64,000 bases of DNA from Eledone cirrhosa (GCA_964016885.1 OZ024743.1:343666001-343730000), one strand, 5' to 3'. Numbered from the stretch's first letter, positions 1 through 64,000 are shown. Notes: generated from the sequence alone by a model not told the origin. Numbers and translations: made by a program.

Positions 1-85
1 CTCTTTGCCTTGAGTTTATTATTGTGATTGTTTTGACAAATCTGATGACAATCTCTCAGGATTGGTCAACAGTATTTTTGGTGTA

Positions 86-245
86 GGCGGCGAATTGGCA
101 GAGTCGTTAGAATGCCGGATAGAATGCTTTATGGTATCCATTCCGGCTCTGTGCTCTCTGAGTTCAGATACCGTCGAGGTCAACTTTGCCTTTCATCCTT
201 TCAGGGTCGATAAAAAAAGTACCCCTCTAGTACTAGGGTCGATTC
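86..245 (+). mobile_element. tRNA-derived SINE, degenerate
   Basis: A-box-like head (ggcggcgaattggcagagtcgttag), B-box-like gagttcagatacc, body gaggtcaactttgcctttcatcctttcagggtcgataaaa shared with copies at 12730 and 56598 (minus strand). Confidence 0.7.
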
Positions 246-1244
246 TTCCTCACTCTGGAAATAATCTGCTGTACTCAGGCCAGGAGAGGGATGGGCTCCG
301 CCAGGCTCAAAATAACCAAGGAATGCTTTATGTCAATGTGGCCCCCCCTACGACTCTATCAGGAGTTACGGGACCATACCATACAATTCTGGAGTACCTG
401 TATGTCTGGTAAGTCTATGGATCTGGATCTGTACTTGGAAAGTTCCTCTCCAAGGTGCAGACATGGGCAAGGTTTTTTTTTGGTTTTTGGTTTTGTGGAA
501 TACAAGCAGTTGCCTTTGCATGCAAGTCATACCATTCTTCATGCCATTCGGTAAATATTGTGATGAATATTGTTTAGAAAATAGTATTAAATAAAGATAT
601 AGATATGTGTGTGTATAGATATATGTTTGTATTTGTGTATCAAAGAAGTCACACGCAGTTTATAACATAAGATGATGGTGTATTATGTTATTAGTATAGC
701 AGCATGTATTATTCACCATTTTAGTAGTATATAAGACTGTATAACGTTTTAATATAATTTATTAACAAAGATTATGAGGAGAGCTACGTTAGTTGAGCTG
801 GCATGTCGAGAGAAATGAAACAAACAAATAAAGGTTCTGTTAGAGAAGACGCAGTTCAGTGGCTGAAGTGAGAAGCCAGGACGCGGTAAAGTTTGGTAGT
901 TACATTTTGGAATGATGTTTGTTGAGCAAAAACAAATAGTTGTTACGTTAACAAGGTCTAGCTGCAAAAAAAAAAGAAAATTTATCGAAAAGAAGCGGGA
1001 ATTTCTCCCTCTGGGCGGAAATTGAGATACATTTCCCTATGCTTGTAGCGATTGGCTGAACTGAGTCAAACAATGCACGGAAAAGGTATCAATGCGCCAA
1101 CGGAAAGTAGCTCGCTACAATTGTTAAGAGAAATGGAATGAGAAGGTTAGGTCATATGATGAGGAAAGATAAAAGAGGAAGACTACAAGAAATTGCAGAC
1201 AATGATGGTAATAGGGCCAGTGATATTGTGAAAATAATTAGAAT

Positions 1245-1450
1245 AAGATGGTTGGGCCATATGTTGAGGAAGGATAAAAGGGACTGAGTGAGAGGAGTGA
1301 TGGAAATGAATGTGGAAGAAAGTAAAGGAATGGGAAGACCAAGAAATATGACTAAAGATGGTAGAGAAGGAAATGAAAGCTAGGGGCTTGGTGAGAGAGG
1401 ATACAGATGATAGGGAAAACAGAGAAGCTTGTCATAGGATCTGCAAGGCT
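1245..1450 (+). mobile_element. Degenerate 3' fragment of an RTE-like LINE
   Basis: Reads RWLGHMLRKDKRD*VRGVMEMNVEESKGMGRPR, resembling the RTE C-terminal RWxGHVxR...GxRxxGRP motif; contains a stop. Confidence 0.55.
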
Positions 1451-2939
1451 AACTACTGCTTTAGTAGAGGAGATGGCCTTAAAATGCTTGTTGTTGTGTA
1501 GTTTGGAACTACCATATCTATTTGTATATAAGCCAAGAAATATGGGTCCAAAATATCGATGGTAAAGCGCGGGTGGGGTGGGGTGGGGGTGGGGTGTGTG
1601 TGTACTTATATTCAAGGTCAATATTTTGCCGATTTTCACCAACTTCAAATTCTACATAAATAAAGTGCTAAAATATCTTAAGTGATTATTTTACAATGAA
1701 ACAGTGTTTATCTTCATTTACTACATCGTCATTAGTGTTATTTATGCATTCCCTTGAAAATATTTTCAATAAATTTTTATAATTTGAACTTTTTAATACA
1801 TAAATATCCCTTATACATATATGCATGCAGATGTGCACACATGTACACTCACATACATACATACATGCACTAGTGCACACTGACTGTTTTTCTCTGACTT
1901 AATATGATTGAAATCTTACTTCTCATTTGTATTTTATTGCTCTCACTCTCTCTCCCCCTCACTTGCTGTGTTTTCCTGCCTTTTCTACTCTATCAATCCA
2001 TCCCTGTACAAAGTTCTCTTATGCGATCTCTTGCTTTCAAACTACTCCCAGCATCTGAGTGACTGGAAGTAAGCAAAATTCGCTAAACTTGTTGAAACTT
2101 TACACAATGGATGAAATGGTAAAAAAGCATTACATAATGGAGTTGTGAAACAAAAACTATATTCTAAATGACACGTAAAACATTTTAAACATCTAAGTAT
2201 TAAAATGTCATATATTTTATACTCATGAGTATTTCAAAACCACACAATCTAAACATATTGTGCTGATTAGCTCCATCGACTTATAAATGGGATTTAGATT
2301 TTTTCCCATTTCTCAGACATAAAATAGGGATGGGGTGGAGGGGATGTCAGCTTATATTTGAGTATATATGGTATGTTCAGAAAGTTTGAAATGCAATGTG
2401 GCCCAGCCTGATGTTGTTGTTGATGTATTAGTCATATTAGTCATGTTACTAAATGTTGATTCAGTTGACTTATTGTTCCGCTCCAAGATATAATGTTGTG
2501 ACATTCCATTCAGATATTGTAGTGCACCGTACACAATAATTTTTATTTTCATTATTATATTGATCCACTACTGGACAAAAACCTCAGCATGCTGTTGCTT
2601 GTTTATCTATACTGGTTGTAGGCCTGCTTATTTACATCGATCACTTAGTGCCTTGTGGTATTTATTCTGGTCTTCTACACTTCAAGAACCATGTTTTATT
2701 TAGAAATTATTTGGTTCAAATTGTGACAAAAAAAGAAAAAAAAAAAAGAAAAAGAAACACTCACACATGCACAAAAAGATAAACAAAATACAAAAAATGT
2801 GAAACTCCGAAGTCTGTAAATCACGGGCATTTCATCCCTGATCATATTTTCTTCTCTTCTTATCACATATATGTGAACAGACATTGCCTAGTGACTAAGG
2901 TTAGGGTTAGGGTATATACATGAGCCCCTCAAAACTCAC

Positions 2940-3293
2940 TCACAGGTCTTGAATAATTGTTCCCCGTCCCACACTTATTAATTTTTCAGATTTCCCCTCC
3001 TCCCGCGCTTTTATTCCAACTCCGCCGCTTATTCAATTTTGCTAATCTATCTCCGGCGAAATTTTATTGTAAATGATTCATATCGATATAGCAGCTGGAG
3101 AATCTAATAATAATTTTATTTTACATTAAAAAATCATTATATATGACAAAAAAAAAAACATTATAAGAAATCCCATATTTACTAACGTATACTATACAAT
3201 TACCGATTTCCCCTCCACTGTTTATTCCCCCACTGCTTATAAGAATTTAAGCAAATACCCCCCCCCCCCCCCTTATTATTTGGGACCCGAGAA
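2940..3293. mobile_element. Non-autonomous DNA-transposon-like (MITE) repeat
   Basis: Right part (~3060-3293) recurs as reverse complement at ~61662-61860 (tactctcgggtcccaaataata...); weak terminal inverted similarity. Confidence 0.5.
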
Positions 3294-3819
3294 TAATCAA
3301 TCAAAATGCCACTTGTAACGAGAAGAAAAATTAGAAAGCCAAATCTTGTTAAAGACAAGGGAGATAACTCTGAAATTAAAATTGATTGGAGATATGCAGT
3401 TGAGAATGAGTATGATATTTGTTAAGTATAGCGATAACTAGACATGTTTCAGCAAAACGTCGCCCTACGCGAACTTACCAAGCCTACTCGACCTACAACA
3501 GAACATTAATTAATTAGGCAATTAAAAAAACACACACATAAATATCCCATTTGCACGAAGAACTTATTTAAGTTGTCTAGTTTGTGAGCAATATTTACAT
3601 TTGTGAGTTTGGCACAATGAACCAGCTGTTTAAAATAACCAGGTTACGGCGAGTCAATGACTAGGTGAGCCTCTATGTAGTCACTTGGCATGCTAGAAAT
3701 AACAAGCAAATCTCCCATAAATCGCACTCATACAATTTTATATAAGGAAATGACAAGTTTGTTTACATTCTAGTTATGGTTATATAGCATTCTAAAAAAA
3801 CAATGGCAGAAATTGTCAG

Positions 3820-3890
3820 TTGGCTCTCAGCGAAGTGGTTAATGTATTTGCATGGTATTCGAGAGATACAGAGTTCGACTCCTTGTAGGC
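3820..3890 (+). repeat. Degenerate tRNA-like SINE head
   Basis: agcgaagtggttaa (A-box-like) and gagttcgactcc (B-box); no intact cloverleaf. Confidence 0.4.
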
Positions 3891-4039
3891 ACTTCTGTTC
3901 ACTTTTCCATCTTAAGCGTATTTCACCCAATTTTCTCAATATATATAACTATATGTTGATTGACAGATAGGGGTACATTGGGGGAAGTAGAGGGTATATC
4001 TGCAATAAAACCAAAGTTGTGTATATATATATATATATA

Positions 4040-4538
4040 TGTAGCGACGTGGTTAGTCAGTCTGGTCACTACTTCCGATCAGATCCGAGAATAGCCCTTA
4101 GAAGGACTCTTATCGCATACGGTCTGATCAGATCTGAAGATAGCCCTTAAAAGGACTGTTGTCGCATATAGCCCTTAAAAGAACTGTTGAGGATGGACAG
4201 ACGAAAGCACAAGTTGAAAGGACGAAGCAAGGCGAGATGTAAATTCGATCAGCTATTTATTTTCACATGAAGCGACGATACGAGGTACAAGGCGTGTGTG
4301 AGTGATAAAGCGTGGCAGAGGCGAGGAACAACGATACGCGAGTTGACTCTGCCAAATGTCGACTGGCGAAGTGTTTGGAACCACTCTATTTATACAGAAA
4401 TAATCGTTTGATGTTTAGCCGCTGTGTAGGCGTTTATTCTGGTAGCTTTTAAGGATTCTTTTGTTTCACGTTGCGGTAGCTAGCTAACAGGTAGATGGCG
4501 CTGTATATGTCACAGATGTTATTTCCGGTGGCTGTACA
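4040..4538 (-). repeat. 3' LTR of Gypsy element
   Basis: tgtagcgacg...gctgtaca; about 10 differences from the LTR at 9479-9976 by eye; internal repeats of atagccctta(a/g)aaggact. Confidence 0.95.
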
Positions 4539-4551
4539 TTATCCCTCTGCC
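4539..4551 (-). promoter_or_regulatory. Polypurine tract
   Basis: Minus strand ggcagagggataa directly precedes the 3' LTR. Confidence 0.7.
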
Positions 4552-5452
4552 AGATCCTTTGTACAACAAAAGAGCGAAATATCGTATAGTAATGGGCCAG
4601 TGGTGCATTTGTCATGACAATAGCCCCAGGAGTGTCCAGCACGTTGTGAAATTTTGTGATCATCGAGTACAGGACAGAGATGATATGGTAAGATGTGTGT
4701 GTCAGGAAGAGAAAAAAGAAATAAACTATAAAATGACTTTGACCAGATTTATGCAGGCGTGATGAATGAGCCTGTTGCAATTTGGGTTGAGCTGCCTGTG
4801 AATTACGTGACAAAAAGTCTAACTGGGCAGTGAAGATAACCGTAATGTGTGAACTGAATGGCCGTAAGCATGCTGCCTAAAAGTAATAGTTTGCTCCACA
4901 GCATATGACTTGAGCGAATGCATGTGGTAAAGAAATAGCGAGGCATTCTCGAGCTATTGAGTGAATGTGTACGTGAAAAAAGAAGGCCAGTGTTTTGAGG
5001 ATGCGATTTGTAAAATGCGTGATCAAAGAGAAAACATTTTGTAGTGTAAGAGTTAGAAGGACACAAATATCTATTGCTCAGCGTATGAACCAAAAGGTGA
5101 AACAAACGTGGTTTGGTAGTGTGCATGAAAAACAGGATATGTACACGCCTTGTATGTATATAAAAATTATGGCAATTACACAATCAATGTTACAGAACAA
5201 GAAAAATTAAAATTTTTGCAAAACAAGAGAGTGAAGAAAAAAAAATGTTATACACAATGATATACACAATGTTTGTTCTTAAATAGAGTTTGTAATAAAT
5301 AATGTTCATTATAAATAATGTTCTTCGTGACATGGTCACTAAAAATTGCAATTGTTCAAGCAGAAAGTTCATTGTATTTGAAACTGGAAATAGTAAACAC
5401 AAGAAAAATGGAAATGTTTTGCACGAAGACTGATTAAGAAACTCACTTGAGG

Positions 5453-8400
5453 TTAACGGTAATTCACATATTGTGCCAACTTTGCGGGCCAATGGACGCG
5501 TCGTCCGCTTCTCGTGACTGGAGATGAAACAGGTGGCTCGCTGGGACAGCAATCTGTTGGAGTTTCTGGTGTAGAGACTGTAACAGTATCCATGATGGCT
5601 TTTTTTAATCTGTCCACGCTGACAGAATTCTGTTTACCAACTAGATCGAGAATAAAATATTTCGGATATTTTTTTAGAACACGATAAGGGCCAGAATATG
5701 GAGGTCGAAGATGAGCTGAGATGGTGTCGTTTCGAACGAAAACGTGTCCAATCTTTAATGTCTGAAGGTACGTGTGTGGCCGTGTTCTGTTTACGGGTGC
5801 TTGCAGGAGCAAGATGAGACATATATTGTCGAAGACGGTGTACATATGATCCTGGGTCTGGAACATCCTGAGGAGAGATGGGAGCAACCATCTGACCAGG
5901 TAGAACCAGGGTGGTGCCGTACACTAATTCTGCAGGTGTGTCCCCGAATTCCTCCTTAACGGTGGATCGAATGCCCAGAAGGATGAGTGGCAGGTATTCA
6001 AACCAGTGGGTCTTGTCTGGATATGCTTTTATTGCAGCTTTCAATTGGCGATGGAATCTTTCCACGAGACCATTAGCTTGCGGGTGATAAGCTGTCGTGC
6101 GGATGTTTACATCCTAACAGGCGAGTCAGTTCCCTGAAGAGGTGGGAGTCAAACTGGCGTCCTCTGTCCGTTGTTATCTTCGCTGGGGCGCCATAACGTG
6201 ATACCCAGTGTAAAACCAAAGTTTTAGCGACTGTTTCCGCTGAGGTATCATTTATGGGAAAAGCCTCAGGCCAACGAGAAAATCGATCTATGCAGGTGAG
6301 CAAGTGTGTGTAGTTCTGTGATGGTGGTAGAGGTCCGATGATGTCGATATGCACATGATGAAAACGTGCACCAGGTTGCGCGAATGTGCCGAGTGGAGTT
6401 TTGATGTGTCTGTGGACTTTGGCTTTCTGGCAGGTAATGCAGCTCCTCGACCTGTCGCGCACGTCCTTGTTAATGTTAGTCCACACAAAACGAGCAGAGA
6501 TGAGTTTCTGTGTAGTCCGGATTCCCGGGTGAGACAAGCAGTGTAAAGCAGAAAAAACTTGTCGACGATGTATCTGTGGTACGTACGGTCGTTCATGACC
6601 GGTAGAAAAGTCGCACCAAATTTGTCCCGGAGAAGAAGGAATGGGAACTTGCTGAAACTTGAGGGATGGTGAATCTCGGAGCTTGATAAACTCTTCATCA
6701 GTCTCTTGGTCAGCTGCGATCTGTTGAAGGTCGATGCCTGAATGCACATGTATTGCGTTCAGCTGGATTCGGGACAGGGCGTCGGCTGCTACGTTGTCTG
6801 GTCCCTTGATATGCCGAATGTCAGTTGAATATTGGGAGACAAAATCCAGGTGTCGGAGTTCTCTCGGTGAATGTCGATCAGGTTTGGTACGGAACGCATA
6901 AACTAGTGGTTTATGGTCCGTGTAGATCACGAAATCTGATCCTTCGAGCATGTGCCGAAAATGCTTAACCGAAAGATAGGTTGCCAAGAGTTCGCGGCCA
7001 AAGGTACTGTATTTCGTTTCTGCCGGTTGCAACCGCTTAGAAAAGAAGATAAGGGTTGCCACACGCCGTCGACATGTTGTTGTAAAACGCCTCCAACCCC
7101 GTGTCTGATGCGTCCACTAGCAGCGAAAGAGGAGCGCCAGACCTGGGGAAAACGAGCATGGAAGTGTTTGCCAACATTTCCTTCAGGCGGTTAAAAGATG
7201 TTAATTCTTCCTCGTTTAGAGTGATCTCTTCGTTTTTGCGAGTCCGGTTACGAAGAAGATCCGTGAGGAGTCTGGCTGCGTCGGAACAATGAGGGATGAA
7301 CCGCCTATAAAAATTCACCAGACCGAGGAATTCACGCAGTTTTCGAAGTGATGTAGGTGCGGGAAAACTGCGGATAGCTTCTACTTTCTCGGGAAGTGGA
7401 CGAATGCCGTCTTTATCGATGATGTTCCCGAGAAAGGACAGTGAAGGGACGCCGAGAAGGCACTTGCTGGGGTTGATGATGATACCGTACTAAGCTAAAC
7501 GTTGGAAAAGGAGATCTAAGTGCTTCTCGTGTTCCTGCTCGGAAGTACTTGCTACCAGCACGTCGTCAATATACGCGTATACGAAGGGTAGATCGCGTAA
7601 CACGGTGTCAATAAACCGCTGAAAAGTTTGTGCAGCGTTGCGCAGACCGAACGGCATTCGCAGGAATTCGAATAAACCGAACGGTGTTGTGATTGCGTTC
7701 TTCGGAATGTCTGCAGGCTCCATAAGTATCTGGTTATATGCACGCACCAAATCTACCTTGGAAAAGATGCGTGCGCCTTGCAGAGAGGCAGAAAAATCGT
7801 GCAGGTGAGGTACAGGGTAATTATCTGGCACTGTAGAATTGTTAAGTGCACGATAATCCCACATGGTCGCAAATCATTCTCGTTTTAGGAACAAGGTGTA
7901 GGGGTGCAGACCAGTTGCTGGAGGAAGGGCGAATGATTCCGAGGTCCAGCATGTGTTGGAACTCCTGCTTGGCGATTCTCAATCGGTCTGGAGGCAGTCT
8001 CCTTGGTCGGGCAGCTGTGGGTGGTCCTCTTGTCTCGATGTGGTGCGTGACACTATGCTTAATGGGACCATCCTTAAATACCGGGCGAGTGATGTCTGGG
8101 TATTTATGGAGAATGCCGTTGTACCGCGAAGATTCTGACTGGCAAATTACAGGGCTCACTGTGGATTGCGTGGTAAATATACCTCTCACAGTGAGGTTTG
8201 TGGTGGTGTCGATAAGCCTCCGGTTCTTCATATCCACCAGAAGGTTGAAGTGGTGGAGAAAAAAAGGCTCCTAGGATAGGGGTCGGCAGGTCTGCCACGA
8301 TGAACACCCATTGATAACGCCGCCTCAGGCCTAAATTGAGGGTCAGAGACTTCTCCCCGAAAGTCGGAATTGACGATTGGTTCACTGCCTGCAGAAAGGA

Positions 8401-8598
8401 CGGGGTTGGGTGTCTTTTGCCCGAGATTAGTGAAACAGGAATAACACTAACCTGGGCTCCTGTATCCACGAGGTAACGGATGCCTGTCGCCTGGTCGTTA
8501 ATAAAAAATAGACGACTTTTCTTTTCAGTACCAGGGGTGAACGTCGTCGCTAGGCCCTGGTCTGCCCGTTTCCTTGGGTGGTATTCTGGAAAGAGCAC
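5453..8598 (-). pseudogene. pol: Gypsy pol (protease, RT, RNase H, integrase), broken by frameshifts and stops
   Basis: YLVDTGAQVSVIP (protease); [19 protein letters not shown] (RT); [19 protein letters not shown] (RNase H); H-x4-H...C-x2-[30 protein letters not shown] (integrase) spread over seven ORF pieces. Confidence 0.95.
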
Positions 8599-9419
8599 GG
8601 GGCCCTACACTTAGATGCCCGAGCGCCGAATTCTTCGTGATACCAGCAGAGGTTGCCAGACACACGATTTTGACTGGGACTTCTCGATCTTTGACGGTGA
8701 AAGGGTTTGGACCGACTGTTGCTGTGCCGCCGGTGTGTTTGCAAGGTCAGGCTTTCTAATTGGTTTGAGAGGGCTTTGATTTGACCAGCCTGCTCTCTGA
8801 TCATAGCCCACAGCTCTGAAATCTCGGAGGTGGAGTCCAAGGGCGTAACGTAAGGGTTCATCCGACGATCTTCCTGTGCTACTGAGGCAAAAGGGTTTGA
8901 TACCTCAGCGATCTTATCTGCGACACTCGCCAGTTCCTCCGGGGTTGCTGACTCGTTAGTCGACGCCAGAATGCCCTGCATCGATAAGGGCAAGCGCTGT
9001 ATAAACAACCGTTTCAGCAGATCTTCTGAAAGCGGTTGGTCCTCCATCAGCTGTCTTATCTTTCGCAATAGTTGGGACGGTTTTCTGTCCCCCAATTCTT
9101 CTGCAGACACGAGTTGGTTGAGTCGTCTCTGTTGTGACGCGGTCGTCCGCTTGACCAATTCCTTGCGGAATGATTCATATGACACCGTGCCCGGCGGTGC
9201 CATGACGAGGTCCCTCACCTCAGCCAAGACTTCTGGCGGGCCAGACCCAATGATGTAGGTGAGCTTTGCGGAATCGCTCTTAATTCTGTTCGCGGTGAAT
9301 TGCGCTTCTATGTGAGCGAACCACAGAGTCGGGTCGTTGGACCAAAAAGCGGGGACTTTCAAGGTTAACGCCGCTTGTGTGGTTGGTATCTCGGCCTCTA
9401 TCGTTTGTGACATGTCCAT
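8550..9419 (-). CDS. gag: Gypsy gag, 289 aa, open
   Basis: PAFWSNDPTLWFAHIEAQF N-terminus, LGDRKPSQLL, CWYHEEFGARASKCRAPC knuckle; upstream of and overlapping the pol frame. Confidence 0.9.
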   Translation of the reverse strand: MDMSQTIEAEIPTTQAALTLKVPAFWSNDPTLWFAHIEAQFTANRIKSDSAKLTYIIGSGPPEVLAEVRDLVMAPPGTVSYESFRKELVKRTTASQQRRLNQLVSAEELGDRKPSQLLRKIRQLMEDQPLSEDLLKRLFIQRLPLSMQGILASTNESATPEELASVADKIAEVSNPFASVAQEDRRMNPYVTPLDSTSEISELWAMIREQAGQIKALSNQLESLTLQTHRRHSNSRSKPFHRQRSRSPSQNRVSGNLCWYHEEFGARASKCRAPCSFQNTTQGNGQTRA

Positions 9420-9458
9420 GTTGATATTTTCTTAGGTGCTGTCTGGTTGCGCGTTCGA

Positions 9459-9476
9459 CTCACGTTCGGGTCACCA
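9459..9476 (-). promoter_or_regulatory. Primer-binding site, tRNA-Trp-like
   Basis: Minus strand TGGTGACCCGAACGTGAG 2 nt after the 5' LTR; resembles the tRNA-Trp PBS TGGTGACCCCGACGTGAT. Confidence 0.75.
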
Positions 9477-9478
9477 AT

Positions 9479-9976
9479 TGTAGCGACGTGGTTAGTCAGT
9501 CTAGTCACTACTTCCGATCAGATACGAGAATAGCCCTTAGAAGGACTCTTATCGCATACGGTCTGATCAGATCTGAAGATAGCCCTTAAAAGGACTGTTG
9601 GCGCATATAGCCCTTAAAGAACTGTTGAGGATGGACAGACGAAAGCACAAGTTGAAAGGACGAAGCAAGGCGAGATGTAAATTCGATCAGCTATTTATTT
9701 TCACATGAAGCGACGATACGATGTACAAGGCGTGTGTGAGTGACAAAGCGTGGCAGAGGCGAGGAACAACGATACGCGAGTTGACTCTGCCAAATGTCGA
9801 CTGGCGAAGTGTTTGGAACCACTCTATTTATACAGGAATAATCGTTTGATGTTTAGCCGATGTGTAGGCGTTTATTCTGGTAGCTTTTAAGGATTCTTTT
9901 GTTTCACGTTGAGGTAGCTAGCTAACAGGTAGATGGCGCTGTATATTTCACAGATGTTATTTCCGGTGGCTGTACA
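9479..9976 (-). repeat. 5' LTR of Gypsy element
   Basis: Direct repeat of 4040-4538 with TG...CA ends. Confidence 0.95.
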
Positions 9977-10346
9977 TATGTATATATATATAGGGAGTGT
10001 AACGTGAAGTTTCTGTAGGTTCACCCAGGTGAGCACTCGATGTTAAGATCACGTTTGTAACGAGGTGTAGAGCTAAACAGAGTGTAATATAATAATTCAA
10101 AGACGATTCTGTCCGATGAGCTTTTAATTTCAGAGTCGAGCCAGATCGATACAGATCGAAACTTGAGCAGATCAATAGCGAAAAGCGTTTCACCAATCAA
10201 TAAACGTAATGAAGGCTCAACAAACCGTTCTTGTATTATATATATATATAAATGAAAATCGGGACAGGAATAAAATTAGGACTAGTAAGACCATTATTCA
10301 ACATAATACTCTATACCTAAGGAAAGTAGAATGTAGATATTATAGT

Positions 10347-10789
10347 ACTAGACCTGAAAAATGCGCAAGCTCAAAAGAACCACAGAATGTTATAATAAAC
10401 CTTCAAAAGTGTGGGACTAGAGTTGTTGCTCAAAATATTGTAATCATTATCTATCGTACACTCTGGCATCCTTTTATAAAAAAGAGACTCAGAACGAACT
10501 CAAGACGACACGATAATTATTTACGCTAATGTTCAATATCTCATATTAGATGTTTAGTAATGATTAATAAGAAATGCACTTAAACCGAATTCTATATTAT
10601 AAATTCACTTAAATAATTATCGTGTCGTCTTGAGTTCGTTATGAGTCTCTTTCTTATAAAAAGATGCCACAGAGTGTACGATAGATAATGATTACAATAT
10701 TTTTGAGCAACAACTCTAGTCCCACAATTTTGAAGGTTTATTATAACATTCTGTGGCTCTTTTGAGCTTGAGCATTTTTCAGGTCTAGT
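10347..10789. mobile_element. Foldback/MITE with ~177-bp inverted arms
   Basis: actagacctgaaaaatgc...gataattattta (10347-10523) is the near reverse complement of 10610-10789. Confidence 0.85.
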
Positions 10790-12035
10790 TTAATATTTTT
10801 TTAAGGCAACGCTTGTAATAAATCTAGTTAAACATGATATATATTAATAATAAATTGTCGTTGTAATGTAATTAGATTATATAATTGTTATTTTCTAAAT
10901 GATCTTATAAATATTATTGTAAGATATATAAAAATATTTTCAGACTTTTAATATAAACAACTACAAAAAACAATCAATATTAAATAAATATATTTTACAT
11001 AATAATTGTTATAGTTGAATTAATAAAAATTAAATATTACATACAAATAGTCTAACATAATAATAAAAAAATAATCTAACATAATAATAATAAAATAATC
11101 TAACATAAAACGAACAATAATATGGACAAATATACAAGTAAATATGATACAACCAATATTATAAGCATGTTATAACGAACTGAAAAAAAATAGTTAATAT
11201 AAATTTAAAAAAATCATATATAAATTAACAATATAACTTACCAAAACGAGAAAAATATTTTGATGATAAACGACGAAATACAGGAGGAAGATTCGAAAGC
11301 GAAACGATAAATAAACGTGTATACAAAGTGGCGGATGCTTTTGAGCAACAATTACTCTCATTGGTTGATTAGCCAATAAACAGCTTCATTATATAATAAG
11401 GTTACGTTCTAGAGGCAATCCAAACTAAAACGACAAGGGAACGCATTAAAGACAGTGCCATGATCTCATCAGACAGCTTCTCAACGCGTTGATAGCTAAA
11501 ATGGATAGCTACCCGGGAAGAAATACAACAGACGATAACGAAGAGAACGACAAAAAAAAAAAAAGAAAAAAGAAAGACATACCGATAGAGAAAATGGGAA
11601 AAGACGGAGGCAGCAGTACATGAAATTTTGGTAGTAACCGGGCGGGGTGGGGGGAAGAGTTAATACTTAGGCCGAACATAATTTCTCAACCCATACTAAC
11701 AACAAGCGGGAGTGAGAGAAAAGAACATCTGATCGTAGCGAGAACAGGCGCTGAGAGGAAGAGACGAAGGAAAACTGAAGTGGGTAGGAGTGGAAAAGTA
11801 GTAAGGGAACAGAGAGCGGGTGGAGAAAAAGGAGATAGATAGTAAGAGAGAAAGAGAACTAGTAAGTGGGAGAGAGAAGGGGTTACTACAAAGTGGCTGA
11901 ATAAATGAAAATCAGGACAAGAATAAAATGGAATTGGAACAGTCACAATGTCAGTGGTTTGATAGTCGTATAGTTGTAGATAGGAGTTATTTTATGGAAG
12001 TAGCTACTTTTTTTTCTTAATTTGCTTATTTTTTA

Positions 12036-12320
12036 GGAGTTCGATTCTCGGATCGGGTGATGCGTTGTGTCCTTGAGTAAGACACTTTATTTCCTGCTAC
12101 TCCAGTTTACTCAGCTGTAGAAATGAGTTGCGACGTCACTGGTGCTAAACTACATCAGCCATTGCCTTTCCTGTGGACAACATTGGTGGCATGGAGAGGG
12201 GAGACTGGTATGAAATGGGCAACTGCTGGTCTTCCACAAACAAATCTTGCCCGGGTTTGTGCCTTGGAGGGAAACTTTCTAGATGCAAAACCAAGGTCAT
12301 TAGTAACCGATGAGGGCCTT
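12036..12320 (+). mobile_element. tRNA-derived SINE, second family, 5'-eroded
   Basis: B-box gagttcgattc followed by gtgtccttgagtaagacacttta...tactcagctgtagaaatgagt core typical of animal SINEs. Confidence 0.6.
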
Positions 12321-12729
12321 AGAAATATAGGTCTAAATACTATTGTGATAGTTTTTTTAAATGTAGAGTTGTCTCAATCTGTTTATAATTTATGCTTGTT
12401 CTGTTTGTTGCGTTTGTTGCGACTATATCAACAGATTATATGTAAGTTTTTTTGTACGTGTTACTGGGTGTGGGTGTTGGGGTTGCATTTTAGGATAGTT
12501 CTCTGTTTTTCCCAATCATGCTTCTATAAAAATAACTTTTATCTACAACTATGTATGTAAGGACCCGTAACTCCTGATGGAATCGAAAGAACGTCATAGT
12601 GACATATCGTGTTTCTTGGGCATTTTAAATCTGGCAGAGCTCATCTCTCTCTCCACGTTTAAACAAAGCTAATGTTTTCCAGAGGAGAAAGAATGATAAA
12701 GAAGTGAGAAAGAGATATAGAGGAAGAAT

Positions 12730-12872
12730 GTACCCCAGTTCTGGTCTAATACTTTTCTTATCGAGTTCGAAAGGATGAACGGCAAAGTTGGCCTCAGCTG
12801 GATTTGAACCCAGAACCCAGACAACCAGAAGGAATACTGCAAAGAATTCCAACCGATGTTCCTCCCAATTCC
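12730..12872 (-). mobile_element. SINE copy, same family as 86-245
   Basis: aaggatgaacggcaaagttggcctcagctggatttgaacc is the reverse complement of the family body and B-box. Confidence 0.65.
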
Positions 12873-13407
12873 ATTTTATTCTTTTCCTGATTTTGATTTT
12901 GAATTCTTTTTGTTTTTTTTTTACTTTAGTTTCACTGATGATTTGTCCTCTGTTTCCCAGTGTAGCCTCACCTGTCAATCAATATATAGCTACACACCTG
13001 AAGAAATGGATTTGAATAATGTGAACTCAATCTAATTAATTTCTCATTTTTTATCGAAAGTCTTTAAGCTTAGCCATTGGGCATAAAATCCTAATATTGA
13101 AACGTATGTAGAATAAAATAATGTTATAAGTCGAAATTGGTTATTGCCTCTATTTCAAAACTATTTTTGAAAAAGCATAAGAAATGCGCAACCGGTAAAA
13201 ACTTAAAACTAAAACTGAATACTAACTGAATACTAACTAATACTTATTACTAATTTACGGGGTCGATAAAATAAAGTACCAGTAATGTACTGGGTAATTG
13301 CTGGCCTTGTGCCTAAAGTAGAAACAATTACTAATTTATACTTATTCCTAATTAAACTATTTTTCACTGGGAAAAATTTGTCAGCATTTTCTTTCCCTTT
13401 TTACTAA

Positions 13408-13449
13408 TATATATATATATATATATATATATGGGTGTGTGTGTGTGTG

Positions 13450-13534
<85 letters not shown>
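13408..13534. repeat. (TA)n + (GT)n microsatellite
   Basis: Direct observation. Confidence 0.95.
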
Positions 13535-13536
<2 letters not shown>

Positions 13537-13537
13537 A

Positions 13538-13665
13538 GAAATAACAACACAACCGGTACAGTATATAGAAGGAATATATTAGTTTAACGCTTGAAATAGC
13601 AGGAAGAGGGTCTTAACGTTTCGGACGCTAGTCCTTCATCAGAAGAAAGAATGAAAAATTAAAAA
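13538..13665 (-). mobile_element. Penelope-like terminal-repeat remnant (copies also at ~23960-24100 and ~26555-26705)
   Basis: Shared cagaaataac...ggaatatattagtttaacgcttgaaatagcagg...cttaacgtttcggacgctagtccttcatcagaagaaagaatgag; carries a minimal hammerhead core. Confidence 0.6.
13611..13646 (-). ncRNA. Minimal type I hammerhead ribozyme motif
   Basis: Minus strand tctt-CTGATGA-a-GGAC-tagc-GTCC-GAAA-cg-TT-aaga: stem I tctt/aaga, stem II 4 bp, palindromic AACGTT stem III. Confidence 0.65.
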
Positions 13666-13889
13666 GATTGAAGGGACGAGTAGGGCGGAATCGGAAAAAA
13701 ATATATATAACGACAAAACAAAAGTATAAAAAGTATTATTAGTTTCACGCTTTATATGGAAAAGGGGAAAGAAAGTTCGACATATCGGGCTTTAGCCCTT
13801 CTTCAGGAGTATAAAAATTGAGATAGGATCACAAAGGATAGGTACAGGAATAAAAGGTAGCCCGCAGTAAAAAAACCGAAAATAATGAA

Positions 13890-14060
13890 AACAAACACAC
13901 ACGCACACACACGTACACAGACACACACACACAGACACACACGCGCACACACACACACGCACGCACACATGCACACGCACACAGACACACACACACAGAC
14001 ACACATACAGACAGACACACACACAGAGACACACAGACACACGCACACAGAGACACACAC

Positions 14061-14130
<70 letters not shown>
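13890..14130. repeat. Compound (CA)n/(CAGA)n microsatellite
   Basis: Direct observation. Confidence 0.95.
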
Positions 14131-14131
<1 letters not shown>

Positions 14132-16394
14132 TTCAAAATAGGATAAAGACAATAGAAAAAACAATGGAAAGACGAACAGTCTCATCTCAGTCAACCTCTG
14201 GAAATCACTATGATTTCAGGTCTTTAAGGTTGATACTTCCCTCGAGTGCACATTCAGACATAACAAAACAGGTAGAGACAAGTTATGCCTTAGGTGAATT
14301 ACACATATATAGATGAAAAAATATCCCAAGTGTATCAAATGACAAAGAAGAGAGAAAATGGTGCTCAAAAGAGAAAAAAAATTTAGAAAGAAGAGAAATA
14401 GTAAAACAGAAGAGAATTATATGAACAGTAGTCCAACGTGCAGACAAAGAAGGATACTGAGGCGTAGATATATATATTCCTCTATTATGTGTTCCTGCCG
14501 ACAGGTTGAGGCCATGCTGGGGCACCGCCATTATATATGTATATATAGTACATATATCTCTATTTAAAAAAAAAAAATCTTAGTTTTTTAATTTTAATTT
14601 TTTAATTTTTTAATTTTTTAATTTTATAATTTCCCATTTTCAGATTCCTGTAGAATTCTTTTTTCGCCTGCTTTCTAGCTAGCCTAATTCATCCACACTC
14701 CTTAGAATTTGTTGTACAGTATTTATTTTCAATGCTTGACCGACTTCACCCACTCCCGCATTGTTCTATAGACAAGTTCAGCCACCCCCACCCCTACCCA
14801 CCACCATGAAAGATTTAACTGTGTTCACAAGAAATTTTGACCAATCCTTTTGACAACTACAACCTTCAGAAATGCATGATACTCGCATGCCCATATATGG
14901 AATTACCCCTTGAAAAGTTCGGCTATTTATTACTACGCTAAAAATCTAACTTAGTCCAGAAATAGCCGTCGAAACGGCTTGAGCTCTGCCGTTGGGGTCC
15001 TGAACATTTTCCTATATATATATATATATTGTTATACTTTGGGAGGGTCATGTTGCCAATAAGAAACACACGCACCAGTTGCTTTCACTCCAATTTATTA
15101 TAAAATCGATTTGGTAATTAGCATCCCAAGACCAAGATTTCCTTCATCAGTAGGGGTAGGTCTTCTATATATATATATCTCACACTGTATGAATTATTAA
15201 TACTAGCGAACTGCCCGGGGTGGAATTTTAAAATATTCTCCACAAGGTGTTAAAGTAAGATTTAACGGAAAGGACAGATATAACTTGTATAATAATCCTG
15301 TGACCTAATGTTCATGGACCTTTTTATTGAGAAACACAATCGATATATATTTTATATGTACCGATTACACCTAGATTTTGTATATTTCTAATTCTAATTT
15401 TAAAAAAATTAGTCGAGTTACCTTAATGGGACCTACTTGGTGTATTTGTAGCATCCCTCAATAAATACTGCTTCTACTCTAATAGTTAAGTGGCCAACAA
15501 CAGTAATAGTTTCAAGCTATAGGCGCCCTGGCTTCCCAAACACCAATATAAAGCACACGCAACGTTACACGATGATGGCATCACACTTACCTCTTATTTT
15601 GGCGGTTCTCACTCGTGGACAAAAATCTCTTCCATGTGTAAAAGTAGAATATGAAAGTAATGAATTCTACTAACCTTAGTTGAAGTTGGTATGCCTGGCC
15701 AGAACAACCGACCACATAGGTCGGAACTGCCGGGTCGGCTTGGAAGCGAGAGTCTGTCTGTGCTAGAGCAAACAAGCAGACTTTTTTAGGGGAAGGGGTC
15801 AAAATTTCTTGTAATTATAATGGCTGAGCCTCCCAGAAACACTAAAGTGATGGCCTTTCCTTTTAAACAAAGGCAATAATTCAAATGACAACATACGAAT
15901 TCAAACAAGGGGATTGGTACTTAAGTTAGACTGATGAGGTTAAAAATCAGTGTGTGTTGTTAATATGCAACTATATGAAAACATGGGAATAATCTCTTTG
16001 GGGTTTTGCTACAAATATGCAAACAATACATTGAATCTATTTAACCATACCTATACTCCTAATCTCTTCACAATAGGCTCCAACAAACTACAAAGCACCC
16101 TTCGTATCAATACAGAACACTCGTAAATCATATCTTTAAACTACCCACAACGAACTGAAAATATAAAAAAATATAAGACTGCCTGGATATGAAGAGGCTG
16201 AGTTTGTTGTTGCAGTCAATCCCGACCCTCATAGTTCCTACCACTATGCATGCAATCGTACCCAAGAACCCAGACTTATCTGCAATATCCCCAAATAATA
16301 TAACAGCATCCTAATATCCATATTTATTCTATTCATCCAAGAGCTGGAAAGATAAGGATCCTAGGATGTTGTATTTTTGTGTGCATGTGTTATT

Positions 16395-16755
16395 TGTCCA
16401 GGCAGTCAGTAAATGGACCTCCGTCGGTTTCGTCGTTAATTATTCTAGTTTCTTGATCATTGGAAAAGATTATTCGTTAAAGAACGTGTAGGTGGCTAAG
16501 TATTCCACAGATGTGTACACTTTACGTAATTCTTTGGGAGATTCAGAGTGACATAGTGTGTAACACGGTTAGTATTTGAATTTATAGATACAATCCATTA
16601 GACGGGCTTCTTAACGTTTACCGTCTATCAGATTTTACTCACAAAGCATAGATCGACCCCGAAATATAGTAAGAGAAAGTTTCTCAAGATGTCATGTAAT
16701 GAGATCGAACCAAGAATCTTGTGATTGTAAAACAAACTTTTAATCATTCGACAAT
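16395..16755 (-). mobile_element. Degenerate SINE
   Basis: Reverse-complement tRNA-like head (gagatcgaaccaag...cttttaatcattc) at the right end with a diverged body. Confidence 0.45.
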
Positions 16756-16999
16756 GTTGCTTTAATTTTAATTTTTTTTTTAAATTTTAAGACAGTGCAG
16801 AGAAAGGGTTCGGTAGAAGTGAAAAGAAGATAGGGGAGGTAACTGGTGCTAGAACAAATTGACGATTGGTATTATGTCTGACAGATGAAATATCTTAACA
16901 CTTGATTGACCGAATCACCACTGTTGTATCATAGTTTACTGATAGTCTCCTTATCTTGCTGACTGGGGAAGAGGAGGAGGAGGTGGAAATGGTGGCATA

Positions 17000-17336
17000 T
17001 TACACATACACAGGCATACGCACACACCTATAGACACATCTTTACATACATATGTCTATGCATATTTACATATCCATAGACACATAATTTTGTACATGCA
17101 TAAACAAGAATATACACTCAGACACACGCACAAGTGCATGTGCACACACAGACACACAAATGCATATGTACACACACATACACACTCCCATAGATGCACA
17201 TGCACGGACGCACATACATAATATCATACACATATGCACATATAAATATACTTATACATTTATATATACATCTGTAAACACAAATGAACATACACACATT
17301 CACACACACACACGCACACACGCACACACACACACG

Positions 17337-17403
<67 letters not shown>

Positions 17404-17650
17404 GCACACACACGCACGCGCACACACGCAGACATACCACACCACACACAGAGATGCAATCATCCCTACGGACATACACTAATATACATATCTATGGACA
17501 TACATACACACATACACATACACACACAAACATCCTTCGAACATACATACACTGATATACATTGACATAGGCATAGACACAGACATCTTTACATACATAC
17601 ATACATACATACATGCATACATACATATATAAATACATACATATATACAT
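17000..17650. repeat. (CA)n/(TACA)n low-complexity tract
   Basis: Direct observation. Confidence 0.9.
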
Positions 17651-18257
17651 GGTGGCTACCAACTCGTTTTCGAGTACGGCCACTACTTTATATCCATGTA
17701 GGAGAACCCCTACCGATGCGCTGAATGAGTGTGACTTTTTAGTCCAGCCAGCGACTTGAAAACTCTGGTAGAACACTACACCTGTGACAATTATTGACAC
17801 ATAGTGCTGGGCCCATGGTACCATGTGACGACAAGTGCAGAGAGATCTCCAGATATAAAGCAATGCCTGTGCCGTGAAGCTTTTATAGTGAGCAAAGGCA
17901 CTGCACAAAGCCAGTCCCACTCTCTTAACCAAGATGATATTTACCAAAAAGAAGAACAAGTCAACATCATTGGATATCATCAGAGTTGCAGGTGTTATAT
18001 CAGAGTTTTTCTTCTCCTAGAATTCTGCCTTGACAAAGGCTAAGGGGTCATCTCTCCCGATGATTTTGGATGGCCATTGACTCTTAAGAGCTCCTTTGCC
18101 CTTTGACAGGTTTTGTTTTTAGTCCTGCAGGATGTCCAAAGTCACCCTCCTCACCAAGAAATCTTGGTGGGGTTGCCAGTTTAGTCGCCAACGACCCGAC
18201 CATGAGACAGGTTGTACTGGGATACATGTTACCAGTAGCACCAACTGGTGACCTGAC
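17651..18257 (-). mobile_element. ~600-bp non-coding retroposon with (ATGT)n tail, embedded in (TACA)n
   Basis: Highly similar reverse-complement copy at 23085-23668 and diverged partial copy at ~62010-62283; contains ctaggagaaggaaaactctga, reminiscent of RTE 5' UTRs. Confidence 0.8.
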
Positions 18258-18446
18258 ATACATGCATACATACATACATACATACATACATACATTCATA
18301 CATACATATATACATACATAAATATATATATGCATACATACATACATAAATACATACATACATACATGCATACATACATAAATACATATATGCATACATA
18401 CATACATAAATATATACATAAATACATACATACATACATACATACA
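18258..18446. repeat. (TACA)n microsatellite
   Basis: Direct observation. Confidence 0.95.
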
Positions 18447-21210
18447 TAAAAAAGTTAGAGAGACGATTTGGAGATACAAAATTAAAAACTTTAAACTCCA
18501 AATTACACCAGTTGAAACAACAACTCACAGCTACAACAAAAAGACTAAAATATAAGTCAACAGCACATAAACGACAAGTGCTAAATAGATTGTTTGCCAG
18601 AGATCCTAAATCAGTTTATCGCAGCTTCGGTGGCAAAAGCTCAATCTCTGTAAATGACACCCCTTCAAAAGAACAGGTTGAGAGCTATTGGAGATCTGTA
18701 TGGGAAACGGATGACGGATTCAACAGACAAACTAATTGGCTAAAAGAACTGGAAGAGGACTACTGCCAACATGTCCAGACAAAACAATATGACATAGATG
18801 TGTCAATACTGGAAACAGCTCTACAGAAAAAGTCGAATAGGAAATCACCAGGCCCAGACCTCATTACAGGATACTGGTTGAAGAATTTCACTTTCTATCG
18901 GCAAGATCTCATACGGCTGTTTACAGAAACCATTAAAGGCTCACAAGAACTGCCCAGATGGTTATCAACTGCCACTACTCTCCTCATTCCCCAAAATAGC
19001 CAAACCAGCCTTGCTAAAAATTACCGCCCAATAGCCTGCCAAAACATCATGTATAAATTATATACTGGGTACCTTAACTTGTTCTTACAGGATCACTGTG
19101 CTACCAACAACATCATAACACCTGAGCAAGCTGGTGGAAAGAGGGGGGTGTGGGGTTGCATAGATCACCTACTAACTAATAAAATGATTCAAGAAAAAAC
19201 AACAAAGAATCCCAGAAACATGACTGTGGTGTGGCTGGACTATCAAAAAGCATTTGATAGTGTACCTCATGGGTGGATTGTTAAGGCTTTACAGTTAGCC
19301 AAAGTCCCACAACCACTGGTAGCTGCTGTTGAACATCTGACCAAGAACTGGTTCACCAATTTGATCCTTAGAGGTGAGAAGGAGCAAGTTAAGACTGATA
19401 AGATACATTACCAGAAGGGCATCTTTCAGGGCGATAGCTTGTCAGTGCTACTCTTCGTTCTCTCACTGAATCCACTATCTTACCTACTCAGGAAACAAGG
19501 TGGACAAAGAAGTGGGCCCAGAAGTATCTCCCATTTCTTTGTTGATGACCTGAAGTTGTATGGGCCAAATATCAATGACATCAAGAAACAATTGGACCTC
19601 ATTACACAATTTTCAACAGACATCAAAATGAAATTTGGTGAGTCCAAGTGTGCATATTTGGCAGTAAAACGTGGAAGAGCTGTGCCCTCCTCTAGAAATC
19701 TAGAGATGAGCGGCCTGACAATACAACCTCTACAGTCAGGTGACAACTACAGATATCTTGGACAAGATGAGAATGTCAGATATGATGGAGCCATAAATAA
19801 GGAGAGAACCAGAACTGAATACCTCAGAAGAGTAAAGAAAATATGGTCATCAGAACTGTCAGCATACAACAAATACACTGCCCACAATACTTATGCTGTG
19901 CCAATTCTAACGCCAACATTTGGCCTGCTCAACTGGTCATTGCAAGAACTAAGTGAGATGGATGTTAGAACTCGCAAACTTCTTAGTGTTACTGGGAACT
20001 TTAACATCAATGGTGATGTGGATAGGCTATATTTCTCACGCAAGGAAGGTGGCCGGGGCCTAAAATCCATATTAACATCATATGAGACCCGGATACTAAT
20101 ACTGAAGCAACATTTTCAACAGAGGAAAAAGGTTGGCAACCATCTTGCCCAGGTTTATGAGCATGAAAAAAAAAATCATTAGAATAGCCACTGATCTGGA
20201 GGAGAGATATGGAATAAAGCCTGATATAAATCTCTCACCCAGAGAAATCGGAAGATCCTATTCAAAGATAAAACAAGATGAAAAAAATTGACCAATTTAC
20301 AGAAAAAGTTGTGCATGGATACTTGAGACGTAAAACACAGACCATAGAGGGGATAAACCACTCAAAAACCTGGTATGGAGTTCCGACAAGTTTATGACAT
20401 CACACCTTGAGGGATATCTCTATGCAATACAGAAACAAGAATTCCCTACCAAATATCTGCTGCACAAAAGGGGAGGGCCAACAGCTGACAATAAATGTAG
20501 GCTATGTAAAACAAAGATCGAGGATGTAAGCCACATTGTTTCCAGCTGCGAAAGAATGTCATCTCGCTATTACCTCCCCATGAGACACGATGGGATAGCT
20601 AGAACCATCTGGAACGCACTTCGGAAAACAAAATTAACAACAAACAAGGAAGAATATATTGAGACAGATGGCACTAAGGAATACTGGTGGAACCTGAAAA
20701 TAAAAACTGCCACCAAATTAAAGCACAACCGGCCTGATATTGTTGTTTGGGACCACATATTGAAAACGTGTTCTGTTGTGGAGATCAGCTGCCCACTTGA
20801 TGTAAACGTTGTCAGAAAAATACAGGAGAAGGAGGACATCTACGGACCATTGATGAGGAGTTTACAAATCCAGTATCCAAGATACACCTTTAGCTTCATA
20901 CCCATCATTATTGGAGCTACGGGTTATATACCAACCCGCTTGGACCAAAGTATGACTGAACTTGGATTTGCGGACAAAGAGCGCAGCTCCCTAATTCATA
21001 GTCTACAAATGGCTGCGATAGCTGGCACCTTCAAAATTTGCAAAACATTCTTGCGATTCAAGGGATAACAATTCCTTTTCTTTTACAACCTTGCCACTAG
21101 GAAGGTGGCCGGTCAAAAAAATATACTCAAAATTAAGAGAAAGAGATAACATACATACATACATACATAAATACATACATACATACATACATACATACAT
21201 AAATACATAC
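18447..21210 (+). mobile_element. R4-clade-like RLE non-LTR retrotransposon, 5'-truncated, (TACA)n on both sides
   Basis: RT motifs SPGPD, NYRPIAC, DYQKAFDSVPH, GIFQGDSLS, FVDD, GGRGL; C-terminal CRLC...H...C, RHD, RPDIVV...VEISCP; 3' UTR followed by (ACAT)n. Confidence 0.9.
18512..21068 (+). pseudogene. RT + zinc knuckle + restriction-like endonuclease ORF, disrupted near 20170-20390
   Basis: ORF pieces 18512-20182 and 20394-21068; break at an A homopolymer. Confidence 0.85.
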
Positions 21211-21381
21211 ATGCATAGACATACGCAACCATCGTTACTGAGATACACTAATATACATATCTATGAGCACATATATACATGCAGACACAAATACATCCAC
21301 ATACACAAACATACAAAAGTATCCATACGGAAATATACATAAGTACACACACACATGCACACGCACGCACACGCACTACAC

Positions 21382-22634
<1,253 letters not shown>

Positions 22635-22721
22635 TCACATAATACCCAAAACCACACACATACATATATACATAACCAAATATACTTTACATAACCAAAT
22701 CTACTATACATCACGCCACAC

Positions 22722-22908
22722 ATAGGAGTTCTAGGCGGTCGCTTGACCAGCAGAAATAGCAGCTAAATTCCCCCCAAACCACACCCTTCTATATTAAAAA
22801 AGTAAGAACACGTTGAACAATGTACTTAAAGATATACAAAAAATGGTCATGGCTGGAACGCCTTTGATAATAAATCTGCTGAATCAGGGTGTATTGAGGG
22901 CTACACAA
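22722..22908 (+). repeat. SINE-like dispersed repeat (related fragment at ~3665-3740)
   Basis: ggtcgcttgaccagcagaaatagcagctaaattccccc resembles gtcacttggcatgctagaaataacaagcaaatctccc. Confidence 0.45.
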
Positions 22909-23048
22909 AAATGTGTATATACTCATATACACACGCTTCAGTATATGCATATGTACATGCACTTATCTAACACATTCATAAATATGAAAATATGCACGCA
23001 TATATATATATAGATATAATGATAAAATATGCACTGGCGCGCGCACAC

Positions 23049-23079
<31 letters not shown>

Positions 23080-23084
23080 TGTAT

Positions 23085-23668
23085 GGTAACATGTATCCCA
23101 GTACAACCTGTCCCATGGTCGGGTCGTTGGCGACTAAACTGGCAACCCCACCAAGGTTTCTTGGTGAGGAGGGTGACTTTGGACATCCTGCAGGACTAAA
23201 AACAAGACCTGTCAAAGGGCAAAGGAGCTCTTAAGAGTCAATGGCCATCCAAAATCACCGGGAGAGATGACCCCTTAGCCTTTGTCAAGGCAGAATTCTA
23301 GGAGAAGGAAAACTCTGATATAACACCTGCAACTCTGATGGTATCCAATGATGTTGACTTGTTCTTCTTTTTGGTAAATATCATCTTGGTTAAGAGAGTG
23401 GGACTGGCTTTGTGCAGTGCCTTTGCTCACTATAAAAGCTTCACGGCACAGGCATTGCTTTATATCTGGAGATCTCTCTGCACTTGTCGTCACAGGGTAC
23501 CATGACCCCAGCACTATGTGTCAATATTTGTCACAAGTGTAGTGTTTGTACCAGAGTTTTCAAGTCGCTGGCTGGACTAAAAGGTCACACTCGTTCAGTG
23601 CATCGGTAGGGGTTCTCCTATATGGATATAAAGTAGTGGCCGTACTCGAAAACGAGTTGGCAGCCACC
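23085..23668 (+). mobile_element. Second copy of the (ATGT)n-tailed retroposon, ~24 nt shorter at the 5' end
   Basis: Reverse complement of 17651-18233; (ATGT)n on both sides. Confidence 0.85.
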
Positions 23669-24370
23669 ATGTATGTATGTATGTATGTATGTATGTATGT
23701 ATGTATGTATGTATGTATGTATGTATGTATGTATGTATGCATGTATGTATGTATGAGTGTGTGTATGTATGTATGCATGCATGTGTCTATGTATGTATAA
23801 ATTTAAATATATATAATTAAAAAAACATTTAGAATACCATACACTATCAGTTTTAAAGTAGTGACTATGTCACTTACTTCTTTTCGGCGAAAGAAGGGAG
23901 AGAAGCTGACAGTCTGTTTCGCGCTGGTTGGCGTTCACCATAAATATATATGTATGTAAAAGGTAAACAGAAATAACAAAAATAACAAAACAAACGGCGC
24001 AGTACATGGAAGGAATATATTAGTTTAACGCTTGAAATAGCAGGTGAGAGTCTTAACGTTTCGGATGCTAGTCTTTCATCAGAAGAAAGAATGAGATGGC
24101 TGAGCAACAGCTAGTTCCAAATATGTTTACACACGCCAAGGACGGACAACGGAAGTCCCACCCTGGAATTATCCCCTTTTCTACTGATTTATGTACTTTA
24201 AAGTAAGGGTCATTCCTTCTAGAGCAGATATAATTGCAACACGACGAAACAAGACGACAAAATACAGTAACATAGGAAAAATAGTGTCTTTTCGACTAAA
24301 TACAGAAGTAAACTACAAAAATGGTACATAATAATAATGAAACAAGGATAATTGTGGGATAAATTCATTT

Positions 24371-24910
24371 ATGCAGCGACACATTCTCCAGTGGCAACCT
24401 GGTGCAGTCACTAAGGTCACTACACTTTCCTGTCACTACAGTGTCGGTCGCCTTCCACGCAATGCTGCTCCCAACGAGGTCATAAAGCATGGCTTGGATG
24501 CTGCAGACTTCCCCTCCCAACTCGAGCCAGTGGGGACGGCAAAAGGCCAGACGGCATGACCATCTTCTCGTTACGCGATGGTAAACCCCTCATCTGGGAT
24601 GCCACAGGCAGCGAGACATTCACCAGCGGTAACCTTGTGCAGTCTGCGACTAACCCAGGCTCTGCTGCACTTCAGGCCGAGGAGGGTAAACTCTGCAAAT
24701 ATCAGTCGCTATCCGACAGGTTTTGCGGTCGAGCCCGTGGCAGTGGAGACTTCTGGTGTCCTTGGCTCTACAGCCACATCCCTGCTCACCATCATCAAAA
24801 CAGAGTTGGCAACCCGCGGGTGTGAGCCTCGGGAGCTGGAATGGCTCTTCCATCACGTCTCCTTCACCATCCTCTATTCTGTCATCCGAGGAAGCGGGGC
24901 GGCCAGCACA
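24371..24910 (+). pseudogene. C-terminal RLE fragment of a CRE-like non-LTR retrotransposon
   Basis: Across frames: SQLEPVG, RPDGMT, GKPLIWDAT, PGSAALQAEEGKLCKYQSL, PVAVETSGVLG, EPRELEWLF, IRGSGAAS. Confidence 0.75.
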
Positions 24911-25105
24911 TGGGCCCCCATTTTCTCACTATAGTGAGAGATGGGGGAGAGCGGGAAAAACGGAGACAATGACAGTGAAAGTTTGGTTATTATATATTTA
25001 TATATATATACTTACATTCGGCTTTATATTACAGTTCTTTTCAACAATATTTTACCAATTCATCAAAACAGGAACATTACTTTCTTTATCTAAATTACTA
25101 ATAAC

Positions 25106-25501
25106 TCTGTGAAGTTACATTCATTCAATTTATTGGAGTTTAATTGCTGATTGTACAAACGCATTGAGCTTTAAATCCTCTTGTCATATCATAATAAAGT
25201 TGGTTATCTTGACTTGTCAAACTTCTTTACACACACACACACACACACACACACCCACACCCACACCCACACCCACACCCACCCACACCCACACCCACAC
25301 CCACACAGACACACCCACATCCCCACACACGCGCCCACACACACACACGCACAGACATACGTGTACGCGCGCGCATACACACACACACACATATATACAT
25401 AAAGAAGTTTGACAAGTCGAGATATCAAGGATTTAAAGCTCAAAATATTTGTACAATCAGTAATTAGAGTTCAATAAATTGAACGAATGTAACTTCACAG
25501 A
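25106..25501. mobile_element. MITE-like element: ~100-120-bp inverted arms around a (CA)n core
   Basis: tctgtgaagttacattc...gacttgtcaaacttcttta versus taaagaagtttgacaagtc...gaatgtaacttcacaga. Confidence 0.75.
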
Positions 25502-25662
25502 ATATTAATAATATAAATAATTGTTTCTACGTTAGGCACAAGGCCAGCAATTACCCAGTGTATTACTGGTACTATAATAAATGAATAAATGAAATTATCC
25601 CACATTTATCCTTGGTTCAATGTTATATACATTAAATTCTCTCTCTCTCTCCCTCTCTCTCT

Positions 25663-25771
<109 letters not shown>

Positions 25772-26312
25772 TCGCAACAACGCAGCACGCCATTTTTTCA
25801 TTCACATATAATGTTTCCCCTCGCTGTGGTTCGTATTTTTTCTATCACCTTACTGCTATCCTCTTTCTCTCCCCCCTCCTCTCTCCTTGTACCTCTTGCT
25901 TTCATTCAGCCCCTCCGCTGGTCACACACTCTCTCGGCTGGCCCCTTCCACACACTTTCACTCACCCGCTCTCTGCTACTCCTCCTCTCTCACTTCCCCC
26001 CGTCTGACCTGTGTGAAATCCTTTTCTCTCTCACTTTTCGCGTGGCCCGGACGTGTCTGTTTCTTCTCGTCGATTGATTTGTTCGGACTTAAGTCCACAA
26101 GATTCATTGACTTGTCTCTCTTTTCCTCGCTTTACGTTGCATTAGTACTATGTCGTTTGTTTACTTTACCCTTCCAATTCGCTCTGTCCCGATAACTTAA
26201 TTTAGTTATCGCTCGCACTGATTTTAGGTATCTAGTCTTTAATGCGAAGAAATACCAATGATAATCAGCAGACTACTGATGATGAACAGTCCCGTTTCTC
26301 GGTCTATTTTTA

Positions 26313-26353
<41 letters not shown>

Positions 26354-26421
26354 TCTTCAAACAGAACTCAAAACGCTAAGTTCTAGTTTTGAATATGTCA
26401 CTCTCTGTAAAACAACTTTTG

Positions 26422-26483
26422 TATTTTATCTGATGAGCGTGTACCAAAAATTTTGGTACCCTTGAAATATATATAATAAAATA
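26422..26483 (+). ncRNA. Type I hammerhead ribozyme motif
   Basis: TATTTTAT-CTGATGA-gcgt-GTACCAAAA-a-TTTTGGTAC-cctt-GAAA-TATATATA-ATAAAATA: 8-bp stem I, hairpin stem II with a mismatched base, palindromic stem III. Confidence 0.6.
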
Positions 26484-26498
26484 AATATGGTTTTATAA

Positions 26499-26555
<57 letters not shown>

Positions 26556-26752
26556 AATGGTAAACAGAAATACCAACACAATCGGTACAGTATATGGAAA
26601 GAATATATTAGGTTAACGCTTGAAATAGCAGGATGAGGGTCTTAAAGTTTCGGATGCTAGTCCTTCATCAGAAGAAAGAATGAGAAATTAAACAGATTGA
26701 AGGACGGGCGGGGGGGGGGAGATATATATATATATATCGTAGGAACACATAC

Positions 26753-26755
<3 letters not shown>

Positions 26756-26821
<66 letters not shown>
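26756..26821. repeat. (ATT)22 tract upstream of Tx1-like copy 1
   Basis: Direct observation. Confidence 0.95.
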
Positions 26822-27034
26822 GAATGCCATGGTTGACGGAGGCTCGGCTCTGTAAGGTATAGTAATTTTTAACCGTTAAAACAATTGTAAATTGTTTAAA
26901 ACTTGAACCAAATTGTTGATAAAGACACCCTCCTCCTCGTGAGAGGGGTCTTTCTGTCCGTTATTTGGCCCTTCGGGGTTAAATAGCCAGTTATTGGGGT
27001 TTTGTACCCAAAATTTCATTTTAAACAAAAAAAC

Positions 27035-29134
27035 ATGGCTACCAAAAAAAAAAAATTTCATACGTCACTCCCACTCATTCCGTCTTCTTCTTCCTCAATC
27101 ATCACTACAGGAGAGAGAAGATTGTCTCTCTCCCTCCCTTCTTTAAATGTGTCTCTCTCCCTACCTTCTCTTTCGCAAGCGACGAAAGAAAAGAAAAGTC
27201 TCGTGCAAAGCGTGCAAGGTTTCTCCACGACGACGACGACAGCGACGAAACAGGTGTGCGGGAAATACGAAAACCCAGTTCATTCGTCTGACGTCAGGAA
27301 TAATAGCAGTAGCAGCCGTAATAACAACAGCAACAGTGACAATGAAAACAACAGTAGCAGCCGCAACAGCATCACCAGCAGCATAAACAACAACAGCATT
27401 AGCAGCAGCAACACCAACAACAACCACAGCAACAGCGGCGGAGGCAGTAGTCGTAGTACCTGCAGCAACAACAAAAGTACCAGCAGCTCTGACGACAACA
27501 ACAACAGCAGAGAAAAACCAATCTCATTTGCAGGTATTGCGAAAAACCTGGAAACAATCCTCATAACAAATGAGGAATTAGAGGAAGCGAAGAAGATGGT
27601 GACAAAGAACGGACACCGAGCAATCTGCAAGGCAGCGAAAAATTTTTTCGAAACCCAAGAGCACTGTACGGTCACGTACCGTACAGTAAGTACAAAATCC
27701 CGTAGGGTGGAAAGAGCCACAGAGGCCCAAATACAAAAAGCCTTGGGGTCTGTGTGGCAGAGGAAAACGCACATCACCCGAGGCAAAAAATACGCCACCG
27801 TAGACGTACTTTTTGCCACACCCCAGGAGGCAAAGGCCCAATCAGTAGTGACCCTAAGGAGCGAGGAAATGGTGTTGGTGCCCTCCTACTGCGGGCAAAA
27901 AATTGTGAGGGTCAAACTGACCCACGTCCCCCCCGGAATGACCCCTTCTTGGCTGGCCGCGTCTGTCCTCGTCGGAATCGAGGACAAAACAACTGTACTG
28001 CAAGTACAGAAAAAAGTAAGAGAAGATTGGGTCGGCTCCTCCATTGAGATGCTAATCCAAACCAACCAGGAGTGCATCGAAGCTATCCCGGATGTGATAG
28101 ACTTCGATAACGGCACTCAACTGCCCATAAGTGTTGAGGGCAAACGCCCGAAATGCTTTCGCTGTGGATCGAAGACTCACCTCAGGGCCTTCTGCAACGA
28201 GAAGACCCTGAGAAAGGAGAAAACCCCCCTCCTCCCGAATCCGGTTCCACGGCTACCAGCAACAGGACAAGCGGCAACCAGGAACGATAGGTCCGTGGCA
28301 CCCATACCCACTCCACGGAAATCAAAGACAGCAGCAGCAGTGGAAATATTAACAACAACAACAGCAATACCAAATGCAGCTGCAACAGAGACTCCAGTGC
28401 AAACATCACCAACAACAACAAGTGAAAGAGTGGAGCTGGTACCCCTCCCCGACCTTACAGAATCAGACATGGAGTGTGAGGTGGGAGAGGGATGGCAAAA
28501 GGTCTCAAGAAGGCACAAACGCAGAAGCAGCGCATCGTCGCCTTTGAAAAGGGAGGAAAGAAATGAGAAAAGGGTAAAGTCTACTGCAAAGAGACCCACA
28601 GCAGCAACACCACCAACACCATCACCACCCACACCAGCACCACCATCACCACCGGCGACAACCCCACCGCCAACAACACCTTCAACACCACCACCACAAG
28701 CACCAACATCGCAAACACAGCAACAAAACACACACACCCAGCAACAACGACAAGAAAATAGCAGAACCACACCCCACCCCCAGAAAAACAAATGCACGGC
28801 AATAAACACACACAACAAGAAACTAATGACTTACATAATTGAACACACAGACATTTCACAACAGGACTACATAATACCAGCACCAATCAAAACGCCAACT
28901 AACATAAGACTGCTAAAAATAGCACAGAAACAATACACAAACATTAAAACGAAATTCCCCAACGCAGTTGGTGATTTCAGGGACCTAGGAGGAACCATTA
29001 ATCGAAGAGTATATTCAGACATTCTCTTAGAAGAGCCGACGACCAGCCGAAGGGACGATTCAACGGTCCCTTCACCAGACGATCAAGTGAAAAGGGATGT
29101 AAAAACCATCCCTCCTCTACCAAAAATACGGTAA
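27035..29134 (+). CDS. ORF1p (699 aa from first ATG): N/S-rich tract, RRM-like core, one CCHC knuckle, P/T-rich linker
   Basis: CFRCGSKTHLRAFC = C-x2-C-x4-H-x4-C; ISFAGIAK and WQKVSRRHKRR motifs typical of LINE ORF1. Confidence 0.85.
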   Translation: MATKKKKFHTSLPLIPSSSSSIITTGERRLSLSLPSLNVSLSLPSLSQATKEKKSLVQSVQGFSTTTTTATKQVCGKYENPVHSSDVRNNSSSSRNNNSNSDNENNSSSRNSITSSINNNSISSSNTNNNHSNSGGGSSRSTCSNNKSTSSSDDNNNSREKPISFAGIAKNLETILITNEELEEAKKMVTKNGHRAICKAAKNFFETQEHCTVTYRTVSTKSRRVERATEAQIQKALGSVWQRKTHITRGKKYATVDVLFATPQEAKAQSVVTLRSEEMVLVPSYCGQKIVRVKLTHVPPGMTPSWLAASVLVGIEDKTTVLQVQKKVREDWVGSSIEMLIQTNQECIEAIPDVIDFDNGTQLPISVEGKRPKCFRCGSKTHLRAFCNEKTLRKEKTPLLPNPVPRLPATGQAATRNDRSVAPIPTPRKSKTAAAVEILTTTTAIPNAAATETPVQTSPTTTSERVELVPLPDLTESDMECEVGEGWQKVSRRHKRRSSASSPLKREERNEKRVKSTAKRPTAATPPTPSPPTPAPPSPPATTPPPTTPSTPPPQAPTSQTQQQNTHTQQQRQENSRTTPHPQKNKCTAINTHNKKLMTYIIEHTDISQQDYIIPAPIKTPTNIRLLKIAQKQYTNIKTKFPNAVGDFRDLGGTINRRVYSDILLEEPTTSRRDDSTVPSPDDQVKRDVKTIPPLPKIR

Positions 29135-29169
29135 GTGGTCTTTCCCATCTTTTCCACTCTATTTTAAAC

Positions 29170-32100
29170 ATGACCTCACTCAGAATAGGCAGCATAAATG
29201 CGCGTGGCTTGGGGTCGTCATGGAAGCAGGGTCACCTGCTCAACGACCTCAGGTCACTAAACATAGATGTAGTGGCCATCAGCGAGACCAGAATCTCCGA
29301 AGCACGGGCCTTCGCACCGATCTTCGGCGGCTACGATGTGTACGCATCTCCCAGCCGTCCTGGATCGGGTGGAGGAGTTGCTGTGCTTTTTCGGAGAGGT
29401 TTGGATCTCGCCATACGGGCCATCTTCCTGGACCCAGAGGGTAAGCTGGTGGTGCTGGACGTGACCAGCGGAGACGGGCAAGCTTTCAGGCTAGTGGCCG
29501 TCTATGCCCCGACAGGAGCAGGGCGGCCTGATTTCTTCCGGCGTCTGGAGACCTTTCTTGGAACGTCGCGCTCTTTAGTGTTAGTGGGAGACTGGAACGG
29601 GATCTTAGATGCACGCTGGGACTGTGTGGGATTAGCGGATAGGGGTGGAGGGTGCAAGAGCCTCACCAACCTGCTCAGGCGTTTTGAACTGTCTGACAGG
29701 TACCGATTGGATTTCCCGAATGTGCCAATGTGGACTTGGACAAACCGCATAGGGTCATCCAGATCATATCTAGATAGAGTATTTTGTAGGGAAATAGATA
29801 GGTCTAGCATAGGCTGTCCACAATTCAAGATAGTCAGCTACACGGACCACAAATTCGTGATCTGTGTGCTTGACTTAGATAGGCTTCATAGACGAGGACC
29901 CGGCTACTGGAAGCTAAACGCGTCCTTACCAGCGCGCAAGGCCTACAGAGACCGGATTAGCGAACTAGTTAAGCGGGCGTTGACGGGGGCCATCGTCAAC
30001 AACAAGTGGTGGTTTGCTCTGAAAAGAGCGATTAGAATAGAATCGATTAGGTTTAGTAAGGCTTTAGCAATAGAGAAAAATAGAGCAGAGGGAGAACTAG
30101 TTAGAAAATTAGACGAGGCGCTTAGCAAAGGCATTGCGACCGACGTGCTTGCGGCGAAATTGGCCCTTGACCAATTCTTCAATGCAAAGCACGAAGGCTG
30201 CGTTGTCAGAGCTAGGGTGCGTGCTCTCAGACACGAGGGGACGAAAGCCGTTCAATGGGCCCGAGTGGCGGAGGCGCGTCGTGGCAACAAAGCCACGATC
30301 CGGTCTTTGGTGGACCACGACGGGCGCATGCTACTCGATCCCGGGCAAATGTGTGAAGCTTTTCAGCGACACTTCGCTCAGCTGTTCGGGGGCAGCGGGG
30401 GGCCGGGTAGAGGGATGGACTTTAGTGTCTACCTCGACGGACTGCCGCGGCTCTCGGCCACTGAGGCGAAGTGTTGCGAAAAGCCGATAACAGCCGCTGA
30501 AGTAAGGGAGGCAATGACTGGCTGCACAAGGGGTAAATCGCCTGGTTTGGATGGTCTGCCCTATGAACTTTACGTACAGATGCCAGACTTGTTCGGAGGC
30601 CTCTTGGCGGACGTCTACTGCAACTGGCAACAGAACGGGAGAATTCCCAGTTCTGTGAGCCGAGGAGCGGTGGCACTGCTGAGAAAGGATCCGAACAAGG
30701 GGGATAACATAGACAATTTCCGGCCCATAACTCTGCTAAACACAGAGTTTAAGATTTTGGCCAAGGTGCTAGCAAAGAGGTTGGCGCTTGTCGTTGGTGG
30801 TCTGGTGGGAGAGGCGCAGACATGCGCCATTCCCGACAGATCCATCCACGACAACCTCCACCTCATGCGATACATCGTAGAGAGGGTAGCTAGGGAACCT
30901 GGCACGGGTGGGTCCTTGATCAATTTAGATCAGTCGAAAGCTTTCGATAGGGTCGACCATCGTTACCTAGCGGCAGTCCTGAGGGCGGCTGGCTTTGGGC
31001 CCGTCTTCAGAGGCTGGATCGCTGCCATGCACAGCGACATCTGCTCTGTGGTGAGAGTGAACGGTCACCTGTCGGAACCGTTCAACATCATGCGCTCGGT
31101 CCGCCAAGGATGTCCCCTCTCGTCCCTCTTGTACGTATTGACTCTCGAGCCATTACTGCACAAACTGGAGACGTTGAGGGGAGTCCCGCGCGAACTAGGA
31201 TGCGGAAGATCCGTGTCAGCATATGCGGACGATGTCACCGTAGTGGTGTCGAACGCCAAACACATCGAGGCGATCGGCACTACACTAAGAGAATACGAAG
31301 CGGTGACAGGAGCAATGATCAACCAGGAAAAGTCAGTGGGCCTGCAGCTCGGCACCTGGAGAGGCAGGTCCATGCCGTTCAACAGCGTCGTCGGGCGCTG
31401 GACGGACGGACCGGTTAAATTGCTAGGGGTCTGGTTCGGTCCGGACCTCCAGACGGACAAAAACTGGGACGAGGTGACGAGCAGGGTGGCTTCTCTCACC
31501 CAGAAATGGGCGGAGAGGAAGCTATCCCTGAAAGGTCGAGCGGAGGTGGCTAACGCGTACATCGCGTCTGTCATCTGCTACCGCCTAACCGTCGTACCTT
31601 GTCCTAAGCCTCGCCTGACTGCGCTGGAGCGTTTGCTCTTTCGCTTTTTGTGGAAGGGACGTGCTCCGATGGTCAGGCGGTCCATCTGTTGTCAACACCC
31701 GCTACGTGGAGGGCTGGGCATGCCGTGGCTGATGATGCGCAGGCACGCGCTCAGGCTACGACATCTCCACCTCTTCCTCGACGGTGATCAGGTGTGGTCG
31801 CCGTTTGCTAGACGCGTTTTTCCCCAGCTCGTTTCCTTGACGGAGCTGCAGTCCTGGGTCAAGCGAAGACCGAGAGGGAGCGCCTGGAGACTGGAATGTC
31901 TTCAGGCGCTCACAGCCCTCGACCAATCGGGCAATGTGATCGGTGGAAACTCCACCTCGGCGTTCTATAGAGGATTAGTGGAGGGGAAGAGCGACGACGT
32001 ACTTGGGGAAACTCTAGGCGTCGACGAAAATCAACTAGCCAATCTCTTCGGAAGAACCTTCGGGCCAGGGCCTATGGACAACTTCCAGAAATCTCTGGCC

Positions 32101-32589
32101 TGGCAGTGCTACCGAGGAGCCTTGCCAGTTCGGGATAAACTCTACAGGCATGGAGGTGCCGTCAGCCGGGCATGTCCGAGATGCGCGCAGGGCGACGAAA
32201 CCGTCCTGCACGCACTCGTCCAGTGTCCGAAAATTGCTGACTTGTGGGTTTATGTCGAACACCTGCTGTCGCGTTTAGGACGGATCCAGCTATCATCTGA
32301 GTCTATCGTGAGGATTGCCCCGCCCTCCTCCTTTAGCCGGGAAGGGCAGGCAGTTTTTATCTGTCTGGTGGCCATGGCGAAAGAGATAGTATGGTGGACA
32401 CGTTTGAAAGGGCTGAAGACGAGCACTTACCTCTTCGGTGATGCTCTGATTGACTTTTTCAAATTTCATTTGAAAAGGAAAATCAGAGTAGAGAAGGAAG
32501 TGCTCTCTTCCCAGCATTTTGTTGAAAGATGGGTGAGAGAAGCAAGAATGGCCCGAGTGAATGGGCCGACTCTGAGTATATATCTGTAA
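29170..32589 (+). CDS. ORF2p (1139 aa): APE endonuclease, reverse transcriptase, C-terminal CCHC
   Basis: SINARGL, ISET, VYAP, GDWN, LDRVF, TDH; KSPGLDG, FRPITLLN, DQSKAFD, RQGCPLS, YADD, GGLG; CPRC...H...C. Confidence 0.97.
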   Translation: MTSLRIGSINARGLGSSWKQGHLLNDLRSLNIDVVAISETRISEARAFAPIFGGYDVYASPSRPGSGGGVAVLFRRGLDLAIRAIFLDPEGKLVVLDVTSGDGQAFRLVAVYAPTGAGRPDFFRRLETFLGTSRSLVLVGDWNGILDARWDCVGLADRGGGCKSLTNLLRRFELSDRYRLDFPNVPMWTWTNRIGSSRSYLDRVFCREIDRSSIGCPQFKIVSYTDHKFVICVLDLDRLHRRGPGYWKLNASLPARKAYRDRISELVKRALTGAIVNNKWWFALKRAIRIESIRFSKALAIEKNRAEGELVRKLDEALSKGIATDVLAAKLALDQFFNAKHEGCVVRARVRALRHEGTKAVQWARVAEARRGNKATIRSLVDHDGRMLLDPGQMCEAFQRHFAQLFGGSGGPGRGMDFSVYLDGLPRLSATEAKCCEKPITAAEVREAMTGCTRGKSPGLDGLPYELYVQMPDLFGGLLADVYCNWQQNGRIPSSVSRGAVALLRKDPNKGDNIDNFRPITLLNTEFKILAKVLAKRLALVVGGLVGEAQTCAIPDRSIHDNLHLMRYIVERVAREPGTGGSLINLDQSKAFDRVDHRYLAAVLRAAGFGPVFRGWIAAMHSDICSVVRVNGHLSEPFNIMRSVRQGCPLSSLLYVLTLEPLLHKLETLRGVPRELGCGRSVSAYADDVTVVVSNAKHIEAIGTTLREYEAVTGAMINQEKSVGLQLGTWRGRSMPFNSVVGRWTDGPVKLLGVWFGPDLQTDKNWDEVTSRVASLTQKWAERKLSLKGRAEVANAYIASVICYRLTVVPCPKPRLTALERLLFRFLWKGRAPMVRRSICCQHPLRGGLGMPWLMMRRHALRLRHLHLFLDGDQVWSPFARRVFPQLVSLTELQSWVKRRPRGSAWRLECLQALTALDQSGNVIGGNSTSAFYRGLVEGKSDDVLGETLGVDENQLANLFGRTFGPGPMDNFQKSLAWQCYRGALPVRDKLYRHGGAVSRACPRCAQGDETVLHALVQCPKIADLWVYVEHLLSRLGRIQLSSESIVRIAPPSSFSREGQAVFICLVAMAKEIVWWTRLKGLKTSTYLFGDALIDFFKFHLKRKIRVEKEVLSSQHFVERWVREARMARVNGPTLSIYL

Positions 32590-32850
32590 ACTAAAGGTGG
32601 AAAACTGGGAGAGGGCACTTGCCTTGGTGGTCAGGGTCATTGTGGCTTTTTACTGGGCTTTCTCCACAAATGTCCCTCCGAAGTCTCCCCCCTATTGGGG
32701 AATTTTTCATTGTTATTTTCATTGTTATTTTTGTTACATCCTCTATTTTTGTTTTTTTTACACGCAGAAATGCCCATTTGTACCGTCCTGCATTGTCCTG
32801 CACTGTCCTTAATGTCTACTTTATGTAAACCCTTGTGGTTAATAAAGAAA

Positions 32851-32912
<62 letters not shown>

Positions 32913-35900
32913 GTTCTTTGAGTCTCAGTCATTGATGTTAGTTAACTGGAAAGTTTGTTGAAATGAATATCAAGCCACTACCTGCAGCCTCAGATATTCA
33001 GGACGTATCGGAGGGTTCTTGCTGTTCCCAGCAAGCATGCCTTTTGAAGCGTTCCAAAAAGCGTGGCGGGGCCAATTTTCTTTAACCATCCCTGGAAACT
33101 TTTTGAGATAGTACCTAGTGTGCCTATGACAGTCGGGACCACTTTGACTTCATGGCAGTTCCAAATCCTTTTTACCTCCCACTTTAAGTCCTGGTATCGG
33201 TTAATTTTCTACCTCTCCTTCTCTTGCACTCTCGTGCCGAATGGGCAGGCCACATCCACAATCAGGCACGATCTTTTTTCCTTGTCCAAAACCACCAGGT
33301 CAGGTCTATTGTGTTCCAGTTTCTTGTCCGTCTGTATCTTAAAATCCCACAGCACCTTCACCTGATCGTTTTCTATCACCGACTCTGGCTTATGCTCATA
33401 CCACTTCTCAGAATGTGGTAAATTGTTTACTTTGCATAGGTGCCAGTGGATCACCCTGCCCATCACATCATGTCTCCAGCCTTTATAGTGAGTCTGGGCT
33501 AGGTGTTTACACTCGGATACTATGTGAGCCACAGTCTCCTCTCTCTCTCCACAGATCCTGCACAATGGGCTAGCCTCCTCCTTGTAAATGTGGTGTTTCA
33601 GCCACTTCGTTTTGAGGGCCTGTTCTTGCGCAGCCATTTGCATTCCTTCTGTAACCTTTTTAAGGTCTCCTCTTCTCAACCAGTTCCATGTCTGTGGATC
33701 TCTGAAATCCGTTTTCTCAAAGAAGGTACTATGAAGGGATTTTTCATGAAGGTTGCTCTTTCTCCTCGTTGTTATTTCCTCCTTGGACATCCCCTGGTCT
33801 ATTGTCCTCTCCTTCAGTACAATTCTGAGCATTGGCTCCTTACTATCGGTCACGTATTTGTGTAGGTTGTTTTTCTCCATCTGAACACAGTCCTCTATGC
33901 TGATAAGACCTCTTCCACCTTCAGATCTCCTTAAGTAGAGTCTATCGACATCACTCCTCTTGTGGAACATGTTGTAGATAGTCAATAGCTTCCTAGTCTT
34001 CCTATTCATTTCTTTTTGTTCAGCAACATTCCATCTCAGAATTCCCGCACTGTACCTAATAATAGACACAGCTCGGGAATTTACTGCACTTATGGCATTC
34101 CTACTGCTCAGATGTGACTTTAATACGCTCCTTACTCTCCGAATGTATTCAGATCTTATCAATTCCTTCATTTTTTTGTTCTTGATGTCATCAGCCTCCA
34201 GAATACCCAAATACTTGTATCCTTCTTCAGTGTCAATTTCTTTTATCATCTCACCTGTTGGTACCTAGATTCCGTTGCTTCTGCTCAATTTAGCCCTCTT
34301 CATCACAAGGACTCCACACTTACTAATACCAAATTACATACATATATCATTGCTGAAAATACGGACAGTGTCAACAAGCACATCCAACTCCTTCTGACTC
34401 TTCTCGAAGAGCTTAAGATCGTCCACGAAGAGGAGGTGATTGATGGTAAGCTTTCCCTTTCCCATCTTGTATCCTGCTCTCACGTTTCGCAGTATAATGG
34501 TCAGGGGCATCAGGGCAAGGACAAACAACAGAGGGGACATACTATCTCCCTGGAAGAGACCTCTCTTGATCTTCACGCCTCCCAAGGATTCTCCAGCTGA
34601 TGTTAACTCTGTTTTCCAGGACTTCATACTTTTGCTCAACAACTGTCTGCCACCTTGAAGATCTCTAGGATTTTGGTGATCCAAGAATGAGGCACCATGT
34701 CAAATGCCTTTTTGTAGTCTATCCATCCCATGGCAAGACCAGTGTGTCTCCTCTTGCAATTCCTCATTACCATCTTATCAATAAGTAACTGGTTCTTTGT
34801 ACCACGGGACTTCTTTCGGCATCCTTTCTGTTCGTCCGGTAACAAGTTGTTTGTGTGGAGGTGATGGTAGATTTCCTCAGACACAATGCTTGTCAACAGT
34901 TTTCACATTACGGACAGACATGTGATAGGTCTATAGTTGGTAACATCATTACCCTTGATTCGGTCTTTCATTACCAGAACTGTGGTACCTTTTGTCAACC
35001 ACTCTGGTACCTCACCTGACATCAAGCAGTCATTGAACATGGTTGTCAGTTTCGGGTGGAGGGATGTTACATTTTTAATCCAATACCCCTGCACACCATC
35101 TGGGCCTGGTGATTTCCAGTTGGTTAGTTTTTTGGCCTGCCCCTTGAGAGTTTCAACTGTGATACTCCAATCAGTTTTTTGGTCTGTCTGTTCACTAATC
35201 TCCTTTTCTACTGTCTCAATCCACACTGCCTGGTCATTATATTTAACATCCTGCTCCCATATTCCTCTCCAGAATGTCTTAGTTTGTTCCGCCTCAGGGA
35301 TCAAGTCGTTGCCTCTTTCTTTCCCTTCAAGCTGTCCAAACAGCATCTTCTGGTTGTTGTCAAACATGCGGTTCTGTCTATACTGACTGACTCTGCTCTC
35401 GTATCGCCTAATTTTTGCACTCTTTGCTACAATGCGTTGCTTCAGTTCCTCTATGATAATATTTAGCCTTTTCCTCCTAGTTTTGTACTTTATTCCAGTC
35501 TATTTAGGTGTCTATGGTTTTTAGTGTCCCACTCAGTAGGGACTCAAGCTTTCCAATGTCATTTCTAATTTCCCTGATTTGACCATTCAATCGTTTCTTC
35601 CACCAAGGTTCTGATCTTTCTTGTTTGTTGTTTCCTCTCGCTTTTATGCCAAGTAATTTCCTCACCGCATTTTCTGTTGCTTTGAGGATATTGTTGCACT
35701 GGTGAAGGCTCCTCGCCTCAAGGTATGGGATGACTTTGTTTACCTTAGCTGTTGTTTCTTTTAACTTTTTCCTGTCTACAAATCTTAGGTTCATAGATTT
35801 TCCACTATCATTGTTCATTTCATCTACAACTAAGTTTAGGATATCAACCAAATCTTGCCCTAGCCCGTCAGCATTCATCTCCTCAATGGGCGTATCCATT

Positions 35901-36515
35901 TTCCAGGTATTATTTATTTCAGCATTCAGATCATTGTCTGCTTCGGATGGTTCCTCCGTTCTCTCAACCTCTTCACCTTCATTTCCCACTGGCTCATTTG
36001 CCTGGCATACTCCACTCTCCATTTCCAACCTAATCTCTTTGCTCAGTTCCTCCACTTCCAGCTCGCTTATCCACCCATTAGTTCTTATTACCCGAGCCTG
36101 CCTGGCCAATTTTTGTTCATCTAATTTAAATAGACCAATCTGGTTCCAGATGTTATGCATCCGTTTCCTATAGCCTTTCTCCTTGGGGTTAGTCTTCAGG
36201 TAACATTGCATAACAGTTCTATTCAATTCTTTCGTCCAGTTGGTTCTGGTCCCTTTCCTTCTTCTTCCTCCGACACCAGCAGTATTGGGTTGACAGCCAG
36301 GTCCCTGCTGTTGAGCCAGGGAGCACTGCTGGGCGAGAGTCTGTCACATGACATTCCAGTCCCCACTTCACCGTTATTCGAACTGTTTAGGTTCGACATT
36401 GAAACACTCTTATCGAGGATTGGTGAATGTATGGCTACATAACCACCGGTGATTTCATCACCTCCGGTGATTTCATCACCCTCGGTGATTTTAGCGTGGC
36501 ACTATCACGCTGTAG
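32913..36515 (-). mobile_element. R4/Dong-like RLE non-LTR retrotransposon, near full length, decayed, (AAT)n tail
   Basis: NWTKELNRTVMQCY N-terminus, SPGPDG, NYRPITC, DYKKAFD, GLFQGDSMSP, FVDD, GGRGL, CRIC...H...C, RHD, RPDLVV...VDVACP over several ORF pieces; 3' end runs into (AAT)n. Confidence 0.9.
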
Positions 36516-36803
36516 ACGAACAAACAAATAGGTAAAACAAACAAACAAATAGGTAAAACCCCCCCAAAATAAGCATAAGTTTCATAGTAATATATTTGAA
36601 TGTCTGACTTAGTTTTTCTTGCTTGTCTGTCTGTCTGTTTGTTTTTCTTTTCTTTTTTCTTTTCTTTTCTTTACGTTTTTCGTTGCTGCTGTGCTGTTTT
36701 GATTTTGATTTTTGATTTTTTGATTTTTTGACCGGGTCATCAAATCAGTCTATTTATATCTTTTGATGCCTTCCTCATTTAGTGGGATTACTATGATGTC
36801 TGT

Positions 36804-36949
36804 CTTAGCAGGAGGTAGTGGGAGAGAATAGCGGCGGTAGCGATAATGAGGCAGTGGCGGTGGTGGTGATGTGCTAGTAGTACTTAGCAGGAGGTAGTGG
36901 GAGAGAATAGCGGCGGTAGCGATAATGAGGCAGTGGTGGTGGTGATGTG
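36804..36949. repeat. Local tandem duplication, ~79-bp period
   Basis: cttagcaggaggtagtgggagagaatagcggcggtagcgataatgaggcagtgg occurs at 36804 and 36883. Confidence 0.85.
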
Positions 36950-37087
36950 ATCGTAGTGCTGTAGTGATGGTGTTGAAGTTGACGTAGAAATAGAAGTTGA
37001 GGTAACTTGACTAGAGTTTTGGCGTGGTAGTGGTGATAGTGGCGGTGGTGGTGTTGGTGGTGTTGGTGGTGAAATTATTTGCCTGTC

Positions 37088-37945
37088 TGCTGACCAGTCT
37101 GTACCGGAGGACTTTTGAGCCGGGAACGATGGACAATTTCAAGAAATCCCTCGCTTGGCAGTGCTACCGGGGGGCACTGCCGGCTCGGGATAAACTCTAC
37201 AGGCACGGAAGTGCTGTCAGACGGACCTGCCCAAGTTGCGCACAGAACGACGAAACCGTTCTGCACGCACTTGTCCAATGTCCGTGCATTACTGACTTGT
37301 GGAGTTATGTCGAACAGCTACTGTCGCGTGTGGAACGAATCCGGCTATCGGCCGAGTCCATAGTGAAGATCGATCCACCGCCTTCCTTAGGTCAGGAAGA
37401 GCAGGAAATTTTCCTCTGTCTGGTGGCAGTTGCGAAAGAGATTATATGGTGGACCAGGTTGAAAGGACTAAAGACAGACATTTTTCTCTTCGGCCAATCC
37501 CTCATCAATTTCTTCAAGTTTCACCTGGAAAGGAAGGTGAGGGTGGAGAGAGAAGTGCTTCCCCCCAGTATATTTGCTAAAAGGTGGGTGAATGTGGCGA
37601 GAATGGCTCGTGTGAATGGGCCTACTCTGACCATGCGCCTATAGGCTAGCTAACTTGAGGAGAGGGGTTCTCTCCCTGGGTGCCCTAGAAGCGCAGGGTG
37701 GTTCAGGATTGGTGGGGTACCCGAATCACCCCAGGGTCGTCCACCCTCTATCGGGGAATTTATTTTGTTATTTTTATGCATAGTTTATTTTATATTTTTA
37801 TATTTTCATTGTTAAATTAGTCTTGCCATTGTGCCTCTTTTACTCGACCTTATTGTAAACCCCCACTGTCCCTGCCTTTGTATTGTCCCCTACATGTCGG
37901 CCCTTGTGGCTAATAAATGAAATCATTATTATTATTATTATTATT
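37088..37945 (+). mobile_element. 5'-truncated diverged relative of the Tx1-like family, tail (ATT)7
   Basis: RTFEPGTMDNFKKSLAWQCYRGALP...ARMARVNGPTL aligns to the ORF2 C-terminus; different 3' UTR but ends cccttgtggctaataaatgaaatc(att)n. Confidence 0.92.
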
Positions 37946-38158
37946 GAATGCCATGGTTGACGGAGGCTCGGCTCTGTAAGGTATAGTAATTTTTAACCGT
38001 TAAAACAATTGTAAATTGTTTAAAACTTGAACCAAATTGTTGATAAAGACACCCTCCTCCTCGTGAGAGGGGTCTTTCTGTCCGTTATTTGGCCCTTCGG
38101 GGTTAAATAACCAGTTATTGGGGTTTTGTACCCAAAATTTCATTTTAAACAAAAAAAC

Positions 38159-40255
38159 ATGGCTACCAAAAAGAAATTTCATACGTCACTCCCACTCATT
38201 CCGTCTTCTTCTTCCACAATCATCACTACAGCAGAGAGAAGATTGTCTCTCTCCCTCCCTTCTTTAAATGTGTCTCTCTCCCTCCCTTCTCTTTCGCAAG
38301 TGACGAAAGAAAAGAAAAGTCTCGTGCAAAGCGTGCAAGGTTTCTCCACGACGACGACGACAGCGACGAAACAGGTGTGCGGGAAATACGAAAACCCAGT
38401 TCATTCGTCTGACGTCAGGAATAATAGCAGTAGCAGCCGTAATAACAACAGCAACAGTGACAATGAAAACAACAGTAGCAGCCGCAACAGCATCACCAGC
38501 AGCATAAACAACAACAGCATTAGCAGCAGCAACACCAACAACAACCACAGCAACAGCGGCGGAGGCAGTAGTCGTAGTACCTGCAGCAACAACAAAAGTA
38601 CCAGCAGCTCTGACGACAACAACAACAGCAGAGAAAAACCAATCTCATTTGCAGGTATTGCGAAAAATTTGGAAACAATCCTCATAACAAATGAGGAATT
38701 AGAGGAAGCGAAGAAGATGGTGACAAAGAACGGACACCGAGCAATCTGCAAGGCAGCGAAAAATTTTTTCGAAACCCAAGAGCACTGTACGGTCACGTAC
38801 CGTACAGTAAGTACAAAATCCCGTAGGGTGGAAAGAGCCACAGAGGCCCAAATACAAAAAGCCTTGGGGTCTGTGTGGCAGCGGAAAACGCACATCACCC
38901 GAGGCAAAAAATATGCCACCGTAGACGTACTTTTTGCCACACCCCAGGAGGCAAAGGCCCAATCAGTAGTGACCCTAAGGAGCGAGGAAATGGTGTTGGC
39001 GCCCTCCTACTGTGGGCAAAAAATTGTGAGGGTCAAACTGACCCACGTCCCCCCCGGAATGACCCCTTCTTGGCTGGCCGCGTCTGTCCTCGTCGGAATC
39101 GAGGACAAAACAACTGTACTGCAAGTACAGAAAAAAGTAAGAGAAGATTGGGTCGGCTCCTCCATTGAGATGCTAATCCAAACCAACCAGGAGTGCATCG
39201 AAGCTATCCCGGATGTGATAGACTTCGATAACGGCACTCAACTGCCCATAAGTGTTGAGGGCAAACGCCCGAAATGCTTTCGCTGTGGATCGAAGACTCA
39301 CCTCAGGGCCTTCTGCAACGAGAAGACCCTGAGAAAGGAGAAAACCCCCCTCCTTCCGAATCCGGCTCCACGGCTACCAGCAACAGGACAAGCGGCAACC
39401 AGGAACGATAGGCCCGTGGCACCCATACCCACTCCACGGAAATCAAAAACAGCAGCAGCAGTGGAAATACTAACAACAACAACAGCAATACCAAATGCAG
39501 CTGCAACAGAGACTCCAGTGCAAACATCACCAACAACAACAAGTGAAAGAGTGGAGTTGGTACCCCTCCCCGACCTCACAGAATCAGACATGGAGTGTGA
39601 GGTGGGAGAGAGATGGCAAAAGGTCGTAAGAAGGCACAAACGCAGAAGCAGCGCATCGTCGCCTTTGAAAAGTGAGGAAAGAAATGAGAAAAGGGTAAAG
39701 TCTACTGCAAAGAGACCCACAGCAGCAACAACACCAACACCATCACCACCCACACTAGCGCCACCATCACCACCGGCGACAACCCCACCGCCAACAACAC
39801 CTTCAACACCACCACCACAAGCACCAACATCGCAAACACAACAACAAAACACACACACCCAGCAACAACGACAAGAAAATAGCAGAACCACACCCCACCC
39901 CCAGAAAAACAAATGCACGGCAATAAATACACACAACAAGAAACTAATGACTTACATAATTGAACACACAGACATTTCACAACAGGACTACATAATACCA
40001 GCACCAATCAAAACGCCAACTAACATAAGACTGCTAAAAATAGCACAGAAACAATACACAAATATTAAAACGAAATTCCCCAACGCAGTTGGTGATTTCA
40101 GGGACCTAGGAGGAACCATCAATCGAAGAGTATACTCAGACATTCTCTTAGAAGAGCCGACGACCAGCCGAAGGGACGATTCAACGGTCCCTTCACCAGA
40201 CGATCAAGTGAAAAGGGATGTAAAAACCATCCCTCCTCTACCAAAAGTACGGTAA
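38159..40255 (+). CDS. ORF1p copy 2
   Basis: Near-identical to copy 1 ORF1. Confidence 0.85.
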   Translation: MATKKKFHTSLPLIPSSSSTIITTAERRLSLSLPSLNVSLSLPSLSQVTKEKKSLVQSVQGFSTTTTTATKQVCGKYENPVHSSDVRNNSSSSRNNNSNSDNENNSSSRNSITSSINNNSISSSNTNNNHSNSGGGSSRSTCSNNKSTSSSDDNNNSREKPISFAGIAKNLETILITNEELEEAKKMVTKNGHRAICKAAKNFFETQEHCTVTYRTVSTKSRRVERATEAQIQKALGSVWQRKTHITRGKKYATVDVLFATPQEAKAQSVVTLRSEEMVLAPSYCGQKIVRVKLTHVPPGMTPSWLAASVLVGIEDKTTVLQVQKKVREDWVGSSIEMLIQTNQECIEAIPDVIDFDNGTQLPISVEGKRPKCFRCGSKTHLRAFCNEKTLRKEKTPLLPNPAPRLPATGQAATRNDRPVAPIPTPRKSKTAAAVEILTTTTAIPNAAATETPVQTSPTTTSERVELVPLPDLTESDMECEVGERWQKVVRRHKRRSSASSPLKSEERNEKRVKSTAKRPTAATTPTPSPPTLAPPSPPATTPPPTTPSTPPPQAPTSQTQQQNTHTQQQRQENSRTTPHPQKNKCTAINTHNKKLMTYIIEHTDISQQDYIIPAPIKTPTNIRLLKIAQKQYTNIKTKFPNAVGDFRDLGGTINRRVYSDILLEEPTTSRRDDSTVPSPDDQVKRDVKTIPPLPKVR

Positions 40256-40290
40256 GTGGTCTTTCCCATCTTTTCCACTCTATTTTAAAC

Positions 40291-43200
40291 ATGACCTCAC
40301 TCAGAATAGGCAGCATAAATGCGCGTGGCTTGGGGTCGTCATGGAAGCAGGGTCACCTGCTCAACGACCTCAGGTCACTAAACATAGATGTAGTGGCCAT
40401 CAGCGAGACCAGAATCTCCGAAGCACGGGCCTTCGCACCGATCTTCGGCGGCTTCGATGTGTACGCATCTCCCAGCCGTCCTGGATCCGGTGGAGGAGTT
40501 GCTGTGCTTTTTCGGAGAGGTTTGGATCTCGCCATACGGGCCATCTTCCTGGACCCAGAGGGTAAGCTGGTGGTGCTGGACGTGACCAGCGGAGACGGGC
40601 AAGCTTTCAGGCTAGTGGCCGTCTATGCCCCGACAGGAGCAGGGCGGCCTGATTTCTTCCGGCGTCTGGAGACCTTTCTTGGAACGTCCCGCTCTTTAGT
40701 GTTAGTGGGCGACTGGAACGGGATCTTAGATGCACGCTGGGACTGTGTGGGATTAGCGGATAGGGGTGGAGGGTGCAAGAGCCTCACCAACCTGCTCAGG
40801 CGTTTTGAACTGTCTGACAGGTACCGATTGGATTTCCCGAATGTGCCAATGTGGACTTGGACAAACCGCATAGGGTCATCCAGATCATATCTAGATAGAG
40901 TATTTTGTAGGGAAATAGATAGGTCTAGCATAGGCTGTCCACAATTCAAGATAGTCAGCTACACGGACCACAAATTCGTGATCTGTGTGCTTGACTTAGA
41001 TAGGCTTCATAGACGAGGACCCGGCTACTGGAAGCTAAACGCGTCCTTACCAGCGCGCAAGGCCTACAGAGACCGGATTAGCGAACTAGTTAAGCGGGCG
41101 TTGACGGGGGCCATCGTCAACAACAAGTGGTGGTTTGCTCTGAAAAGAGCGATTAGAATAGAATCGATTAGGTTTAGTAAGGCTTTAGCAATAGAGAAAA
41201 ATAGAGCAGAGGGAGAACTAGTTAGAAAATTAGACGAGGCGCTTAGCAAAGGCATTGCGACCGACGTGCTTGCGGCGAAATTGGCCCTTGACCAATTCTT
41301 CAATGCAAAGCACGAAGGCTGCGTTGTCAGAGCTAGGGTGCGTGCTCTCAGACACGAGGGGACGAAAGCCGTTCAATGGGCCCGAGTGGCGGAGGCGCGT
41401 CGTGGCAACAAAGCCACGATCCGGTCTTTGGTGGACCACGACGGGCGCATGCTACTCGATCCCGGGCAAATGTGTGAAGCTTTTCAGCGACACTTCGCTC
41501 AGCTGTTCGGGGGCAGCGGGGGGCCGGGTAGAGGGATGGACTTTAGTGTCTACCTCGACGGACTGCCGCGGCTCTCGGCCACTGAGGCGAAGTGTTGCGA
41601 AAAGCCGATAACAGCCGCTGAAGTACGGGAGGCAATGACTGGCTGCACAAGGGGTAAATCGCCTGGTTTGGATGGTCTGCCCTATGAACTTTACGTACAG
41701 ATGCCAGACTTGTTCGGAGGCCTCTTGGCGGACGTCTACTGCAACTGGCAACAGAACGGGAGAATTCCCAGTTCTGTGAGCCGAGGAGCGGTGGCACTGC
41801 TGAGAAAGGATCCGAACAAGGGGGATAACATAGACAATTTCCGGCCCATAACTCTGCTAAACACAGAGTTTAAGATTTTGGCCAAGGTGCTAGCAAAGAG
41901 GTTGGCGCTTGTCGTTGGTGGTCTGGTGGGAGAGGCGCAGACATGCGCCATTCCCGACAGATCCATCCACGACAACCTCCACCTCATGCGATACATCGTA
42001 GAGAGGGTAGCTAGGGAACCTGGCACGGGTGGGTCCTTGATCAATTTAGATCAGTCGAAAGCTTTCGATAGGGTCGACCATCGTTACCTAGCGGCAGTCC
42101 TGAGGGCGGCTGGCTTTGGGCCCGTCTTCAGAGGCTGGATCGCTGCCATGCACAGCGACATCTGCTCTGTGGTGAGAGTGAACGGTCACCTGTCGGAACC
42201 GTTCAACATCATGCGCTCGGTCCGCCAAGGATGTCCCCTCTCGTCCCTCTTGTACGTATTGACTCTCGAGCCATTACTGCACAAACTGGAGACGTTGAGG
42301 GGAGTCCCGCGCGAACTAGGATGCGGAAGATCCGTGTCAGCATATGCGGACGATGTCACCGTAGTGGTGTCGAACGCCAAACACATCGAGGCGATCGGCA
42401 CTACACTAAGAGAATACGAAGCGGTGACAGGAGCAATGATCAACCAGGAAAAGTCAGTGGGCCTGCAGCTCGGCACCTGGAGAGGCAGGTCCATGCCGTC
42501 CAACAGCGTCGTCGGGCGCTGGACGGACGGACCGGTTAAATTGCTAGGGGTCTGGTTCGGTCCGGACCTCCAGACGGACAAAAACTGGGACGAGGTGACG
42601 AGCAGGGTGGCTTCTCTCACCCAGAAATGGGCGGAGAGGAAGCTATCCCTGAAAGGTCGAGCGGAGGTGGCTAACGCGTACATCGCGTCTGTCATCTGCT
42701 ACCGCCTAACCGTCGTACCTTGTCCTAAGCCTCGCCTGACTGCGCTGGAGCGTTTGCTCTTTCGCTTTTTGTGGAAGGGACGTGCTCCGATGGTCAGGCG
42801 GTCCATCTGTTGTCAACACCCGCTACGTGGAGGGCTGGGCATGCCGTGGCTGATGATGCGCAGGCACGCGCTCAGGCTACGACATCTCCACCTCTTCCTC
42901 GACGGTGATCAGGTGTGGTCGCCTTTTGCTAGACGCGTTTTTCCCCAGCTCGTTTCCTTGACGGAGCTGCAGTCCTGGGTCAAGCGAAGACCGAGAGGGA
43001 GCGCCTGGAGACTGGAATGTCTTCAGGCGCTCACAGCCCTCGACCAATCGGGCAATGTGATCGGTGGAAACTCCACCTCGGCGTTCTATAGAGGATTAGT
43101 GGAGGGGAAGAGCGACGACGTACTTGGGGAAACTCTAGGCGTCGACGAAAATCAACTAGCCAATCTCTTCGGAAGAACTTTCGGGCCGGGGCCTATGGAC

Positions 43201-43710
43201 AACTTCCAGAAATCTCTGGCCTGGCAGTGCTACCGAGGAGCCTTGCCAGTTCGGGATAAACTCTACAGGCATGGAGGTGCCGTCAGCCGGGCATGTCCGA
43301 GATGCGCGCAGGGCGACGAAACCGTCCTGCACGCACTCGTCCAGTGTCCGAAAATTGCTGACTTGTGGGTTTATGTCGAACACCTGCTGTCGCGTTTAGG
43401 ACGGATCCAGCTATCATCTGAGTCTATCGTGAGGATTGCCCCGCCCTCCTCCTTTAGCCGGGAAGGGCAGGCAGTTTTTATCTGTCTGGTGGCCATGGCG
43501 AAAGAGATAGTATGGTGGACACGTTTGAAAGGGCTGAAGACGAGCACTTACCTCTTCGGTGATGCTCTGATTGACTTTTTCAAATTTCATTTGAAAAGGA
43601 AAATCAGAGTAGAGAAGGAAGTGCTCTCTTCCCAGCATTTTGTTGAAAGATGGGTGAGAGAAGCAAGAATGGCCCGAGTGAATGGGCCGACTCTGAGTAT
43701 ATATCTGTAA
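40291..43710 (+). CDS. ORF2p copy 2 (APE-RT-CCHC)
   Basis: 1139 aa, same motifs. Confidence 0.97.
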   Translation: MTSLRIGSINARGLGSSWKQGHLLNDLRSLNIDVVAISETRISEARAFAPIFGGFDVYASPSRPGSGGGVAVLFRRGLDLAIRAIFLDPEGKLVVLDVTSGDGQAFRLVAVYAPTGAGRPDFFRRLETFLGTSRSLVLVGDWNGILDARWDCVGLADRGGGCKSLTNLLRRFELSDRYRLDFPNVPMWTWTNRIGSSRSYLDRVFCREIDRSSIGCPQFKIVSYTDHKFVICVLDLDRLHRRGPGYWKLNASLPARKAYRDRISELVKRALTGAIVNNKWWFALKRAIRIESIRFSKALAIEKNRAEGELVRKLDEALSKGIATDVLAAKLALDQFFNAKHEGCVVRARVRALRHEGTKAVQWARVAEARRGNKATIRSLVDHDGRMLLDPGQMCEAFQRHFAQLFGGSGGPGRGMDFSVYLDGLPRLSATEAKCCEKPITAAEVREAMTGCTRGKSPGLDGLPYELYVQMPDLFGGLLADVYCNWQQNGRIPSSVSRGAVALLRKDPNKGDNIDNFRPITLLNTEFKILAKVLAKRLALVVGGLVGEAQTCAIPDRSIHDNLHLMRYIVERVAREPGTGGSLINLDQSKAFDRVDHRYLAAVLRAAGFGPVFRGWIAAMHSDICSVVRVNGHLSEPFNIMRSVRQGCPLSSLLYVLTLEPLLHKLETLRGVPRELGCGRSVSAYADDVTVVVSNAKHIEAIGTTLREYEAVTGAMINQEKSVGLQLGTWRGRSMPSNSVVGRWTDGPVKLLGVWFGPDLQTDKNWDEVTSRVASLTQKWAERKLSLKGRAEVANAYIASVICYRLTVVPCPKPRLTALERLLFRFLWKGRAPMVRRSICCQHPLRGGLGMPWLMMRRHALRLRHLHLFLDGDQVWSPFARRVFPQLVSLTELQSWVKRRPRGSAWRLECLQALTALDQSGNVIGGNSTSAFYRGLVEGKSDDVLGETLGVDENQLANLFGRTFGPGPMDNFQKSLAWQCYRGALPVRDKLYRHGGAVSRACPRCAQGDETVLHALVQCPKIADLWVYVEHLLSRLGRIQLSSESIVRIAPPSSFSREGQAVFICLVAMAKEIVWWTRLKGLKTSTYLFGDALIDFFKFHLKRKIRVEKEVLSSQHFVERWVREARMARVNGPTLSIYL

Positions 43711-44207
43711 ACTAAAGGTGGAAAACTGGGAGAGGGCACTTGCCTTGGTGGTCAGGGTCATTGTGGCTTTTTACTGGGCTTTCTCCACAAATGTCCCTCC
43801 GAAGTCTCCCCCCTATTGGGGAATTTTTCATTGTTATTTTCATTGTTATTTTTGTTACATCCTCTGTTTTTGTTTTTTTTACACGCAGAAATGCCCATTT
43901 GTACCGTCCTGCATTGTCCTGCACTGTCCTTAATGTCTACTTTATGTAAACCCTTGTGGTTAATAAAGAAATCATTATTATTATTATTATTATTGAATGC
44001 CATGGTTGACGGAGGCTCGGCTCTGTAAGGTATAGTAATTTTTAACCGTTAAAACAATTGTAAATTGTTTAAAACTTGAACCAAATTGTTGATAAAGACA
44101 CCCTCCTCCTCGTGAGAGGGGTCTTTCTGTCCGTTATTTGGCCCTTCGGGGTTAAATAGCCAGTTATTGGGGTTTTGTACCCAAAATTTCATTTTAAACA
44201 AAAAAAC

Positions 44208-46307
44208 ATGGCTACCAAAAAAAAAAAATTTCACACGTCACTCCCACTCATTCCGTCTTCTTCTTCCTCAATCATCACTACAGGAGAGAGAAGATTGTCT
44301 CTCTCCCTCCCTTCTTTAAATGTGTCTCTCTCCCTACCTTCTCTTTCGCAAGCGACGAAAGAAAAGAAAAGTCTCGTGCAAAGCGTGCAAGGTTTCTCCA
44401 CGACGACGACGACAGCGACGAAACAGGTGTGCGGGAAATACGAAAACCCAGTTCATTCGTCTGACGTCAGGAATAATAGCAGTAGCAGCCGTAATAACAA
44501 CAGCAACAGTGACAATGAAAACAACAGTAGCAGCCGCAACAGCATCACCAGCAGCATAAACAACAACAGCATTAGCAGCAGCAACACCAACAACAACCAC
44601 AGCAACAGCGGCGGAGGCAGTAGTCGTAGTACCTGCAGCAACAACAAAAGTACCAGCAGCTCTGACGACAACAACAACAGCAGAGAAAAACCAATCTCAT
44701 TTGCAGGTATTGCGAAAAACCTGGAAACAATCCTCATAACAAATGAGGAATTAGAGGAAGCGAAGAAGATGGTGACAAAGAACGGACACCGAGCAATCTG
44801 CAAGGCAGCGAAAAATTTTTTCGAAACCCAAGAGCACTGTACGGTCACGTACCGTACAGTAAGTACAAAATCCCGTAGGGTGGAAAGAGCCACAGAGGCC
44901 CAAATACAAAAAGCCTTGGGGTCTGTGTGGCAGAGGAAAACGCACATCACCCGAGGCAAAAAATACGCCACCGTAGACGTACTTTTTGCCACACCCCAGG
45001 AGGCAAAGGCCCAATCAGTAGTGACCCTAAGGAGCGAGGAAATGGTGTTGGTGCCCTCCTACTGCGGGCAAAAAATTGTGAGGGTCAAACTGACCCACGT
45101 CCCCCCCGGAATGACCCCTTCTTGGCTGGCCGCGTCTGTCCTCGTCGGAATCGAGGACAAAACAACTGTACTGCAAGTACAGAAAAAAGTAAGAGAAGAT
45201 TGGGTCGGCTCCTCCATTGAGATGCTAATCCAAACCAACCAGGAGTGCATCGAAGCTATCCCGGATGTGATAGACTTCGATAACGGCACTCAACTGCCCA
45301 TAAGTGTTGAGGGCAAACGCCCGAAATGCTTTCGCTGTGGATCGAAGACTCACCTCAGGGCCTTCTGCAACGAGAAGACCCTGAGAAAGGAGAAAACCCC
45401 CCTCCTCCCGAATCCGGTTCCACGGCTACCAGCAACAGGACAAGCGGCAACCAGGAACGATAGGTCCGTGGCACCCATACCCACTCCACGGAAATCAAAG
45501 ACAGCAGCAGCAGTGGAAATATTAACAACAACAACAGCAATACCAAATGCAGCTGCAACAGAGACTCCAGTGCAAACATCACCAACAACAACAAGTGAAA
45601 GAGTGGAGCTGGTACCCCTCCCCGACCTTACAGAATCAGACATGGAGTGTGAGGTGGGAGAGGGATGGCAAAAGGTCTCAAGAAGGCACAAACGCAGAAG
45701 CAGCGCATCGTCGCCTTTGAAAAGGGAGGAAAGAAATGAGAAAAGGGTAAAGTCTACTGCAAAGAGACCCACAGCAGCAACACCACCAACACCATCACCA
45801 CCCACACCAGCACCACCATCACCACCGGCGACAACCCCACCGCCAACAACACCTTCAACACCACCACCACAAGCACCAACATCGCAAACACAACAACAAA
45901 ACACACACACCCAGCAACAACGACAAGAAAATAGCAGAACCACACCCCACCCCCAGAAAAACAAATGCACGGCAATAAACACACACAACAAGAAACTAAT
46001 GACTTACATAATTGAACACACAGACATTTCACAACAGGACTACATAATACCAGCACCAATCAAAACGCCAACTAACATAAGACTGCTAAAAATAGCACAG
46101 AAACAATACACAAACATTAAAACGAAATTCCCCAACGCAGTTGGTGATTTCAGGGACCTAGGAGGAACCATTAATCGAAGAGTATATTCAGACATTCTCT
46201 TAGAAGAGCCGACGACCAGCCGAAGGGACGATTCAACGGTCCCTTCACCAGACGATCAAGTGAAAAGGGATGTAAAAACCATCCCTCCTCTACCAAAAAT
46301 ACGGTAA
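44208..46307 (+). CDS. ORF1p copy 3
   Basis: Translation appears identical to copy 1 ORF1. Confidence 0.85.
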   Translation: MATKKKKFHTSLPLIPSSSSSIITTGERRLSLSLPSLNVSLSLPSLSQATKEKKSLVQSVQGFSTTTTTATKQVCGKYENPVHSSDVRNNSSSSRNNNSNSDNENNSSSRNSITSSINNNSISSSNTNNNHSNSGGGSSRSTCSNNKSTSSSDDNNNSREKPISFAGIAKNLETILITNEELEEAKKMVTKNGHRAICKAAKNFFETQEHCTVTYRTVSTKSRRVERATEAQIQKALGSVWQRKTHITRGKKYATVDVLFATPQEAKAQSVVTLRSEEMVLVPSYCGQKIVRVKLTHVPPGMTPSWLAASVLVGIEDKTTVLQVQKKVREDWVGSSIEMLIQTNQECIEAIPDVIDFDNGTQLPISVEGKRPKCFRCGSKTHLRAFCNEKTLRKEKTPLLPNPVPRLPATGQAATRNDRSVAPIPTPRKSKTAAAVEILTTTTAIPNAAATETPVQTSPTTTSERVELVPLPDLTESDMECEVGEGWQKVSRRHKRRSSASSPLKREERNEKRVKSTAKRPTAATPPTPSPPTPAPPSPPATTPPPTTPSTPPPQAPTSQTQQQNTHTQQQRQENSRTTPHPQKNKCTAINTHNKKLMTYIIEHTDISQQDYIIPAPIKTPTNIRLLKIAQKQYTNIKTKFPNAVGDFRDLGGTINRRVYSDILLEEPTTSRRDDSTVPSPDDQVKRDVKTIPPLPKIR

Positions 46308-46342
46308 GTGGTCTTTCCCATCTTTTCCACTCTATTTTAAAC

Positions 46343-49300
46343 ATGACCTCACTCAGAATAGGCAGCATAAATGCGCGTGGCTTGGGGTCGTCATGGAAGC
46401 AGGGTCACCTGCTCAACGACCTCAGGTCACTAAACATAGATGTAGTGGCCATCAGCGAGACCAGAATCTCCGAAGCACGGGCCTTCGCACCGATCTTCGG
46501 CGGCTACGATGTGTACGCATCTCCCAGCCGTCCTGGATCGGGTGGAGGAGTTGCTGTGCTTTTTCGGAGAGGTTTGGATCTCGCCATACGGGCCATCTTC
46601 CTGGACCCAGAGGGTAAGCTGGTGGTGCTGGACGTGACCAGCGGAGACGGGCAAGCTTTCAGGCTAGTGGCCGTCTATGCCCCGACAGGAGCAGGGCGGC
46701 CTGATTTCTTCCGGCGTCTGGAGACCTTTCTTGGAACGTCGCGCTCTTTAGTGTTAGTGGGCGACTGGAACGGGATCTTAGATGCACGCTGGGACTGTGT
46801 GGGATTAGCGGATAGGGGTGGAGGGTGCAAGAGCCTCACCAACCTGCTCAGGCGTTTTGAACTGTCTGACAGGTACCGATTGGATTTCCCGAATGTGCCA
46901 ATGTGGACTTGGACAAACCGCATAGGGTCATCCAGATCATATCTAGATAGAGTATTTTGTAGGGAAATAGATAGGTCTAGCATAGGCTGTCCACAATTCA
47001 AGATAGTCAGCTACACGGACCACAAATTCGTGATCTGTGTGCTTGACTTAGATAGGCTTCATAGACGAGGACCCGGCTACTGGAAGCTAAACGCGTCCTT
47101 ACCAGCGCGCAAGGCCTACAGAGACCGGATTAGCGAACTAGTTAAGCGGGCGTTGACGGGGGCCATCGTCAACAACAAGTGGTGGTTTGCTCTGAAAAGA
47201 GCGATTAGAATAGAATCGATTAGGTTTAGTAAGGCTTTAGCAATAGAGAAAAATAGAGCAGAGGGAGAACTAGTTAGAAAATTAGACGAGGCGCTTAGCA
47301 AAGGCATTGCGACCGACGTGCTTGCGGCGAAATTGGCCCTTGACCAATTCTTCAATGCAAAGCACGAAGGCTGCGTTGTCAGAGCTAGGGTGCGTGCTCT
47401 CAGACACGAGGGGACGAAAGCCGTTCAATGGGCCCGAGTGGCGGAGGCGCGTCGTGGCAACAAAGCCACGATCCGGTCTTTGGTGGACCACGACGGGCGC
47501 ATGCTACTCGATCCCGGGCAAATGTGTGAAGCTTTTCAGCGACACTTCGCTCAGCTGTTCGGGGGCAGCGGGGGGCCGGGTAGAGGGATGGACTTTAGTG
47601 TCTACCTCGACGGACTGCCGCGGCTCTCGGCCACTGAGGCGAAGTGTTGCGAAAAGCCGATAACAGCCGCTGAAGTAAGGGAGGCAATGACTGGCTGCAC
47701 AAGGGGTAAATCGCCTGGTTTGGATGGTCTGCCCTATGAACTTTACGTACAGATGCCAGACTTGTTCGGAGGCCTCTTGACGGACGTCTACTGCAACTGG
47801 CAACAGAACGGGAGAATTCCCAGTTCTGTGAGCCGAGGAGCGGTGGCACTGCTGAGAAAGGATCCGAACAAGGGGGATAACATAGACAATTTCCGGCCCA
47901 TAACTCTGCTAAACACAGAGTTTAAGATTTTGGCCAAGGTGCTAGCAAAGAGGTTGGCGCTTGTCGTTGGTGGTCTGGTGGGAGAGGCGCAGACATGCGC
48001 CATTCCCGACAGATCCATCCACGACAACCTCCACCTCATGCGATACATCGTAGAGAGGGTAGCTAGGGAACCTGGCACGGGTGGGTCCTTGATCAATTTA
48101 GATCAGTCGAAAGCTTTCGATAGGGTCGACCATCGTTACCTAGCGGCAGTCCTGAGGGCGGCTGGCTTTGGGCCCGTCTTCAGAGGCTGGATCGCTGCCA
48201 TGCACAGCGACATCTGCTCTGTGGTGAGAGTGAACGGTCACCTGTCGGAACCGTTCAACATCATGCGCTCGGTCCGCCAAGGATGTCCCCTCTCGTCCCT
48301 CTTGTACGTATTGACTCTCGAGCCATTACTGCACAAACTGGAGACGTTGAGGGGAGTCCCGCGCGAACTAGGATGCGGAAGATCCGTGTCAGCATATGCG
48401 GACGATGTCACCGTAGTGGTGTCGAACGCCAAACACATCGAGGCGATCGGCACTACACTAAGAGAATACGAAGCGGTGACAGGAGCAATGATCAACCAGG
48501 AAAAGTCAGTGGGCCTGCAGCTCGGCACCTGGAGAGGCAGGTCCATGCCGTCCAACAGCGTCGTCGGGCGCTGGACGGACGGACCGGTTAAATTGCTAGG
48601 GGTCTGGTTCGGTCCGGACCTCCAGACGGACAAAAACTGGGACGAGGTGACGAGCAGGGTGGCTTCTCTCACCCAGAAATGGGCGGAGAGGAAGCTATCC
48701 CTGAAAGGTCGAGCGGAGGTGGCTAACGCGTACATCGCGTCTGTCATCTGCTACCGCCTAACCGTCGTACCTTGTCCTAAGCCTCGCCTGACTGCGCTGG
48801 AGCGTTTGCTCTTTCGCTTTTTGTGGAAGGGACGTGCTCCGATGGTCAGGCGGTCCATCTGTTGTCAACACCCGCTACGTGGAGGGCTGGGCATGCCGTG
48901 GCTGATGATGCGCAGGCACGCGCTCAGGCTACGACATCTCCACCTCTTCCTCGACGGTGATCAGGTGTGGTCGCCGTTTGCTAGACGCGTTTTTCCCCAG
49001 CTCGTTTCCTTGACGGAGCTGCAGTCCTGGGTCAAGCGAAGACCGAGAGGGAGCGCCTGGAGACTGGAATGTCTTCAGGCGCTCACAGCCCTCGACCAAT
49101 CGGGCAATGTGATCGGTGGAAACTCCACCTCGGCGTTCTATAGAGGATTAGTGGAGGGGAAGAGCGACGACGTACTTGGGGAAACTCTAGGCGTCGACGA
49201 AAATCAACTAGCCAATCTCTTCGGAAGAACCTTCGGGCCAGGGCCTATGGACAACTTCCAGAAATCTCTGGCCTGGCAGTGCTACCGAGGAGCCTTGCCA

Positions 49301-49762
49301 GTTCGGGATAAACTCTACAGGCATGGAGGTGCCGTCAGCCGGGCATGTCCGAGATGCGCGCAGGGCGACGAAACCGTCCTGCACGCACTCGTCCAGTGTC
49401 CGAAAATTGCTGACTTGTGGGTTTATGTCGAACACCTGCTGTCGCGTTTAGGACGGATCCAGCTATCATCTGAGTCTATCGTGAGGATTGCCCCGCCCTC
49501 CTCCTTTAGCCGGGAAGGGCAGGCAGTTTTTATCTGTCTGGTGGCCATGGCGAAAGAGATAGTATGGTGGACACGTTTGAAAGGGCTGAAGACGAGCACT
49601 TACCTCTTCGGTGATGCTCTGATTGACTTTTTCAAATTTCATTTGAAAAGGAAAATCAGAGTAGAGAAGGAAGTGCTCTCTTCCCAGCATTTTGTTGAAA
49701 GATGGGTGAGAGAAGCAAGAATGGCCCGAGTGAATGGGCCGACTCTGAGTATATATCTGTAA
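46343..49762 (+). CDS. ORF2p copy 3 (APE-RT-CCHC)
   Basis: 1139 aa, same motifs. Confidence 0.97.
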   Translation: MTSLRIGSINARGLGSSWKQGHLLNDLRSLNIDVVAISETRISEARAFAPIFGGYDVYASPSRPGSGGGVAVLFRRGLDLAIRAIFLDPEGKLVVLDVTSGDGQAFRLVAVYAPTGAGRPDFFRRLETFLGTSRSLVLVGDWNGILDARWDCVGLADRGGGCKSLTNLLRRFELSDRYRLDFPNVPMWTWTNRIGSSRSYLDRVFCREIDRSSIGCPQFKIVSYTDHKFVICVLDLDRLHRRGPGYWKLNASLPARKAYRDRISELVKRALTGAIVNNKWWFALKRAIRIESIRFSKALAIEKNRAEGELVRKLDEALSKGIATDVLAAKLALDQFFNAKHEGCVVRARVRALRHEGTKAVQWARVAEARRGNKATIRSLVDHDGRMLLDPGQMCEAFQRHFAQLFGGSGGPGRGMDFSVYLDGLPRLSATEAKCCEKPITAAEVREAMTGCTRGKSPGLDGLPYELYVQMPDLFGGLLTDVYCNWQQNGRIPSSVSRGAVALLRKDPNKGDNIDNFRPITLLNTEFKILAKVLAKRLALVVGGLVGEAQTCAIPDRSIHDNLHLMRYIVERVAREPGTGGSLINLDQSKAFDRVDHRYLAAVLRAAGFGPVFRGWIAAMHSDICSVVRVNGHLSEPFNIMRSVRQGCPLSSLLYVLTLEPLLHKLETLRGVPRELGCGRSVSAYADDVTVVVSNAKHIEAIGTTLREYEAVTGAMINQEKSVGLQLGTWRGRSMPSNSVVGRWTDGPVKLLGVWFGPDLQTDKNWDEVTSRVASLTQKWAERKLSLKGRAEVANAYIASVICYRLTVVPCPKPRLTALERLLFRFLWKGRAPMVRRSICCQHPLRGGLGMPWLMMRRHALRLRHLHLFLDGDQVWSPFARRVFPQLVSLTELQSWVKRRPRGSAWRLECLQALTALDQSGNVIGGNSTSAFYRGLVEGKSDDVLGETLGVDENQLANLFGRTFGPGPMDNFQKSLAWQCYRGALPVRDKLYRHGGAVSRACPRCAQGDETVLHALVQCPKIADLWVYVEHLLSRLGRIQLSSESIVRIAPPSSFSREGQAVFICLVAMAKEIVWWTRLKGLKTSTYLFGDALIDFFKFHLKRKIRVEKEVLSSQHFVERWVREARMARVNGPTLSIYL

Positions 49763-50023
49763 ACTAAAGGTGGAAAACTGGGAGAGGGCACTTGCCTTGG
49801 TGGTCAGGGTCATTGTGGCTTTTTACTGGGCTTTCTCCACAAATGTTCCTCCGAAGTCTCCCCCCTATTGGGGAATTTTTCATTGTTATTTTCATTGTTA
49901 TTTTTGTTACATCCTCTATTTTTGTTTTTTTTACACGCAGAAATGCCCATTTGTACCGTCCTGCATTGTCCTGCACTGTCCTTAATGTCTACTTTATGTA
50001 AACCCTTGTGGTTAATAAAGAAA

Positions 50024-50061
<38 letters not shown>

Positions 50062-50274
50062 GAATGCCATGGTTGACGGAGGCTCGGCTCTGTAAGGTAT
50101 AGTAATTTTTAACCGTTAAAACAATTGTAAATTGTTTAAAACTTGAACCAAATTGTTGATAAAGACACCCTCCTCCTCGTGAGAGGGGTCTTTCTGTCCG
50201 TTATTTGGCCCTTCGGGGTTAAATAACCAGTTATTGGGGTTTTGTACCCAAAATTTCATTTTAAACAAAAAAAC

Positions 50275-52366
50275 ATGGCTACGAAAAAGAAATTTCATAC
50301 GTCACTCCCACTCATTCCGTCTTCTTCCTCAATCATCACTACAGCAGAGAGAAGATCGTCTCTCTCCCTCCCTTCTTTAAATGTGTCTCTCTCCCTCCCT
50401 TCTCTTTCGCAAGCGACGAAAGAAAAGAAAAGTCTCGTGCAAAGCGTGCAAGGTTTCTCCACGACGACGACGACAGCGACGAAACAGGTGTGCGGGAAAT
50501 ACGAAAACCCAGTTCATTCGTCTGACGTCAGGAATAATAGCAGTAGCAGCCGTAATAACAACAGCAACAGTGACAATGAAAACAACAGTAGCAGCCGCAA
50601 CAGCATCACCAGCAGCATAAACAACAACAGCATTAGCAGCAGCAACACCAACAACAACCACAGCAACAGCGGCGGAGGCAGTAGTCGTAGTACCTGCAGC
50701 AACAAAAGTACCAGCAGCTCTGACGACAACAACAACAGCAGAGAAAAACCAATCTCATTTGCAGGTATTGCGAAAAACTTGGAAACAATCCTCATAACAA
50801 ATGAGGAATTAGAGGAAGCGAAGAAGATGGTGACAAAGAACGGACACCGAGCAATCTGCAAGGCAGCGAAAAATTTTTTCGAAACCCAAGAGCACTGTAC
50901 GGTCACGTACCGTACAGTAAGTACAAAATCCCGTAGGGTGGAAAGAGCCACAGAGGCCCAAATACAAAAAGCCTTGGGGTCTGTGTGGCAGAGGAAAACG
51001 CACATCACCCGAGGCAAAAAATACGCCACCGTAGACGTACTTTTTGCCACACCCCAGGAGGCAAAGGCCCAATCAGTAGTGACCCTAAGGAGCGAGGAAA
51101 TGGTGTTGGTGCCCTCCTACTGCGGGCAAAAAATTGTGAGGGTCAAACTGACCCACGTCCCCCCCGGAATGACCCCTTCTTGGCTGGCCGCGTCTGTCCT
51201 CGTCGGAATCGAGGACAAAACAACTGTACTGCAAGTACAGAAAAAAGTAAGAGAAGATTGGGTCGGCTCCTCCATTGAGATGCTAATCCAAACCAACCAG
51301 GAGTGCATCGAAGCTATCCCGGATGTGATAGACTTCGATAACGGCACTCAACTGCCCATAAGTGTTGAGGGCAAACGCCCGAAATGCTTTCGCTGTGGAT
51401 CGAAGACTCACCTCAGGGCCTTCTGCAACGAGAAGACCCTGAGAAAGGAGAAAACCCCCCTCCTTCCGAATCCGGCTCCACGGCTACCAGCAACAGGACA
51501 AGCGGCAACCAGGAACGATAGGTCCGTGGCACCCATACCCACTCCACGGAAATCAAAGACAGCAGCAGCAGTGGAAATATTAACAACAACAACAGCAATA
51601 CCAAATGCAGCTGCAACAGAGACTCCAGTGCAAACATCACCAACAACAACAAGTGAAAGAGTGGAGCTGGTACCCCTCCCCGACCTTACAGAATCAGACA
51701 TGGAGTGTGAGGTGGGAGAGGGATGGCAAAAGGTCGCAAGAAGGCACAAACGCAGAAGCAGCGCATCGTCGCCTTTGAAAAGGGAGGAAAGAAATGAGAA
51801 AAGGGTAAAGTCTACTGCAAAGAGACCCACAGCAGCAACAACACCAACACCATCACCACCCACACTAGCAGCCACCATCACCACCGGCGACAACCCCACC
51901 GCCAACAACACCTTCAACACCACCACCACAAGCACCAACATCGCAAACACAACAACAAAACACACACACCCAGCAACAACGACAAGAAAATAGCAGAACC
52001 ACACCCCACCCCCAGAAAAACAAATGCACGGCAATAAATACACACAACAAGAAACTAATGACTTACATAATTGAACACACAGACATTTCACAACAGGACT
52101 ACATAATACCAGCACCAATCAAAACGCCAACTAACATAAGACTGCTAAAAATAGCACAGAAACAATACACAAATATTAAAACGAAATTCCCCAACGCAGT
52201 TGGTGATTTCAGGGACCTAGGAGGAACCATCAATCGAAGAGTATACTCAGACATTCTCTTAGAAGAGCCGACGACCAGCCGAAGGGACGATTCAACGGTC
52301 CCTTCACCAGACGATCAAGTGAAAAGGGATGTAAAAACCATCCCTCCTCTACCAAAAGTACGGTAA
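50275..52366 (+). pseudogene. ORF1 copy 4 with a +1 frameshift near 51870
   Basis: cacactagcAgccacc versus cacactagcgccacc in copy 2; ORF splits into 50242-51993 and 52058-52366. Confidence 0.85.
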
Positions 52367-52401
52367 GTGGTCTTTCCCATCTTTTCCACTCTATTTTAAA
52401 C

Positions 52402-55400
52402 ATGACCTCACTCAGAATAGGCAGCATAAATGCGCGTGGCTTGGGGTCGTCATGGAAGCAGGGTCACCTGCTCAACAACCTCAGGTCACTAAACATAGAC
52501 GTAGTGGCCATCAGCGAGACCAGAATCTCCGAAGCACGGGCCTTCGCACCGATCTTCGGCGGCTACGATGTGTACGCATCTCCCAACCGTCCTGGATCGG
52601 GGGGAGGAGTTGCTGTGCTTTTTCGGAGAGGTTTGGATCTCGCCATACGGGCCATCTTCCTGGACCCAGAGGGTAAGCTGGTGGTGCTGGACGTGACCAG
52701 CGGAGACGGGCAAGCTTTCAGGCTAGTGGCCGTCTATGCCCCGACAGGAGCAGGGCGGCCTGATTTCTTCCGGCGTCTGGAGACCTTTCTTGGAACGTCC
52801 CGCTCTTTAGTGTTAGTGGGCGACTGGAACGGGATCTTAGATGCACGCTGGGACTGTGTGGGATTAGCGGATAGGGGTGGAGGGTGCAAGAGCCTCACCA
52901 ACCTGCTCAGGCGTTTTGAACTGTCTGACAGGTACCGATTGGATTTCCCGAATGTGCCAATGTGGACTTGGACAAACCGCATAGGGTCATCCAGATCATA
53001 TCTAGATAGAGTATTTTGTAGGGAAATAGATAGGTCTAGCATAGGCTGTCCACAATTCAAGATAGTCAGCTACACGGACCACAAATTCGTGACCTGTGTG
53101 CTTGACTTAGATAGGCTTCATAGACGAGGACCCGGCTACTGGAAGCTAAACGCCTCCTTACCAGCGCGCAAGGCCTACAGAGACCGGATTAGCGAACTAG
53201 TTAAGCGGGCGTTGACGGGGGCCATCGTCAACAACAAGTGGTGGTTTGCTCTGAAAAGAGCGATTAGAATAGAATCGATTAGGTTTAGTAAGGCTTTAGC
53301 AATAGAGAAAAATAGAGCAGAGGGAGAACTAGTTAGAAAATTAGACGAGGCGCTTAGCAAAGGCATTGCGACCGACGTGCTTGCGGCGAAATTGGCCCTT
53401 GACCAATTCTTCAATGCAAAGCACGAAGGCTGCGTTGTCAGAGCTAGGGTGCGTGCTCTCAGACACGAGGGGACGAAAGCCGTTCAATGGGCCCGAGTGG
53501 CGGAGGCGCGTCGTGGCAACAAAGCCACGATCCGGTCTTTGGTGGACCACGACGGGCGCATGCTACTCGATCCCGGGCAAATGTGTGAAGCTTTTCAGCG
53601 ACACTTCGCTCAGCTGTTCGGGGGCAGCGGTGGGCCGGGTAGAGGGATGGACTTTAGTGTCTACCTCGACGGACTGCCGCGGCTCTCGGCCACTGAGGCG
53701 AAGTGTTGCGAAAAGCCGATAACAGCCGCTGAAGTAAGGGAGGCAATGACTGGCTGCACAAGGGGTAAATCGCCTGGTTTGGATGGTCTGCCCTATGAAC
53801 TTTACGTACAGATGCCAGACTTGTTCGGAGGCCTCTTGGCGGACGTCTACTGCAACTGGCAACAGAACGGGAGAATTCCCAGTTCTGTGAGCCGAGGAGC
53901 GGTGGCACTGCTGAGAAAGGATCCGAACAAGGGGGATAACATAGAAAATTTCCGGCCCATAACTCTGCTAAACACAGAGTTTAAGATTTTGGCCAAGGTG
54001 CTAGCAAAGAGGTTGGCGCTTGTCGTTGGTGGTCTGGTGGGAGAGGCGCAGACATGCGCCATTCCCGACAGATCCATCCACGACAACCTCCACCTCATGC
54101 GATACATCGTAGAGAGGGTAGCTAGGGAACCTGGCACGGGTGGGTCCTTGATCAATTTAGATCAGTCGAAAGCTTTCGATAGGGTCGACCATCGTTACCT
54201 AGCGGCAGTCCTGAGGGCGGCTGGCTTTGGGCCCGTCTTCAGAGGCTGGATCGCTGCCATGCACAGCGACATCTGCTCTGTGGTGAGAGTGAACGGTCAC
54301 CTGTCGGAACCGTTCAACATCATGCGCTCGGTCCGCCAAGGATGTCCCCTCTCGTCCCTCTTGTACGTATTGACTCTCGAGCCATTACTGCACAAACTGG
54401 AGACGTTGAGGGGGGTCCCGCGCGAACTAGGATGCGGAAGATCCGTATCAGCATATGCGGACGATGTCACCGTAGTGGTGTCGAACGCCAAACACATCGA
54501 GGCGATCGGCACTACACTAAGAGAATACGAAGCGGTGACAGGAGCAATGATCAACCAGGAAAAGTCAGTGGGCCTGCAGCTCGGCACCTGGAGAGGCAGG
54601 TCCATGCCGTCCAACAGCGTCGTCGGACGCTGGACGGACGGACCGGTTAAATTGCTAGGGGTCTGGTTCGGTCCGGACCTCCAGACGGACAAAAACTGGG
54701 ACGAGGTGACGAGCAGGGTGGCTTCTCTCACCCAGAAATGGGCCGAGAGGAAGCTATCCCTGAAAGGTCGAGCGGAGGTGGCTAACGCGTACATCGCGTC
54801 CGTCATCTGCTACCGCCTGACCGTCGTACCTTGTCCTAAGCCTCGCCTGACTGTGCTGGAGCGTTTGCTCTTTCGCTTTTTGTGGAAGGGACGCGCTCCG
54901 ATGGTCAGGCGGTCCATCTGTTGTCAACACCCGCTACGTGGAGGGCTGGGCATGCCGTGGCTGATGATGCGCAGGCACGCGCTCAGGCTACGACATCTCC
55001 ACCTCTTCCTCGACGGTGATCAGGTGTGGTCGCCGTTTGCTAGACGCGTGTTTCCCCAGCTCGTTTCCTTGACGGAGCTGCAGTCCTGGGTCAAGCGAAG
55101 ACCGAGAGGGAGCGCCTGGAGACTGGAATGTCTTCAGGCGCTCACAGCCCTCGACCAATCGGGCAATGTGATCGGTGGAAACTCCACCTCGGCGTTCTAT
55201 AGAGGATTAGTGGAGGGGAAGAGCGACGACGTACTTGGGGAAACTCTAGGCGTCGACGAAAATCAACTAGCCAATCTCTTCGGAAGAACTTTCGGGCCAG
55301 GGCCTATGGACAACTTCCAGAAATCTCTGGCCTGGCAGTGCTACCGAGGAGCCTTGCCAGTTCGGGATAAACTCTACAGGCATGGAGGTGCCGTCAGCCG

Positions 55401-55821
55401 GGCATGTCCGAGATGCGCGCAGGGCGACGAAACCGTCCTGCACGCACTCGTCCAGTGTCCGAAAATTGCTGACTTGTGGGTTTATGTCGAACACCTGCTG
55501 TCGCGTTTAAGACGGATCCAGCTATCATCTGAGTCCATCGTGAGGATTGCCCCGCCCTCCTCCTTTAGCCGGGAAGGGCAGGCAGTTTTTATCTGTCTGG
55601 TGGCCATGGCGAAAGAGATAGTATGGTGGACACGTTTGAAAGGGCTGAAGACGAGCACTTACCTCTTCGGTGATGCTCTGATTGACTTTTTCAAATTTCA
55701 TTTGAAAAGGAAAATCAGAGTAGAGAAGGAAGTGCTCTCTTCCCAGCATTTTGTTGAAAGATGGGTGAGAGAAGCAAGAATGGCCCGAGTGAATGGGCCG
55801 ACTCTGAGTATATATCTGTAA
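52402..55821 (+). CDS. ORF2p copy 4 (APE-RT-CCHC)
   Basis: 1139 aa, several private substitutions. Confidence 0.97.
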   Translation: MTSLRIGSINARGLGSSWKQGHLLNNLRSLNIDVVAISETRISEARAFAPIFGGYDVYASPNRPGSGGGVAVLFRRGLDLAIRAIFLDPEGKLVVLDVTSGDGQAFRLVAVYAPTGAGRPDFFRRLETFLGTSRSLVLVGDWNGILDARWDCVGLADRGGGCKSLTNLLRRFELSDRYRLDFPNVPMWTWTNRIGSSRSYLDRVFCREIDRSSIGCPQFKIVSYTDHKFVTCVLDLDRLHRRGPGYWKLNASLPARKAYRDRISELVKRALTGAIVNNKWWFALKRAIRIESIRFSKALAIEKNRAEGELVRKLDEALSKGIATDVLAAKLALDQFFNAKHEGCVVRARVRALRHEGTKAVQWARVAEARRGNKATIRSLVDHDGRMLLDPGQMCEAFQRHFAQLFGGSGGPGRGMDFSVYLDGLPRLSATEAKCCEKPITAAEVREAMTGCTRGKSPGLDGLPYELYVQMPDLFGGLLADVYCNWQQNGRIPSSVSRGAVALLRKDPNKGDNIENFRPITLLNTEFKILAKVLAKRLALVVGGLVGEAQTCAIPDRSIHDNLHLMRYIVERVAREPGTGGSLINLDQSKAFDRVDHRYLAAVLRAAGFGPVFRGWIAAMHSDICSVVRVNGHLSEPFNIMRSVRQGCPLSSLLYVLTLEPLLHKLETLRGVPRELGCGRSVSAYADDVTVVVSNAKHIEAIGTTLREYEAVTGAMINQEKSVGLQLGTWRGRSMPSNSVVGRWTDGPVKLLGVWFGPDLQTDKNWDEVTSRVASLTQKWAERKLSLKGRAEVANAYIASVICYRLTVVPCPKPRLTVLERLLFRFLWKGRAPMVRRSICCQHPLRGGLGMPWLMMRRHALRLRHLHLFLDGDQVWSPFARRVFPQLVSLTELQSWVKRRPRGSAWRLECLQALTALDQSGNVIGGNSTSAFYRGLVEGKSDDVLGETLGVDENQLANLFGRTFGPGPMDNFQKSLAWQCYRGALPVRDKLYRHGGAVSRACPRCAQGDETVLHALVQCPKIADLWVYVEHLLSRLRRIQLSSESIVRIAPPSSFSREGQAVFICLVAMAKEIVWWTRLKGLKTSTYLFGDALIDFFKFHLKRKIRVEKEVLSSQHFVERWVREARMARVNGPTLSIYL

Positions 55822-56081
55822 ACTAAAGGTGGAAAACTGGGAGAGGGCACTTGCCTTGGTGGTCAGGGTCATTGTGGCTTTTTACTGGGCTTTCTCCACA
55901 AATGTTCCTCCGAAGTCTCCCCCCTATTGGGGAATTTTTCATTGTTATTTTCATTGTTATTTTTGTTACATCCTCTGTTTTTGTTTTTTTACACGCAGAA
56001 ATGCCCATTTGTACCGTCCTGCATTGTCCTGCACTGTCCTTAATGTCTACTTTATGTAAACCCTTGTGGTTAATAAAGAAA

Positions 56082-56137
<56 letters not shown>

Positions 56138-56138
<1 letters not shown>

Positions 56139-56254
56139 AGTGGTTACACAACAGTTAGTTGACCATACCGAGAACAATTGTTTCACCTTAGTGGAATCTC
56201 GAGCTGAGGATCAATTGTTCTCGGTATGGTGAACTAACTGTTGTGTAACCACTT
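56138..56254. repeat. 117-bp hairpin/MITE with 43-bp near-perfect arms
   Basis: aagtggttacacaacagttagttgaccataccgagaacaattg / caattgttctcggtatggtgaactaactgttgtgtaaccactt. Confidence 0.85.
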
Positions 56255-56321
56255 CTACCTAACTCGTCCCATGGACTGAGTGCTCTACCACTACGGATAT
56301 TACCTTCCAGTGTTCTACCAC

Positions 56322-56515
<194 letters not shown>

Positions 56516-56597
56516 AGGATGCGGCAAAAATGCCTCCTACATTTTAAGGGTTGATCGTATACGATGTGGGAGTTTTTCTGCTGCGCCCTACAACTTT

Positions 56598-56770
56598 AGG
56601 CACAAGGCCAGCAATTACCCAGTGCATTACTGGTACTTTATTTTATCGACCCCGTAAGGATGAAAGGCAAAGTCAACCTCGGCGGGATTTGAACTCATAT
56701 CGTAAAGGGACGTAACTATGCTGGAAAACATGGCGTCCGACCCTCTACCGATACTGCCAATCCACCGCCC
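56598..56770 (-). mobile_element. SINE copy, family of 86-245 (3' fragments also at ~13258-13330 and ~25520-25572)
   Basis: ttttatcgaccccgtaaggatgaaaggcaaagtcaacctcggcgggatttgaactc...ctgccaatccaccgcc. Confidence 0.75.
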
Positions 56771-56941
56771 TGTAAATAATGTGCTCAAAAGAGAAAAAAT
56801 CCTGAGCTTTTTAAAATACAATATATTGAAAAGGTAACACACTAGAGGGAGATATACAGTGCGCTATCAATAAAACAGGGAAAAACCATATATATATATA
56901 AAGAGAGAGAGATGGGGAGAGAGAGAGAGAGATAGAGAGAA

Positions 56942-57011
<70 letters not shown>

Positions 57012-57249
57012 GTTAAAAAGAAGACACTGAGAACAATAACACAAAGTCTTAATCGTTTCACGCTTCTGGGAAAAGGAAAAGGAACGCCTCAGTGTATCGG
57101 ACGTTAGTCTTTCATCATAAAGAAGAGGTTGAAAGGTTGGAAAAAAGAAGGGAAAGGAATAACGAAGAGGGGGTGAAACAGACAGGCAAATATATAGTGC
57201 TACGGGTGAATGTATGTTTAGAATTGATGGCAGGACGTCCTGGTCTATC

Positions 57250-60048
57250 AGTGTGGGGGTGTTTGCGTGTGTGTGTGGTGTGTGTGGTATGTGTGTTTGT
57301 GCGTGTATGTGTGTGTGTGTGATGTGTGTGTGTGTGATGTGTGTGTGTGGGGTGTGAGGGTGGTGTGTGGTACGGGGTGTGTGCGTGTGTATGTGGTGTG
57401 TGTGGTGTGTGTGTGGTGTGTGTGTGTGTGTGTGGTGTGGGGTGTGTGCGTGTGTATGTGGTATGTGTGATGTGTGGTGTGTGTGCGGTGTGTGTGTGTG
57501 TGTGTGGTGTTGTGTGTGTGTGGTGGTGTGTGGTGTGTGGTGTGTGTGTTTGTGTGTGTGTTTGTGTGTGTGGTGTGTCGTGTGTGGTGTGTGGTGTTGT
57601 GTGTATGTGTGTGTGTGGTGTGTGTGTGGTGTGTGGTGTGTGGTGTGTGGTGTGTGGTATATGTGTGTGTGGTGTGTGGTGTGTGTGTTTATGTGTGTGT
57701 GTATGGTGTGTGGCGTGTGGTGTGTGTGTGTTTGTGTGTGTGGTGTGTGTGGGGTGTGGGGTGTGAGGTGTGTGGAGTGTGTGGTGTGTGGTGTGTGGTG
57801 TGTGGTGTGTGGTGTGTGTGTGGGGTGTGTGTGTGAGGATGTGTGTGTTTGTGTGGTGTTTGAGGGTGGTGTGTGTGTGTGTTTTTGGTGTGTGTCTGGT
57901 GTGTGTGCGTGGTGTGGTGTGTGGTGGGTGTGTAGTGTGTGGTGTGTGTGTGGTCTGTGTGTGGTGGTGTGTGTGTGGTGTGTGGGGGTGGTGTGTGTGT
58001 GTTTGGTGTGGGGTGTGTGTATGTGTGGTGTGTGTGGTGTGTGTGTTTTTTTTTATTGTTGGTTGTGTTGTGTGTGTGTGTGGTGTGTGTGTTTGTGTGT
58101 GTGTGTGTGGTGTTTTGTGTATGTGTGTGTGTGTGTGGTGTGTGGTGTGTGGTGTGTGGTGTTGTGTGTATGTGCGTGTGTGGCGTGTGTGTTTGTGTGT
58201 GTGTATGTGGCGTGTGTGTTTGTGTGTGTGTATGTGGTGTGTGGTATGTGTGTGTGGTGTTTTGTGTGTGTGGTGTGTTGTGTGTGTGTTTATGTGTGTG
58301 TGTGTGGTGTGTGGCGTGTGGTGTGTGTGTGTTTGTGTGTGTGGTGTGTGTGTGGTGTGGGGTGTGTGGTGTGTGGTGTATGTGTGTGTGGTCTGTGGTG
58401 TGTGGTGTGTGGTGTTTGAGGGTGGTGTGTGTGTGTGTGTGTGGTGTGTGTGTGGTGTGGTGTGTGTGGCGTGGGGTGTGTGTATGTGTGGTGTATGTGG
58501 TGTGTGCGTTTGTGTGGTGTGTGTGCGTGTGGTGTGTGGTGTGTGTATGTGTGGTGTGTGTGTGGTGTGTGTGTTTGTGTGTGTGTGTGTGGTTTGTGTG
58601 TGTATGGTGTGGGGTGTGTGGGTTGTGTGTGTGTGGGTAGTATGTGTGTTTGTGTGTGGTGTGTGTATGGTGTGTGTGGTGTGTGTGGTGTGTGAGGGTG
58701 GTGTGTGTGGTGTGTGAGGGTGGTGTGTGTGTGTGTGGTGTGTGTGCGGTGTGTGTGTGTGGTGTGTGTATGGTGTGTGTGTGGGGGTGGTGGGGGTGGG
58801 GGTGTGTGAGGGTGATGGGGTGTGTATATGTGTGGTGTGTGTGATTGTGTGTGGTGTTGCGTGTGTGTGTGTATGGTGTGTGTGGTGTGTGTATGTGGTG
58901 TGTGGTGTGTGGTGTGTGCGTGGTGTGTGTGTTTGTGTTTGTGTGTGCTTTGTGTACGTGGGGGTGTGTGGGTGTGTGTGTGTGGGGTGTGCGTGTATTT
59001 GTGGGTGTGTGTGTGGTGTGTGGTGTGTGGTGTGTGGTGTGTGTGTGGGGTGTGTGTGAGGATGTGTGTGTGTGTGTGTGTGGTGTGTGTGTGGTGTGGT
59101 GTGTGTGGCGTGGGGTGTGTGTATGTGTGGTGTATGTGGTGTGTGCGTTTGTGTGGTGTGTGTGCGTGTGGTGTGTGGTGTGTGTATGTGTGGTGTGTGG
59201 TGTGTGTGTGGTGTGTGTGTTTGTGTGTGTGTGTGTGGTTTGTGTGTGTATGGTGTGGGGTGTGTGGGTTGTGTGTGTGTGGGTAGTATGTGTGTTTGTG
59301 TGTGGTGTGTGTATGGTGTGTGTGGTGTGTGAGGGTGGTGTGTGTGGTGTGTGAGGGTGGTGTGTGTGTGTGGTGTGTGTGCGGTGTGTGTGTGTGTGGT
59401 GTGTGTATGGTGTGTGAGGGTTATGGGGTGTGTGTATGTGTGGTGTGTGTGGTGTGTGTGATTGTGTGTGGTGTTGTGTGTGTGTGTATGGTGCGTGTGG
59501 TGTGTGTATGTGGTGTGTGGTGTGTGGTGTGTGCGTGGTGTGTGTGTTTGTGTTTGTGTGTGCTTTGTGTACGTGGGGGTGTGTGGGTGTGTGTGTGTGG
59601 TGTGTGTGTGTGGTGTGTGTGTGGTGTGTGGGGTGTGTGGGTGGTGTGAGTGTGTGTGAGTGTGTGTGTGGTGTGTGTGTGGTGTGTGTGTGGTGTGTGT
59701 GTGTGTGTGGTGTGTGTGTGTATGTCGTATGTGAGGGTGGTGTGTGTGTGTGTGGTGTGTGGGGTGTGTGGGTGGTGTGAGTGTGTGTGAGTGTGTGTGT
59801 GGTGTGTGTGTGGTGTGTGTGTGGTGTGTGTGTGTGTGTGGTGTGTGTGTGTATGTCGTATGTGAGGGTGGTGTGTGTGTGTGTGTGGGGTGTGTGTGTG
59901 GTGTGTGTGTGTGTGTGTGGTGTATGTGTGTATGTCGTATGTGAGGGTGGTGTGTGTGTGGTGTATGTGTGGTGTGTGTGTGGTGTGTGTGTGGTGTGTG
60001 TGTGTGTGGTGTGTGTGTGTATGTCGTATGTGAGGGTGGTGTGTGTGT
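57250..60048. repeat. 2.8-kb degenerate (GT)n/(GTGTG-GT)n satellite with internal block duplications
   Basis: Almost pure G/T; recurring landmark motifs. Confidence 0.95.
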
Positions 60049-60051
60049 ATA

Positions 60052-60498
60052 TACAACTCGCAGTTTCTTTGAAAGTGGGACCCGAAAGGTCCTACTGGAT
60101 TCCCGGCTCAAAGGGACGAAACTCATCGCTGACCGGGTGCAGTAAGACATCTATCAAGGAAGCACAGTGGAGTTTGGGCATGTAACTCTAAAGGTGTTCT
60201 TTTGATATCTTTAAAGACCCAATCTGTTGTTTTCCAGTATTTTTCTTTTGTAAACATGAAGGGGCTGCGCATGAAAACCTCGAGCTTTTCTCTTTTTAAT
60301 TCTCTTTAATTCTTGCGTATTTTATTTGTTCTCGATATGGCCAAGATCTCTCTTTCTACTTCACTCAATGGGACCGGAATTACCTCTTTGTCTTGTGTTA
60401 GGGCTGCCTTAAATTCTTCCATTAATCTCCTTTGCTTTTTCCTATACCTGGCCAGTTTGCTTGTTTCTTTTAGAGGTGGGTTACAGCCAAATTTAACT

Positions 60499-60500
<2 letters not shown>
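60052..60500 (-). pseudogene. Fragment of a HERO/NeSL-like non-LTR ORF, region upstream of RT
   Basis: Minus strand reads ...RELKREKLEVFMRSPFMFTKENTGKQQIGSLKISKEHL...DLSGPTFKE, resembling FxxNPFxFTKxLLGxxxSGxLxxSKEE...PTxKE; several stops. Confidence 0.5.
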
Positions 60501-60548
<48 letters not shown>

Positions 60549-60639
60549 TACACAAACTTCTGCAGTTTCCAATCACAAAACGAACTTCTTAACCACAAAG
60601 CCATGTCTACACACACACAGACACACACAGACACACACA

Positions 60640-60738
<99 letters not shown>

Positions 60739-61661
60739 GTATACATATATTATATAAAAACATACATATTTACACACATATATATATGTATATACATAAA
60801 TATCCATATGTATATAAATACTGAGGGAGAGAAGTAAAGAATATATTAAAGTGAGAGAAGATACTAATGGTAATTTTTTGAATGCGATATTTATGACCAG
60901 AGGAAAAGATAAAGCAAAGCAAAAACCAAGACACCCTGTTACCCCCCCCCCCCCCAAAAAAAAAAACGTCAACAACAACAAAACAGGCAAACAAACAAAA
61001 AGTACATACAAAAACAAAACAAACAACAGCAACAACAAAAACAAACGAAAACAACCTTCTTCCCCCTAAAACCAAATATAAAATAACAAAGGAACCCGAA
61101 CGCCTCCAGCCCGTTCCTTTCCCCTATCAAGCCAACTCAAGCCACAATCCATTCCCCAAGTGGCAAATCCATGTCAAATTCCTCTGACTTGAAACTGTCG
61201 TTATCAGGAGATTTTTCTGGTAAAGTCTGTTGTAGATTGTGTGGTAGCTGTCACTATATTAAATGTGGAGGTTGTTTGATGGCATCCACTCCACCAAACT
61301 TAGCTAGCTAGCTAGCTTTACTAACTGACAATCTTTCATGGTTATCTAGCTTAGCTTATGCTCGAACAACACAGATAGATGATGGCTGTTAGATTTAGCA
61401 TCGATATAAGCCACCACCACCACCAGCACCAACATCACTACCACCATCACCACCAACAGCATCTTTACTATCTCCATCACCCCTGTCACCGCCGCCACAG
61501 CCCACACCACCGCCACCACCATCCACACCATTTCAACCACCACCACCACCACCACCACACTTATTACCTACTAATACCAGTTTTACTAAAATCACTGCTA
61601 CTACACAAGCACAACAATCGGTTCTTCACAACATAATAACTCCCCCAACACCTCAGAACTT

Positions 61662-61860
61662 TACTCTCGGGTCCCAAATAATAGGGGTTGGGTGGTGGAA
61701 TAAAGGAGGGGGTTGGGAAATCGGTAATTGGAAAGTGTAAATATGGGATTTCTTGTAATGTTCTATTTTTGTCACATATAATGTTTTTAATGTAAAATAA
61801 AATAATTATTAGATTCTTCAGATGCTGTATCAACATGAATCACTTACAATAAAATTTCGT
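61662..61860. mobile_element. Partial inverted copy of the repeat at 2940-3293
   Basis: Reverse-complement similarity over ~200 bp. Confidence 0.6.
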
Positions 61861-61932
61861 AGAATTTAAGAAGTGTTGGGTACAGGAGGGAGTTATGACA
61901 GCTAATATAAAAACTTTTTGTTTTCTTAAAAC

Positions 61933-61965
<33 letters not shown>

Positions 61966-62009
61966 TGTATGTATGTATGTATGTATGTATGTATGTATGT
62001 ATGTATGTG

Positions 62010-62283
62010 AGTGAAGGACCCATAGCCTTTATCAGGGCATTCTTCTAGGAGAAGGCAACGCCAACATAAAACCTGCGGCTCAGTAGTTACCGATGATGTT
62101 GATCTTTTCTTCTTTTCGGGTTATAGCTATTGTCGCTCAGAGAGTGGGATTGGCTCAGTGCACAGTCTTTCCTCACTTTAAAAAAATCTTCACACACAGG
62201 CATTGCATGATAGCATTAATTGATAATTATTAATAATGTTATATCGTGCAATGGCCATATTCGATAAAGAGGGGGCAGCCATC
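62010..62283 (+). mobile_element. Diverged, internally deleted copy of the (ATGT)n-tailed retroposon
   Basis: ttctaggagaaggcaa, gatgttga, agagtgggattggct, ends ggcagccatc(atgt)n; (ATGT)n on both sides. Confidence 0.7.
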
Positions 62284-62365
62284 ATGTATGTATGTGAGTA
62301 TGCATTTATGTATGTATGTATGTATGTATGTATGTATGTATGTATGTATGTATGTATGTATGTAT

Positions 62366-63325
62366 CTCCAAGCGCTCACTGCCCTTTACCAATCGGACTT
62401 TGCGATCGGCGGAAACTCTGCCTTAGTTTTCTATAGAAGGTTAGTGGAGGGCAAGAGCGAAGACGTCCTTGGGGAAACTCTGGGTGTCCACGAAAGCCAA
62501 CTAGCTATTATCTTCCGGATTACTTTCGGTCCAGGGCCAATGGATAACTTCCAGATATCCCTGGCCTAGCAGTGCTACCGGAGTGCATTGCCAGTTCGAG
62601 ATGAACTTTACAGGCATGGAAGCACCGTCAGCCGGGTCTGTCCGAGATGCGTGCTGGGTGACGTGACCGTCCTGCACGCATTCGTCCAGTGTCCGAGTAT
62701 CGCTGACTTATGGATTTATGGACTTATGGATTTATGGACTTATGGATTTATGTCTTGTGTAGGACGGATCCGGCTATCAACTGAGTCCATCATGAAGATT
62801 GCACCACCGCTCTTCTTTAACCAGGAAGGGCAGGCAGCTTTTATCTGCCTGGTGGTCACGGTGGAAGAGGTCGTATGGTGGACGCGTCTGAAAGGGTTGA
62901 AAACGGGCACACTCTCCTCTTCGGCGACGCTCTCATTAACTTTTTAAAGTTTCACCTGAAAAGGAAAATCAGGGTGGAGAGGGAAGTGCTGACCGCCAGC
63001 CAGTTTGTTGAAAGGTGGGTGAGAGAGGCAAGAATGATCCGCATGAATGGGTCTAACCTGAGCGTGTGCCTGTAGTATTGAAGGAAGACTGGGAGTGGGC
63101 GTTTGCCCTATCGATCAAGGTGACTGTGGCTTTTGAGGGCTTTCTCCATAAGTAATCCTTGGAAACTCCTCACTTTTTGGAAATTTGTTATGTTTATTTT
63201 ATGTTTATTTTCTTAATCTGTTCTAAATTCTATTTTACTAAAAAAACCCACACTGTACCGCCCTGTACCGTCTTTAATGTATCCTTAGTGTGAGCCCTTG
63301 GTGACTAACAAAGAAAGCATTATTT
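62366..63325 (+). mobile_element. Old 5'-truncated, decayed relative of the Tx1-like family
   Basis: LQALTALYQS...FGPGPMDNFQISLA*...ERWVREARM; 3' end cccttggtgactaacaaagaaagcattatt; 16-bp triplication at ~62705-62752. Confidence 0.9.
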
Positions 63326-63569
63326 TATATATTTTTACCAAGAGTGAGAGAGTCGGTTTCTAACATAGAAACAAAAATCCTTCATTGGAATTTAGACATC
63401 AGGTAAATATTTTTACGGTTCCATTAATGGTTTAATGGATTGTACATCAACTTCCTAACTAGCTGTGCCCTTTCGGGTTCTATAAACATGTGGGACATAT
63501 AAAGGAAAGAAAACTCGGAAGAGAGAAGCACATGGACAATTTACGCTAATCTGGGGATCATTATATTGT

Positions 63570-63639
63570 GTCGTTAAGTATGAACTTTATAGAAATTTGT
63601 AGAAAAATTTTTTTTTCTACAAATTTCATACTTGACGAC
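63570..63639. repeat. Short AT-rich inverted repeat
   Basis: gtcgttaagtatgaa...gaaatttgtagaaaaa / tttttctacaaatttcatacttgacgac. Confidence 0.7.
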
Positions 63640-64000
63640 CTAATAGTTTCAGAAGCTTCAAAAAACAGCCTGACTATTTCCCCCCTGTGTATCAATAGTG
63701 CCTAAAGGAAGATAGCTATTGGGGATGCAAACACAACGGACGTCGGACAAGTAGACAAAACTGATAGATAGACAGATATATATATATATGGATGAACGGA
63801 TTGTGAGTGAATGAGTAAGATAGAGTGAGACGCTTTGAAAAAGGACGAATGCATTAGAGTCTGTAGTCCTTGATTTACAAAAATACGGGTGATCTCGATT
63901 TGAATCCTCAACATCAGTGATTTTCAACCTTTCTTCTGTCATTTGAACCCTCGACTCGATATATATATATGAAGGCGTGTGGCGGAGTGGTTAGAGAATT

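Follow-up and report, generated by a model that had tools for sequence, protein, structure and literature searches.

A young L1-group LINE, likely of the Tx1 clade, found almost exclusively in (ATT)n tracts of the Eledone cirrhosa genome and stacked there in head-to-tail arrays

Microsatellite-specific families of Tx1 elements have been described for TC, TTC and TTCC/TTTC repeats (Kibi, Koshi and the crocodilian Tx1 elements; PMC4494074, PMC3812793). The LINE analyzed here shares with them the APE-type, two-ORF organization and the specificity for a microsatellite, but differs in its (ATT)n target, its cephalopod host and its thousands of young copies. The arrangement of these copies resembles the R1 tandem arrays in the rDNA of Drosophila, where new insertions use the duplicated target next to the 5' end of a resident element (PMC2718515, bioRxiv 158386). 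In both cases, a site-specific APE LINE forms head-to-tail copies that are spaced by target DNA, with later unequal exchange, which here would concern some arrays. However, the target in our case is a dispersed microsatellite, the duplications measure 18-59 bp, and upstream copies often carry the 5' sequence of their neighbour, a trait that is not described for R1 in the accessible parts of these sources. The R1 tandem array is a closer analogue than the arrays at Drosophila telomeres, with which the original prediction had compared this locus, and the LINE may be considered to work like R1 arrays with a target of the Kibi/Koshi type. Sequential insertion around a duplicated target has also been reported for SINEU-3, whose tandem insertions by the Tx1 machinery sandwich a target-site duplication (PMC4494074), although SINEU-3 is non-autonomous and its target is a Mariner element.

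The same microsatellite is known as the target of Dong (R4 clade), which occupies TAA repeats in silkworm, mosquito and snail (PMC3812793); Dong/R4-like families share the tracts in the genome studied here, but on the opposite strand. Recent activity of 13 L1-Tx1 families (421 recent insertions) and five Dong-R4 families was reported in Octopus vulgaris (PMC13282606), and activity of both groups in this species is also documented in PMC8967140. Our LINE or a relative may be among these families, whose targets, arrays and junctions are not described in the accessible text of PMC13282606. Templated or chimeric insertions of human L1 have been attributed to an SDSA-like pairing of the cDNA with nearby homologous DNA (bioRxiv 2024.08.27.596794). 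There, as proposed here, the growing cDNA pairs with and duplicates nearby homologous DNA, but the human events are rare, short (<250 bp) and come from tumours, whereas those in E. cirrhosa would be kilobase-long, frequent and inherited. Neither an ATT/TAA-specific Tx1 element nor a study of LINE targets in cephalopods was found in the open-access literature. Targeting of microsatellites by Tx1 elements and LINE arrays with duplications as spacers are both on record; new are apparently the ATT target for an APE LINE and the first cephalopod case in the literature searched.

The window, i.e., the whole stretch of 64,000 nucleotides that was analyzed (GCA_964016885.1, OZ024743.1:343666001-343730000), contains the following features:

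26756..26821, plus strand: (ATT)22, left tract of copy 1
26822..32852, plus strand: LINE copy 1, full length, 6031 nt, starts GAATGCCATGG, ends AATAAAGAAATC
32853..32912, plus strand: (ATT)20, right tract of copy 1 and 3' tract of the opposite-strand Dong/R4-like LINE
32913..37090, minus strand: decayed LINE, probably Dong/R4-like, ends in (AAT)n; left boundary exact, right boundary approximate
37105..37924, plus strand: 3' fragment of the sister Tx1-like family, ~77% identical, ends AATAAATGAAATC before (ATT)7
37925..37945, plus strand: (ATT)7, left tract of copy 2, directly 3' of the end of the sister-family fragment
37946..43973, plus strand: LINE copy 2, 6028 nt, starts GAATGCCATGG, ends AATAAAGAAATC
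43974..43994, plus strand: (ATT)7 spacer between copies 2 and 3, probably duplicated target
43995..50025, plus strand: LINE copy 3, 6031 nt, starts GAATGCCATGG, ends AATAAAGAAATC
50026..50061, plus strand: (ATT)12 spacer between copies 3 and 4
50062..56083, plus strand: LINE copy 4, 6022 nt, starts GAATGCCATGG, ends AATAAAGAAATC
56084..56131, plus strand: (ATT)16, right tract of the array

Four full-length copies of ~6.03 kb that start after ATT and end in (ATT)n had been predicted, and all four are present, but the interval assigned to them holds only copies 2-4, copy 1 being located upstream at 26822-32852. The coordinates bear out that copies 2-4 lie in the same orientation and are joined by (ATT)7 and (ATT)12. 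The ATT runs before copies 1-4 comprise 22, 7, 7 and 12 units and those after them 20, 7, 12 and 16 units. Copies 1 and 3 differ by six substitutions, while 42 separate copies 2 and 3, 41 copies 3 and 4, and 43 copies 2 and 4; indels between copies 2-4 come in addition, and each of them is more closely related to a copy elsewhere in the genome. Three substitutions separate copy 1 from a dispersed copy located on another contig, and copy 3, after nt 164, shows four differences from a dispersed copy. Adjacent copies of the window belong to different source lineages, and copy 3 appears to be the youngest of the array, placed between two older copies. That the array is an assembly expansion, which the original prediction had named as a reason to abandon it, or a single recent DNA duplication is therefore highly improbable, even if it is seen as assembled sequence and one identical adjacent pair is known in another array: the 41-43 substitutions and the nearer relatives elsewhere argue for an array built serially from independent sources.

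Seven of the eight ORFs are open, as had been predicted, the exception being the frameshifted ORF1 of copy 4:

27035-29134, plus strand: copy 1 ORF1, 699 aa
29170-32589, plus strand: copy 1 ORF2, 1139 aa
38159-40255, plus strand: copy 2 ORF1, 698 aa
40291-43710, plus strand: copy 2 ORF2, 1139 aa
44208-46307, plus strand: copy 3 ORF1, 699 aa
46343-49762, plus strand: copy 3 ORF2, 1139 aa
frameshifted by a 1-nt insertion near 51,870, plus strand: copy 4 ORF1, 572 aa
52402-55821, plus strand: copy 4 ORF2, open, 1139 aa

The Pfam matches of ORF2 were Exo_endo_phos (APE), RVT_1 and a C-terminal zf-RVT, and its best PDB matches were L1 EN and L1 ORF2p. In ORF2 of copy 3, the APE catalytic motifs are found at N10, E39, Y112, D141, N143, D202, D226 and H227 and the RT motif YADD at 685. 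The nearest named RT, that of Argonauta hians, is 73% identical, followed by cuttlefish (50%) and by turtle, teleost and sea cucumber (~40%); over the RT region, teleost and turtle proteins (~1,300 aa, not named Tx1) reached 213-338 bits and human L1, which is far more distant, 89 bits, the latter with another search tool and database. Matches in the ESM Atlas were confined to generic RT/APE clusters, and a single-sequence AlphaFold model of the APE had a pLDDT of 37. With APE, RT and a C-terminal zinc motif in ORF2 and a separate ORF1, the element is a non-LTR retrotransposon of the L1 group, and it also displays the 5'-truncated copies and target-site duplications of this group. A Pfam search of ORF1 returned no match. 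A CCHC zinc knuckle in ORF1 is a feature of the Tx1 clade, and this trait is present here as CFRCGSKTHLRAFC (CX2CX4HX4C) at aa 374 of copy 3 ORF1; membership of the LINE in the Tx1 clade is likely. According to Kojima, a Tx1 family counts as target-specific if more than 20% of its flanks share one sequence type (as given in PMC4494074); in our case, 97.8% of the 5' ends do. The target is ATT and not the TC or TTC of the Kibi/Koshi lineage, CTT in targets of the LINE being confined to compound tracts.

The original prediction of a young family with coding potential holds. Median pairwise divergence was 1.11% (73 copies), and both ORFs were open in 60 of 112 near-full-length copies, a sample biased to intact 5' ends and to contigs 1 and 2; the tree as drawn omits seven old copies. 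The pN/pS ratio of ORF2 was 0.12 for variants common to at least five copies versus 0.72 for private ones. The family is young and has more than 1,500 intact 5' starts in the genome.

Across the 3.0 Gb of the genome searched, with 5' ends counted as exact 31-nt matches, (ATT)3 in phase precedes 1,529 of the 1,564 exact 5' ends, and not a single 5' end follows (AAT)3, the opposite-strand pattern, so the association with ATT is not due to chance. All of the first 30 5' flanks carry at least five ATT units, and (ATT)3 stands directly after 2,972 of 3,582 3' ends. The surplus of 3' ends (3,582 versus 1,564 5' ends) indicates many 5'-truncated copies. Head-to-tail junctions number at least 395, with gaps of 11-41 nt. 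The genome-wide tabulation of flanks, proposed earlier as a check, thus gave ATT at both ends, with phase and strand fixed for full-length 5' ends, and a majority of non-ATT 5' flanks, which would have spoken against the original prediction, was not observed. Its further claim that (ATT)n is cut in a fixed phase and strand stands as far as one-strand targeting is concerned; the fixed 5' phase, however, need not be the phase of the cut. Among 11 sampled truncated copies with a visible 5' junction, six follow an ATT run, in mixed phases and with 1-3 nt of microhomology, and the fixed phase of full-length copies may therefore reflect annealing of the 5' end rather than the cut.

In public sequencing data, 20 runs contain the element or part of it, 13 of them with half or more of its words; none of those listed is an RNA run. 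Contigs from two other organisms cover the element, one at ~99% identity and one deeply at 90-99%. When four public runs were aligned to copy 1, no joint of an empty site was seen; contigs broke at the tracts, and the raw-read run amounted to three reads.

The LINE shares its tracts with other elements. The sister family has 2,240 5' ends genome-wide, and all 30 sampled lie after ATT. Two Dong/R4-like LINEs occupy the same tracts on the opposite strand, the one present in the window with 2,695 exact 3'-end matches across the genome. RT remnants, a weak zf-RVT match and a PD-(D/E)xK-like motif read by eye suggest that the opposite-strand LINE of the window belongs to this type; for the Dong-like ORF, no match was obtained in the PDB. 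The endonuclease of Dong is restriction-like and not of the APE type. In the review PMC3812793, Dong-type elements are called APE-type. A short element, designated SINE-like from its length, ends and recurrence, is found in the same ATT tracts, and ARAGORN detected no tRNA in five loci bearing it. Of the first 30 long ATT tracts, 27 adjoin the LINE family, the sister family, the opposite-strand Dong/R4-like LINEs or the SINE. Among (ATT)11 tracts preceded by a base other than T, 2,133 of 13,743 follow AATAAAGAAATC. The original term self-targeting, understood as a preference, is not borne out: a Tx1-like 3' end precedes 32 of 90 5' ends and stands on the left of nine of 30 sampled long tracts, and no self-preference beyond this share of the target was seen. 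Stacking thus appears to result from a saturated target and not from self-recognition.

How the target is regenerated can be read from the spacers. Altogether 42 junctions were examined, 17 with marked (interrupted) and 25 with pure spacers, in arrays picked partly for marked spacers and with pairs within an array not independent. Thirteen of the 17 marked spacers (five of eight arrays) are an exact suffix, 24-59 bp long, of the left flank of the upstream copy and leave room for 0-3 ambiguous added units (seven in one case); the other four are not whole suffixes. An array of nine copies and a 2.1-kb 5' fragment (~57 kb; G000:C1:441.09-441.14 Mb) repeats a 51-bp imperfect target that serves as its left flank as well; the identity of its copies to copy 3 decreases from 99.5-99.7% upstream to 98.0% downstream. 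The original prediction that each insertion supplies a fresh target is upheld with regard to regeneration, but not with regard to an element-encoded (ATT)n tail: since the marked spacers mostly equal the left-flank target with nothing added, it is mainly the target-site duplication that regenerates the target.

It seems unlikely that an RNA (AUU)n tail, copied at each insertion, supplies most of the new target, as first envisaged. Such a tail would agree with right tracts exceeding left ones in 32 of 36 young copies (medians 16 versus 8; copies with more than 15 singletons excluded, 46 of 64 kept, and of these the 36 without a following copy), an asymmetry that copy 1, with 22 units on the left and 20 on the right, does not show. 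Nicking at the left edge of long tracts, however, explains longer right tracts without a tail. Where a young copy faces a Dong-like 3' end, the tract between them is also longer than un-invaded Dong tracts (median 20 in nine hand-listed cases versus 7.5 in 18; p=0.0002), a difference compatible both with added units and with a preference for long tracts, and 10 of the 25 pure spacers exceed the left tract, as expected if the downstream copy is newer, or with a tail. An AATAAA located 12 nt before the end of copy 3 makes a few read-through AUU units likely, and some added ATT units in pure tracts are possible. On the other hand, target DNA accounts fully for the 13 marked spacers, three junctions read AAATC|GTT without ATT after AAATC, the old full-length copies L064 and L065 have a single ATT each, and tracts between copies and a following sister family B match un-invaded B tracts in length (p=0.62; 5 versus 21 cases).

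Besides the spacers, the copies themselves carry traces of their neighbours. At least 1,000 nt of identical 5' sequence is shared by 13 of 34 adjacent pairs (8 of 19 arrays), versus 0.56% of 4,302 random pairs, from which copies with more than 25 singletons were excluded (94 of 112 kept). In 10 of these 13 pairs, the rest of the upstream copy is nearer to a dispersed copy than to any array mate, which suggests that a new cDNA often uses the resident neighbour for its completion. Array-private variants fall within the first 2 kb in 33 of 46 cases, versus 31% of singletons. One array of three is nested, with identity reaching nt 1291 between copies 2 and 3 and nt 592 between copies 1 and 2; its last copy is much older. 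Among the 14 pairs that share a prefix of 450 nt or more without being identical, the polarity of age was mixed: private changes in the upstream 3' part were fewer in six, more in four and equal in four. The array of the window, with a shared prefix of only 164 nt, gives no sign of neighbour copying.

The shared 5' segments and the repeated marked spacers might instead have arisen after insertion, through gene conversion or unequal crossover of neighbouring copies, with nicks within the tracts as a possible trigger, so that only the targeting and simple double insertion would hold. R1 arrays are thought to expand in this way (bioRxiv 158386, in its accessible part), shared 3' ends are likewise enriched, if more weakly (4 of 34 adjacent pairs versus 1.3%), copies 1 and 2 of array D234 are identical, and array B90, where copy 3 combines the 5' part of copy 4 with the 3' part of copy 2 between equal spacers, fits unequal crossover. 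We nevertheless regard exchange of this kind as an improbable general explanation: several arrays (L069, C179, P178, L133) have a chimeric copy even at their most upstream position, the 3' parts match dispersed copies in the 10 of 13 pairs mentioned, and the spacers of one array differ in their left ends (51, 36, 30; 39, 24 bp) but have a single right end. The simplest reading is a cDNA that, primed in the left tract, enters the resident copy and copies its 5' part together with the tract, which would also account for long duplications that end exactly at ATT|GAATG.

We therefore favour, with moderate confidence, a reading in which a young L1-group and likely Tx1-clade LINE, inserted almost only into (ATT)n on one strand, makes a nick in the AAT strand close to the 5' edge of a long tract, duplicates its target so that a usable tract would be left by every insertion, stacks head-to-tail and is often completed on a neighbour. 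The APE would nick near the left edge of a tract of ~11 or more triplets, and the RNA end (...AAUC, followed by no more than a few AUU units of the donor tract, read through past AATAAA) would pair with the primer, so that no poly(A) is copied. The 5' end would be joined via homology, at solitary sites to the ATT top strand, so that ~6-9 units would remain to the left of the insertion and the entire tract to its right. A subsequent copy might land right behind the old 3' end and produce spacers of 6-10 units, an example being copy 3, which lies between copies 2 and 4. With a resident copy just downstream, the cDNA would probably invade this neighbour and copy its 5' part and tract back to the nick, giving rise to target duplications of 24-59 bp ending at ATT|GAATG, to chimeric upstream copies and to arrays growing mostly at their 5' side; some arrays may have expanded further by unequal exchange. 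More tentatively, and at somewhat less than even chances, the comparison of copies could mean that neighbour completion is a routine route of germline integration, that polar, dispersed arrays of up to at least nine full copies record the order of insertion, and that the LINE competes with the Dong-like LINEs, the sister family and the SINE in a near-saturated (ATT)n niche that all of them help to multiply.

A young family with many open-ORF copies is well suited to the study of how an APE reads a repeat, and the interrupted tracts provide natural tags for 5' joining, the poorly understood second half of LINE integration. The genome-scale record of these tags suggests that the cDNA is finished on homologous neighbouring DNA. 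The results further imply that a small number of competing elements has largely shaped the (ATT)n markers and LINE hotspots of octopus genomes.

An array of the main LINE considered here lies on contig 1 of the genome and comprises nine full copies together with one 5'-only piece of 2,120 nt, which is joined to the array's 51-bp target and possibly arose by internal priming at an ATT-like site. Elsewhere on this contig, two adjoining copies differ at 0 positions, and a repeated left flank lies nearby; the pair either was duplicated recently or is locally misassembled.

G000:C1:441,086,500-441,143,100, minus strand: main-LINE array (sampled loci L161-L164, L201, L202, L208)
G000:C1:234.58-234.62 Mb: identical main-LINE pair (L171, L172, L207)

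The 3' flank of locus L102 shows a tail-to-tail pair in which the tract changes from (ATT)4 to (AAT)n, as predicted by strand-specific targeting.

The window itself carries further mobile elements.

4040-9977, minus strand: Ty3/gypsy-type LTR element, with direct repeats and ORFs
6073-6951: its integrase ORF
8550-9419: its gag-like ORF, matching DUF7041
17590-23729: inverted repeats around a broken R4/Dong-like LINE
19049-20182 and 20394-21068: ORFs of that LINE

The 500-bp direct repeats of the Ty3/gypsy-type element are 98% identical, and its pol appears broken. The inverted repeats (688 bp, 95% identity) enclose a LINE sharing 43% identity over 117 aligned aa with the Dong-like element at 33209. 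An imperfect, MITE-like palindrome of about 440 bp (10347-10789) and a degenerate GT/GGT repeat of 2.8 kb with extreme strand skew (57251-60048) were also observed. Positions 62365-63260 hold a decayed piece from the 3' end of a further sister family (77% identity), and no ATT tract is left behind it.

In the public sequencing run X5, from organism B, one contig path at a depth of 6-10 spans nearly the whole main LINE with about 99% identity; organism B could be a closely related species, the sample could be of another type that contains host DNA, or the element could have been transferred.

Finally, a SINE-like element of about 190 nt starts after (ATT)n and ends in AAAGTAGAAACA(ATT)n.

L048:1571-1760 (also in L093 and L147): SINE-like element

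It is likely a non-autonomous passenger of the Tx1-like families.
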